Origin: Obrimoposthia wandeli
Lineage: Eukaryota
Length of the DNA stretch: 64,000 nt
Direction: 5' to 3'
Assembly: GCA_977020255.1 (NCBI GenBank)
Contig: CDROCS010000681.1
Coordinates: forward strand, 744,001-808,000
In this document: positions 1 through 64,000 of the stretch, piece by piece
Layout: each line of letters begins with the position of its first letter
Numbering within the stretch: position 1 is the first letter of the stretch
Made by a program: the position numbers and the translations under genes
Notes under the pieces: generated by a model
Told to the model about the DNA's origin: nothing
Databases searched by the model: none
Seen by the model: only the letters and a program-made list of their open reading frames with translations

Positions 1-706
1 TTCAGAAAATATTTTTGAAAATATTTTTGATTAAACTAGACTTTCATTTAGATCTATATTGACCTAATGTGTTACTAGTCGCCGCCAGCACCAAGACTTT
101 ACAATTAAAATATTGACAAGATTGATAAATTTTGTGGTGAACATAAATTATTATATATATAATATCTTAAATTTTTTTCACATTACTATGAAGAAAATTG
201 ACTTCCAATTAGTTGGTGTACTTAATTCCTGTCATGCATGTTGTTCAAAATTATGGTTTTGTGAAGAAAATTATTCGAAAATAACTTCAATAAATTGTAT
301 TTCATCTATTAGATATTCTTTTGTATTTTTAAATCATCTTATTTTTATAAAATAAGACAAATTCCATACGAATACATATTGAGCCAGTTTTGGTAAGTAG
401 AACTGGCAATGTACGATAAATTTATTTGAAAAAATATTTAAAATCTTAGTTTTAAAAAATTATCAACTAAATTATCACCTGTAATTGAATTTATTGAAAA
501 AATGAAGAAAAAACAATTTGATTGACTACATGATGTAGAGCTCTATCAAAAATACACAATACATTTTTCACAACTCATTGAAATATCGTTCCTTTGAAGT
601 GTTTTTTCTGTGTCAGGTTTGTTTACATTTTACTCCATTACCCAGTTGTTCTTGAACAACTTCTAATTGCTTTGAGCATGTGTTCTTCAATTGTGTAATC
701 ATTGCC

Positions 707-890
707 TTAAGAAGGTATGCCATTTAGAGAATGAATAAGTGCAGCTACAGCTGTTTTAGCATCAGTTTTGACGGAAGTTTTAGCTACAGTCATACCCAAT
801 TTCTTCAAATTAAGGAAAGCTAGTTTACCAATTGATTGCAACCAACCCCTGTCATATTGCTTACTGAAAAAGTAGGGTGATTCTTCTCCT
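707..890 (-). pseudogene. Polinton core/virion protein remnant
   Basis: SPYFFSKQYDRGWLQSIGKLAFLNLKKLG aligns with LPYFVGKEYGSGWLKVLGRIVFPILSHLG of ORF 9353-9736. Confidence 0.65.
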
Positions 891-927
891 TACTGACTTC
901 TACTACACACATCAACCACATCTACGT

Positions 928-1390
928 CTATGTTCTAAAATGTTTAATAAGCCTTATTTTAGAATCGTCGACAATTTTAATTAGTTTACCACCATCATCT
1001 CTTCTATTAATTTATATAACTGTTTAATAAACAGTGTTATATGATGAAGAAACATGCGAATCCATTATATGATCGATTGGTACATGAATAATATCTCCAT
1101 ATTTATGCTTATCTTACTGCACCCAAATAGATTTAAACAATGGAACACGTATTCCAACCCTAAGTATAGGTTTTATTTAACTCGTATAAATATAAATTTC
1201 GTTAGATACATTGGAGTATTTTGTTTCATCACATAATTTTTGTTGGTGTTGTTTTTTTCTAAAGCATTATATGGAAATTTAATACTCATATAAACGGATT
1301 TATCCATAGTAATTTTTACAATTTTTGACCTTAATTTAAATACATTTAACTGACCTAACATAAAAAACCTTTCAAATACATTAGACATTT
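928..1390 (-). pseudogene. Polinton minor capsid (penton) C-terminal remnant
   Basis: LIEDDGGKLIKIVDDSKIRLIKHFRT* resembles the penton C-terminus (compare INIRNDSGIPINV...LTLHF at 9780-9860). It lies directly upstream of the core-protein remnant, the same order as in the main element. Confidence 0.45.
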
Positions 1391-1699
1391 TACTAGATTA
1401 ATGTATGTATAATGATTCAAGAATGGGAAATAAAGAATCCTTATCGAAGACATAATCAGTTGGTACATCTCTTTTGGACTTACAAAAATTCTTTACACTT
1501 TAAAACATGTAGATTTAAATATTTGTTGCAAGCCTTTACAATATGTATTTTGTTCTACATGCATATTCTATATAGGCATAACACTTTTGTATATATTTGA
1601 ATTTCTATGGTTTATACAAAAACACTATTGAATTTGATGTATACTGTCGTTTTATTTTTATGGAAATTGGGTTTCAAAATACGTTATTAATTACTAACC

Positions 1700-2095
1700 A
1701 CTTCTATATACTTCTACTTTTCATCATTTTAATATTTTAGATTTAATTTTATCTAAAATGAATGATTATCGAGAAGTATATACAGCACTTTTGCTAATTA
1801 TAATTATTGGTTTACATGTGTAAAATCTATAATATGTAATATGAGTGTCTTGGATACAATTTCAATTGATGGAATAACATTTGAAGCGTTTAAAAAGAAT
1901 TGTAATATAGTTACATTTGTTTTTGCGCCCGAAATTGACACTACTTAAGTACCAAAGAATAGTATATTAAAGCTTAAAATAAAGTTTTCTAAAGTTCTTA
2001 ATAAAGCTACATTTGTATAAGTTTGCGAAGTTTATGATTTTGAAGTACAAATTATAAATTAAAAACAGTGCTTGTTTGAAGTAAGTATTTTAATT
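1700..2095 (+). pseudogene. Polinton major capsid protein C-terminal remnant
   Basis: TFHHFNILDLIL, DYREVYTALL and DGITFEAFKKNCNIVTFVFAPEIDTT*VPKNSILKLKIKFSKVL resemble the C-terminal half of Polinton double-jelly-roll MCPs. Several stops. Confidence 0.5.
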
Positions 2096-2129
2096 AATTT
2101 GTTTTACTAATTAGTACTTAAGAAATTCT

Positions 2130-2400
2130 GAAATCAGGTAAAATTTGCTCGGAAATGAATTGGTTGGAGTTTCATCCCTTGTTACAATACCAGCTCTACA
2201 TGCTGGTGGCTATTTTTTAAACACTCACACTAGTAATATATCAGGTGAACATTAAATTTCAATTTATGTTGTCTGATAGATAAAACCAAATCTTTAAGCC
2301 GCTGGGTTTTTATTATCCTTCAAATCTGGTTTCTACATATTCTAGTCAAAGTTGTCGAGAGCATTACAATATGTACAAGTGTCCAAACCCTCTAACTAAT
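2130..2400 (+). pseudogene. Adenain-like cysteine protease remnant
   Basis: YFLNTHTSNISGEH*ISIYV matches the N-T-x5-G-x-H-W motif with W mutated to a stop. YSSQSCREH matches the catalytic-Cys region. Follows the MCP remnant. Confidence 0.55.
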
Positions 2401-2622
2401 AATTGTAGTTTTATATGTTTGTTATGGTTGGAAATACAAATTTTATAAACAAACCGCCTTTGAAATTTTTAAAATGAATTTGTGTACTATTGAATTTTTT
2501 TTCAAAAATTAGGGCTTCAAACATAACTTAAGTTTGTTAGGAAGCACATGTTTAATTCTACAGAAGATTTAATAATCACTATAAACAAATTTATTGAAAC
2601 TCCCAAACATCTTCTTGATTAA

Positions 2623-2893
2623 ATGGAGTTTATTGATTTCGAATTTTATGTAAAATGCTCATGATGCTCATGATTTAATTATTAAGGAATTATGTATATT
2701 AAATGTGGAAGATATTTTGAAACCTCATCATTTTATATTGAAATCTCCATGTATGTGGATTGATTTAGAAGACTGTGCTTGGGAGAGAAATCGTCATCAT
2801 ACAAATTATTGTCATAAATTAAGTTGGAATGAAGGAAATAACTTGATAACAATCATTGGAAATATAGGAAATATTTGGTATGTATTAAATTAA
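2623..2893 (+). pseudogene. DEDD-exonuclease-like Polinton accessory gene remnant
   Basis: MEFIDFEFY, then after a frameshift IIKELCILNVEDILKPHHFILKSPCMW...HKLSWNEG. DxE followed by IKEL and W-x-x-G resembles exonuclease-like genes recalled from animal Polintons. Confidence 0.4.
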
Positions 2894-5800
2894 ATTTTTT
2901 TTTCCAATTGAAAGTTTGCAGTGTTTAACATGCAATTGTTTGTAAATATTTCTTTAACTACCTGGATTTGTTTATAAAGCTGAGCTATTGAACTATAATG
3001 GTAACTAACATTGTAAGTGCAAACATGCTTGGAAAAAATATTCATATAGGAAATTGCCAACAACCTAATTGTGAAATTATTACTTTAAAAAAAATATAAG
3101 TATGGCACTCAAAATGAGATCGAGAAATGCCCTCATAAAAAACAGAAAATGCTGAGAAATAATGGTATTTGACAATTATAAAACTAGATTTTATACTGTG
3201 GCCTCGGTAATCAGTAAATATTAAGTTACAAATCAGTGAATTGATTTAATTCCCTGCAAATTCCATGATATAACCAATGTTTAAACTTCGAACTGGTGGT
3301 ATTTGGTAAAGTTAACATGAATTTACTACTGAGACCTAGTTGGTGGTTTAGAATTGAACCTGAGTGAAACGGCGTTTTTACTGGGTTTGTTCCTGTGTGC
3401 TTTTCTAGTGTCAGGGTCTTGTAATATCACCATGCTGTGATCCAGGTGGATTCCTTCACGGTGTTTTTAACTATCTTAACTTTGTGAATACAGTTTCTAT
3501 ATTGTTTAAAATTGATTTTTATATTTTAAAGTTTATCGAACTTTCAACTGTTTTCTAGTATCCACGATTAAAATTTTGTTTCAGTATTTAACAATATTAT
3601 TATTATTTCAATAAATATTTGAATTTTGATCATTTATGTATATTACTGATAGCACTAAGTAATTTAGATTTTGCTAGAATAATTAAATATTTTATTTTAA
3701 ATGTAAAACAACGATATAGCACTTCATAACTAAAGCTAATTTTATTTGAACTTTATTTGTTTCACTTGAAAAGAAAGACGTTTAAAGTAAAATTGATGAT
3801 CTAGTTGAAGTTGTGAAACAATTAAAACTTCAACTAAAATATAAGTGACTCTTTCTCTCCCAACAAGAAAAGTAAGTAGCAACTTCAAAGTGCAGGAAAT
3901 GTTTTAAAAAGTTATTGTCTTGATTTATGACGTTCACTCGATATATAAGTTAATGCTCCTTATTAGTGTCAGTCGGGCTTCAACAGCTAAAATAGATTTA
4001 TGTTATAAGAATGAATGAATGCCTTGCAGTCTAATTTTGCTTTAGAAAATGATAAATTAAAGTAATTATATATTTAACTATATATTTTTAAATTGTTAAT
4101 ATTTTCAGTACTTGTTTACATAAGATAATGTTTTGAAAGTAAACGGATTGTAAACTTATATTTACTTTTCTGAAAGATTTAATCAAAAAGATTATAAATA
4201 GTTATTGACACATGATTCTAATATGATAGAGAAAATTGTAGTAATTTGATTTAAAATATTTATTATTATATTTTCTGCATAAATTTAATACATAAAGGCA
4301 ATACGCTCATTTTCAGATTATTATGTAAAATAAATTTAGTCAAGACTTGTAAAATGCCATATTTTTCCTTGTATAAACCCCTAGCTACTTCTTTCAAAAC
4401 TCAATGGGTTTTCGTAGAATCAATTTTAAACTTTCCACATATTTGCACTAGTAAAACTCTGCTTCCCCTATCCAACGTTGATGGCCAAATCTATACTTCT
4501 TATGGTTGCTGGTCAGGGTAGCGGTCGCTTGTTTATCTCCCTTGACTACGTTCTTGTCTAGCAGTAATTTTCAGAATGTACGACACGTTGACAGGTATTT
4601 AGTAGTAATGTCAAACCATGAATGTAATTAAACATTTGTTAAATATATTACTGATTATGTAGTATAAATCATAATACTTACAGTTTTGTTTATGAAAATT
4701 GCAATTTTCGTATAATATTTAAAAGAAATTAAATATTTTATCACTTAAATATGTTTTAATTAGTAAAATAATTATTACTAATGATTTTCATTAAAATGAT
4801 TACAACAGATTAACTATTTGTATTATATTAAATTTTTCAAACTTTTTGTCATATTTTATATAAAATTTTGTTTTGAAATTTTCAACCCCATACATAACCC
4901 CAATCAGTTTAAAATTGCAAATTTACTTTTTATCGAACAGTCTTATAACCAAAGAAATGCAGTAAATGAAATAGTTCATTTTGTATTTTAATTCTTAGAA
5001 AACTTTGAAATTTGAGAATCTGGATAATACAAACTAGATTATATCCGAATACTTCAAATATTGTTCAAATACTCCAATTTTTAAGGTAGTAACATTAATA
5101 ATAATGAATAGTTTGAGTTACAGGTTTTCAGTTTACTCCCTAGATTTTTAAAATACTATTTTTTACATATTTTACAACTTCACATGATTTTATGACTTAC
5201 AATATATTTTTCATTGAAAACGTTTTAAAATTACAATTAAACACCTGACTAAGAAAAACGGTTTGCAAATTCAAAATTAAAAGAATCTGTTCTGAGAATC
5301 CCTATTAAAAATCGATGCATATATAAATAATTAATCAAAACTGTTTGAGTATGAATTTTAAAATATGAACAATCATAAAAAATAAATAATTATATTTTAA
5401 AGTCCTTCTTAATTGAAATTTGACTTTTTTGACTTGAAAAGTCGTAAAATTTAAGAATTCGATATAAAAATTTTTCTAAAAGGAAAACAATTTTATGGAT
5501 TTATTTTTATATAAAATGGCTATAAAATGCTTTATTTGAAATAAATACAGCTTATAGAAATATAATTGGTCATTCAAAAACTAGTTATTAGGCTAAACCT
5601 TATAAATATATTTAATATTACTCATTAATACTGTGTTATTACACAGCGTTACAATACGTATCGAGACAATTTATTATTTTTTAAATATTTATATATATTT
5701 GAAATCCAAAATGTTAAAATGTCAAATATTTTAATATTAAATAATCTAATAATTACATTATGAAGCAATATCTGTTTTACAAAAACTGTGAAATTTATAC

Positions 5801-7130
5801 TATTAACTAATAGTTTTTTTAAATACGCTATATTCCTTTTTGATATTAAAACTAAACATTAATTTGGTGAACAAAGAATATAAAATTAGTCAAGAGTAGA
5901 TTTTTAAAGTTACTTATTTAAAATTGTTTTTTGTCGGATAAAACAATTGAGAGAATGTAACGTTAGAACTACTCAACGTTTATTATAACTGGAATATATA
6001 TAGATTTGTATTGACAATGATATAATCCCAAAATTTTATTAAAGTGACTTTTTTATATGTCTTAATCGGTGATTTTCTTAGAATTGTCTCATCAATATGG
6101 CTGAAGTAGCAAACATATCTAATTCATTTTATTAGTGAACATGGAAATTAAAATAAATATAAGTTATAACATTACATCAACTTGTTAATACTTATTTGGT
6201 TGACATTTTTTACATGGAAAATCATAAAATCGAAATAATATTATAATTCTTATTTTTATAAATTTGAAAATCTAAATAGAACATAAATATCTGATTTTAA
6301 ATAAAGTTTTTAATTTATTAAAAAGTACATTTTATTTGAAATAATATTACAAATTTCAAGTTTTAATTTTTGATAATTGAAATTGTGAAAAATCGAAGTT
6401 ATGGAATTCAAAAAATTAAAATAATGATTAATTTTATATTTTCGATGATTTAAATTTCACCAAAAATCATAAACATAAATTATATTTTCTTCCCAAAAAT
6501 TATTATAAGTATGCGTAAATTTACACATGATAATAGTAACATTTCCTTAAAGTAATTTTCACTTTAATAATGAAAGATATTTTTATTCCTGATGCTATTT
6601 TTTATTTTAGATTATATATATTTCAACTTAATTTTAATATTCTTTTCTAGTTGTAAATAAAATAAAGGAAAAACTATTTATTATAAGAACCACATATTTA
6701 GACAAGATAGTTTTCAAATAAAAGCCATCATTGATTCACAGTGTTTCATTTTACTCAATCTTTTAAACATTATTTGCATAGAAAGAAATGTATACTAAGA
6801 AAAATCATAACATTTATGATGACAACAAAGCTTCCCATTACAGCACAGTTTCCAAACTGTGTGAATGACACAAATAACGATCGGAACTACATTTTTGTGA
6901 CTATACACAAATATTCTCACTCATATTGTCAATAATTCATGTTGCAAAGCATCTTAATTAATTTACAGTATATATGTTTGATTAACACAAAAGAACACAT
7001 GTAGTAACCAATGAACAAGTTTCCAGGATTCCAACACAAGCCATAATTTCTTCAAAACAATTTGTTCCTATATAAAAAGCCTGGGATACTCCTTGAAAGA
7101 TAGTAAAAGATCTACCACTTTTATATTTGT

Positions 7131-7980
7131 GTTGGGGTTTTCTTTATAATTCTCATATGGAGACCCCAAATGTGAGTTCTAGGGCTTACAGATAGATGTG
7201 CCCAACCTATCCAAGTCTCTGAAGGTTTTTGTGTTGTGTTTAAGAGTCTGTGTTCGGATAACGTGGAATTCCCTAAAACTATTGTTGTATTGTGTGGGCT
7301 GATTTAATAAGCCGATAAGTCCGAATTTGATTTTACTTTCAAAAATGATCCGTGCTTAATTTTAAAAATAGCAAATATCGCCTTTAAATACCCATTCAGT
7401 ATCCACACTGGCTGCTGATATTACTGATGTGGTGGTTAAATCCCGAGGCTGAATGTCCATAACCACAGATGAGACCGGCGCACTGCGATGCGCAATGTGC
7501 CCGCTCACTGAAACTGTCAGCGGATGAATTGTGACTTTCTATCGCTGTCAGCATTTTAACTCTGCGGAAAACAACAATCAACTCGGCCCTCACGATAATT
7601 ACCTCAGTTCAGATGCGTACATAGATGCGTATCATCGTTTATGAAGCAGGATATGTCGCAGTCGCTGAGCAGCTACGATTTCTGCACTTATAAAATTCAA
7701 AATTATGTAAAATTCAGCGACTTAAGACTTATTTTCTTTTTACGTCTTCTACTTCGTCGGTTATATCTTCAGCTTAATCTTCCATGGCCTTTTTTTACAT
7801 TTTTCTTCTTTACATATAAACCTTCAAGGTCTCAAATAAATTAGTTTTTTAATTAAAATTTATTTTAATTTTGTAAAATTTATTATATTTGCTGAGAGGT
7901 TATTCCTTGCCTATATTTATATTTATTTTATTATATATTTTAAACTTTCCTATTCTAACATTTGTATGTTATTGGACAGT
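7131..7980 (-). mobile_element. Non-coding dispersed element, short member of the three-way-junction family
   Basis: 7131-7330 aligns with 43086-43320. The GC-rich middle shares GCGCAT..CAGTGCGCCG and CCTCGGGATT with 43950-44040. The far end shares GACCTTGAAGGT and AATGTTAG motifs with the 24.3 and 63.5 kb copies. Confidence 0.6.
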
Positions 7981-8070
7981 GCAAACATTTTTTCTGAGAA
8001 AAATAAAACATACTTGAAGTTCATTTTGAGGTAGTAACAAATTTCTTAAATTTTGTTCCCAAGGCTTAGC

Positions 8071-8363
8071 AGTAGTATATAGTGTGGTACTAATTCAAAG
8101 CGACAAAGCTCACCCAGTTTGGGCTCTGCCGTTTAGAATTAGTCCCAACACTATAGTGGCTTAAAAAGTCTGTATATATTCATTTTTAGACAGAATGTCG
8201 TTAAAATGTTTAAAAATTGTTTAAATTGGCTTAAAATGACTTAAAATGACTCAAATTTCTACCTTTTACTGCAAAATCTATTTGAGTTTGTATGTGGGAT
8301 TTCTGATCTTGGCCAAAAAGTCCCGAAATCGAGCATACTAACTCAAGGCAATAGGTACCCCTT
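8071..8363 (+). repeat. Left terminal inverted repeat of the Polinton
   Basis: Aligns with the reverse complement of ~19850-19989 and with 13902-14170. Homology ends where the MCP frame is cut off. Confidence 0.9.
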
Positions 8364-8364
8364 A

Positions 8365-9349
8365 ACCAGTGATTGAATATACACAAACATGTATTCATCT
8401 TTTTCAAAGTTTGTATCGTACGTTTCAACAAAATCAGTGTTTATACTAAGGGAAATTGAACCGACATTACAATGATCAAATTCTGAAGTGTCTGTTTCAC
8501 TAGACCCGTCCATTTTAAGATTATGTTGAAATGTAACCAAACAAATTTAGGTAATTGCTCATCATCAATAATAGGTGATTTATAAAATGTTGTAGAGCCT
8601 TTAGGTAGTGAATAATGTACCACTTTTCCCGTCTATATGGATAAACCGCATTTTGAGTTTCCAAACCAACATTATGAGCCATCAAAACTGATAGTTCAAC
8701 TCGTACACGTCTAACTTTTATTTTAGCATCTAAAAATTTTATTCTACAATGAGTTGTACCTGTTTTTTAGTGACATGTTTGCATTGTAAATAATCAATTT
8801 TATACCGACATTCATATCGGGAAGCAGATATTTGGGTTGTTCAAGAAAATCCGATCGAATTGAACCGCACAACTCAAATTCACTAGATTTTTCAATCCAC
8901 CCTTTTCGTACATTCTCATTACTATCATAACCAATTCCATTTAATGAAACACATTTTGTATCTTTGCTATAATTAAGCATACATTCAATCAAAGCCTTGT
9001 GAGCATAATTACCATTTCCTCCTTCAATACGAGTATTATTCAGGTGAATTTGCACATCTTTAAATAGTGTATGGAAAAAGAAATTTGTTGGTATAAATTT
9101 ATCTGCTTCCACCATATCAATATAACTGTTTTTTCCAATATTTTTTATAACTTTAATTTTCAAATAAAATAGAGAATCATTCAAATCTAAATATTCTGTT
9201 TCACTCAAATAGATATTAAACTCGATTGTATTAATATTACTACCGGTAATATTATTAACCGGGTAAATATTCTCAAAACATCCATTTTCTATAGCAATTT
9301 GAGGTAGTATACGATCAAATAAACACAGTTCAGATTTTGCACATGCCAT
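8365..9349 (-). pseudogene. Polinton major capsid protein, frameshifted and 3'-truncated
   Basis: MACAKSELCLF...IYPV...IEFNI...YLDLNDS is a typical animal Polinton MCP N-terminus. It continues through frameshifts (RIKFLDAKIKVRRVRV...AVYPYRR; LPKGS...QLPKFV; FDHCNVGSISL...YMFVY) and then abuts the left TIR. Confidence 0.88.
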
Positions 9350-9352
9350 TTC

Positions 9353-9736
9353 TTACTCAAATATGGTTCCTATTTTTCTACGTTTGTTTATACTACCTCT
9401 ATCTTTCTGTACTTCTTCTTTCATTTCAACAGGAATTTGTGCTGGTCGTTTTCGACTTTTCTTTATTGCAGTCATTAGTTGAGTAGCAGCTTTTGTTGCT
9501 TCAGGCAATAACCCTGGTACCTCACTAATTGCATTTGATTTTAGTTCACTCAAAATTGGTTTATCGTTCATTACTACATTTGTAAGTGTTTTTGCACCAA
9601 TTCGTCCTAAATGTGATAGTATAGGAAACACAATTCGCCCCAAAACTTTCAACCAACCTGAACCATATTCTTTTCCAACAAAGTAAGGTAGGTTACCACC
9701 CGTTTGGGTTGTACTATACACATAAAATAGATACAT
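9353..9736 (-). CDS. Putative virion core protein
   Basis: Intact 127-aa ORF with QTGG...YGSGWLKVLGRIVFP motif and a basic C-terminus, between the penton and MCP genes. Confidence 0.6.
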   Translation of the reverse strand: MYLFYVYSTTQTGGNLPYFVGKEYGSGWLKVLGRIVFPILSHLGRIGAKTLTNVVMNDKPILSELKSNAISEVPGLLPEATKAATQLMTAIKKSRKRPAQIPVEMKEEVQKDRGSINKRRKIGTIFE

Positions 9737-9779
9737 TATTAACGATTAACATTGTTTAATTTTGTTTATACATAACTTT

Positions 9780-10820
9780 TCAGAAATGTAGTGTTAAACT
9801 AGTTTCTGCGTTATGAGCAACGTTTATCGGTATTCCACTATCATTACGAATATTTATTTCAATATTGGAAATATATGTTGATATTACAGGAAGATACATT
9901 GATCTAATGATTGTAATATTTGCGGTATCACCATAATTTTTGTTTTTATCTATCCAAATTGATTTTAACAATGGTATTTTTACACCATCAATATTTATAG
10001 ACTAAAATGGTATACATGTACATGTGATCAAACTCACATATAAATTGAGGAATACCTTTACCGTCACCTGTAAATTCTGTTTTATTAATACCCAGTACAA
10101 ATGCCATACGAGTATTAAACATTATAATTGAAATATTAGATTTTATATGATTTAATTTAGATATAACGTATTTAACTAATGCATTCAAATCTGTACTATT
10201 GGAATCGTTGTCAAACACGATTTTTGAATTGATATTTTTCTCTCCTAATTGATAATATTCAAATGTTGTTGATACATATTTATGATGTATGGTTTTTTGC
10301 GCAGTTAAAATACCATTATCATCAGATGCTAAGTAATTTTCAGGGTTTAATTGATTATTTAGGAAACCCAATTGATTTTTCGATTATTTCGATAGTTTTA
10401 TATAGAATTTCTGTTTATTTACAGATTTTATAAGAAGTACATTTTCTATTTTTTCTTCACCATATGTATCAAACTCACAATAAAGATTAGCATTGCGTTT
10501 TGATGATTTTATTTCTACTTTTGAAATTTTCTTTATATTAAATTTAACAGGTTTCTGCTTATGAATTTCCTCATCTTTAAATTCAACATTTTATGAGACA
10601 GTATCGGTTTTCTTAACACTAACCGTTTCCTTATAATTTATTTCACCACCCTTGTGTAAAATAACGGGTGTATTACTATAAGTAAATTCTGTCAATGCAA
10701 CTTCCCATTCACTTTGAATTTATATCGGATTTTCCCAATCAACAATAAATTTCGATGCGGTATTATCAGGTTAAGTGTTTGGACAACTATTAGATGGTAA
10801 CACAATATAGAAATCTTTTA
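9780..10820 (-). pseudogene. Polinton minor capsid (penton) protein
   Basis: N-terminus DFYIVLPSNSCPNT*PDNTASKFIVDWENPI*IQSEWEVALTEFTY and C-terminus MYLPV...IEINIRNDSGIPI...LTLHF match penton-type motifs. Multiple stops and frameshifts. Confidence 0.8.
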
Positions 10821-11823
10821 CTCTATCTGGTTCGCTTTTATCCATGTTGGTGTTTTATACCCATGCCACTTTACGTAATATTGTTTATTCTTACCTCGAC
10901 CTTTAGATTTAATGAATTCTTGTATCCTATATACTTTTGGTTTATCAATAACTTGTAATTCTTGCTCATAAAACTTTCCCTCTATCGGACTTTTATCCAC
11001 ATCTATGATGTTATACATTACGGGGTTTGCATGTAAATTGATTTTTGCTATTTCAAATACTTCATCACTCCAATTATTATTTTTAGTAAAAGGTGTTGTA
11101 CTTAGGCGTAATATGCAAACAAAATCTCCAACTTTGTATTTAGGTTTCTTTATTATTGATTTTCTATTACGAGAAAACCAATCATCAGATGAAATATCAA
11201 TATGTTTCTTACCACCTAAACCGCGATGTGGTGAGGGATTATATGAAATTAACAGTTTAGGTAGTACCTTTACCCATTTTTTTGATCCAAATACAACAAA
11301 ATGTTTCTTTAATTTATCTCTTAATGTCCTATTAAATCGTTCAACCAAGGCCGCTTTAAAGTGTGAAAACACAGAGTAATGATTTACTCCTAATTTATCA
11401 AAGGTTGCTTTAACATGTTTGTTATAAAACTCTTTTCCAGCATATGTTTGTACATTATCAGGTACAACATCAATCATATTTTTGATAGCAGCATCTATAT
11501 CTTTACCGAATTTTGATTTTACTGGTTCAGCACGCCCAACTCTGGTAAATACATCAATACATGTTAATATATATTTGTAACCGCTATTTATACGCGCATA
11601 AGGTATTATTTCCATCAAATCCATTTGCCATAAATTATTAGGGCCACTAGTCTTGTACGATCGTGTCGGGAACCTTTTTCGCATCATATTTGTTGAGACT
11701 GTACGACAGTTGATTGCTCAGCCATGCTTGAGTTTTCTTTTGGCTCGACTTGGTATTTGATGATAGAGATCCAACGCCGCTGTATCCAACTGGGTATTTG
11801 GGATCGTACCATATCGTTTCCAT
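10818..11823 (-). pseudogene. RVE-family integrase with C-terminal chromodomain
   Basis: N-terminus METIWYDPKYPVGYSG...AWLSNQLSYSLNK joins by frameshift to ORF 10818-11687 (WQMDL, QTYAGKEF, VERFNRTL; chromodomain YYVKWHGY). The second catalytic Asp position reads Tyr. Confidence 0.92.
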
Positions 11824-11874
11824 TGCAACTATTTATTTTTAAATCAAAATTAGGTAAGTTGTTTCCCATATACT

Positions 11875-12195
11875 TTAGGCAACAGCTCTAGCAAGTAGGG
11901 GACCGATTAAAGTTGCAACTATCGGTAAAAGAGCACCAATAAATCCTCCTTTTTGACGTAATACTATTTTCCTTCGACCAGAACCACTTTTTGTATTAAC
12001 AATATCAAGTAATACTTTCTTGTGTTTTGTAACTTTCAGCTTATGTTTACCGAGATTTATTTTTCCTTTAACTATATTAAACATAATTTTAGCCAATTTA
12101 TCGATAACAAAAGGCTGAAATGAATTGAGAATTCGAGCTCTATGTGAACTAGGTGCCTTTAAAAGCGTTTGAAAGTAAGGTAAAAAGTTTTTCAT
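11875..12195 (-). CDS. Small basic virion protein with C-terminal QKGGFIGALLP amphipathic motif
   Basis: Intact 106-aa ORF. The RRKIVLRQKGGFIGALLPIV motif is typical of small core or membrane-active proteins of animal Polintons. Confidence 0.65.
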   Translation of the reverse strand: MKNFLPYFQTLLKAPSSHRARILNSFQPFVIDKLAKIMFNIVKGKINLGKHKLKVTKHKKVLLDIVNTKSGSGRRKIVLRQKGGFIGALLPIVATLIGPLLARAVA

Positions 12196-12284
12196 TATTA
12201 TTTAAACTGAAAGTACATATATTGTTTATAGTCTTATTGAGAAAATGGATAAAAACCTTCTTTTTTGTTTTCCCTTTTTATCAA

Positions 12285-12515
12285 TTACAATTCAATTCTT
12301 TGTCTTTTTAACACATTTTTAACACACTTCTTCTTCTTTTTCTTTTTAGCACGTTTTTTTGTCGGTTTTGTCTTCTTTTTAAAAATGCGATCAGCATTTT
12401 GCCTTTCTTTCAAAACCGTTTTTATCAATTTCTTTACTCGATTAGCTTTGATATCATCACCAGGTTTCCAATTTGTATCAACATAATTAGGTATTTCTAT
12501 TTTTTCGAAATTCAT
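12285..12515 (-). CDS. Lys/Arg-rich small protein, unknown function
   Basis: 76-aa ORF starting 13 nt after the ATPase stop, co-oriented with the structural genes. Confidence 0.4.
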   Translation of the reverse strand: MNFEKIEIPNYVDTNWKPGDDIKANRVKKLIKTVLKERQNADRIFKKKTKPTKKRAKKKKKKKCVKNVLKRQRIEL

Positions 12516-12527
12516 TTTAAAGGAATA

Positions 12528-13157
12528 TTATCTTTGTTTTTGTTTATACACCATACATTTGTTGAAAATATCGGTTTTTATTCTCAATTCATCAGAACAT
12601 GATTGAGTAAAATTAAGAAACAAGTAACTATGAGGAATTTTAGTTGCATCTTGAAATGAATTTATCAAATATTGCCTGTTATTAGGAAATACTTGACGTG
12701 AAACATAGTCAATAACCGTTTGATCACGAGGATTCTTAAACAAAACCAAGTAATGTACGTTTAAATTACGTGTTCTGTGTTTACCGCCTTTATGAAATAG
12801 GTTTTGAGTAATGAAAATTACGGTAACACAGCTGTGTCCTGCTATTTTAATGAATAAATTATTAAAGTTTGACTCTTTATTTGCTTCATCATACAAGTCA
12901 TCAATGACTATAACATCATCACGTTTTAACTGTTTAAACCAGTTTTGATCAAAACCATTGATAAATTTAATGTTTTTAAGTTTACATAATTCACTTTTAG
13001 TTAACCGGGATTCGCAAACATCACCATAGTGCCAATAAATTTTATAAAATCGATTAATAAACATTTTATTGTTTTGTAATAATTTAGTTACAAAATGTAT
13101 TTTTCCACTACCACTAAGTGCCACTATCTGATATACAGCATTATTTTAAAGTTTCAT
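12528..13157 (-). pseudogene. FtsK/HerA-type DNA packaging ATPase
   Basis: MKL*NNAVYQIVALSGSGKIHF (degenerate Walker A, early stop), VIVIDD (Walker B), IFITQNLF, and RTRNLNVHYLVLFKNPRD. Confidence 0.9.
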
Positions 13158-13204
13158 AATAATAAGAAGAAGAAGAATAAGAATAAGATAAGAATAAGAA
13201 TATT

Positions 13205-13472
13205 GTTTATAGGCATTTTATTAATATATACACCAAAAACGAATTAAAAATTGATACAGAAAAAGTTATATACATCATGTTTGAACGATTAATCTGATAG
13301 AAATTTTCAAAATCCTTTTTCCATTTGAGATCTCTGTAGGCATGTGAGCGAACTATTTCTTTAAGATGATCACGACTATCTTCAATTAAACTTGAAAAGT
13401 ATTGAACACCATTTATTGTTCCTTTATAATTTCATCAACAACATCATCAACTAATTTATCGTTTTTATTCAT
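13205..13472 (-). pseudogene. Small ORF with hydrophobic C-terminus, unknown function
   Basis: MNKNDKLVDDVVDEIIK, then after a frameshift VQYFSSLIEDSRDHLKEIVRSHAY...SIFNSFLVYILIKCL*. Lies between the IAP and ATPase genes. Confidence 0.3.
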
Positions 13473-13901
13473 TCTTATATATAAATCACCAAAATTTCAA
13501 TTGTTTATACCATGAAATTTTACATTTCTTACTCTCCTTTCAATTATTTGTCGACATACTGGACATGAATGTAACCTTATGGAACATGAAATACATGTTT
13601 TTACATGTCTGCATGGTAGAAATACTACTTCAATATGATTATTCAAACATACTACACATTCAGGTTCTTTTAACATGTATGAAAGTATATCTATGGATTG
13701 TTTTACAGGGTTTATTTCTAAATTAGATAAATCACAAATCATTTCAAATAGTGAATTGTATTCTCCATATTGCATCATTTTATATTTTTAAACAGATTTT
13801 ATTCTATCTTTCGTGAAAAAGCTTTTGAAGTATCTGATGTTGTTGGTATCCATCAACATGTCAAATTTTTCAGTAGTTAAAGGATATTCAATTATACATT
13901 C

Positions 13902-16900
13902 AGTAGTATATAGTGTCGGTACTAAACCAGTTTGTTCCTTTGGTTTAGTACCAACACTATAGTGGTCTAAAAATTCTGTATACTGTCATTTTTTAAACAG
14001 AGTGTCGTTAAAATGTCTAAAATTTGTTTAAATTGGCTTAAAATGACTCAATATGACTCAAATTTTTACCTTTTTACTACAAAATATATTTGAGTTCGTA
14101 TGTGTAATTTCCAGACTTGGCCAAAAAGTCTCGAAATCACACATACTAAACCAATGGTAATAGCCTCCCCTGGGCAGGTACCTTTTACTGCAAAACCATT
14201 TTTGGCGTTGTATGCATGATTTCAAGACCTTTTTTCAAATATGGTGCTAAATATCTCGCCGTTTAAAACAAAATATGATTTCAAAACCATTTTCAAATAT
14301 GGCTCTAAATATCTTGCCGTTTAAAACAAAAGTAGATTTTGAGTAGATTTTAAGAAGATTTTAAGTAGATTTTAAATGGCCAAAGTCTCCCTTACGGAGC
14401 CTCCTAAGAGGGAAGCCATTCATCCGAAGACGAGCAGCACCTTTGAAAAAGATTATATTTATATTACTTTTGTTTATAGTTAAAGAATAATAAATCAATT
14501 AATTATTTATTCATATGATAAATAACATTTAAATCAATAAATCAATAATTCATGTGATACTTTGATGTTAATGATATTGATATTCTTTAGGGTTAGTGCG
14601 AAGAGCACATAACATATCCAAAGTACCTAGAGTCATAATGATGAAATGATTTTAAAACTAAAGTGTTTCGATTATATAAAAACCTAACTTCAATATAATT
14701 AGTCAACTAATCAAAATAATCCTATATAATAAATAATTTGATTAAACACAAAAGTTGTATTAATATATACAAGTGAGTGTGTGTATGTGTGTGAATGAGT
14801 GTGTACAAATGATTATGATATTAAATAGTCACAACAACAATAACAAAACTATATATATTATTTAAAATTATTAAGTTAAATTAAAATGACCGTAAGCAAG
14901 GCTTTTATTCTTACTAATTCTTTCATGTCTTTGGAAATAATAAATGTATTTGCAAATGTAAATTTTTTTTGTTGTTTGGTTTATCGATTTGACGTAATTT
15001 AGTATGATCAAACAGTATTTTTAGAATTTTTTCAATTTTTCAAATTATATTCTTTAAAAAGATTTATTATGTATTCATAAAAATAATTTGCAAACGAATG
15101 TGAAACATCTAATTTATAAATGTATTTAAAATTTTTTTTATTGAAATTAATATTTCTAATCTATATAAATCTAACTTTTATAAAATATAATGTAAAAACT
15201 ATGATGTTAAATACTTTTAATAAATTTAAAAATTTATGATGTTAAATACTTTTTACAAGTAATGTTTTAATTTTGAAATAATTTTTATATTTATTTGTAA
15301 GTGTAAAAGTTTTTTAAATTTATTTAGAAATGTTTTGTAAAATTCTAACGAATCTAAATTATGGAATATTGAAAATTAATTTGCAAACACATGTTATTCA
15401 AAGTTACTGAAAGTTTTGTTTAGAAATTAGAATACCAAATCTTTAATTATATTGTTTTATATGTAAATAAATCAAATAGTGTACATATTCGATTATCAAC
15501 TTAGTATTTCTATTTATTATTCAACTTTATAAAATATTAAAAATCTCTTCTGACAACAAATAAAATAAAGTATTGATCGTATGAATTAATACAAGTGTAA
15601 ATGTAAATAAAAGAAAGTAAAATTAACAATAAAGTACAAGTATTAATGAATCCAGCTACAAGTAAGAAATAATACGATTGCAAGTACAAATGTCAAGTAC
15701 AGGTATGAATGAAAATTAGTAAAAATATTAATGAATTTGAATGATAGTTTGAATAATGAGAGTTAATAGAGTTGAATAGTAAGAGTCTTAAACTGCAAGT
15801 GTGAAATTTTAATTGAGTAATTGAGAGGGGAAAAAATAATAAGAGTGTTGAGAGTATGATTGAATGTGAGTGTAATTTAAACTATAAGTAAATTAAAATA
15901 GAGTTTTCGTATTTATATGAGATTACTAGGAAACAACACTATGTTTGATGGCATGAATGAAAATAATTCTAAATGTGAGTAAAACTATAGACAAGTTAGT
16001 CATTAGAAATGTATGATTGAATGTAAATGTAAATCATAATGTAAATAAATTAGTTAGAGATTATGGTTAAAAAATAAAAATATCGGGAAATATTGTGGGT
16101 TAAGAAGAGAAGTATAGAGTTGGGCTTAAAGTAGAGAGACTTTTCGACGTGGTTAAGATGTTTAAGAAAAGAAAAATAGAAAGATTAATGATATTTTCAG
16201 GAAATTACGATATTCAAGTGGATAGTGCATAAATTCGTGAGATAAAACATCAATATCTATTAATAATTTCTATAACATTATACATCCTTCGGTAATCTTC
16301 CATATGTGTTTTAAACTTCCATCATATTTGATCATAAATCCTTGAATCATAATGAATAGGGGTCCATTTTTCATATCCTTTTCAACATTCCAATAATCTG
16401 CAAAAATACGTTCATCAGCTCTCACCAATATAGAATTTCTATGAATTTTATATCCAATATCTATTTAATTTTGTTTATTGGCATTCAAAAATTACTTTTA
16501 AACATAATATATTTTGTATATATTTAGTTTAATATGTTGTAAGTTATTACTGTAATAGTTCATTACATGAAAAGTAATTGATAGTTTACTATCGTTTACA
16601 ATAAATTGAAAATTTATACATTAGTTGTAAACAAATCAGTACTAATTGATTTAAACTAGATTAACTTTGTTTAATCTCGAGTATATTATATTCTTTGATT
16701 TCAATTAATGTACATTTTAAATATTATTTTGTATTAATGAATTGTAAATTTGTTTTCTCAATTAAAAGTTGAATGCTTTATCTTGTTAACAATGATAACA
16801 CAATATATATATAGAGAGAAAACGCAAACATTTCATTATACATAATTTGGAAGTTATTATTAAACAAAGTTAATCTTGTTTAAATCAATTATTAAAATTA

Positions 16901-17891
16901 AAACTAAAATTATTTAACATCATAGTTTTAAAATATATTTTATAAAAGTTAGATTTATATAGATTATAAATATTAATTTCAATAAAATTTCTAAAAATAC
17001 ATTTATAAATTAGATCTTTCACAATCGTTTGCAAATTATTTTTATGAAACATAATAAATCTTTTTAAAGAATATAATTTGAAAAATTGAAAAAATTCTAA
17101 AAATACTGTTTGATCATACTAAATTACATTAAATCGATAAACTAAAAAAAAAAAATTACACTTGCAAATACATTTATTATTTCCAAAGACATGAAAGAAT
17201 TAGTAAGAATAAAAGCCTTGCTTACGGTCATTTTAATTTAACTTAATAATTTTAAATAATATATATATAGTTTTGTTATTGTTGTTGTGACTATTTAATA
17301 TCATAATCATTTGTACACACTCATTCACACACATACACACACTCACTTGTATATATTAATACAACTTTTGTGTTTAATCAATTTATTTATTATATAGGAT
17401 TATTTTGATTAGTTGACTAATTATATTGAAGTTAGGTTTTTATATAATCGAAACACTTTAGTTTTAAAATCATTTCATCATTATGACTCTAGGTACTTTG
17501 GATATGTTATGTGCTCTTCGCACTAACCCTAAAGAATATCAATATCATTAACATCAAAGTATCACATGAATTATTGGTTTATTGATTTAAATGTTATTTA
17601 TCATATGAATAAATAATTAATTGATTTATTATTCTTTAACTATAAACAAAAGTAATATAAATATAATCTTTTTCAAAGGTGCTGCTCGTCTTCGGATGAA
17701 TGGCTTCCCTCTTAGGAGGCTCCGTAAGGGAGACTTTGGCCATTTAAAATCTACTCAAAATCTACTTTTGTTTTAAACGGCAAGATATTTAGAGCCATAT
17801 TGGAAAATGGTTTTGAAATCATAAAAAAGGGGTACCTTTTACTTCAAAACCATTTTGTTCCTTTGAGTTAGTACCGACACTATATACTACT
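13902..17891. mobile_element. Non-autonomous Polinton derivative nested in the IAP gene
   Basis: AGTAGTATATAGTGTCGGTACTAA termini at both ends. TSD ACATTC (13896-13901) versus ACAATC (17892-17897), one mismatch. Inverted arms ~13902-15215 and ~16910-17891. Confidence 0.92.
16270..16490 (-). pseudogene. 5'-truncated copy of the unknown Polinton accessory gene
   Basis: LVRADERIF...PLFIMIQGFMIKYDGSLKHIWKITEG aligns with FIKADEHLF...ILFIQIQGFKVDRLGRQKPIWRITEG of ORF 19196-19519. Confidence 0.75.
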
Positions 17892-18420
17892 ACAATCTGT
17901 TTCGATTTTCTCAATAACATTAACATCATTATATTGTCCTAAACATTTTGAATAATATATATCAGGTAATTTTACAACAACATCTGATACATATACTTTT
18001 CCAATCAATGGTGATGTATAAAAATCGATTTTCTTGACCATAGTTTCAATTATTGGTACATTTGAAACATTTAACATTAAAAGAAATGGACATGAAGGAA
18101 AAAACTTAATATGTTGCTTCATTGGTTTAAGATACCATTCCCAATCGAATATTGCACCTTGACAGTATATACATTTTACTTTATCAGTTGAATCATCATC
18201 ATGTTTATAAAATCCAGCTTTAGCTAAATTATATACAGATTGTTTCCCTTTAAAATTTATAATTAACGATCTTAATCTTTCACTTCCACGTCTATATTTC
18301 TAGTGTAAAACTTTCATTCTAGAATAATCTACTTTTTGTCTAACTAAAACATAATCAACAGTTTTATAATGAAGTATATAATCAACAAGCATTTTAAAAA
18401 ATTCAAAAACATATATTTGT

Positions 18421-18892
18421 TCATAAGAAACTTTCAAGAAAAAATACAATAGACTCGACTTGACAATGATAATCAAAATATTTAATACCATGAATAATCC
18501 CTTTTCCACTAGCAAACACATTAACACATAAAGGATTATACTTTAAAATTCTGAGTGCTAGAAACAATTCTGGTTCAAACATACAATTTCTTCCCATTTT
18601 CATAGATATCTTATACAAATTAACCTTCTTGTTGATATTCACTAGGATACTTAGAGATTGAATACGTTCAATTTCTATATTTATGAGCATGTTTGATTGG
18701 TTGTTTGCAAGTTATAATTCTGCATGAGCCTAAATAGTAGTAGTAATAATAATAATAATACCTGTTGGAAATATAACTATAGTATAATCCTTTAACTTTT
18801 CAAAATATTGTATAGGTTTTTTTGATCGAAAAGGTAAGTGACTAACACTTCCCTTAAATTTTACCTTTATAATTTATATTGATTATTTTCAT
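18421..18892 (-). pseudogene. TATA-binding-protein-like gene with a 32-nt intron
   Basis: Repeat 1: MKIININYKG...HLPF...IVIFPTG|SCRIITC after splicing GT...AG at 18761-18730. Repeat 2: IQSLSILVNI...MFEPELFLAL...VNVFASGKGIIHGIK, which resembles TBP YEPELFPGL...IFVSGKVVLTGAK. Stops and frameshifts present. Confidence 0.75.
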
Positions 18893-18941
18893 TATGTTAT
18901 AATAATTGATGATGTCACAAACATATATAGTTTCATATTAT

Positions 18942-18961
18942 CCAATGAGAATCAACCAATT
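18942..18961 (+). promoter_or_regulatory. CCAAT motifs in the spacer between the divergent TBP-like and unknown genes
   Basis: CCAATGAGAATC..CCAAT about 64 nt upstream of ATG 19017. The related CCAATGAGATTC lies about 60 nt upstream of the homologous gene in the 60 kb relic. Confidence 0.4.
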
Positions 18962-19016
18962 AGATTCAAGTAGTTAACTATAACTACCGAAACATTTCAG
19001 TTTACTCTCATTCATC

Positions 19017-19519
19017 ATGTTCAATTTTCAAAAAAGAAGAGCACAAAGAAGAGGAATAATGATATTTTAAATACAAGCAAAGTTGTACAGATAGATTCTG
19101 ATGATACAGAATTAGAGGATATTTTTAATGCAGAAACATAAGACCTATTCAAAGAATCTGTACCTTATTTCATTTATACAATAAATTTTCTAAAGATGCC
19201 TGTTACCTTTGGATTAAAATACCCTGTTATGCTAACAAAGTCCAAGTTTGACTATGTCATCTCAAGGATCCATCAAAATGATATTAATGATATCAATTCT
19301 ATTTTCAGAAGAATGATATTAGATATCAAAATTGAAAACTTTAGTGCTTTTATTAAAGCTGATGAACATCTGTTTAAAGGAATATATACTTACTCTGAAG
19401 AAGAATTTCCCAAAAGCAAATATTGGATTTTATTTATTCAAATTCAAGGATTCAAAGTCGATAGACTCGGGAGACAAAAGCCTATTTGGAGAATTACTGA
19501 AGGACATAATAAAGTTTAA
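19017..19519 (+). pseudogene. Unknown Polinton accessory protein (~165 aa)
   Basis: ORF 19196-19519 extends upstream through one stop (19139-19141) and a probable frameshift in an A-run to ATG 19017. Homologues at 16270-16490 and 59700-60179. Confidence 0.65.
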
Positions 19520-19539
19520 TAATATTTATCATATGAATA

Positions 19540-19989
19540 AATGATTTATTGATTTTATTTTAATGTTATTTATCTTATGAATAAATGATTTATTGATTTT
19601 ATTTTAATGTTATTTATCATATGAATAAATAATTAATTGATTATATTATTCTTTAAATGTTAACTATAAACAAAAGTAATATAAATATAATCTTTGCCAA
19701 AGGTGCTGCCCGGTCTTGCAGAGCTCGCCTCTTAGGAGGCTCCGCAAGGGAGACTTTGGCCACTTAAAATCTACTTAAAATCTACTTTTGTTTTAAACGG
19801 TAAGATATATAGCGCCATATTTGAAAATGGTCCGGAAATCACACATACGAACTCAAATAGATTTTGCAGTAAAAGGTAGAAATTTGAGTAATTTTGAGTA
19901 ATTTTAAGCCAATTTAAACAATTTTTAGACATTTTAACGACATTCTGGGGCTTTGTCGATTTGAGTTAGTACCGACACTATATACTACT
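19540..19989 (-). repeat. Right terminal inverted repeat of the Polinton
   Basis: Reverse complement aligns with 8071-8300 and with the nested element's arm (GGCCAAAGTCTCCCTT.CGGAGCCTCCTAAGAGG block). Confidence 0.9.
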
Positions 19990-20757
19990 CTTAGCTTGTC
20001 CAGAGATAATGTAATTTGCAACATATTTTTCATTGGTGTATTCATTATCCTTACTATCATCATTTTCAGACTTTTTAATGAATGACCACGAACTCATCAA
20101 TAGAAAATGGCTCTCCTATTTTCACAAAATATTAAGTGATTCTACAAACTGATGCTTATTTCTCTAATGTACGTGTCATCTAATTCATGTCATTAAAACT
20201 TTTATACTAAATTAAAGATAATTTATTTAGTGTTGACGATATGTTATAAATCATATTAGATACTTTAAATAATAGTGAAGCAAGCTTTTCATGATTAAAT
20301 TAATTATGATCCTGAACAAATAATAAACAAAGGTTTAATTGATGTTTATGGAAAATTTGTAATTTAAGTAAATTGTTTGAAAAGTTTGTGAAGAGAGAAG
20401 GAATTAAATTATGGTTATTTATACCAAAGTTTATGGATGAAATTGTCTGAGAATTTAGTTTTAACATATTCAAAGAAGAAAATATCAGACAGGAAAGATA
20501 AAAGTACATAAGTAATAAATGAATGGGTACAGAGAAGCTAAAATGAGAAAGAGAATTTATGATATTTTGATAGGATTTGATGAAATTATATATAGTTTTT
20601 TGTTGATTAATAATCTTAATAAAAAAGTAACATATTCTTTTTTAATGATAGGCAGCACAAATCAAAGTCATGTTTGAAATGCAAAGTATCCCACGAACTT
20701 GACAATTATCGAATATTTAAAATATTAAATGTTAACCAAAATATGGAAGTTAGTAAA

Positions 20758-20838
20758 GGATTACTAATTATACACTAACTGCTTTTAAAAGAAAAAAATG
20801 GATTACTAATTATACACTAACTGCTTTTAAAAGAAAAA
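20758..20838 (+). repeat. 42-bp tandem duplication
   Basis: GGATTACTAATTATACACTAACTGCTTTTAAAAGAAAAA occurs twice in tandem. Confidence 0.9.
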
Positions 20839-21737
20839 CCCTTTTCATGTAAAGAAATTATTTATTTAATGCTTGCCTAATCATGCTTATTTCATGGGAT
20901 AATCTTTCATAAATAATTTAACATCTTGCTGTAATTAAAAAGTTTCAGTTGAATGAGTCTATCAACTAATTCTTCCTAATTAAAAATTCAATTTTAATTC
21001 AACTAAATTCAATTTTAAAGATTTTATAAACATTCAATAATTTATATTAATATTATAAAAAATTATACCAATTTAGAATCTTATCCATTTTATATTACAA
21101 ATTATTTTCTTCAACAATAAACCAAGCAGTAAAAATATGCTAAAATTTAAGCAAAGATATAAAATAAGAAAGTACATGTCTAGTTAAGAAATTATAATAT
21201 TTACAAAGTCATATTATCATCTAAATTAAATACTAAACTTTAAAGACCGCATAAAATCTTACAAAAATATAAATAGATTCATAAATATTATTAGCTGCAT
21301 TTGTGAATTAAAAGACTAAAAATTATTTTGCACTTCTTGGAACTAAAATAATGTATATTATAACTAAAATGTGAACTTTAATTTAGAAATTCACTAATAT
21401 TATATTAACTAACTTTTAAAACTATGTAGTATTTGTAAAATATTACAATATGTTAATATATTATTAAATTCACATCTAATATTTATAAAATATAAATTAA
21501 AAACAAATATATTTCTGATTTTTGTACACCAGTGGGTATTATTCTATCGTCTTGTACTAATTTATTATGCGTGTGACTTAGAAATATTCAATGGATACTA
21601 TTAATGAATACTATTTATTTTAAAATATTTGCCCTAAAATCTTGCAGAGAAGCAAAAAATGTGATCAAATTATGAAGATTAAGAAGAGGCTAATACATAA
21701 GTTATATTAAAAAGAAAAAACAATCATTGAAGAAAAT

Positions 21738-22330
21738 CTATTGAAATTTATCAAAATCTTCATCTGATTCAAAATTGAACTTTTCCAATAGTTTGACAAG
21801 TTCATTGGGAATTTCATGAGTTTCTTCAGCATCACTTTCATTATTTTCATTGTATGGATGAATCATGACTTTTTGAAATCCATTCATTATACAATCAGGG
21901 ATTACTTGATTCGAACTCTGCATAATCCATTTACATACTTTTTTATATGAAGCTCTTATTGGATCATTTTTAATGTATCTATGATAACCTTCAATCATCT
22001 ATTTTCTCATTGGGAACGAATTTTTGACTTGAGCGTTTTATTTATCGAAATTTTAAGAACCTGTAGCTTCTTCCGGGAATTACTACTAGTTGTAAAATTT
22101 TTGTATTTTCTTTCTTCACATCTTCTGTAAGATGCGATCGTACAGAATCGTATATGAGCATATATTTAGGTTTACAATATGAATTCTTACTAATCTTCCA
22201 GAATTAATTTAGTTAAACTCAAAACATATCATGTGTCTTCCATCCTTTAATATTGGCTTTTATAATGATCCCTTCTGGAAATGTTTATTTCTATTCTAAT
22301 ATTCTTTGGATCCATTTGATATTTTCTTTT
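21738..22330 (-). pseudogene. pogo-like (DDE_1) transposase remnant
   Basis: FPEGIIIKANIKGW...MLIYDSVRSHLTEDVK...LVVIPG...LQVLKISINK...SYKKVCKWI...GFQK matches pogo catalytic-domain motifs. Many stops. Confidence 0.8.
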
Positions 22331-24329
22331 ATTTATTCGACTCTATTTAATTTAATTCGTTTTCACAAGATGTTTTATGAAATATAATTTTCACTAATAT
22401 GTATATTGTGAAAATAACAAAAGTATTATTTAATAATTTAGTAATTTCTTAGTATTTATTAAAATGGGTTTCTATCAAACAGATTAAAATTCCTTTAGAT
22501 GTGTAATTTATATATTTAGTAAATTAATTATAATTTGGGTTTCAACCGAATCTACCATTACGTTTTGTATTTCATTTTCAAAAGATTTTTCATAAAATAT
22601 CATAAAGTAAGAGTTTAACTACAGAAGCCAAAGTTTTTGAAATTTTGAGAACTTATTGAATTTAAACAAGTCAATCTTTATTTAGTATACGTTGCTGGTA
22701 AAGTCACCATGTGTCTATTTTTAAGTAGAACAACTTATATTGTATAAATACTGTATGGTTCATTTCTCTCTTGTCACGAGGACATATCTTGAATCGGTCC
22801 ACCAAATATTACCAAACTCAATGCTTGATCGTTTATTCATTCTTTCGGCTTGATTTGTAATAAATTTTGCCGTTATCTTTTTTACGTTGCAGATTTTTTA
22901 CTACTTGGGTTTAGAGTGTTTCGAGAAAGGGAGATAACATCGGAATGAGAAGCTGAAAAGTCAAAGTTTGATTGGAAAACTGGAAATGGGCTGCCATGCT
23001 CGAATATTGGTAGTTGACTGTAGGGCTCAGGAACCGAAAACAGACAATGAACCTGAAAGTCGATTATCTTATTGAGAATCTAGAATGAAAGTTATCTGAT
23101 GGGAAATTGAAAGCTGTCTTCGTAAATTTCTGCGGGCAGAGATGCAAGTCATACTCCGATTTAAGATGGTCGAGAAGCTCTGGTAATATTAATGAAAGAA
23201 GCTAACTTACTTTAGCTTGTGCCAAACATATCGACGCAACTTTAACTCAAAATGATAAGAAATATTTTTCATTTGTTGAACAAATTTTATACCTATAACT
23301 CAATCATGTGAGTTAATGTCAGAAATCCAAGTAAACGAGATTTCATTGATCTCACCATTTTACGTCTAATAAAACCTTGACTTTAATTGACGAGAACAAG
23401 TATAAATAATGGTTAACTGGGGTCAAAGTAGTTTCAAATCTTGAATTTTATAAATATTAAATTCATTGTCAAAAATAAGAAATATATCTTAAAACTGATA
23501 TTCAACTTCTGCTGCTGTCTTAAAAGTGAAGAAGTGGATAATAACAAACATGGTCAGATGAATTAGATAGAGCATTGTCTATTTAAAGAGCCAAAGATTT
23601 TGGATAACATGTATACTCAAACTATTTCGCTTATGGAGTTAGATTCCATTTTTAGAATATTTATGACAAATCTTAAATAGTAGATTCGACTATTACCAAA
23701 ATAATACACAATATAGTAAATAAATACTTTATACAACTAAAATGGCTTTTAAGCATTGTATCAAAACACATTTCAGTTAGACTTTTAATAAAAAATTTAC
23801 TAAGATATTGTTAAATAATTATAAAATAATTTTCTTATTTTCATAAAACACGCACATTTTAGTTTAAATTATATATTTTAATAGTCAATTAAATAGTAAA
23901 TATCCTTCTCCTCCACTATAGTCTAACTTGTCACAATAAATTTTATTCTATAAAAGTTTTTGTTGTTGTTATTTTATATAAAATCTTTTATTAACCATAC
24001 ATTTTTTATTTTCCTAAAATAAATTTTGATTGAACTTTTAAATTCTATAAAAAATCTTATGATAACGCAATACATACTTTAATAGTAGTTATTATTTTGA
24101 TTTGATTGATACTAAAATTATTATAAAGTATACTAAATATATATGTTATATAATAATTTTTTGGTAGAAATATATGTCCAAAATTTACAACACACTTTCA
24201 GACGAAGTTCCAAAGTTATTCAAATATGCAGTTTTTGAAAAGAACTGACAATAAGATGAAGTGTGCATTCAAATAACAGCTGTTCTCACATACGATATTT
24301 AGACGTCTTAAATTTAGTATCTATCTATC

Positions 24330-26770
24330 TAACTATTTATATTTTAACGATAGTGTTAAGGTTGAGAATTAAGAAAATTAAAATATTTAGTTGATTAAAT
24401 ACTAAAATAAAAAAGCCTTGAAAGCAAGGTCGAAAATTGAATTAAAATATTAATTTAAGTTTTAGAAGTAAAATTAGTGAATATTAGGGTAAAATTAGGA
24501 GGACCACGAAGGTCGTGTATTATGCGAAAATGTATAAAAAGTTAAATTATTTAACCCAAAAGTACAATTTGAAAAAAGTAATTAAGGAAAATTAAGAAAG
24601 AAAAACGGTTAATTAAAACCGTCAATCAAGAAGAAGAAAGGTAAGCACATTTTCGTGCCGTGAATTAATTAAATTTTTCAGCTGTCAGGACTCACGCTCA
24701 AGAAATAAATTTCAGCTGCCCGACATTGCTGATTACCAATCGACGACTACATTGCTGATTACCAACCGACGACTATCAAAGTCGCCAACAAACAAATTAA
24801 CAGTTGCCCAAGCCCGACTCACGTCGCCAAGAGTAAAAACCAGATCGACTATATGTCGCGGGAACCACTACACCAACACACAAATTCTTAAAGGAAACTA
24901 GCAATAACAATCATTGCCAAAAAGTAGACGTAAGAAGAGGAAACCATTCAAAAGAAAAAGAGAGAAGAAGAACAGACGCCACAAATCAGCCACATATTAT
25001 CAATACAATCGTCATCTCGATAATTGCAGCACTCTTCCGAATTACGGCAAAACAGAGACGAATTGCAGCAAGAAAACAAGAAAAGTAAGAAGACCGCGAC
25101 CATTTAGAAAATTTTAAAAAGGATTCGTGCAGAAACTGCGTCGGATATCGAGCTCGGATCAACCAGCGAACTTACGGAAGGAAACCAGGAACCCTGACTC
25201 TATCTTTCGCTGCAGGTTGGAAGGTGAGAAAATTGTTAGAAACTATATTGAATTCGCTAAGCTAAAGTTTTGGGACATTTAGTCCGAATTGTTAATTTTC
25301 AAGTCTGATTTTACTAAATTGGATTTCAATAGTGTTTTGGGGACATTTAGTCCGAATTGTTAATTTTCAAGTCTGATTTTACTAAATTGAATTTCAATAA
25401 TTGTTTTGGGACATTTAGTCCGAATTGTTAATTTTCAAGTCTGATTTTACTAAATTGAATTTCAATAATTGTTTTGGGACATTTAGTCCGAATTGTTAAT
25501 TTTCAAGTCTGATTTTACTAAATTGAATTTCAATAATTGTTTTGGGACATTTAGTCCGAATTGTTAATTTTCATACTAAATTGAATAATTGTTATTTTCC
25601 AAGTTTTATATTACCATATTGAATTTCAATATTTGTTTTTCTACATTTAGTCCGAATTGTTAATTTTCAAGTCTGATTTTACTAAATTGAATTTCAATAA
25701 TTGTTTTGGGACATTTAGTCCGAATTGTTAATTTTCAAGTCTGATTTTACTAAATTGAATTTCAATAATTGTTTTGGGACATTTAGTCCGAATTGTTAAT
25801 TTTCAAGTCTGATTTTACTAAATTGAATTTCAATAATTGTTTTGGGACATTTAGTCCGAATTGTTAATTTTTAAAGTCTGATTTTACTAAATTGAATTTC
25901 AATAATTGTTTTGGGACATTTAGTCCGAATTGTTAATTTTCAAGTCTGATTTTACTAAATTGAATTTCAATAATTGTTTTGGGACATTTAGTCCGAATTG
26001 TTAATTTTCAAGTCTGATTTTACTAAATTGAATTTCAATAATTGTTTTGGGACATTTAGTCCGAATTGTTAATTTTCAAGTCTGATTTTACTAAATTGAA
26101 TTTCAATAATTGTTTTGGGACATTTAGTCCGAAATTTTAATTTTCAAGTCTGATTTTACTAAATTGAATTTCAATAATTGTTTTGGGACATTTAGTCCGA
26201 ATTGTTAATTTTCAAGTCTGATTTTACTAAATTGAATTTCAATAATTGTTTTGAATTTTCATAATAATGTTACCTGATTTTACTAAATTTAATTTTAAAA
26301 ATTTTTTTGAAGCCCAAGTTTGAATTTTTAATTTGAATTTTTAAATAAACTGAACTATTCCTAGTTAGAGCCACAGCTCTCTAAAATCAACCCCATTTTC
26401 AGAATACGACTTAATAGAAACAAACATAAACTAAAATCGATACGTGGTTCATCCCCACTTGTTGTAGAGACTTACAGAAGTCTTAGGAATTTTTACGATA
26501 CTTTTTAGAAAATACGTACGTAAACGTATTGTTGTGTTTTAGTTTAGTGTGTTACCAATAAACGATTTCCTACATTAGAGAACATTGTTTTTGAGCCCTT
26601 CAGATTAAGAAACGTCAAACCAAACACCTTCAGATAATCAAGAGAGATAGGCAACCATAACACTAAGTAGGCCACGACCAACTTTAAGACCTGCTTCTAA
26701 TCGAACTCACGTTGGGGTCCTCCGCACATAAGAGGCTCTATACCAAGTTTCGTATAGAAACCCCAACAAT
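24330..26770 (+). mobile_element. ~2.4 kb non-coding element with internal 68-bp array and structured 3' end
   Basis: Both ends align with the reverse complement of 61185-63630, for example ACTAAAATAAAAA.CCTTGAAAGCAAGGT, GGACCA.GAAGGTC.TGT, and the ~250-bp block ending GAACTCACGTTGGGG...GAAACCCCAAC. Confidence 0.75.
25268..26260 (+). repeat. Tandem array of a 68-bp unit, ~14 copies
   Basis: GGGACATTTAGTCC recurs at 25272, 25340, 25408, 25476, 25544, a variant at ~25640, then 25708, 25776, 25844, 25913, 25981, 26049, 26117 and 26185. Units are nearly identical and have no spacers. Confidence 0.97.
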
Positions 26771-27559
26771 AGAAAGCATAGTAAAAATTAATGAAGAATT
26801 TTAGTATGAAATTCTTATTTATAACTGTTGTAAAGAAAAGAAATAGACATAATATAAATGATGTAATTTATAAAATTATATAAAAAGATTGTTTAAAGGG
26901 TAGAATCAAATTACAGTTAAATGGCGTTTTAAATATTCACATTCTATGTTGTGTATGAATTATCTGAAAATTAATTAAAGTACTGATAAGACTAAACAGT
27001 CGATCATATAAATAACTATTAATATCACTAGGAAAGAAGCATGCTCGTGTTGAAATATGATTACAGTGAAAATATAACTTTCATTATTACTGCAAATATA
27101 TTCTTAGACGAACTAAAAAACACAGACTGCATAAGCATCTCTTTGTTCTATATAAAATCATAAACTGCATCGAAATAGCGCCAAATACCCAATTTCGAAG
27201 CCCTCTGCTGCTGACAAGCCATAGTTTAGATATACCATCTATCGGACTTTTTATTGTAATTTAGCCTGAAATGGGTAAAACGTGCTTTAATTTCTTAATG
27301 CCTAGATGGCCTTTTTGAACTTGATAATCCTCCATACACTCTTTGACTTCATCGAATCGAACATATCGAGATACGGAACAGACATGAACGGTGGCAATCA
27401 CAGCAGCGGTGACAATATGGACAATATAACAGCATCATACATTCAAATTCACTATGTGACCAAACTGATAGCGTTGAGAAGAAACCATTGTTTATAAATA
27501 CACAATAAACTCAAAACAACATTTACTCGACACTCACAACCGTATCACAACGTCTCAAC

Positions 27560-28490
27560 AACATGTCAAAATTACACAATTTAATTTGATCACAAAGTTG
27601 CCATGAGCAGTTACCCCGACAAAAACAACAAACTGAGTTAAACCCAAACTTGCATTGCTCAACAACTTATCTGATATAATGAATATCCAGTAACTGTAAA
27701 AATGGTGGTCCAAAACACCGAAATGAACACCCAGCCACATGGCTCTTCCGCAGTGACACCCTTGAAAGCTTGTACATGCATGACCTGAACCCTTGATCCC
27801 GAGTTACTCAATTAACCAACTCAACACATAAGCAAGGACTTTGTGACAATCTTTTCATCCAACAAGGCAATTGCTACACGTTTACCTTCCTCGATTCTTT
27901 CAAGAAGTCATCTTCCAAATACATTTTTCTTGTCCAACACCAACAAAATATTTTCTCTGACAAAATGTGTCTTGGTCTCCAACCACTTTGGCCTTAATGT
28001 CCATCTAGACACGAAGTCTTCCATATATGTAGATTTTAACACTGTCTCTGTAGTCATTTGAAAATATACCTGATTAATTTCTGCATTCATACAAGATAGT
28101 AATTGAGCCAGAAATTGCAACGCGTTTATGCCAAACACTAACCTACAACATTCATGAGTGCACACAATTCCCTAATTTCCTTCACCGTAAGAATCTATAC
28201 CACAATGTCTCTTTTGGTGTTAACAACACTTGAAGATACAATTTTGAAATATCTTAAAGTAAGGCAATATAAAATCTCCGAAACCTAATCAGAATATCCA
28301 ACAATTCACTTAGCAGCTTTGACCCTGGCTAAATTTATTTATTAAAACACATTTTTTTGTTTTTCATATACGTAACTTGTTCATTTACATAACTCGTCGT
28401 AGTAGTATCGTCAAGCAAGACGTTCACTCTCACTGACTTACTTCACTCTCACGTAACTGAAACTATTCGAAACGAAACACCTCTTTATTA
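27560..28490 (-). mobile_element. BEL/Pao LTR-retrotransposon pol relic
   Basis: Protease VNVLLDDTTTTSYVNEQV; RT LLDILIRFRRFYIALL*DISKLYLQV...RFL and [13 protein letters not shown]...[11 protein letters not shown]; weak integrase-like fragments downstream. Large internal deletions; LTRs not found. Confidence 0.72.
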
Positions 28491-30600
28491 TGATTTTTAG
28501 TCGGAGTGTGATTTACAAACGTTGCATCTCGATCATCCTTGAATTTTGTTACTACCCTTATATTTCACAGACGGGTCACAATGTTAATTCCAATGACGTT
28601 TACCTTTAAAATCATTTTTCTTGCACAACTTATCACATCTAAATTATTCTTAAAATGAATATTTCTGAAATAATTATTACAAAACTTTAATTCATTAATA
28701 AACATATATATCTTCAAAATATATCACGCAAAAATTAAAACATTGGTCCAAGAAGTAACCCTTTTGATACTTTAAACAAACACAGACCCCTTACTTCTTT
28801 TTTGTAGATTACTTGCCAAAATAACCTATCTTATCTACTTTATTTGAGACTATATGCACACTTCTTAATAGTTCTGTAGCCTTTTGTAGGTATTGTGCTT
28901 CATTATTCGCCCTTTACCAGCCGATGATTTTCATTTTGACATTTTTAAACACTTCTAAAACATAAGCCCATATGTTAACTCTTCCATTTATTAAATTATT
29001 TAATATTATAGTCACCATTTCTAGCATATTAACAAATTGATCTATTACCCTACAACCACCATGTTTGGTGTTTTTTAAACTTTTGGATATCCTCAACAAT
29101 TGTCCTGTAACTTCTCTCATTCCCTCAAGATCGACATTTCAGTCTCACCAAGCTCGCATCATATACCTCTGCACTTTAATCAATATTATCTACTAATTTT
29201 AAGCCTTCCACTTCCAATACTGTTTCAAATGAAGTATTTTATATACATTATCTTCTTTTGCCTCACCTATACAGATGTCAAACATTGAAAACATCTTTTT
29301 ATACTCCTGTGTTTTGCCTACAAACACGGAAAACGTCACGTTTTTCATCTTTCATATATTAAAACGAAACGTTTTCTACTTTGACATCAGCTTTTCAAAC
29401 TCAATTCAATCGAAATTGCTATTCCTTGCGCTCGCTAGGGTAACTTCATTCTTTATTGGTACTTGTTTTTTACTTTTAGCCAAATCATAAATACGGCTTC
29501 GGCTTTTTTCATTTCGTTTCTTTGTAATGCATTTACTATCTAACTCGCAATACCTTCCAACTCATCGTCAAATCGTCGTATTGCTACACCGGCATTCAGA
29601 TCTGAATCCATTCTCCACTTATATGGTATTGATCTCACATCTGATACCATTTCGAGAAATCATAACTTTTAGCATTACTGCAAATATATGTTTTATCAAA
29701 CTAAAAAGCAGATAAAATTTTACCTTTAGCAAACTAATAAGCTTTCTGAACTTGGTGATACTTCACTTATATTTGTTTAATGATATTTAACAGCCATGTT
29801 TTATTTGAATTGAGGCCTTTATATCTTTATAGAAAATGCAGTAAATTTCCTTTTCAAGAAAGGTTAACCACAATTTGAATTGGCAGTCCTTTTATTATTT
29901 TGTGCTATGTCTGGTGTATGCTCGTAAGCGTTAAATAATCTTGTGGTATATAATATAACTGATCAATTATCATAACAAAATAGTATCACTAAATGATTCA
30001 AAAAATACACATTCGACAATTTTAAAATATGTTCTTAGAAACCAAAAAGGTTATAATTAACGCTAGAAATTTCAAAATGTTATTAAAATAATATTTAAAC
30101 AATTAAAAATACAAAGTTGTATTCCAAACTGTTTAGCCTTATTTACCTACTAAAATTTTAAATTAACTGAAATTTTTAATTAACTGAAATTTTAAATTAA
30201 CTGAAATCTAAAAATCCGGTTATAACTTTTAGGCATGATTGGTCTTTGTCAGCAAAGAATTATCACTTCCACTTTCCTGAACTTTTTGTCTTGTGATCAA
30301 AAACTCTCCGTATAGGCTATATTTTCTTAAACTGATTTCATTCATATTTATATTTGTTAGAAGTTTTAGACATTTCTAAGGAAAGCTTTTTTCATTGATA
30401 TCAGTAGATAAAATTTTACTATATGAGATGCTTATTGATTTATTTAAATTTTTACTATATATATGGCATTATTATTCCTATAATAGAAAATTAGACACAA
30501 AATTTTATAATTATCGAGAAACATAAATATCAGAAATGTACAGAGTTAAACGACAGAAATAATCTAAATAATCAAATAATCAGAATTGTTAGAGAAAGGT

Positions 30601-31379
30601 TCAGTTTTGTGAGTCGATGTAGGTGCAGCAAGGCTGCTGGCTATGGTAGTCGATGGTTGTGGCTGTGTTGGAGATCTGAATGAGGCTGCTGTCGCCGTTG
30701 CTGTTGTGAATATTGAGTTCCGGCTGTGTGTTTTGAATGGAGCATTCTCCCACCGTGTGGTGGTGGATCGTGCCGCGGTTTCTCGCCAGATTCAATCGCA
30801 CCGCACCAGTCGCAAGATGAGAACGAGATGTGCGATATTTATCGTCGTTGACGGTGTCAGTTTCAGAGCAGTCGAACAATTTCATGAAGTCCTTGCGAAA
30901 TTTGCGGCCAGCGATGCAATATATGAAGAAGTTTATCGAGTGATTTGTGTTCATGAGCAATTCCACAATGGAGTTCACGAGATGCAGCTTGGAATTGAAG
31001 CCGGGATCGACTAAGATTGTAGGAGTTTGTTTCTTGATAATGGTTAGCACGATTTTGAAGATGACAACGGGAATGATAGTGAGCATGAACACCCACGAGA
31101 CGAGGATGAGCATGACGAGCTGCTGAACTGATTGTGAGTTGGCTGGAGAGTACCGATGCTCCGAGGTCACAGTTTTGGAGTTGCTGGTTGATTGACTTGG
31201 CACGTGACAAAGCTGCATGAGTTGGCGTTGCTGGCGGGCTTTCTTCAGGTAGTGGATGATCTTCATGTTGGCCACGTATATGATCAGACACGGTATGTAG
31301 CAGTAGATGGCAGCATCGAACCAGGACCACACAAGTCCAAATACTTCTCGTTTGAAGTCACACAATGGGGCTTGAACTG
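30601..31379 (-). CDS. Rhodopsin-family peptide-receptor-like GPCR, 3' coding exon (ECL2, TM5-TM7, tail)
   Basis: TM5 WSWFDAAIYCYIP, TM6 LILVSWVFMLTIIP, TM7 NTNHSINFFIYCIAGRKFRKDF. GC-rich against the flanks. Phase-1 acceptor AG before 31379 or 31376. Confidence 0.9.
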
Positions 31380-33699
31380 CTCAATTTGAAGGATAAGTTT
31401 CAAATATTTGAATATTGTTGACAATATAAATATCATTAAAACATAAAAATGATCTAATTGGTTAAATTGTTTTTTTTTTTTATTATTAAAAACATTTTTA
31501 TGTAATTTGCTACTTAATGTTTTTCGGAGTAAATATGGGGTTAAATTTTTTTAAACAAAACATACCATTTTTTTTCTTTTTACGATGTTTATAGGAAATA
31601 ATGTAGTCCGATTGAAAAGTTTAAGACAACAGGTTTCATATAAATCTAATTTTATTTATTTATTTAATTAACAATGATAAATATTCTTTAGTTTTTATTT
31701 ATTTGCATGATATCCATGCATATTACATTAAATATAATTTTAAAGCATAATTATAGTTTTTTGTAAATACAATCTGACATTAAACTAAAAAAACTCAAAT
31801 TGACTCATGGACTTTTAGACATATGCTTCATTGGCACAGTGCCACCGAATTGTCACTTTTTTACGGGTATTCTCTTTGTTTTTGACATTTTGGTAATATT
31901 TCATAAACATTTTTAACTCAAATTTTAAAACTTAATTCAAGTATAAAATATATATTTCGCTTTATTAAAACAAATTGGAATAAAATATTTCATTTTAACC
32001 TTATATTTTGCAGTTACTTCAAACAATTTAATCAAATTTCGATTTGAGTTCATCAACGCAAATTAAATACCTTCCATTCATCAAACCAATTAATACAGTT
32101 GGAATTTGCAGAATAAAAATAACTGAACCATTTTAATAAATATTAATTTTTTTCTTTCTTATTTTTATTTTGATATAAACAAAATAAGTATGAAAACAAA
32201 GATAGAGATTGTAACCCAATAATGTAGGAGGGACATTTCTGCGAAAGGTTTCCTATGACTTAAAGAATATTTAAATATATTAAAATTAATTGATTGTTCT
32301 AAACTTAAATAGATTGAAATTAATTAATGGCTTTTTGATTTTCAAATAGAAATCAGAACAAAATTTCGATTAAGAAAGTTCTAACCACTTTAATAAATCA
32401 TGTGAAAATATATTTGATTAATGGAATTGAAATTAATTTAAATAAATTGAATGGGAATTAATTGTTTTAATTGTATTAACAAATTTATTGAAATTGAATT
32501 AATTGTTTTGATGAATTGGAAGTATTTAAATAGTTTTAATGAACTCAAATTGAAATGTAAGATTCTTGGTAAAACATGTTCGAAATCTTTATTTTGATTT
32601 AATTTCATTGGTTATGGAATAAACTCTGCGAGTTCTTTTATGGTCAACCTTCTTGGTTCATCATGTCAAAAGATTGATTTTTAGAAAATCCACATTTTTC
32701 AGCTGTGTGACCCTTTTGTCCATTGCGCATGCTGCCGTGAAATGCCGATAATTGTGTAATAAAAGAGACTAATACTTATGCAATCATACATTCATAGTTT
32801 AAATATCTATTTGGGTACATATATTTGTCTAACAACATTTTGACTTTAAATGGGTATTTTATTAAAGAGATTATTTAGGAAATAAAGTGTTCGAAACTGA
32901 ACAAAATGCAACAAATGGGATTTCGAGAATAAGGTAAATTTAAAATTTAATGTATATGGAAAGTAACAGAAAATTACCAAACGTCACTGACAAGTTGAAA
33001 TAAACATATAAATAGACATAAGTAGCATAATTAACAAAAATATTATGTCATTGATCAAAATTAATTTCAAAAGGGGAAAATTGGAATATATATCGAAAAT
33101 CGTATTTTAAATGTTTAAAAAATCAATATTTTGCATTTGAAAGTGATACAATTATTTTTCTCTATTTCTTTACTCGAGAAAGATCTTAGAATTTCTGAAA
33201 ATAATTTCCATGCGTTCCAGATCAATAACAATCTGACTAAATATTACGTTTTTGACTAATTTTTGTGTTTGTGGCATATTGTGTGTTAAATTGTCATAAT
33301 AAACTTTATGGTGAAAGTAAATTACATCAAAAATTCTTTTAAAAGTGACAATACAATCTGTTTTAACTATGCTTCTTTTTCTCTGCTATTTTCTAAAGTC
33401 AAATGAAAAATAACAGTTTTCAGTGGATTTCAAATATAGTAAATTTGAATAAAACTATTTTTAGTTATATGAAAGTAATTCAAATGATAAATTCAAAAAT
33501 TTTTCTTTGAAATTTCGATTAAAACGAATTTTGGTAACATCAAACTTTTGTTGTCCATATATATATTTGCCGTAGCTTGATAAATTGTAGATTGTGGTGC
33601 ACACATATTATACGTTTGTTGTCCAACATAACTGATTGGGTAAGCTAGTATTCATGTTTAAATGCATCGTATTTTCTTTATAAGAGTATAATATAATAA

Positions 33700-36600
33700 T
33701 AAGATAAGATAAAAAAACTATATATTCATAGTAAACACATGCAGGGAATTAAATTCCCTATAGTAAGGTGTCTTCTACTTCATGTAAGACCGATGAATCT
33801 CCAGGGAGATTGTTTGTGCGACACTGCTTGGTGGTTTCCCAGGTTGTGACTGCATTTTCTAATTATTTCCAGACCATTGGAAAAATAAATATTATATGTT
33901 CTGGTATTTCAATTGCTTTCAAAAAGAATTGGTCAGAAATTTCAAATGGGTAATTTATTTCATAATACAAACATCCACTTTTCAATCCACTCCAATTTGT
34001 TTGCAGTCATAGCATCTACTCTATCAGGTATTGTATCCACAGTTTCTGAAACTCCACGTAGTCTAAAGCAATTCTACTGGGCACAGGTATGTTCTATGAC
34101 CTTACTTGAGATTCGTATTTTAATCTTCTTTCTTTCTGCAGCTGAATATTTGTAAGCCTGGAAAAGTTGGTTGTTGTCAACATTCCAGAACCCGAGGGTC
34201 CCTACTCTAATGACATAGATTTCTACCATTTTGTCACTATTATTTTTCCGCGTAGTCTCGACTAGATTCTGATATTTTTTCATTGCTTTGCTGCAACTAT
34301 TATTTTGACTCATATTACTGTCAAAGATAACTTTAATTTCCACATAGTGGATGTAGGTTCTACCTTTTTACAGTAATATCTGGTCTAGCTCGCTGAATAT
34401 TGTCACTGTCATTCATTACCGCAGTAGTTTCCTCCATGGCAATAGTATCTCCGTTTTTTAGGGCAACTTTAAGTAAGGCATATACTTCTCGAACTACCAT
34501 ATCGTGCCTCTGTACTTTCCAGTGATGCATTTTATAGCATCCTACTATAGCATGGGATACAGTCTCGGATGATGGTTTGTTTTATATTTTACACCCATAT
34601 CGGCAACAGTTAACTTCACGCTTACTATATAGTGCTTTAAAATCCAGGCGTCCTATTCGGGCTTTGTGTATAAAGTACCATGCTTTATGAGCGAGTTTAT
34701 CCTTTAGGATAAACCTGTTAATGTCCGTATCAGATCTAGCATTTTCATAAATCACCGATGCTGGTTTATCATTAATTCTTACATGCTCAGTCCTAGCAAT
34801 TGCGATCTGGTTGTGGAGATTGGCACTGACTTCTTTGTTATCTTTGCTTGTGAGTACGGTATTAAGATTATCCTTCTTAATGTAAATTATTACTTCATCA
34901 TTTTCACCATCTGTATCTCCTCTAGAGATTATAATTTCGAGATTCAATTCCTTCTTGATTTTCTTGTGAGCCTCAGTATACCTTGCCCACTCATTTCTGT
35001 CCGTTGTTTGAATGACTTTTTCATTTACGGCTTGGGTCAGACAATTCCAAACGTATCTGCATTCCAGGAATAGTTTACTTACTAAGGAGATTAGTTCAAG
35101 TCTAAAGGCTTGTTGTAATCCTCCACGGTCTGCATTCGCTATTTTGAAAACCTGGTTTATGGCTTGTATATTATACTCATCCATGATAGTTGGTATATCG
35201 AATCCTCCATGATCTTTATGACCATGGACAGTTCCAAAAGGGGTATGTTTAGGCAGTCCTGCAATTCTTTGAAGTTGTTTCCTCACTTGCCGGTCATAAG
35301 CTTATTTTGTTACTCCTTTAGTACATCTATCGTTGGCGAATCTGTCGTAGGATATATTGTTTTGCCTGAAACTGAATACAAACTTGGAATGTACAAAGCT
35401 TTTGTACGCCGAGATTTTCTGATGAGGATACAGTCTACTGTTCATGATCTTCATAGTCATTTCAAGATTCTCCTCAAATATATCCTCGTATTTGTGTTTT
35501 GTATCTGCATTCCTGTTCATACCTAGGTATCTGTAGGGACTATCTGTAGTTACTGCATTTATAGGGTCTCCATCGAGTAAGATCTCCTTGATTCTTTCTT
35601 TACATCTCTATTATTTCTACCTCTGAAGGGAATTCTGAGTATTCCACATTTCCTAGGTCTGAATCTCAATTGATACTGGCTGCAGTATCTGTTGCAGTAT
35701 CCACCACGGTCTTCAGTACAGATTTGTCCTCAGCGAGTAGGCAAGATCATCTGCATATGCTAGGATATCAAAATGTGTAGAGCCAAGTTTGAATCCAGCG
35801 TTGGGTACTTTGTTTACTGCCTCAAGACGGGCTTAATATAGAGATGAAATATAATAATGGACAATGGACAATTTTGGCGTACACCTTTTTTAATGGGTAT
35901 ATCTGTAATATTAGTTTCTCCACGTTGTATGTCGATTTTGTTCTCTTCGTAGATACTGTATACAAGTTTACATATCTTCTCAGAAATGTAAACTTTCAAC
36001 ATCATTCCAACGATGAAGTCTACGGGCACTGACTCAAAGGCATCAGCGATATCCAGGAATGCAACATGGCAGGATCTTTTGTTTCTGTGACACTCATTGA
36101 TGACGAGATTGAGTACTGTATTGTGCTCAAAACAGCCCTCAAATCTGCCAATGCTCTTTTTCTTTTCATGCCCAGTTTCGTAGATCAGAAGCAATAACAC
36201 TTGCCAGTACTTTATAAAGGCAACTCATAACTATCCAGGATCGTGTTAAACAAGGACGTTATCTCATTGCAATTCGGGTCTTGTTTCCTGATGTTGGAGT
36301 AAATTATCCCACCAGGCCCTGGGACACTAGCAGGAGCTTTCCTGGGAGAGAAACTTACCATCTTGGCAGTAACAAAATAGCATTTAAAGGTGCTTTCTCC
36401 TCTCTGAAAAAGGTCGTTGGGTAATGTACTCCAGTCCGTTGGTATAGATTCTGGCATCTTAGTCTCAAAGAAACCAAGTATGTTTCTTCCGTCTGGCGTA
36501 CTATGAATATCAATGTTGTCGATCATAATCTGATTGATTGTTTCTTTGGGATTTACTCGATACAATTTGGCAAGATCGTGGTCCTTGACTGCGCTTGTCT

Positions 36601-36780
36601 TTCGGGGTTTGTAATGTTTGTCTTTAGCATTCTCATGCTTTAATGCAAACTGTTTCTCCACAAATCTACGTTCGATGCAGTTGATCTCAATCATGATCGA
36701 GGGTTCCACGGTCCTCTCACTAGGGGAGAGGGTACTACTCAGCACATTGGGGATGTCAACAACGAAACTCAATAAGCCAG
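33700..36780 (-). mobile_element. R2/NeSL-type non-LTR retrotransposon (RT + CCHC + REL endonuclease), decayed, in the GPCR intron
   Basis: RT motifs GCFEHN, AFLDIADAFESVP, GVRQNCPLS, AYADDL, YRYLG, HGGFDIP. CCHC CRYGC...SHAIVGC...QRHD. RPDI...EIKV, KKYQNL and GTLGFW. 3' hairpin AGGGAATTTAATTCCCT followed by a simple-sequence tail. Confidence 0.9.
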
Positions 36781-39513
36781 TAAGTGTACATTGTACATGT
36801 TGTATAAAAGGAAGACATAAATGTTTCTTAGGCTTAATTGTTAATTGATTAAAATAAGAAATACTATTTTTATTTTCATTTATTTATGCTAAAAAATTAA
36901 AATATTTAAATGAGCTTTGTAATGAAATTGATCTCGAATAATATTTTAATCAAGATAATGAGAACGAACAAAGTATATTTATTATATCCACAATTCATAA
37001 GAACTTATTAATATTTATCAAATAATTAGTATACATATCGTAAATAAAACTAGTTTGTATTGATATATTCGACAGATATTTCTATTCTTTCCACAATAAA
37101 CAGAGAGAATCCAAATATGTTCTACCATAAATTAAAGATTTCAATTATTTTAAATATTTTAAATAATGGAACATTCAGGTCATGGTTTGGCAATTATAAT
37201 AGAATTAAATTTTCGGTTTCCATTTACAGTTTTACAGTTTTTGCTGGGCCTGGAGTGCTGTTAAATGAAATTAAAGCCATATTTTTCTTGATTGCTAAAA
37301 TATATCCTTTCTGTCGAGTACAATAAACTGTTGAGTACAGATATAAAATAACCATCCGATTTTACAAAACCATAAACCATGATACCACTATCTTGAATTG
37401 GTTCTTTTTACGGTTGATAATATCTTCATAAGATACCTAAATTAAAAATATTATGTGTCATATTAACACCAAATATATACTATTTATTTATCTAATATAT
37501 ATATATATTTAATTGTAAATATACTAAATAACAAAAAATTGAAGTAAATATCTTAAAATTCTTGTTATTTTTTCTCGACTACTTATAATAATATGTTATG
37601 AGTAACGCATTTTTTAAACCTAAAATAGAAATTTTGAATATTTCTTAAAATTAAATTATACGATGTATTATATTATAATTTATCTCTAAGATCTTTAGCA
37701 AAACCATCAGATTTTACGGCTTCCAAACACATCTTTACTAGAAAACAATTTACTGAAAATTAATGCTGCCCTATTTCATTAAAATACTGCTTCTCATAGA
37801 ATTTTTACTTGTGACTGCTTTATAGAAAACCTTAATAACGTCTGGCTGGATAATATCTTCTACTAAAATGTTCAAATAGTGGTTTTCTTTGATAGTAGGT
37901 TTAGATATATGGGATAAATATTGACGAGAATTTAATTCAAAATGACACTTCTTATCTATTGATGAGAATAATGTTCGAATGGATTCGTGATTTAAGTTAT
38001 AGAAAGGAATGTCAGATTTAAAAAGGCTTTATTTACTTCTTCAGTATACTTTGACGAAACTTTAAAAGGTTGAGTGGATTATTTTGTTGGAATCCAAACA
38101 TTTTAAATGATTTTCTCCTATTAAATTATTAGTAATTAAAATTATTAATAAAAATTAATTTACCACTTCTGTTACTTTGAACAAAGAATCATTTTCAATT
38201 GAGTTTTAATAATTCGCTATAAATTTCCATTTAGATTTCGATCTGAAAAATATCTTGGGAAACTAATAAATTTAATCTTTTTTCAGAAACATATTCAAAG
38301 TGCTTTATGACGTTGTGCCATATCATGTTGAAAAATACATTTGCAGTTTGGAAAAACTAAACACTTACCAATCGTTTCAAAATTTTCTAATATTGCTTTG
38401 TATTTTACAAATTTTTTGGTTTCTTTAATAAATTTTAAAATTCATATTCCATTAAAATTTGTATATCTCAACACAGGATTATGAGGTTTCTAAACCCATT
38501 GTTCACCCGGCCTTTTATCACCGAGGCTTGATATCACCTATGTATATTGCCACCTAAACTTTTGTCTTCAAAAATTTTAAATAAAAACTTTAAAACCGCA
38601 TTATTAAATTTGAATATTTTTTTAAAAAAAATGTATCTTACAATTAAAAATAAATTAATTTGAATAGTTATTTATTCGTCTTAAATTCAATACAATTAGA
38701 TATATACTTATAAATACATGCTTAATAAAATAAATATTATAGAAATCACAATATCCTTACAGTCCATACATTTTTTATTTTTAACAACTTAAATATAAAA
38801 CTATAAATAATAAGTCTTTAGTTGAAAAAGAGCGGACGGCAAATAACCGGTTACACTGAGCCGAATGGCAATAGGCATATTCCAAAATATGATATGTATG
38901 TTTCATTTGCAGGTTGAAGGGCAAGTTTCCAACAACAAAAAAATACCTGTGAATTACAAGTTTTCTGAATGTCTTGAAGTATTGAAAAATACATTAATCA
39001 CTAAATACAATCAAATAGCAAAATTGAATGTTTATTTTTGTAGAAAAATATGCTTTTTAATAGTTTTATAACATATAAAAAAATATTTTATCAAAATTAT
39101 CTGAACACTTCTGGTTGATAAAGTTATTTTAGCATATTTATTGTAAATACTACAATTTTTTGCAAGAATCAATCTGTCTTTTAAAGAACATCTTACAATA
39201 CTTTTGTTCATATTCGATACTTGCTGTACTTGGCCTACCACTTTGAGATTTAGCATTAATAATAATATTTTTATGATGCTTTTTACAATTTTCACTTATT
39301 AATCATTGATTTGATTCCAAGGGAGACCATGATTTTTAAAATCCTAAAATAACGAGAAAACAAACCAATTAAAGGAATTGGTATTTCATGATCAGTCTTT
39401 AATATGTTTAAAATATAAAAATACACTATAATTAAGGGTTACAAGGGTTTCGTCACATTCTGTAAATCGAAGACAATTCAAAGTTACCTCCTAACCTTAA
39501 CAGTTCAACGAAC

Positions 39514-40051
39514 CTGAGTGTGCTGAATTGCTGGATGTTTGATTGGACGGCATCAAAGTAAGGAGCCCGGTAGTATGGAACACATGGGAATTAACGAGGC
39601 AGAAGAAGGCCAGCATCAGCAAGACACAGTACTTGGCCCGGGTCGCGGTGGTATGAGCGACCGCCTTTAAGGGCATTGACACAACAATCATCCGCTCTAC
39701 AGTGACGGCCACAATGAGCCAAACTGCAAAGTGAGAAGAAGTGTTACCCACGAACGTCAGGCTTTTACAGGACATCCACGACCATGTGATGGGGTTGAAG
39801 CCGAACATATTATCCAACCAGGTTGGAGTTAGACTGATCACCAACACGGTCTGGTCGGCACAGGCTAACGACAGCAGATAGACGTACGTCGAGATGTGCT
39901 TCGTGTGTCGATACAGCACAATTAGCACCATCATGTTGCCGAATGAACCGATCAGCAAAAGCAGCGGTGGATAGATCACGCTGATATACTTGTACTGCCG
40001 GTACGCCGAGTAGTTGCGGAATGTTTCTCTGGAGGTATTGTCCAGATACAT
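39514..40051 (-). CDS. Rhodopsin-family peptide-receptor-like GPCR, 5' coding exon (TM1-TM4)
   Basis: N-glycosylation sequons NTS and NYS; TM1 IGSFGN, TM2 LSLACAD, TM3 C...VTVERMIVV (DRY-equivalent). Phase-1 donors after 39514 or 39502 join in frame to the 31.4 kb exon. An upstream coding exon cannot be excluded. Confidence 0.9.
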
Positions 40052-40163
40052 CGAGAGTCTGCACTTCTGCTCTGTTTCTTTTCCCCCTGGAATGTCACAT
40101 TAAATCCGCTATAGTTTCAGGAATTAATTAATTTGGTTATTAATTCTAAAATTGTGTTGAAGT

Positions 40164-41030
40164 CAGTGGTTCCCAACTCACCTTGACTCGTTAATTCTCC
40201 GATCGCGTTTAGAATAGACAATCATGCCTATTTGTTATATTACATACTTATTACGCAATTACTACTAAGACTAACATAAACGAAAGAAGATCAATATCAG
40301 AATTCCTTAATGAATAATTATTATAAAAAACACAATAAAAATACAAATGTATTTAATGAGTACTGTAAATATCTCTGCGAAACAAGTGCGCTAAAGTTTG
40401 GAACTGTTTCTGACATTACATTGCAAAGATCTGTCTTCACATCCAGCCGGTTTTGACATTTAGATTTCATGATAAGCAGAACAGAAGAAGCTGTTTCCGA
40501 CATATAAAAAATAAAATGATGAAAATGGAAGAAGTTTTACAAATGTTTCTATTGTTAGTCGATAGTACGATTGATTAATGGACATCAAAAAGCTTTTCAG
40601 ACTCACCGAAAAAATCATAAGCTCCATAGTCATTCTTCAAATATTTCCATTCTTATTAGAGTTCTGTATTTATCTCTTGTAGCAGTCAAATGATCTTCTG
40701 GTGGATTGATTTCGGGAAAATAAGGTATTAACTTGCTATGAAGTCTGTGGAGATATTCATCAATTATATACTTCTGTGTGAATTTAGCATCTAGATCGTT
40801 TTTACAATCAATTGATTTTGACACATAGAATCTACAAATGACTTGATTGCACTCGATTGATTGCAAATGATTGTCTCAACTCCATGTAACGGTAGGTTGA
40901 GTTTGTTAAGAGCTGTAAAATGTCCACCAGGTATGCAATAACAATTTCAAATTTTTGTATGATTGCAGCATATTCTTTCTTTCCAGCAATACGATACATG
41001 ACTTTTCCGGTTGACATTCAATACATGACG
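40164..41030 (-). mobile_element. Buster/Charlie-type hAT transposon remnant with one TIR
   Basis: IAYLVDI..NKLNLPLHG and SETASSVLLIMKSKCQNRLDVKTDL...PNFSALV match the Buster C-terminal region. CAGTGGTTCCCAAC at 40164 resembles the Charlie/Buster TIR. The other TIR was not found. Confidence 0.78.
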
Positions 41031-43085
41031 GTGTAAAATAACAAATTTTGAAACTTAGCTTCTCTATCCTAATTAAAATTTTCTGAAGAGACGAGTGTTC
41101 AGTGTCGATGTCTTTATGTAATTAACTATTTCATTTAATGTCTTGAAGAACACTTTTTAACGCTTTAAAGTTTTAAAAATCCACTCATTTAGTTTATTTA
41201 ATTGTAAATTTATCTTAATATCCAGTTTTTTAGTTCATTCCATACAAACACCTCTTGACTGAGTCGCATACATCCCTTGTTTAATAAAAGCCCTAGTTAA
41301 AAAAACCAATCGCAAATGACGATGTCATGTACTCTAAAAAAATAATGTGTCTAATGAGTTGTAAGTGGTATTTGGTAGGAGTGTACCTCTTTAACTGAAT
41401 CATTAGATATCTACTTTCACGAGTAACTTGTTCTTGTAATTGGTTTTCATTGTAACCTCAGAAAGACAGCCATCAGCTGTTACAAGTCTAAACAAAGAAT
41501 TACCTTAAATTTTCTTATATAACTGCAGTTTACGCAAATAAGCTATACTTGTCCTACATATATTTAATAAAGAAGTATACCCATATGCATATACACTATA
41601 AAGTATTAGAAAAACATAACATGAGTACAACATGCATAATAAGGTTAGTAAAGAGAGAAATTAGTACAAATGCCTTGTGGATTTTAACATTTTAATATTT
41701 AACACATTTACTTTTTTAAATTATATACATAACTTATATTTATAAAATGACACTATTTATGCATATATTTATATAAAAACAATTCTTACATGTCTATAGA
41801 TCTGCAAAATATTTCTCATGGATCTCCTTTGAAGAATTAAGTGAAGATGTTATTAACAAATACTTTATGTAACTCTATACAGAGTTAATTGGAAAAAAGC
41901 CCAAAGAAAAGCTGAATCGAAAGACTTTGCATGCCAAATAATATTTCAATGTCTGCCAATCTAACGTCTGGCTGAACTTCATTTAACCGTTTTTTCTTAA
42001 CAGATTTTGCTGTACAATCTGCATATTAAATTGCTAATAACATTGGCGTACAAAACAAATATTAACTTATGTTTTATGAGACCACATAGGGTACCTTAAC
42101 ATATTTATCTACCCTAAATTCAAGATTGTAACTAATTATTTATTGCATTTGTATTTTCTTAAACTGACAAAATAAATTACAAATAAACATATATGTAAAA
42201 CCAAAAAAAATACAATAGAGAAAGTCTGCAATACGTAACAATATCAAACTAAATACCCTCCTCCAAAACACACCCTATTGCATTAAAAAAATCTTTAAAA
42301 AAATCCTCACTTAAAAATGAAAATTAGAAAGATTTTTCTGTAAAATTAAATCATTTATATTAGCGTTATTATTTGAATTAATGTAAATAATATTTTCATA
42401 TTTTGGTTTTTTAATCCAGTATTTTTTAAATTTTCCTGGTCTTCAAGAACTTTCATAAACAAAAATACAATAGAAATGTAATCGTAATTTACAAAATTAA
42501 AAAATTAACAATGATACACTTATAATTTTGAAACTGTCAGCCTAAAACAAAGCACTTTACTACCAATTTAACAAATTTATATTATCGTAATAAATTAATT
42601 TATTTATATTGAGAAAAAAAATGTGACATAATTGAATATGTTTACTTACAGAAATATATCTGATTAGTAAAAATTCATAACTACACAAGATAGAGAATTA
42701 AAATCTTATAAGGATAATGAAAGACACAGAAAACCTATAAATCAACAAGTTTTAATCAATTAATTTAATTTTAGGGAAATTTCTTTCTGCATTTCATGTT
42801 TTATGCAAATATATATTTTTCATTCAAGTTGAATGATAAGTTTTATAAGCAAATTGGTAAATATGGATTAAATTCTATAGTTCTATATTACTACTTCTGA
42901 ATTGACATCAATTTCCAAAAACTTTCCATATAAATGAAAAGTTCAAAATCGATTTAAAATTTGACAGATTTGTTTTATCTTTTTTTCTGACTTTGAGTAA
43001 TGGTTTTTAATGTTAAATTTGAACTTTCTGAGAAATAACCCCTAATTATTGACAAGTGCTATTTTATTATCAACAATTAAGAATA

Positions 43086-44560
43086 TTTCGAGGTTTTCTA
43101 TTGAAATTTAGAATCCTTGTATGGAGGCCCCCAAATGTGAGTTCTGTAGCGATATGCCTTGCAGATGGATATGATCTTCCTATCTTAGTCTCTGAAGGTT
43201 TTGGTGCTGTGTCAAAGAGTCTGTGTCCAGGATAATGGGATGGTCCCTAAAACTATTATTGTGTTGTGTAGGACTAAGTTAATAAGCTGGCTAGTCCAAA
43301 TTGGATTTTAATTCATAAATGGTCTGGCAAAACACAGAGTAGGAATAGCAAAATAAGCCGAAATCAATCGAAGGTGTCTATAATATTCTGAATGGACTAG
43401 GGCTTAGATTACCGTTTTGTTGGTTAACTCTCGGCCCAAGAGGTGGTTCCTGGCTCTCTAAACTAGCGATGTTTCGACACTTGTTGTGATACCAAAACGG
43501 GTTTTTTAAAAGGCTTAATCGTTTAGTCTTGAAATGATTTATTTCTATACTAAACTTTGATATTTAACAGAAAACGTTTACACTTTTTAAAATCGTAAGG
43601 GTGCCACTTCCTACTCTTTAATAGACTAACATATTTGTATTTTTCTCTGACAATTAACCGATCAATTCACTAAATTTTACGGACGTATAACTATTGAGTC
43701 TACGTCAACGATAGCTTTCACTAAACTATTCAAATTATAGCTTTACTTAAAAATCAATTAAATTACACATGGATTTTACTTAAAATCAATTATATTTCAC
43801 TTTAACTTTACTTCACATGTAAATCCGCAAGTATGTATTGTGCAATCATTATTCTAAATGTTTCATCTAAAATTTGTGTCCCTAAAAATTGTGCTCCTAA
43901 CTATTTGTGTTTAAACAATGCGAAAAACAATGCGGATAGTTTAGTCACTACCGATTCGGTGACCAATCCCGAGGTAGGACAATTGATCGATTTATGCTGA
44001 CAGTCATAATAATTGTCGGCGCACTGTAATGCGCTATAGAGAAGATGTCGAGACGAAAATTGCTAGTTAAGGTCTGATGACTCGTTTGCTGAACGATCTG
44101 CATCCCCGATCCAATCAAGCATCTACTAGTCTGGATGTCGGTTATTATTGACCCGTCGACCAAATCTCGAGGTTGGATAATTGGTCGATACCGTATGCGA
44201 CTGTGACTTCCCGTCACCAGATAATGACCTACCTACCGGCTTCGACAGGACTACTATTATTAGGCCCCAATATAATAGTAGTCAAATATTCATATAAAAG
44301 TATTGTCTGTAATATCATCTACAATAAAACGATGGGGTCAAATTGGATTCATGTGATCTTCTTTAATCACTTTTGAAGTCGGATGTGAAATTCAGGTGTG
44401 AGTGTAAACGGATATAGTTAATGAAAATACTGTCGCGGTCATAATATGCCATTTTTAGGTGAAGTTGAGAAAAAAAGTATAGTATGTGTAGTATACATGA
44501 GTAGTTGGATAAGTGAGAGGAAGTATGTGTGTGTATATGGATATAGTTAATGTTAGATAG
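43086..44560 (-). mobile_element. Non-coding dispersed element, member of the three-way-junction family
   Basis: 43086-43320 aligns with 7131-7330. GC-rich block 43950-44260 shares motifs with 7400-7520. The distal boundary is approximate. Confidence 0.55.
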
Positions 44561-47500
44561 CATAAATGTTAATTTAATTATACTTTTTATTAAGATTATA
44601 TTTAATTATAATAAATTAATAACATTTAAAAAATGAGATTGTTTTTAAAAATATTTTTGATATTTTTTAACACAATAAACTAAATAAAAATTCAAAGTAA
44701 CATTTATTTAATCAAAATTGATTCAAGTTTTTCAACTCCTTTCAAAATTCTTTCTGAATATAATTTGTAAAGCGCTTTATGTCATTTCCAGTTAACTTTG
44801 CAAATTTTCAACGTCTTCATAATTAGATGTATTTATGTAAATTATATTTGATAATATTCTCTAATCATTTTATATAATATTCAGATATGAGGACTTAAAT
44901 GTCTCAGATGTATAAGCAGTATAAGTTTCATCTAACCAAGATAGAGTATATTTAGTATCAAGTGGACTATTTTAGCATGCTTATTTAGCACTTATTTAGC
45001 ATGCTTTCATTTATCTTAATTTGCTCCGTAAGATCCTTACTTAGATTTCTATCAATGAATGGTATTTCTATCGATTATAAAATTTGATATCATGATTAAA
45101 TCATTACAACTTCTGTGAAGCTATTCTTTTCAGAAATTAAATTTTGCATCTTTCATCGTATCAATAACAATTATATCCATTTTAAAACATTATTTCTTCC
45201 AATAAATTGGTCTTCTAAAAGTATATTTGAAAAATCTGATCTTGATCATTTGTAATTTGTTGTTTTTGACTTTTATTTATTTTTCTTTACATCTACATTT
45301 TTAAAAAATATTTTGTTTAATGATTTGGCGCATCAAGACATTTTCTAACTATTTTAAGGTTTTTTAAAAATAAATTATGATATAGATTTTCCTTTTTCAT
45401 GCATTTTCAAAATTGCAAATATTTCTTTTTGCTTTAAACATTTAGTTATAAACATAAACCTATAAACGTATGTTATAAAATATACTTTATAAATTATATT
45501 ACATGCTATTATATAATCGATATCAATATAAAGAAATGTTTAAATAAATTATTAGTTAAATATTTTGGAAAACATTTGAATTCTTACATATCTTTTTCTT
45601 TTTTATCTTCATAATTTTTCCTATTTAGTTTTACATCCCTTCGCTCTTTCACAAATTAAAATAATCGTTAATTCTATGTTTTGGCTTTTTAATAGAAAGA
45701 TATAAAAACCCTTAAAAAATCGAAACATATCATATTTGACTGGATAATTTATAAAAAAAACAGATTTTCTAATGAAGAATTTTATTAGTCAATATTTTAG
45801 AATATATTTCCTGAGACATACATACTTAATTTGATAGAAAGAAAAGAATGGCTCGTAAAGATTTATCATCCTTAAAATTATGAAATAAACTATTAGGAAA
45901 GAAATGTACATTTTCATATTTCATATTAAGTTTTTTAAATTCTATTTTACATACATAAAACTTTAGGAATATGATTACTTCTACTAATTTTATCTTCATT
46001 GTAAAATATTTCTCCACACTATATCCGGTACATTTAAAGAATAAATATACATTTACAAATCAGATAAATTTGGTAGCATACATAAGAAAATTACCCTTTT
46101 TAGCTAGTGATAATGATAATATATTAAAACTTAAATCAAACTTAATACTATAAATATTTATTGCCGTAAGAAAAATTTAGGGCAAATAGATTTTCTATTT
46201 ACATAAATTATAGAATTTGGGCATTAAATTTCCTTTTTTTGAAATTTAAATGATTCTAAAGTGACAACAAATTTTTAAAATGTGAATAAAAATCTCAGTT
46301 TAATGCAAAGTAGCAATACTGAAAGAGATAAAAATGATATGAAGATAAAATTTCTTCCCTTTTTAATGGCTTGATATTTTTATTATTGCCGTACCTAATT
46401 TATGAATGATCAATGTATTTATATATTTATATCATTTTCAGTAGAATGTAAGAGCAATCGAACTTAGATTCTTATCTGAAAGAAATCAAAATAATTTTAT
46501 CATTGTAAATAAAGATAATTTGGTATTTCATTTATGTATTCATGTTTAAAATCTATTTTTTCTTAGTTAGTCAACGATATTGAATAAAATTTTCAATCAT
46601 CTATTTCCTTATTTTTTGAAACATTTTTATCTGTGATATTGTTTCAAATTCTGATTTATAAATTACATTTCTTTATAATACATTTCAATTTTTTTTCTAA
46701 ATCTCTCATTTAATAAATAATAATTAATGACATATTTATAGAAAAATATCACCTAAATTATGAAGATTTTTAATTTACAATTTAACTCCTCATTTTATTT
46801 GTTGGAAAGTTTATAATTGTTTTATAAAAGTATTGTAAATTCAAAGTATATATTCATACCATATGAGTAACATAATATAACTACTTAACAAAATTTTAAC
46901 GAAAAATTTCCAAAATATTTTTAAACATTTAATATTTATATCGTAATTTTTGTGAAAAAGCTTAAAAACATTTAAAAAACATTCAAGTAATTGAGGCAAA
47001 ATGAATATTTTTGGTATATATATATTGGTAAATCAGATATGTTGGAAGCTGAGACAAAAAATTTAAAGTTTTAATTTTTTCCCTTGTACTCTTTTGAAAG
47101 ATAACGTTTTGTTAAGCAAGATTAAGAATTTTGATCATAAACACTTTTGCGGTCTTTGGACTCCTTTTAAGTCTTAATAATCGCCATAATTGAGAGGTCG
47201 TCGTGGCTATTTAATAGGGGGTTTATTGAGAAACTTTGGATACAATTTAGTGTAAAACACCTGTGCTCTGCTCGATCCGTCGCGAATGGTGTTGTGCGAG
47301 CGGTCTTCGAGATGACGCAGAGATTTGGGAAGGTATGCTGAACCTCAAATAATTCACTGGCAGATATGTTAAAGAAATATAAAAAACTGCTATTTTATAT
47401 AATATCAAACTCATCTCATCATATAAATTGAAATTCATATCTTTAAAAAAATTAGTTTAAATATGTATTATACATGTCGATTTAATTGACAAAACGATGT

Positions 47501-47865
47501 TTGCTGTTTTATTAAGTTTGTTATAAATTTCAACAGTTTATTAAAATAAATGTACATTCACTTAAAACACAATTTTTTTAAAATCACCATATATTTTTAT
47601 CTGTGACCTCAAATCTTTTTATTATTGCGCTCCTGTAAAAACTAACTAGCTTATTTTGCCTATATATTAAATGAAACAAAAAATGCAAAAAAAACAACTT
47701 TGTTAAGCTTTTCACAAATTTATATCAACATTTTACTTTTTCCGTTATTTTTGTAATTTTTTTAAACAATAATTTCTTCAGTAATTTAATCTCTTACAGG
47801 CTTTTTAGACATCGTATCGAGTCCGATGTTAAATTAAAGTGTTACTGCGGTAAATGATTACTTAC

Positions 47866-48170
47866 TATTTAGCGTTGCTGGCAGTACGAGAACAGCTGAC
47901 GATACTTGAAGTCTTGTGACAGAAAATGAGTGAGAGAGAAGACGAGGCAGTAGTGACAACGATAGAATGTGAAAGGGCCAAGTAAAAGTGACAGAGGTAC
48001 GGTGTTAGGTTGGCCAACAGTAGTCCTCATTGGCAGATCCCAATTGGAAATTACGACGTACACACCTTCTACAATTAGACACCCGAAACTTTGGAGACTA
48101 TTTCTCTCTGAAACTGGCTTGTCTGTGTACATGTGTGACCTTCATATGAGAACCAATCAGAGCACAGTAA
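47866..48170 (-). promoter_or_regulatory. Candidate promoter and first non-coding exon, possibly of the GPCR
   Basis: GC-richer island with several CCAAT/ATTGG boxes (~48027-48160), a pyrimidine-rich initiator-like stretch near 47940, and a consensus GTAAGT donor at 47865-47860 on the minus strand. The link to the GPCR is inferred only. Confidence 0.3.
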
Positions 48171-51100
48171 TACACAAACTCGAATTAATGAAATTTCATT
48201 ATTTCGGAGAAGGTTTAAGGATGTCTCAGGTGTAAAACAATATCAGAAATATTTAAATTGTAAAGGATAAAAAATGCATTTATTGACACAAATATATAAA
48301 TTAAAATGAGTTCCTTAAATAAAGTAGTGTTCTATTTATTTTCATATTTTACTTTAAATGTATTAAATTAGTTTAAAATTATCTTGGGCTTTAATAACAT
48401 AAGTTGCAAATAGCAAAAAAAACTTCAAGTTTCATGAGGCCAATAATTTTCAAAGAGATGCTTCAATTCGTATTAGTCAGGTATCGATTAAAATCAGATG
48501 TTAACATTACTCTCAATCTCCTAATATTTAATAAGAGCTAGCTAGGAATTTAAACAAAATTTAAAATAAAGTAAACTTTTAGCATTTTTTTGTATTTAAA
48601 AATTTAACGGTTAAATAAGAAAATTTGTGGAGATATCATCTTTAATTTAAAAATATAAATGAAATTGTTTGAAAAAAATGACAAATATAATAAAAATGAA
48701 ATAAATTAAAATTAAAAAATAATACAAAATAATAATTATTAATTAAAATATATAATGATAATTAATTGCTGATTAAGCCAATTTGCTTAATATGCAATCA
48801 ATTTAAATGAGCCAATTAAAGGCCAAATTATTTTACGGATTTTGTTAGTAGTATAAAGTGCTTTGTTAGTAGTATAAAGTGACGACTCTGAAACCTGAAA
48901 AATATTTTGAAAACTTTATCAGAAATGAATTGATGTTTATAAATTGATGTTTAAAAAAGGAGGGGGAAATCAACATATTATGAACAAATTAGTAAAGTAA
49001 TAGTTTCAGCTTTTTTAATTATAATTATAACTGGTTTTGAATTATTTTGAATATCATAGTGACACAAATATATTCAAATTCAAATTTTGAAAATACGCCT
49101 AACAATTTTATCATTATAAAATTTCAAAAATTATATTTAGAATAATATATTTTATAAAGTCGTACTATCTCAATTTATTTAATAAAAATAACAACCCAAA
49201 AGTTAAGAAAAGTTACCTATTTCGAAAAATAGGGCCAGACTTGATAAAGAATCTTTTACAAATCATATATCATATATCATATTGTGGATTCAAATTTTTC
49301 AGAATACACTTACGCATATTCATGGCGTAACATATTGACATTTGTCACTGCTACTTTATAATCTAAGCATAGAATAATTTTATTATAACTATAATTGGTT
49401 TTCACTAATCATTTACTTATTTTATATATAATTATATATATAAAAATCAATATAATTTTATAATTTTAAAATTAATAAACATATTTTTGTTGTAATTATG
49501 GGATTTATTTCTATTGTTTTTTTTTGTTACAAAAATTTTAAAAATACATTATTATTCAAAAAAAAATAATATAAGAATTAATTTAACAATGCCCCTGTTT
49601 TAAACTTTTATAATGAATGCATATAAATTTATATTCTACTTTATTTAAAATTTATTAAACAATATTTAGCCTTAACAAATTAATTATTTGAAAATTACAT
49701 TTAAATATAATAAACATTTGTTCAAGATCTAGATCTGAATAACTATTTCTAAAGTTACAAATTTTCGTGTGGTGTTTTAATTATGAGATTATATCGATTG
49801 ATTAATTTTGGATTATTAATGTAATAGAAAGTAGTATTAATTATTTTTCCTATATTTGGATGTTTATTAAAATCTTTTGTAAATATATTTTCTTTTAAAA
49901 AAGTTTTTTCTGAAAAATAATTTTCATCGTTATGCAACTGGATCAACTATTAAATGATTACAAAGTAATATATTTATTTGTCATTGAATTTAAGTCAACG
50001 AACTTTTCCATGAAATATTCGAGACACGTAAATTTCAACAATTTCAACGTATCAATTTTTACAGTGTAGAGAAAAAAACTGACATTACTTTTGAAACAAA
50101 CTTGCAAGTTTCAGTTTAAAACAAATGAAAAATCAAACTAAACATAAATTCGTTTTTAAAGGGTTTCTCAGTGTAATTATTTTATTTTAAAATAATTACA
50201 ATTTAATAAAAACGAATATCAATCAGAAATATTAAAAAAAACAATGGAAATAAGTTTTTTAATGGGTTCATTTTCCAGTCTAAGCACTTTAATTAATTAA
50301 CTTCTAATACATTGCCACTAGCACAGATCTAGGCAAGCTTAATTTCACCGGCACCAAATAGAAAATGTTGCTGATTCATTGGAAACTGGAGACTGAATTC
50401 AGTATGGATATGTATATGGTTAGAATGACTGCATGATCATGACCTTAAAGTTACAGCAGATTATCAACTTCATTAACTTCATTTTAATTTAGTTTCAATT
50501 ACTAATGGTACATAAATCGTTCTAATGAAAGTTTTCAAAATCATAAAATTGAAAAGAAAAAATCTAATTATTTTTACATTTATTACAATTTTGCCAATAC
50601 ATGTATTGCTGATTGACATATTTAATGAATTTTTTGGTAAATTTAGGTGCTAGCAAATCATGTAAAATTTTAGAAATCAATAGAAAACTTTTAATAATGA
50701 TAAATTATTAAAAAATCTATAAAAATCCCACGAAATTTATAGATATTTAACAAACTTACCTCTTCTACCCAACATAATAATTAAATTTATAAAGACAAAA
50801 TTATTTTATTTACATAATTTAAAAAATATTTATTTTGATCTCACTTTACATCGGCTGATGTAGTAGAAGTTATTTCACTTCTGTGGGCATATTTTACTGA
50901 TTCTGATTTCTGCACCATGCATCTAATGTTGCATCCTTGAATTTGATGAATTCTGAACTCACAAAATAAAAGTGTGCTTGATTGTGTCGTATTTTGATTA
51001 TTCTTATTTAAATGCTCCAATTCGAAGTTGTTTATTTAAACAGAAAGTCAAAATGCATTTATAAAGGATGAAAATTTATATTTATTTAAAACATATTTTT

Positions 51101-51188
51101 ATGAAAATGTCTTTGGATGTTTAACAGCATGTATAGTAGTCTATTGGCAGAGATCAAATGTTATGTTCCTTTTATTCTCAGTGCATGA

Positions 51189-52345
51189 AAATCAGATGAA
51201 ACTTTCTTGACTTCTGAAGCACAAAAACCTTTCCTCACTGTTCCTAAAACGTTCAATTTCACCCTCCGTGCACGCCTCAATCTCCTCCCACTCAATGCAC
51301 GTTACCGTTGGTATAGGGATGGGAAATCCGTCATGTGCCGACTTAACTGTGATGTTCCCGAAAGTATTGCTCACGTTCTTGGTTGGTGTCCCTTGTTTTC
51401 TTCCATCCGAACTGCACGCCACAACAATGTCCTTCATCACATCGCAGAAGGTATTAAAATCCTTTATGAAGGCGAATCCTTTGAACTTCGCCTTGACCGT
51501 ATCTCCACCACCCTGTCTTCCGCAACTATCGATCCCACTGATATTCATATCCTCAGACAACGTCCCGATATTCTTTGCATTAATCACACACGTAAATGTA
51601 TATCCATAATTGAGATTAAGGTTACAATTGATCGCTGCTTCAACTTTGATATTGTTCGCACTGAAGCTACCCAAAAATATGTCACTCTTGTAAATAATTA
51701 CCGTTCTTCCATGCCGCTTTATCAAACCTTCTTTGGAGTTTTTATTTCCGGGGCTCTTGGCTCCTTTGACAAGGAGGCTGAAAAAATCCTCAAATGGGTT
51801 GGCTTTCCCAGAGCTTCTATTTTTAAACTGTTTACTAATATAACGTTAAGCAATATTAATTACTCATGTCACATTTATTCATCTTTCTTAGGCCGAGTGA
51901 ACCATATCAACCCTATTCCTACTCATTTCCCGTGACTGTCTCCGGATGATGCCCTGCTTGCCGAACCCTCCTCCTAATCCACTCTTTCTGCTCATCACCC
52001 ACCACTGATGTCCTGTATACCGAACCCTTCTCCTAACCTGGCCATTCTCCATCAATCCTTTCTGCTCATCGCCCACCACTGATGTCCTGTTTGCAGAACA
52101 CTCCTCCTAACCGGCCACTCTCCATCAATTCTTCTGTTCATCGCCCACCATGGATGCTGCACACTTGCCTCTATCCGAACGTCCGACTTCTCAGTCATGT
52201 GCACCCAGTCAGCTGTGTCTCCAGCCCAGTCACAACTTCATCTCAAACTGTTCCCCTGTTTATAGTCAATATATGAGACTATTTTTTGTTGCCTGCGTGG
52301 CGTGCTCGATTCGGGAAAGCAAAGGCAGGCCGTCGTTATGAACTC
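51189..52345 (+). mobile_element. 5'-truncated R2/NeSL-type non-LTR retrotransposon (CCHC + REL endonuclease + 3' UTR)
   Basis: Uninterrupted 242-aa frame: RARLNLLP, CRLNC..PESIAHVLGWC...RHN, RPDI...IEIKV, QKYVTL, GALGSF. GC-rich 3' UTR. Different family from the 34-36 kb copy. Confidence 0.9.
51965..52160 (+). repeat. Three imperfect ~75-bp repeats in the retrotransposon 3' UTR
   Basis: CTCCTAA...TTCTG(C/T)TCATC(A/G)CCCACCA..GATG occurs three times. Confidence 0.8.
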
Positions 52346-54151
52346 ATTTTTTCAAAATGAGTTTATTTTAAAATACTATAAAAAACATAGACAAAATAAA
52401 AATAAAAAAAACTTTTAACTATGAAATCATTAACTAATTAAAAAGATGAATAAAACCTTTCCTCACTGTTCTTGTCATGTTGATGATAAGAAGGTATGCG
52501 GTCAATTTTTAAACTATTTAGATAAGATGTTCATAAAAAGAGTTAAAATACGCTTCATTTCATTTTCTTAAACCCCGAAAATAGGTCTGAAAAATCAGTT
52601 TTTGTTTCAAATATCACAGCTAAATAAGAGAAAAATGAAAAATGAAATTTGAATAAAATGATTGGAATGATTGAAAAAGATTATTTCGAAGAAAACAACA
52701 TTAAAAATTCTGAAGTTTGTGAAGTTTATCTATATAAAATCTAAAATATATTTGAAATCTATCCTCTGAAGCTATTGCTTGTTCTGGTTCCGATTGCTCA
52801 ACGTATTTATGCCTATTGTCTTTAAACGAATATAGATTTAGTTGTATATATATATAAATCATCCAATGTTTCCCTTTGACAAAGATCCCTTGATATTCTT
52901 AAAGACTTAATATTGCATAGTTTTGTATGTACAATTTATCAGTCAAAATGAAAGTATTTTAAAAAAGAAGTAAAGTTGAATCAGTGTTCAGTTTTTAGTC
53001 AAACTTACTATTAATAAATTATTGGAATAACTGAATTTTTAAGGATCGCACTTGGGATAATCTAAGGTATGCTTTTTGTAAATTATTTTCTAGTAGATCT
53101 GATTGGTCTAGTAGTCCCAATGACTTCTAACACATGAACCACGTTGGAATGTTTCTGTAAGTGGGTATTAATGTAAAGAAAATGTGTAAAAACGAGTCCA
53201 TGAAGTATGTGTTTGGCTGAGTTCTCAATTTTTTCAAATAAACATTTTTATATGGAAATTTAAATCTTATGATAATTGTTATTTTTGAACTTCTGAAAAG
53301 TTGGCTTATACTTTATATATTTTTTCTTCATTTGCATAATGTATTATTCATAATTGTATTGCAAAAAGTTTGAAACTAATTTGTTTGTAGTTTGAAATGT
53401 ATATTTCAAAAGTACAAGTCTAAAAGCATAAGAGTGATGAAACCTTTGAAAATATATAAGTACAGTTCAATCCCGAAAATATTATTGAAATAAAATTGGA
53501 GCTACATCAAGTCGTAATATATGTAACAGAATAAATTACTCGAGTCTGATATTTTTCAAGCAATTTTAGAAAACGTGAGATTGACATCTGACATGACCTC
53601 ACCTAATAAATTTGTATTGTTTATATTACACTAGAATGATTTCTTTTACTTTCCACAAACTCGTCTGAGTCAGCGTATTTCACTCTAAATTTCAATTATA
53701 AATATTTTTTGTGACATTCAAATTGCTGCAGTGAATATTTTAATTAAATTAAAATGCTTTTAATAATAAAACATATATAGGGGAATTTTTCTCAAATTAA
53801 ATGTCAACTTTAAGCTTTTAGTAAATGTATTTAAAGAAACGTTGTGAATAGATTATTAGCATTATAATGGAAAGAATATTTTTAATTATCAAAATATACA
53901 AATAAAATTTATATTAAAACTGATACAAAATTATTTTTTAAAGTTCTAAAGGAAAAATAAATTAATTTTAATAATGTTTTTAAAGTTGCTAGTCAATTAT
54001 TTAATATATTTATAATTTTCTTCACTTTATTAAAGGAATTTATTTTACATTGTAATTATTGAAATATGAAACTGGAAGTTTAGTGAGGTAACTGAAGAGA
54101 TAGAAAAATAAAAAAAATATTTTCATATCCTTAAACACTTTAAACTCAGCA

Positions 54152-54740
54152 ATGCAGTTAAAATGCTATATTAAGCTCGAAAACAACGATGATTATAAAC
54201 GAATCATGATTATAAACGAACCACCGTATATTGGGTGCCAACACCACGTGCTTGATTTGCTATTGAAACATGTGATGGATAAAGTAATTGAAGGCAAAAC
54301 ATCCTCACCTAATATCATGTACGCTTTTATAAATCAGTTAGTGAAAAACTATGTTACTGTAAAGTCTGAGTTTGAACAGAGCGACCTCAAGATCAAGATT
54401 GCGAATATTAAATGGAGAGACGATGTGCAATTTCTCTTGGAACTTGTACATTATTACCAGTAATACGATAAACATGGAGAATTTCCATTTGTGAATTTAA
54501 AATCACTGTCACACTTCAGCAATGCCAGGTATGCTATTTGTTAAGATAATTTGTTATGGCATGTTTTTTATCTACAAAAAACTTTCAGATGGAAATCTCG
54601 GGGGATATCAGCACTCCCTGCGTTAAATTTACTGCCGGAGTAAAAATATTATAAAAATGACCATTGTAAAAAGGTGTTTATTAACGTTAAACCTGCATAT
54701 GTGTTTGATTTGATAGATATTGTACTATACAGAGTAAAAT
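54152..54740 (+). pseudogene. CxxH-type (hAT/MULE/P-like) DNA transposase fragment with a 60-nt intron
   Basis: IGCQHHVLDLLLKH motif. GTATGC...TTTCAG at 54529-54588 splices to SNAR|WKSRGISAL. In-frame stops at 54461-54463 and later. Confidence 0.55.
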
Positions 54741-57700
54741 AGATTAAAAAAATAATAAAAAGACAATATATATATATTTTTAAAATTTATATTAAAAACT
54801 ATAACATTTGTTAATGCTTTGTGGAAATAATATTATTAAATAAGCTATAAGTTTTAAAATACATTTGAGATTTAGTAAAAACAAGTTTATTAACTAATAT
54901 TTAGTTAATTTACAATGATACCTCTAAATTGTTTATCTATTGTAATCAAAGATGAATGTATTATCCTATTATAATCTGATTAAAGTATGTTGCTTAATTT
55001 AACCAAAAAATGTGTGATTTTCAAATTTATTCAAAAAAATTTTCTTTTAAATAATTGTTTTATCTATGGTTTAGAAAAGCTTTCTTTAATCAAATATTTC
55101 AAAATATATTTAATGTGTTAATTTATAAATTATTGGAATTTACTCTATTTTAAGAAATTAAATTAGTATATGTCTGGGACATTTTAAAATGACTTAAAAT
55201 ACGTACGTTATTAAAATCTAATTATTTTAAAATTCATCTGTTGTTATAAAATAGTTTATTGTCATAAATATTATCTTAACCTGATATACAATAGTAATTG
55301 GATTTTGAATATTTATTCCGTGTATGATTATTTCGTAAAGTATTAGGTTATTAAACATGTAGCATATAATAAATATTTTAATACATCACTACATCAAACA
55401 ATGCGATAATATACTCATGGATAAATTAGGTAATATTTTTGCGATAAAGTTATTTTAATTCCATGAAAGTACTAGACCAGAGAAAAACAACCCAATAAGA
55501 GCTCGTAGTGAAACTCAACAGAATTCCCCATTATTCGACTCAGAATTCGGTCTGTGCTGAGACACACGGTTCTTTCATAAAAACCCCGTCAAAATAACCA
55601 TAAATTGCTGAAAATGACCGAAATTTCAAAATTTTGCCTTTGCTGATAGATACACGGTAAATCTAACCGTAAATCACTTTAAAATTGCCAAAATATCCTT
55701 AAAATTATTCTGAATTCTGTCTGAGCCAAAAGACACACGGTATTTTGAACCTAAATATCCTTGAAAATAGTCGAAAATTGACCGAATTTCACCGAAATTT
55801 CTACGAAATTTGTCGAAAACTTGTTTTTGTAAACGTGTTTGACTGTCTTTATTTATCATTATTATTTAAATTTCCTATTTAGTACATTATCAATAAAACT
55901 ATTTTCTCTATTAATTGTTATTCGACAATTCTCGTTATATATAATTTCTTAATTTTATGCAAAAGAATAAACAATTCTAAACATACATTTTTATTTTGAA
56001 AGAACAATACTTTAATAGACCAGTTACACATAAAATGTAGTTTAACTTTCAATGGGATCTATGTTTTCAAAAACATGTTTGAGTGAGCGTTAGTGAAAAC
56101 ATGAAAAGTTGAGTGACAATAAAATGGAATTTTTATTTTTTAAATACTAACAATAATATCAAAATATGAATTACAAAAAAATGTTTTATTCATAGTTTCT
56201 CATGCCGCCTGCGTTGCCTTTTTCAATAAGAAAAATAAACTATTTTATCATTATTTCCATAACCGTGAGAGTGATATTTTCTTTTTACTTTACTTTCTAA
56301 AGTTTGGCATTTAATCAGTCACATTTCAGAAATAATTTTAAAAGCGGAAAATATTATAACAATCCAACAAAAATAAAATCATTCAAAAATTCACACCATT
56401 TAAAATCCCAATGATTTTTATAAGTGTATTCAACGACAAAAAATCCAATTAAACTTGAGGCTCTAGTATCACAAATGAATTATCTTCTGATAGAAGATAA
56501 AGAAAAAATATATTATCGGATTGAATTTTTTTTCTAGGATAAATACAACATTTAGCCGCTGGCAAATCTGATATTTATTCAGCTTCGCTGGTTGTTGACG
56601 ATGAATGATGTAGTGTGAATCTGGGATTACTATTTTAATATAAGTTTGATTGTTTATGAGAAAATGTAGCCTGATTACAAATAGTCCAGAATTATTTTTG
56701 ATTGCTATAATCGTAATTGGAGTAAAAAATTAAATTTTGTGCCCTCTTCATTAATTAATTTTACCTAATTAATAACATGACTTCGCTGAAAACAAATCAA
56801 GAAGTCTGTACTACCAAATATCCAAAACTCTCTTCTTGTGTACTTCAAGTTAAGTATATGTATTGAAAATAAATATTTAATAAAACTTACAGCTTTATTT
56901 AGCCAAAAATAAAAATATTTCATTTAGTGTTATTATTATTGTGATTAATCTAATATTCATTTTCTGATCAACTTTCTTAGTTTCGAAAAAATTCAAACCT
57001 TTAAATAAATTATATACACATTATTTTTATTTTTTGTGTATTTTCTCCAATAATCTCTTTTATAAAATTTTAAGTTTTGACGATATACATTTTATTGACT
57101 GAAACTTTACATTTACTACAATCTTTCGATGAACTTGATGTTGATTAGATATAAAACGATTTGTCATAAACATTTTCATTTCGAGTCGCCTATAATTTAT
57201 TTAGCTATTGAATTCAAAAAAAGTTTGTTATTTTAAGAAATATGGACAGATTTATCTCAAACAACTGTAATGGACCTAGACCATTTTCATTCAGGAATTT
57301 CAATTTTTTCTCTTGTTGCAAAGTGTTGCAATTGCTTGTTTACGTATATCAGGGAAAAGACAAAATTTTCGGGATCCAGATCTGATATGTATGTATAAAT
57401 ATTATTGTTTTTTTCAAAAAACGTGATTTCATAGTCATTAAATCAAAATCAAGTTTTGTATCAGCATACATATTATATACGAAGTATAAATCATAAATAA
57501 GATTGGATCAAAAATCAAAACCTGAAGAACACAGCATGTCCAGTATTCAGGGTTTGATACAGTGCCATCAATTATAAAATATTGATTGAGAAAAAGTAAA
57601 TAACTTTTAATTCAATAATAAATAGATTTTTATTGTTCAAGAGTTCAAGCTGAGATAATTATGAAAATATTTTTTTAAAAATTAACATAAAAAATTCTTA

Positions 57701-58384
57701 TTTATATATGTTTTTTATTTTTATAATATATCCATTTGAAGCTAAAATAAACTTTCGTTATTGTATAAATATTTATACTATTGATTTATACTATTGATTT
57801 ACAATGTAAATTTATATAATTGATAAAAAAATCTCAAAATTACAACAACGGTGCTAATTAGATTTAAAAACAAATTCGTGAGAAGGATTCTCATAATTTC
57901 ATTATAATTCGTTGTTTCTTGACAACTGTGAAAGAGACATTGACTCTATATCTCAGCAAATCGATCATAAATCCATTTATTTTTCACCTCAAAGAATGAG
58001 TGATGACTGCATGCAATGATGGGTACTATATACATATATGTATATATACCCTACGGTTTGAATTTTATTCCGAAAACGTTTTATAGAAACGAAAATACAT
58101 TAATTTTTAATATTCCAGAAAAAATAATTGAAAGAATATAAAATAATCTATCAATTGAAATTTTAAACTTTCATTTCTAACATTTGCTGAATTCTGTGTA
58201 TCTTTATATTAAATTAAATATTTTAATGAATTTATACAAAAGTAGCAAAAGTAGCCTTTTCAATAAATAAAACATATCGTGGACAAAAAGACAAATATGA
58301 AGTGTACAATATGTTCAATGAATTTGTACAAAGTATCGAGATAGTGAAATTTAAATTTAAATCTTTCTCTTTGATGACAAAGAA

Positions 58385-58460
58385 TAGGTGGATGTGTCTA
58401 TTCTAATCCACCCCTTCCCCTTCGGGTGTACAACTGTCCTTTAAAACCGTGTATGTGTGT
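58385..58460. repeat. Dispersed ~80-bp hairpin repeat, copy 1
   Basis: TAGGTGGATGTGTC...TAATCCACCCC...ACTGTCCTTTAAAACCGTG matches 60825-60905. Confidence 0.75.
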
Positions 58461-58764
58461 GGAGTGAAATTTCGTGCGCGTGTGAAGCGAATTGAGTGCA
58501 TGTGTGTCCAGTCTAATCCCGCACCCCTTGGTGGAGGATGGGATACCTTCTTCCCTCTAATTTTTTATGTGTGTTACTTCAAGTGAAATTTCACATTAAA
58601 TCTCAAAAGTGATTGAAGAAGACTACAGAAATTCATATCACCCCATCGACTTATCGTAGACGAGATTTCAGATAATACTTTTATGGTAATATATGACTAC
58701 TAAAATAACATTTAATAACAGATTTTGGATGAATAAATTACAACATTAGGACAAAATATGTCGG

Positions 58765-58765
<1 letters not shown>

Positions 58766-58840
<75 letters not shown>
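58766..58840. repeat. (TA)n microsatellite
   Basis: Uninterrupted TA run of about 75 bp. Confidence 0.99.
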
Positions 58841-58844
<4 letters not shown>

Positions 58845-59699
58845 AATATGTTTCCCCTGCAACTTCTATTTCCTTTGTGACTTATAACAATAATGTTTGT
58901 GTTCTTGATAATGGTTATTATGTTTATGGATTTCTATTGATAGCGACGGTTGAATAAAGTAATTAGTAGCCTCGCTACAAAAATTTAAAAAGGTTAATTT
59001 AATTAAAAATTAAATGTTTGAAATAAATCAATAAAAATTGACTTAGACCTTTCTAACGCTCGTTGAAACTCCCAAACCAACAAACCACAACACCTAACAA
59101 TATAGATATATATATATAGGAAAAAAACAAGACAAAAACATTCATTTCAATAAATTTATTTTAAAAATCAAATTTAAAACACCATATAAGCTTCACTCCA
59201 AGTCCAAATAGGCTGCATATTCCTATCATCAGCATAATAACCATCGAGTCGTATTGAAATATTCCATAGTTTTTCATGAAAATCGGAGCAATCAAATAAC
59301 CTAGGTCATCTTTAAAAGCCAGACTGATATCAGTTTCAAGCTTGTCATATATATAAAATTCCAGAATATTTTTCAATTAATCAATATCAGAGGTTGATAA
59401 AAATTCAATTAGATAATTATTTTCCTCTTTTGATATTTTCACTGGATTCATAATACGTATAATTTGATGCCTATTTAATATATTACACGGTTTCCTTTTT
59501 TAAATTCTTTCCGGATAATAAAAATGTCCTACATATATCAGAAGAGTATTCATTCTGAAATAAAGAAACTGATTAAAAACCAATGTTTATAAAAATTTCT
59601 ATATTTAAATAAGATACAAATTTTATGAAAAACAAATAAAACTGATTACAATTTATGACATAGAAAATTTTAAAAAAATGGTATAAAACAAAATAAAGA

Positions 59700-60179
59700 A
59701 ATAGTTAAAACATAGGAATATGAACACGTTCAATTTTCCACATATGTAGCTTTGCTCCAATTTCATCCTTCTTGTAACGCTAAAGCCGAATTCCATTGCA
59801 TTATTTTTAGAAACGCAACAACATTTATTTCTCTTCCACATTCATCTAAAAATGCTGCATCAGCTCCTCGGATATAAAATTCGTTCTTATTGAATGTAAA
59901 ACTTGGAACTGCATTTTTAACTTTCTGTTTAAGATATTGAAAATCTGTTTTTTGAATATTTGATAGATAATAGTTAAACTTTCTTTTTTCAATTGTCACA
60001 GGATTTACTCAAGCAAGCAGTTGAACCTTCTTTTAGAATCTGACTTTGTATTTGAAATATTGATTCACTTCTTCATACATATTCCTATCCAAATCATCAA
60101 ACATTTTTAGATCTTCATATTCGCTTAATACCTGTTGGCTATCTTCAATCACTGATAATTGTCTGTGATATGAATACAT
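59700..60179 (-). pseudogene. Diverged copy of the unknown Polinton accessory gene
   Basis: YFKYKVRF...PVTIEKRKFNYYLSNIQKTD aligns with YFIYTINF...PVMLTKSKFDYVISRIHQND at 19160-19285. Frameshifted C-terminal FGFSVTR and GAKLHMWKIE correspond to IQGFKVDR and GRQKPIWRITE. Confidence 0.65.
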
Positions 60180-60439
60180 TTATTATGATTTGTTCTCCAA
60201 AGGCGCATTCTTTTATACTAATTTGTAACAAAGACACGAATCTCATTGGTTAATATAACTAAACCATTGAATTGAATTTGACTAAATCCATATTTAAAAT
60301 TGAAATTTATTGAAAGAAATATATTTGATTTTAATCATTTAATTATAATAGGTTTGCAATATATTTACAAGAAATGTGCAATAAGATGCCAAGCTCAGAC
60401 ATATATAAAGAAGAATTTACAGAAAACAATTTTAGTCTA

Positions 60440-60778
60440 AAGAAACTCATAAATATAAATTATAAAGGAAAAACTGAAGATGATATTTCGCACTTACCAT
60501 TCAATGTTTGGAAGCCGAGACCAAATGTGAAAAAGTTTGATGATTTCATAGTTGTTATTTTTCTTTCGGATGAGTTTTATTTTTTTTTATAATGAATTCT
60601 TTTAGGAAGTTGTCGTATTATGGGATGCAAAACACCATTGAATAAGTTCAATTTAGCAGTTGGAATTTATATCAGCGCCATACAATCAATCACAATTATT
60701 GCTAATCTCGGGAAAGTAATATTTTTTTATAAAATTGCAGAGAAAATGAAAGAAGAATCCATATTTAAGCCGGAACTC
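60440..60778 (+). pseudogene. Second TBP-like gene, 3'-truncated, with a 36-nt intron
   Basis: KLININYKGKTEDDISHLPF...FIVVIFLSG|SCRIMGCKTPL...IQSITIIANLGK...YKIAEKM...IFKPEL. Intron 60570-60605 (ATGAGT...TTTTAG, donor G>A) lies at the same codon as in the 18.7 kb copy. Confidence 0.8.
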
Positions 60779-60824
60779 AGAACTCATTAACTCAGGATAA
60801 TATATCTAACTGAGTATGCGCAAG

Positions 60825-60905
60825 TAGGTGGATGTGTCCGGTTTAATCCACCCCTCTTCCCTCGCTTCGGGGGGCTACCACTGTCCTTTAAAACCGTGCA
60901 TGTGG
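60825..60905. repeat. Dispersed ~80-bp hairpin repeat, copy 2
   Basis: Matches 58385-58460. Lies about 45 bp after the point where the TBP-like frame stops. Confidence 0.75.
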
Positions 60906-61756
60906 CCTGACGAGCAATACATATAAACAGGGTCGCGAAAAAAATTGCCTTATAAGTATTTATATCCAGATACACTCAAAAGGCTAGTTTTTCTTATATT
61001 ATACCCTCAAAATATGTACAGTCAAGAAAATATTACTATTTTAAATCCAAAGATAAACATGTATTCAATCATCAAAAAACTTAAGAAAATACTATAAATT
61101 TTCAAATAAATTATTTGAATAATACCTTCTCATTGGACGTTGAACTTAGGCAACAAAATCTTATCAAAATAGTATTATTTTAGTGTTGGGGTTTCTATAT
61201 GAAACTGTTTTTTATATAGATCCTCTGAATGGAGGGCCCCAACGTGAGTTCTATATAAGCAGGGCTTGTAGATGTTTGTGGCCTACTTAATGTTATGCTT
61301 GTCTGTCTCTATTCTTATCTGAAGGTTTGTTATTTCTAAATTTGAAGGGTCTATAACAACGCTATTTAGTTGTAGGATATCGTTTATTACTAAACACACT
61401 AATTTAAACACGTTCTAATTACGTTCTAAAAATGACAATACTATTCCTATGACTTTCACAAAGTCTCTAAACACGAATCTTCTCCACGAATCGATTTTAT
61501 TTTAAGGTTCTTTTTATACTCGAGTCTTTACTCTAAAAATATGGCTTATTTTAGAGAGCTTGTTGCTCTAAAAATATGGGCAAGTTAGTTAATTTAGTTT
61601 ATGCAGAGTAAACACTCTAAAATATGGCGATGTAGTGTACTGATTTTAGATAGGGTAACCTACTCCAAACTATCAATATAGTTTCTTATCGAATGTAGGT
61701 GAAATTTACTTCAACGACAGGTTAATTTTACTCGTTCAATTCGGGTTTTAACAATT

Positions 61757-62000
61757 CAATTCTAAAATTATCAATCCTTCTGTTACGGATTCAGTAAAAT
61801 CAATTCTAAAATTACGAATTCAGTAAAATCAATTCTAAAATTACGGATTCAGTAAAATCAATTCTAAAATTTATCAATCCTTCCGTTACGGATTCAGTAA
61901 AATCAATTCTAAAATTTATCAATCCTTCTGTTACGGATTCAGTAAAATCAATTCTAAAATTTATCAATCCTTCTGTTACGGATTCAGTACAATCAATTCT
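61757..62000. repeat. 45-bp tandem repeats with shortened variants
   Basis: ATTCTAAAATTTATCAATCCTTC(C/T)GTTACGGATTCAGTAAAATCA repeated; repeated again at 62947-63045. Confidence 0.92.
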
Positions 62001-63251
62001 AACTCTGTGTAACTTTTTTGACTCGATTTCTTTTCCTTTTCCCTTTTATACTGTCTCGATTTCTCTAAAACCAAAAAATCAATTATCACTTAATTCTAAG
62101 TGATTCTTACCTCGCGGAGTTGCGACGACTTAGCGGCTGGCTCTGTTCCAGCGTTCTCTGGTAGCGTCGCTAATGGATTGCGGAAGTTTGTCGCTGTCTT
62201 TAGTGGATGTTTTGTATAATAAATGATCTTGTAAAAATAATATATTTATACATATATTCAGTTTAATATATTGTAAGTTAATATTCTAATATTTCATTAC
62301 ATAAAAAGTCATTGATAGTTTACTATCGTTTACAATAAATTTACTTGTAAACAAATAATATATTTTTGTATATATTCAGTTTAATATGTTATAAGTTATT
62401 AGTTTAATATAATTTACAACAAAAACTTCAAGTAGTTTACTTATTAATCATAATTTTAATGTTTTGTATAATAAATGATCTTGAAAAAATAATATATTTA
62501 TACATATATTCAGTTTAATATATTGTAAGTTAATATTCTAATATTTCATTACATAAAAAGTCATTGATAGTTTACTATCGTTTACAATAAATTTACTTGT
62601 AAACAAATAATATATTTTTGTATATATTCAGTTTAATATGTTGTAAGTTATTACTTTTATATAATTTACAACAAAAACTTCGAGTAGTTTACTTATTAAT
62701 CATAATTTTAATGTTTTGTACAATAAATGTACTTGTAAACATAATATTTTTATGTATATATTCAGTTTAATATGTTGTAAGTTATTTGAACTTGTGTACT
62801 TGTACAAAATTTGTAGATAATTTATATAATTAAAAGTGATATAAAAGGTAATCATCAAATAATAAATAAATAAAAGTAGATAAATTAAATCTAATTTATG
62901 ATATTACAATGCTAAATTCTTCTTTAAAACCAATGTTTAACATAAAAATTCTAAAATTTATCAATCCTTCCGTTACGGATTCAGTAAAATCAATTCTAAA
63001 ATTTATCAATCCTTCTGTTACGGATTCAGTACAATCAATTCTAACTCTGTGTAACTTTTTTGACTCGATTTCTTTTCCTTTTCCCTTTTATACTGTCTCG
63101 ATTTCTCTAAAACCAAAAAATCAATTATCACTTAATTCTAAGTGATTCTTACCTCGCGGAGTTGCGACGACTTAGCGGCTGGCTCTGTTCCAGCGTTCTC
63201 TGGTAGCGTCGCTAATGGATTGCGGAAGTTTGTCGCTGTCTTTAGTGGATG
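61860..63251 (+). repeat. ~305-bp direct duplication flanking a 737-bp insertion
   Basis: 61860-62209 matches 62947-63251 apart from one extra 45-bp unit. The insert 62210-62946 has a 252-bp period (62211, 62463, 62715). Confidence 0.92.
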
Positions 63252-64000
63252 GAGTTGCTGTCTTCTGCTGCTGGTTCTCAGTGGAAGCTGGATCAACTCG
63301 TAAGTGCTTTTGTCTTCGCGCTAATGGACGAGTTAGAATTATATTTCCTTAATTAGTACTTTACCTTAATTCGAATTTCTTGTTTTCTTCTTGTCTTGCC
63401 TTTCTATACTCTGTCATCTTAGGCTCTAAACTCTTCATACATATACTGCATCAAACATGACCTTCATGGTCCTAATTATTTAAATTTTTAACAATTTTAC
63501 TTTAACAATTTAATTTTAATATGTAGTTTATTTTAAATATAACCTTGCTTTCAAGGATTTTTATTTTAGTATAAATTCAACCCATTATTTAATTTAGTTA
63601 AAACCTAATCCTAACATTAGAATAAAATATTTTTTTATCCAATGACATTCTTGCATTCAAACGTAGTTTAAAAATTGAGAAAAGCCTATGGATTTTTCAA
63701 ATAAATTATTTGAATAACCCGCTCTCATTGGACGACTGTTGTTTTTTGTATATAAGGAGACCTCTTTTCATTATTTTTCATAAATCAAAATTAAGAATGC
63801 CTATTTTAAACAACGGTGACCTAGACGAAGTATGGAGGTTCAAATGTATAGGGATATCTCTCCAGTACAGCAGCGAACGCCACCACTGACGCAGTACATT
63901 GACTTACTTAGTCAAGACTCGTCAGTGGTGAGCGAAGGAAACAAAGGAGAAGCAGCAGCAAGAGCGGAGCTATTACTAGAAGAATCGCCATTGGCCAGCT

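Follow-up and report, generated by a model that had tools for sequence, protein, structure and literature searches.

The right end of a Polinton-like element at positions 8,071–19,989 of the window (the whole 64,000-nt stretch of DNA that was analysed) holds an IAP gene, a TBP-like gene and a third gene to which the first-pass annotation gave no function. That annotation read the three together as a cassette for manipulating the host, and the question raised by this locus is whether they are indeed one such cassette or genes of the element with separate roles.

Structure and decay of the element

The termini described in the first-pass annotation were confirmed. The element begins with AGTAGT, ends with ACTACT and is flanked on both sides by a perfect 6-bp target site duplication (TSD), CTTAGC; its ends are thus those of Polintons/Mavericks, with terminal inverted repeats (TIRs) of the AG...CT type and a 6-bp TSD. 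The features between them are listed in Table 1. Pfam searches of the capsid and packaging set returned the weak DJR match alone, with nothing for the ATPase, penton or protease; in the lineage, the ATPase, the major and minor capsid proteins and the cysteine protease were recognisable by motif, gene order and homology to relatives. The capsid gene is homologous to capsid ORFs of 403–413 aa in relatives. The integrase matched Pfam rve (E 5.4e-6, under the cut-off) and Chromo (E 0.026), and is an open frame of 336 aa in the sister copy L023.

Related Polintons of this lineage were labelled families A–E, the present copy belonging to family B. It is a dead, shortened and decayed Polinton/Maverick copy. 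A deletion at 8,362/8,363 removed the 3' end of the capsid gene and the protease; position 8,363 aligns to position 7,802 of L023, of which about 1.8 kb is absent at the deletion. All three right-end genes (IAP, TBP-like and SSB-like) bear stops or frameshifts, and the BIR and RING of the IAP lie 4 kb apart because a nested element interrupts the gene. The nested element has flanks that agree at 5/6 positions (ACATTC/ACAATC) and holds an SSB-like fragment at 16,273–16,464.

Table 1. Features of the element and its flanks (positions in the window)
Feature	Position	Strand	Remarks
Left TSD	8065..8070	+	CTTAGC
Left terminus, outer TIR part	8071..8362	.	remainder removed by internal deletion at 8,362/8,363
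Major capsid protein gene, broken, 3' end cut	8363..9349	-	Pfam DJR-like E 0.018, weak
Small basic core-like gene	9353..9736	-	conserved in every family examined
Candidate late promoter, seven ATAAACA words	9385..13508	-	9,385; 9,763; 10,882; 12,223; 12,541; 13,204; 13,502
Minor capsid (penton-like) gene, several broken frames	9780..10845	-	position and homology to relatives; Pfam: none
Retroviral-type integrase gene, C-terminal chromodomain, broken near 5' end	10818..11823	-
pX/Mu-like core protein gene	11875..12195	-	Pfam Adeno_PX E 0.0069, weak
Small lysine-rich gene	12285..12515	-
Packaging ATPase gene, broken near 5' end	12528..13157	-	74% identity to family D ATPase
Small (~90 aa) gene, no assigned function	13207..13472	-	counterparts in families C and D and metagenome contig L124 (by eye)
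IAP gene 3' part, weak UBA-like stretch and RING	13497..13901	-	stop codon 13,788–13,790
Nested non-autonomous TIR element	13902..17891	.	same terminus type; ~970-bp inverted arms, 94%
IAP gene 5' part, single BIR	17892..18392	-	stop codon 18,300–18,302
TBP-like gene, two repeats, first reduced	18421..18892	-	frameshifts near 18,865 and 18,700
Candidate GT-AG spliceosomal intron, 32 nt	18730..18761	-	same codon as families C and D
Divergent promoter region common to TBP-like and SSB-like genes	18893..19016	.	two CCAAT boxes (18,942–18,960)
Predicted ssDNA-binding protein gene, T7 gp2.5/Enc34/giant-virus type	19017..19519	+	frameshift near 19,030, stop 19,139–19,141
Right TIR with 44-nt sub-repeats	19520..19989	.
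Right TSD	19990..19995	+	CTTAGC

Sister copies and the form without pPolB

The view that the three right-end genes belong to the element was upheld by sister copies. The block recurs in 31 other near-complete stretches, each covering at least 1,500 of its 1,629 bases at 89–95% identity, and BIR and RING were contiguous in 20/20 sister copies. It is also carried by a sister that has the same terminus together with pPolB (G000:C308), the kind of copy that the first-pass annotation had proposed to look for; this sister bears the structural genes and is 90% alike to L023.

No pPolB remnant was found at E<=0.1 in the present copy or in five sisters, which indicates that the copy is a non-autonomous derivative. 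Among seven pPolB-bearing places that were fetched, four link pPolB with structural genes of family B, and TSDs were found at both ends of C1400 and of C393. A junction that skips pPolB was common to 17/29 close copies, a count biased because the query contained part of the junction. The form without pPolB, of about 9.8 kb, is inserted at several sites, each with its own TSDs. Family D was considered as the helper of family B and rejected because the termini do not match.

The TBP-like gene

The second repeat of the TBP-like gene gave a Pfam TBP match at 18,424–18,711 that passes the cut-off (E 4.6e-7); the first repeat lies upstream in pieces (profile matches at 18,733–18,873 and 18,671–18,799). 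The TBP fold suggested by the first-pass annotation was borne out by an AlphaFold model of an unbroken natural homologue from family A (pLDDT 91.7), for which Foldseek ranks 1–44 were all TBP chains (best E 1.7e-9, TM 0.70); the TBP-like profile also matches both repeats of solved TBPs. Judged from the predicted structure, the two-repeat TBP saddle fold is real. DNA wedging by TBP uses four phenylalanines. Here Phe is invariant at three positions (F39, F100 and F116), short of the full set of four, and a helix is absent from residues 12–81 of the family A model, a deletion relative to the host paralogues. The stirrup residues of repeat 2 (P97, E98 and F100) are invariant in 17/17 rows.

It was found that the gene occurs in families A–E and in 28 metagenome contigs. 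The co-occurrence of all three genes that had been proposed for survey did not extend to these contigs: 15/28 had an SSB-like profile match and 0/28 an IAP. Most of them are short; L112 and L124, both near-complete, have pPolB and no IAP. TBP-like and SSB-like genes likewise occur without an IAP in family A. By homology, then, these two are lineage genes, present also in families and metagenome relatives that have no IAP.

The phylogeny proposed earlier, against host TBP, placed 29 Polinton TBP-like rows apart from four host TBP/TRF rows with support of 92/92, in a tree of 102 columns with long branches. Intron-bearing families were intermixed with intronless ones, and a single intron-bearing clade was neither established nor refuted (p-AU 0.30). 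The second part of the gene is under purifying selection between families D and C (dN/dS 0.15; ATPase 0.12, integrase 0.11). Host TFIIB was recovered only as short exons.

A candidate intron

A conserved GT-AG interval of 26–44 nt splits the TBP-like gene in families B, C and D. It lies at the same codon and in the same phase in all three; the interval sequences are unalike and both flanks are conserved. Wherever the motif was found, the AG acceptor was present (18/18 places in B, 6/6 in D, 10/10 in C). An intron of only 47 nt lies in the TBP gene of the host itself, so that tiny introns are normal in this host, and the interval is probably an intron on these sequence grounds. Derivation from the host TBP gene was rejected, since the frame of that gene runs on unbroken at the motif. 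In four sequencing runs of one sample, depth was flat, very high and DNA-like, with no intron-skipping among the joints listed.

The SSB-like and IAP-like genes

The third gene is present in the element and its sisters, as first described, and its supposed host-manipulation role gave way to an SSB-type OB fold. The model (pLDDT 89.7) had as its top four structural matches DUF2815, Enc34 SSB, T7 gp2.5 and ASFV CP312R, with Z-scores of 7.0–7.4. Among viral models, Foldseek returned 19 matches at E<=0.001 (best 1.4e-5), which were giant-virus proteins where named; in the PDB the top matches were Enc34 SSB (E 0.07). Fold support is moderate, with Z-scores under 8 and PDB E-values above 0.001. No Pfam family was assigned, with sub-threshold matches only, the word search gave no homologue, and Atlas matches were under 0.9 and unrelated. 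Between families D and C the gene is 33% identical and dS is saturated. The product is predicted to be a gp2.5-type OB-fold replication helper that binds ssDNA. A weak tblastx match had suggested a pPolB remnant, which was rejected after the alignments and fold.

For the IAP, the BIR+RING architecture of the first-pass annotation stood (BIR at 17,892–18,299 and RING at 13,500–13,787, Pfam E 1.6e-13 for each), with the BIR zinc ligands and C-terminal RING of the family. Its description as baculovirus-type did not: anti-apoptotic baculovirus IAPs have two BIRs, whereas this protein has one BIR, a weak UBA-like stretch and a RING, and there is one BIR per IAP in families B, C and D. An acidic residue is important for the IAP-binding-motif groove; the position is Asp in cIAP1 BIR3 versus Leu in B, C and D. 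The gene encodes a putative RING ubiquitin ligase, which may have an anti-apoptotic role. Homologues numbered seven only, the best being a mite IAP at 26% identity, and none was found in viral contigs. The genome BIR search was dominated by element copies, and two host-like BIR frames (L075 and L076) were unalike by eye.

Across the IAP, families B and D have a dS of 0.13 and DNA identity of 88–95%, versus a dS of 1.35 for the ATPase, 1.01 for the integrase and saturation for the TBP-like and SSB-like genes, each value resting on single copies and those over 1 being unreliable. This suggests that the IAP was likely exchanged recently between these families, without its neighbours.

A candidate promoter word before the virion genes

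The word ATAAACA was found upstream of 39/55 gene starts (some of them mis-picked) versus 3.4 expected, mostly those of virion genes. In the present copy each of the seven words in Table 1 sits on the coding strand, 26–47 nt upstream of a start codon, and the interval 8,363–13,901 has nine on the coding strand versus two on the opposite strand; the integrase start has no perfect word within 110 nt upstream. By eye, within 80 nt upstream, the word precedes the ATPase in 7/7 families and the capsid gene in 6/7, the TBP-like gene in 0/3 and the SSB-like gene in 1/5, family C being the exception. The divergent promoter region of the latter two genes has no ATAAACA. The word is common to lineage members from unrelated samples. 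No TBP-less control element was obtained from viral contigs (capsid protein and ATPase alignment, one distant ATPase match) or phage records. Given this enrichment, mostly before virion genes, the reduced TBP probably recognises a late promoter of the element itself, and it is likely, on this pattern, that the TBP-like protein switches on the capsid and packaging genes of the element via the word.

Alternative explanations

ATAAACA fits the forkhead consensus, has a Sox-like core when AT follows, and is a variant TATA box beginning TATAAA, which would allow recognition by a host factor. Host TBP, a forkhead or a Sox protein would then act on the word, and the TBP-like protein would have another task, for instance to bind the termini in replication or packaging or to help without sequence preference. 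The word is slightly over-represented across the whole window (57 versus 40 in shuffles), and the first TBP repeat is reduced, with one of the four DNA-wedging phenylalanines missing, both of which would suit such a reading. We consider it doubtful nonetheless, as the word is fixed in strand and lies 26–47 nt from the start codon in seven genes, more the mark of a core promoter than of an enhancer, recurs in lineage members from unrelated samples, and is accompanied by an invariant stirrup. It is very improbable that an old insertion disabled the TBP-like gene of families B, C and D, leaving it a relic there and relevant only in intronless lineages. The interval in family B is a simple ATT/ACT repeat and the spliced form was not seen among the joints listed (in runs with DNA-like depth); against this stand the identical codon and phase despite unalike intervals, the constant AG acceptor with lengths that vary between conserved flanks, the purifying selection on the part after the interval and the tiny intron of the host TBP gene.

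A single acquired cassette of IAP, TBP mimic and third gene, which would block apoptosis and jam or redirect host transcription, is likewise improbable. In its favour, the three genes adjoin one another in B, C and D, selection has maintained the IAP between C and D (dN/dS 0.39), and in some family C copies the block is doubled as 4-kb inverted repeats. However, B/D, C and A differ in the order and orientation of the genes, TBP-like and SSB-like genes are found elsewhere without the IAP, the fold of the third gene is of the SSB type, the IAP passed between B and D unaccompanied by its neighbours, and its BIR has Leu at the peptide-groove acid of cIAP1 BIR3. With a TBP apparently aimed at element promoters, a predicted replication helper and an IAP that appears to have been exchanged, the three genes do not look like one host-manipulation cassette.

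A proposed programme

We favour, with some reserve, the reading that the locus is a decayed Polinton without pPolB from a lineage whose reduced TBP likely reads its own word, TATAAACA, for the capsid and packaging genes, with a predicted SSB and a probably exchanged IAP adjoining. The form without pPolB has inserted repeatedly, and there is another form that has pPolB and the same terminus; this second form or a relative would have supplied the polymerase in trans. Transcription of the TBP-like and SSB-like genes would come first, by host factors acting on their common CCAAT-containing promoter, the TBP-like message of families B, C and D needing host splicing of the tiny intron, and the SSB would coat displaced strands in protein-primed replication. 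With the TFIIB-facing stirrup of repeat 2 retained and the repeat-1 helix used by host regulators gone, the mini-TBP would recruit host RNA polymerase II at the late word. In the weakest step, the RING ubiquitin ligase of the optional IAP, whose BIR has no usual peptide-binding acid, may delay cell death. If this model is true, the TBP-like protein would prefer TATAAACA over TATAAAAG.

A wider version is entertained as a real possibility, short of a probable one: a widespread Polinton lineage of 12–15 kb with a true early/late programme, in which a host-driven SSB of giant-virus type and a minimal TBP, rid of the surface that host regulators contact, would come early and TATAAACA virion promoters follow, the TBP intron gained in this host would serve as host splicing control, the IAP would be traded among co-resident families, and satellites without pPolB would keep the capsid set.

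Comparison with known systems

Polintons/Mavericks and adintoviruses are alike in TIRs, 6-bp TSD and integrase and, as judged by motif, gene order and homology, in ATPase and two capsid genes; the full-length form adds pPolB and, on the same grounds, the protease. The present copy and a spread sub-family differ in having no pPolB. Labels for IAP, SSDBP and TBP in adintovirus/MELD maps are already published: Starrett et al. 2021 (PMC8502044) report IAP homologues in adintoviruses, and SSDBP is labelled on their supplementary maps, TBP on a MELD virus map. In the accessible portions of the Polinton/adintovirus literature (PMC8502044, PMC8097293, PMC6431247), vertebrate Mavericks are described as intronless, unlike the TBP-like gene with its candidate intron, and the portions searched describe no TBP-bearing lineage with a common promoter word. 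Nematode Mavericks, according to the available text (10.1101/2022.07.12.499685), have intron-bearing genes as host-derived cargo and intronless core genes; they are alike in exchangeable accessory genes near a terminus and in recombination between elements, but the candidate intron here sits instead in a gene of the lineage that has no intron in relatives. In three families, annotation blind to introns would label that gene as broken.

Animal and baculovirus IAPs (cIAP1, 3t6p; mite RWS10821.1) have the same four BIR zinc ligands and C-terminal RING; the Polinton IAP differs in its one BIR, in a weak UBA-like stretch of the kind seen in animal IAPs, and in Leu at the peptide-groove acid. T7 gp2.5, Enc34 SSB, ASFV CP312R and giant-virus homologues share the OB fold and added elements of the SSB-like protein, which is 8–14% identical to solved chains, smaller and without the acidic C-terminal tail; in families B and D it is an N-terminal extension that is acidic instead.

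Particles of integrated animal Polintons have not been observed, according to the accessible part of PMC8097293. Whether they produce virions and what triggers the capsid genes is a standing question, for which an element TBP and a defined word give a direct assay of a possible late programme; the present copy is itself a fossil, and young families with open reading frames are present in this genome.

Cellular TBP/TRF and archaeal TBP (PF00352; PDB 7z0o_H, 1mp9, 2z8u) have the same two-repeat saddle, with the stirrup and both phenylalanines in repeat 2. The Polinton protein differs in its length of about 150 aa, in a repeat 1 with one phenylalanine and no long helix, in its 20–24% identity to solved TBPs and in grouping apart from host TBP genes, and would amount to a naturally occurring, pared-down core transcription factor. 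The viral TBP mimics HCMV UL87 (PMC8360532) and ASFV pB263R (PMC5825884), in the parts available, and KSHV ORF24 (PMC12529657) offer a comparison of working rather than homology, a viral TBP fold that would choose late promoters by a private TA-rich word. ORF24 is large and is described as incompatible with direct TFIIB binding (PMC12529657); unlike it, the Polinton protein would be a minimal stand-alone core that retains the stirrup.

Anatomy of the element in the window

The anatomy of the Polinton copy is firm. The element begins with AGTAGT, ends with ACTACT and is flanked on both sides by CTTAGC, and a Pfam scan of 17 frames matched BIR, RING and TBP domains between these ends, with weaker matches to integrase, chromo, pX and double-jelly-roll. 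This confirms the claim of the first-pass annotation that the IAP, TBP-like and third genes lie as cargo between termini with a target-site duplication (TSD); the genes are real and are borne by the element. No Pfam family was found for the third gene.

The IAP gene is split by a second element with terminal inverted repeats (TIRs), and its halves adjoin each other in 20/20 sister copies. All three genes of the window copy are interrupted by stops or frameshifts, and the copy has an extra deletion. Its dN/dS against sisters was 0.55-2.3, as expected for decay following insertion. The nested element has a family B-type terminus and long inverted arms derived from the family B sub-terminal region; its SSB-like fragment comes from a different family. 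Elsewhere in the window, a second decayed cluster, from another Polinton family, occupies 59,000-61,000, near a 77% match to family A.

Features located in the window, in window coordinates
Feature	Position	Strand	Remark
Polinton copy, family B	8,071-19,989
Extra deletion, ~1.8 kb	8,362/8,363
ATAAACA word before capsid gene	9,385-9,391		lies within coding end of core gene
RING	13,500-13,787		Pfam E 1.6e-13
Second TIR element, nested in IAP gene	13,902-17,891
Segment inside nested element	16,488-16,607		repeated in tandem at 62,228-62,786 near window end, 88-92% identity
BIR	17,892-18,299		Pfam E 1.6e-13
TBP	18,424-18,711		Pfam E 4.6e-7
Two exons	30,601-31,380 and 39,497-40,099	minus	presumably akin to a host rhodopsin-type peptide receptor gene
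Gene fragment	34,582-36,883	minus	presumably akin to non-LTR retrotransposon genes
Gene fragment	51,189-51,935	plus	presumably as preceding
SSB-like pieces, second cluster	59,177-60,008
TBP-like pieces, second cluster	60,335-60,787

Family B and its deletion derivatives

The genome was searched with window positions 17,892-19,520; 40 of 3,744 candidates were scored and 20 places fetched. Among those scored, at least 31 other places match at least 1,500 of the 1,629 bases at 89-95%, so the right-end genes are kept in sister copies. The fullest fetched sisters (~9.8 kb) carry capsid, protease, integrase and ATPase genes together with the three right-end genes, without pPolB, and no pPolB remnant was found in the six copies tested. 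TSDs match at both ends in the copies on contigs C1400 and C393. A junction past the protease is common to 17/29 close copies, a share biased by the query containing part of that junction.

In one copy, ~50 codons from the end of pPolB survive, and this piece as query recovered pPolB genes terminating in the same terminal region; family B structural genes were joined to pPolB in four of the seven such places fetched. The place on contig C308, one of these four, additionally has the IAP, TBP-like and SSB-like genes, 90% identical to the fetched stretch L023, but no protease. Copies uniting this terminus with pPolB, the check proposed at first pass, were thus found. Since pPolB-bearing family B places exist, the sequences indicate that the window copy arose by deletion from an autonomous family, and derivatives without pPolB would be mobilised in trans. 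Separately, stretch L039 resembles a B/D recombinant (right end B-type, ATPase D-type), and in L022 a family D copy lies immediately next to a family B copy.

Right-end genes in other families and relatives

Genes for pPolB are abundant in the genome (at least 91, being 91 scored of 24,443 candidates). Family A (six places fetched) carries pPolB, an unbroken TBP-like frame of 147-156 aa and a third-gene homologue, without IAP. The order in family C is IAP, then TBP-like; family D shares the gene order of B; its pPolB follows the protease, and its termini are of another kind. A metagenome scan placed the TBP-like gene in 28 contigs, most of them short, of which 15 matched the third-gene profile and none carried IAP. 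Two contigs of 13-14 kb (L112 and L124) have pPolB and the structural set, again without IAP. Because the TBP-like and third genes occur without IAP in family A and in metagenome relatives, they are lineage genes, with IAP optional.

Several arrangements were also observed. In family C copies on G000:C609 (L089-L090) and C777 (L091-L092), a 4-kb block holding the SSB-like, IAP and TBP-like genes occurs twice, as inverted repeats of 99.7-99.9% identity that flank the structural genes; pPolB is absent from the stretch they enclose. C873 also has a BIR pair. Tandem arrays of element pieces lie at G000:C577 17,995-46,201 and C3084 3,828-18,325 (periods ~3.4 kb and 7.15 kb). Further accessory genes of relatives (at L124:222-719, L118:4008-4319, L095 near 8,400-8,640 and in L130) include genes that by motif resemble a dual-specificity phosphatase and a ubiquitin-conjugating enzyme, a DEDD-like gene of families A and C, and an SSB-like gene in two copies in L130.

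Predicted functions of the three genes

An alignment of 24 third-gene homologues gave a model at pLDDT 89.7, whose best Foldseek PDB match was Enc34 SSB (E 0.07). The top matches among 48,161 chains were DUF2815, Enc34 SSB, T7 gp2.5 and ASFV CP312R at middling Z of 7.0-7.4, and 19 viral models matched at E<=0.001, the named ones being giant-virus proteins. As these three structural searches concur, the third gene is likely an SSB, and its predicted role is likely replication rather than host manipulation.

The TBP fold expected at first pass is borne out by the model of a family A homologue: the frame with 16 homologues was predicted at pLDDT 91.7, Foldseek ranks 1-44 were TBP chains, and the TBP-like profile matched each of the two repeats in the best-matching TBP structures. 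In repeat 2 the stirrup is preserved along with two phenylalanines; of those in repeat 1, one remains, and the long helix is missing. That helix is where TFIIA, TAF1 and Mot1 bind TBP, and the stirrup is where TFIIB binds. In a tree of 37 rows and 102 columns (L077 and L078, which have no unbroken stretch, omitted), 29 Polinton rows separated from four host rows with support 92/92, a long viral branch lying adjacent. This grouping argues against recent capture of the gene from this host. Host TBP-family genes include an inverted pair on G000:C238 and a long-intron gene on C968, besides two divergent paralogues that have no introns (C60, C1092).

The BIR+RING annotation of the IAP holds for the presence of both domains, but there is one BIR, and B, C and D have Leu in the column of the cIAP1 groove acid. 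Besides these domains, a UBA-like stretch matches cIAP1 weakly (3.2 bits). Pairwise Nei-Gojobori dN/dS on single natural copies per family, D versus C, was 0.39 for IAP, 0.15 for the TBP second part, 0.12 for ATPase and 0.11 for integrase. Between B and D, dS was 0.13 for IAP versus 1.35 for ATPase and 1.01 for integrase (TBP and SSB saturated), and DNA identity, 63-74% in the TBP-like gene, climbs to 88-95% within IAP. The low dS and the jump in identity suggest that the IAP region was likely swapped recently between these families. No IAP donor was found in the homologue and viral contig searches. The three genes, first read as a single host-manipulation cassette, are not one: the third is a predicted SSB, the TBP-like and SSB-like genes belong to the lineage, and the IAP is optional and exchanged.

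Candidate intron in the TBP-like gene

The TBP-like frame is interrupted at the same glycine codon in families B, C and D by a GT-AG interval that is a candidate intron on sequence grounds. The motif was seen in 18/21 family B places, with AG at the expected position in all 18 and a proper GT donor in 15. The candidate was present in 6/6 family D and 10/10 family C cases (some of the latter being two arms of one element), and the donor in 2/2 of family E. The intervals span 26-44 nt and show no resemblance between families. The frame is continuous at the site in family A (8/8) and in 24/28 metagenome contigs (motif not located in four). At this motif the host's own TBP gene is uninterrupted too; a 47-nt intron of that gene lies at another place. 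Grouping intron-bearing families as one clade gave p-AU 0.30, compatible with one gain or several.

Proposed promoter word and its possible reader

ATAAACA was the top upstream 7-mer, within 110 nt of 39/55 starts versus 3.4 expected (seven elements; some starts mis-picked), and the window has seven words, each 26-47 nt upstream of a start codon. By eye, within 80 nt, the word precedes the ATPase in 7/7 families and the capsid in 6/7, the SSB-like gene in 1/5 and the TBP-like gene in 0/3. CCAAT boxes lie upstream of the TBP-like gene (A, B) and the SSB-like gene (B, C, D); upstream of IAP, D has the word, B a one-mismatch form and C a plain TATA-like box. Where the capsid word falls within the end of the core gene, several families conserve the peptide S-I-N-K.

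We consider it somewhat probable that the word marks late promoters through which the element's TBP-like protein would act. Possibly it is read instead by host forkhead, Sox or TBP; control elements without TBP were sought as well, and none was found. Action of the element's own TBP-like protein is the reading we prefer.

Comparison with known systems

In the open-access literature searched, no account was found of a Polinton lineage that carries a TBP and has a promoter word of its own, and in the accessible text of the other papers examined no mention of TBP was found by term. In the accessible parts of Starrett et al. (PMC8502044), IAP homologues are observed in adintoviruses, a figure legend on MELD viruses names TBP (section 3.4; the preprint likewise), and supplementary maps bear IAP and SSDBP labels, not tied here to particular genomes or co-occurrence. 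KSHV ORF24 is described, in the source portions available, as a TBP mimic acting at late promoters. Intact vertebrate Mavericks are without reported introns in the available text of PMC8097293, whereas the TBP-like gene here has a candidate intron. In nematode Mavericks, as far as the accessible text describes them, core genes are intronless and introns occur in cargo; here, in contrast, the candidate intron lies in a lineage gene.

Follow-up and report, generated by a model that had tools for sequence, protein, structure and literature searches.

Introns are in general not rare in nuclear DNA viruses and DNA transposons, so their presence in one more such element is a surprise of limited size. 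Among the closest described systems, vertebrate Polintons (Mavericks) encode a protein-primed PolB, an rve integrase, an A32-type ATPase, an adenain-like protease and both capsid proteins, and most of their copies are decayed; the available part of the report on them (Barreat and Katzourakis 2021, PMC8097293) describes no introns for any intact element's genes and cites Kapitonov and Jurka 2006 in agreement. Caenorhabditis Mavericks, according to the accessible portion of Widen et al. (10.1101/2022.07.12.499685), contain host-derived cargo genes with introns and core genes that are called intronless. Eupolintoviral elements of dinoflagellates bear introners, that is, young, repeated intron-generating transposons (PMC12166617, in part), and the genome of the flatworm Opisthorchis felineus has a class of short introns peaking near 37 bp (PMC6530080, in part). 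A TBP-like ORF is marked on the genome map of an adinto-like virus (Starrett et al. 2021, PMC8502044, figure legend); in the available text of that paper the string "intron" occurs once, on another subject, and "splic" is absent. Among the papers listed by literature search, none describes animal Polintons whose core genes contain spliceosomal introns, and on this point the available portions of five further sources (PMC10748475, PMC12220804, 10.64898/2026.07.28.741278, PMC6431247 and PMC5718144) offer only group I introns, in protist PLVs.

The window analyzed here is a stretch of 64,000 nucleotides from Obrimoposthia wandeli (contig CDROCS010000681.1, positions 744,001 to 808,000), in which two TBP-like genes of Polintons are each interrupted by a short segment. 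The elements of this host resemble the vertebrate Polintons of PMC8097293, as far as the available text goes, in their gene set and in the decay of most copies, but differ in having short GT-AG segments in the protease and TBP-like genes. They share with Caenorhabditis Mavericks the occurrence of intron-bearing genes within an animal Maverick; however, going by the accessible portion of that report, the interrupted genes here are of another kind, namely a core gene (the protease) and an element-borne gene family. Spliceosomal-type introns within Polinton-like elements are also known from the dinoflagellates, but in contrast to the young, repeated introners described in the available part of PMC12166617, the putative introns here are old, conserved in position, divergent in sequence and located in an animal. 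Introners would show near-identical sequences at many unrelated sites; among the families and genes compared here, the putative introns differ. Microintrons like those of flatworms are described for host genes in the accessible part of PMC6530080, whereas here they lie in a Polinton; flatworm TBPs are also the longest-coverage matches of the host TBP. The adinto-like viruses likewise have a TBP-like ORF in a Polinton-type genome, and the available text mentions no intron for it. The segments are very probably decayed copies of one short GT-AG spliceosomal intron at a fixed Gly codon, removed by the host, because homologues with an empty site exist, position and ends are conserved, the interior is divergent, the exons are under selection and host introns of 35-47 nt are predicted.

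Polintons of the window and the host genome

A decayed family-A Polinton on the minus strand (about 8352..19993) retains part of a major capsid gene, a small core gene and genes for a minor capsid protein, an integrase, a PX-like protein and an A32-type ATPase, together with a BIR-RING gene split in two (13500-13961 and 17892-18392), the first TBP-like gene and a divergent ORF (19040-19508). A family-B remnant (59104..60778) comprises a divergent ORF and the second TBP-like gene, and a third, decayed remnant contains capsid (1710-2079) and protease (to about 2439) sequences. Elsewhere in the window, a host gene for a 7TM receptor is represented by two exons recognized with Pfam (39497-40099 and 30601-31380, minus strand), and apparent non-LTR retroelement fragments were identified by eye (34074-36883, minus strand; 51189-51935, plus strand), in an intron of the 7TM gene and beyond.

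The host genome (1.35 Gb) carries a very high Polinton load, with at least nine families, of which A and B are very abundant. The TBP-like gene is very abundant in it: TBP-like queries gave 27,590 and 42,220 first-look candidates, which are not copy numbers, and the best 150 of the 27,590 were scored. Twenty 10-kb stretches around copies from seven families contain genes for A32-type ATPase, rve integrase and PolB as well as capsid-sized ORFs. Fetched copies match the Pfam families PolB, rve and Pox_A32, with weak matches to the protease (PF00770) and capsid (PF16903) families; the gene set of Polintons/Mavericks (PolB, rve integrase, A32-type ATPase, protease and capsid) is thus found together. 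Accessory genes in or beside the elements (L195:2-4000, L202:1756-2607, L204:1447-2094, L198:1417-2319 and L254:222-722) include dual-specificity phosphatases (in families D and E; also an ORF of 1333 aa close to a copy of family B) and BIR-RING IAP-like genes, and L254 has a look-alike of a ubiquitin-conjugating enzyme, recognized by eye. Some copies (L204) contain two capsid-like and two protease genes.

The model of an uninterrupted homologue of the TBP-like protein (P0001; pLDDT 95.4) forms a shortened TBP saddle with the two-repeat fold, the first repeat being the shortened one. Its top 44 PDB matches are all TBP chains (TM 0.65-0.81; E about 1e-10), and the Gly at the junction occupies a tight turn between two strands. 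The predicted, likely role of the protein would be to bind promoter DNA for the element's own transcription.

The segment at the glycine codon

At site 1, a 32-nt segment with GT..AG ends and a TAT/TAC repeat inside (18730..18761, minus strand, read from 18761 to 18730) is predicted to be an intron that splits the Gly codon of the family-A gene in phase 1. It separates a decayed exon 1 (18762..18892, minus strand), with a frameshift near 18855, from exon 2 (18421..18729, minus strand), which has a further frameshift near 18690 and matches the Pfam TBP family above cut-off (PF00352, E 4.6e-07). At site 2, a 36-nt segment with AT..AG ends (60570-60605, plus strand) lies between exon 1 (60440..60569) and exon 2 (60606..60778) of the family-B gene, whose 3' end is cut off after 60778. 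Both segments are inserted after the first G of the Gly codon, and retention would break the protein, through a frameshift at site 1 and an in-frame TAA TGA at site 2. The preliminary description of the window had given this position, phase and effect, all of which are confirmed. It had also called the segments unrelated, which is roughly true, although the similarity between A and B somewhat exceeds that of base-shuffled controls (z 3.3). As for the GT...AG ends, site 1 has both, whereas site 2 lacks the GT donor found in most of family B. Twenty of 26 family-B copies have GT..AG and three, including site 2, have AT..AG; site 2 is therefore, judged by its relatives, a decayed donor rather than a special intron class. 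A non-canonical AT-AG or U12 intron was ruled out, as 21 of the 26 copies begin with G. Among the read joints listed for four runs of unstated kind from one sample, which cover contigs only and in which reads break at the site 1 repeat, none matches either segment, a result that speaks neither for nor against splicing.

Both anchors are present in 27 of 30 family-A loci, all of which have a segment (GT..AG in 22 of 27), and in 26 of 30 family-B loci, all with a segment of 30-40 nt (GT..AG in 20 of 26); no anchored locus of the two families lacks it (0 of 53). Different segments occur at the same base in three further families. Given the base composition of the window, GT..AG at fixed ends has a chance probability of about 0.002 per family, and since a common origin of the families is probable, these values do not count as independent trials. 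In family A the segment is a repeat that slips in length, from 26 to 236 nt; its length is always 2 mod 3 because its inside is a trinucleotide repeat, and the 32 nt at site 1 therefore need not equal the length in an active element. The inner sequences differ between families, with a similarity somewhat above that of base-shuffled controls (z 0.6-7.1).

A protein search identified 37 homologues from outside, of which 31 (140-165 aa) are continuous through the motif, with no insert. A profile made from these 31 proteins only was given to a spliced aligner free to place introns in 132 loci. Clustering by exon 2 assigned 131 of the loci to families, with 49-75% exon-2 identity between intron-bearing families; the site 2 locus (L031) stayed outside because its gene copy is cut off. 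A GT-AG intron was called at column 43, in phase 1, in 24 of 30 copies of family A, 28 of 40 of B, 33 of 34 of C, 5 of 9 of D and 4 of 5 of E, and not in the single copy of F (0 of 1). The GT donor and AG acceptor of a U2-type intron were thus recovered in 94 of the 119 spanning copies of families A-F. Four copies scored as having no intron (L061, L062 and L074 of family D, and L068, the sole F copy) carry partial deletions of the segment and no precise loss. In families G, H and I, the gene is continuous and the column-43 intron is absent from all copies (0 of 9). The 36 spanning TBP-like genes on metagenome contigs (37 loci) have no intron call either, in a sampling where the outside protein set and one of two metagenome seed patterns favor intron-free genes. 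IMG/VR scans with the protease and TBP-like alignment found no relatives. The segment is a precise interruption of a conserved frame for which empty-site homologues exist. The preliminary description took intact paralogues without the segment to be evidence against an intron; in families G, H and I it is indeed cleanly absent, yet they represent the empty site that defines an intron, and the objection therefore fails.

Retention would shift the frame or add a stop in 91 of the 94 called introns, the in-frame segments without a stop amounting to 2 of 5 in family D and 1 of 33 in family C. Between families A-E, pS is 0.64-0.97 (saturated) and pN 0.11-0.36 for both exons. For the sister families D and E, both intron-bearing, pS is 0.71/0.64 versus a pN of 0.11/0.15 (for the two exons; uncorrected). 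Because both exons are constrained between these two families, a two-exon product was maintained in the presence of the segment, for which an explanation other than splicing is hard to find. The same constraint bears on the idea of a dead accessory gene that hitchhiked on the amplification of the families, with the segments as inactivating insertions (microsatellite or AT-rich filler). Such an origin would suit the variable-length simple repeat of family A, the decay of the majority of copies and a within-family pN/pS that in places approaches neutrality (0.96 for exon 1 of family A). It is nevertheless very unlikely: the segments of five families with 49-75% exon-2 identity differ from one another but share the insertion base and the GT..AG ends, both exons are selected between D and E, and the same pattern is found in the protease, a core gene.

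It is also highly improbable that the segment stays in the mRNA and that the product starts from a Met just inside exon 2 or arises by read-through or frameshifting. A conserved Met does lie four codons into exon 2, where the proteins P0017, P0035 and P0037 begin, and in a few copies of D and C the frame continues across the segment. However, exon 1 is constrained as much as exon 2, the model places the site in a tight turn from one strand to another, and segment lengths in families B and C span all three frames, so that no single recoding rule fits.

The probable protease intron and candidates in other genes

Families C, D, E, G and H have a short GT-AG segment at codon 2 of the protease gene, directly after the capsid stop, and it is present even where the TBP-like gene is continuous (families G and H). 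Among 30 family-G protease loci, 25 have GT..AG, two have a changed end, two lack a start codon and one has no anchor. The third remnant in the window carries a predicted intron at this same site, a 34-nt GT..AG segment directly behind the capsid-gene stop (2081..2114, plus strand). In uninterrupted outside proteases, the first whole codon past the acceptor aligns to residue 3. The same protease segment occurs on the metagenome contig L254, which has long open frames, and is absent from six other metagenome contigs with a complete protease start. Protease segments were located at L198 near 7850, L201:3304 (minus strand), L202:7934, L204:7026 and 8520, L206:6785, L210:6452, L212:6427 and L254:9199; the capsid stop and protease start overlap in several families. 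The interrupted protease departs from the intronless core genes described in the available part of PMC8097293, which are a reported trait of Polintons and not part of their definition. The putative protease intron is older-looking than that of the TBP-like gene, in the same lineage. It may be common and mis-annotated in databases, since the proteases nearest this clade (P0169, P0171, P0172 and P0174) have N-termini that resemble translated intron tails, and others (P0167, P0168, P0175 and P0176) begin at an internal Met.

No intron was called in integrase or ATPase (13 regions each), and one doubtful call was obtained in 24 capsid regions. Calls in the minor capsid, PolB, PX and small core genes were set aside, being mostly in-frame within open frames or based on a poor profile. 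Candidate short introns were seen in the 5' leader of PolB or among its first codons, just behind TATA-like boxes (L198:8649 and 8793, plus strand; L199:2213 and 2060, minus strand; L202 near 8985; L203:5650; L194:8708; L196:6656, minus strand; L210 near 600, minus strand). The metagenome contigs L243-L252 and L271 have an intron-free TBP-like gene, yet contain several GT-AG segments of 41-47 nt, one of which lies at the same phase-0 site of a neighboring gene in six contigs.

Because short intron-ended inserts sit at fixed places in both the TBP-like and the protease genes, these Polintons likely depend on the splicing machinery of the host. In the nucleus, RNA polymerase II of the host would transcribe active elements, the host spliceosome would excise the intron along with host introns of the 35-47 nt class, and the spliced product would be a protein of about 150 aa.

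Host introns, origin and implications

Host intron sizes were obtained by spliced alignment of 50 kinesin stretches and are homology predictions, not annotations. They comprise 97 distinct calls with good flanks, the longest of 3.6 kb; the calls of 21 and 27 nt included among them are doubtful, and the shortest trusted call is 35 nt. A short class of 35-47 nt exists (20 of the 97 calls), and introns of 47 nt in the host TBP gene, at another position, and of 43 nt in a TRF gene were read by eye. Of 69 distinct Polinton intron sequences, 54 fall at 35-47 nt (median 38 nt). Their lengths lie within the host range except in some family-A copies, 8 of 24 calls measuring 26-32 nt, under the shortest trusted host call. 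Since their sizes match the host short-intron class, and a peak of about 37 bp is reported for a flatworm, the Polinton introns are by these predictions ordinary-sized for the host. The processing by the host spliceosome and the host tolerance of very short introns suggested in the preliminary description are thus supported, splicing being deduced by comparison.

The host possesses a head-to-head pair of TBP genes as well as several TRF-like genes, two of which have no core introns (L091, L092 (G000:C238), L094, L095 and L093/L096). Matches of the host TBP are spiralian, and those covering the whole query are mostly from flatworms; by these matches the host is a spiralian and probably a flatworm. 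Because host TBP is continuous at the equivalent Gly, the intron of the TBP-like gene is, on this comparison, not inherited from it. That the intron is real but came in with a captured cargo gene, a TBP or TRF gene of the host, can be practically dismissed: the available part of 10.1101/2022.07.12.499685 does describe intron-bearing cargo genes in nematode Mavericks, but the host TBP/TRF genes inspected here (L091-L095) have no interruption at that Gly, identity between the Polinton protein and animal TBP is only about 31%, the gene is a member of a broad, element-borne family most of which is intron-free, and the tree shows in part the nesting of intron-bearing among intron-free Polinton genes that, with strong support, would speak against capture.

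Masking of the junction columns leaves the TBP-like genes that bear the intron on one branch, supported at 81/81 in the tree with metagenome relatives and at 17/0 in that with proteins from databases; a quick tree placed one long outside protein row within the intron-bearing group. The core-gene tree, which is unrooted, sets G and H apart from A-E (99/97), and a tree of ATPase, integrase and capsid with outside contigs added rejects a single clade for A-E (p-AU 0.014). The spliceosomal intron was probably gained once in a Polinton gene, at a CAG|G-type site, the alternatives being repeated gain or an old gain with losses; after a single gain its inner sequence would have drifted freely. The best fit is a single gain with later gene exchange between elements, with losses or parallel gains as possible substitutes. 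An origin by tandem duplication predicts that a Lys is kept after the Gly, where the intron-bearing families have Ser, Ala or Thr; it is not settled by this residue, because the same residues occur without an intron as well (L247, P0007 and P0022).

It is conceivable, though rather doubtful, that an entire clade within the animal Polintons is splicing-dependent, with introns cut to the 35-47 nt class of the host and the protease intron, placed immediately after the overlap of capsid stop and protease start, serving as a splicing gate on virion maturation. If so, the clade would be confined to hosts able to remove introns of less than 50 nt, and this would have escaped annotation that is blind to introns. 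Annotation by ORFs alone cuts short the proteases and TBP-like genes of Polintons, and functional elements may be taken for broken ones. The copies, which number in the thousands over many families, with or without the intron, offer a natural series for the study of intron gain, loss and size limits. The old, position-conserved introns argue for long-term transcription and processing of these elements in the host nucleus.
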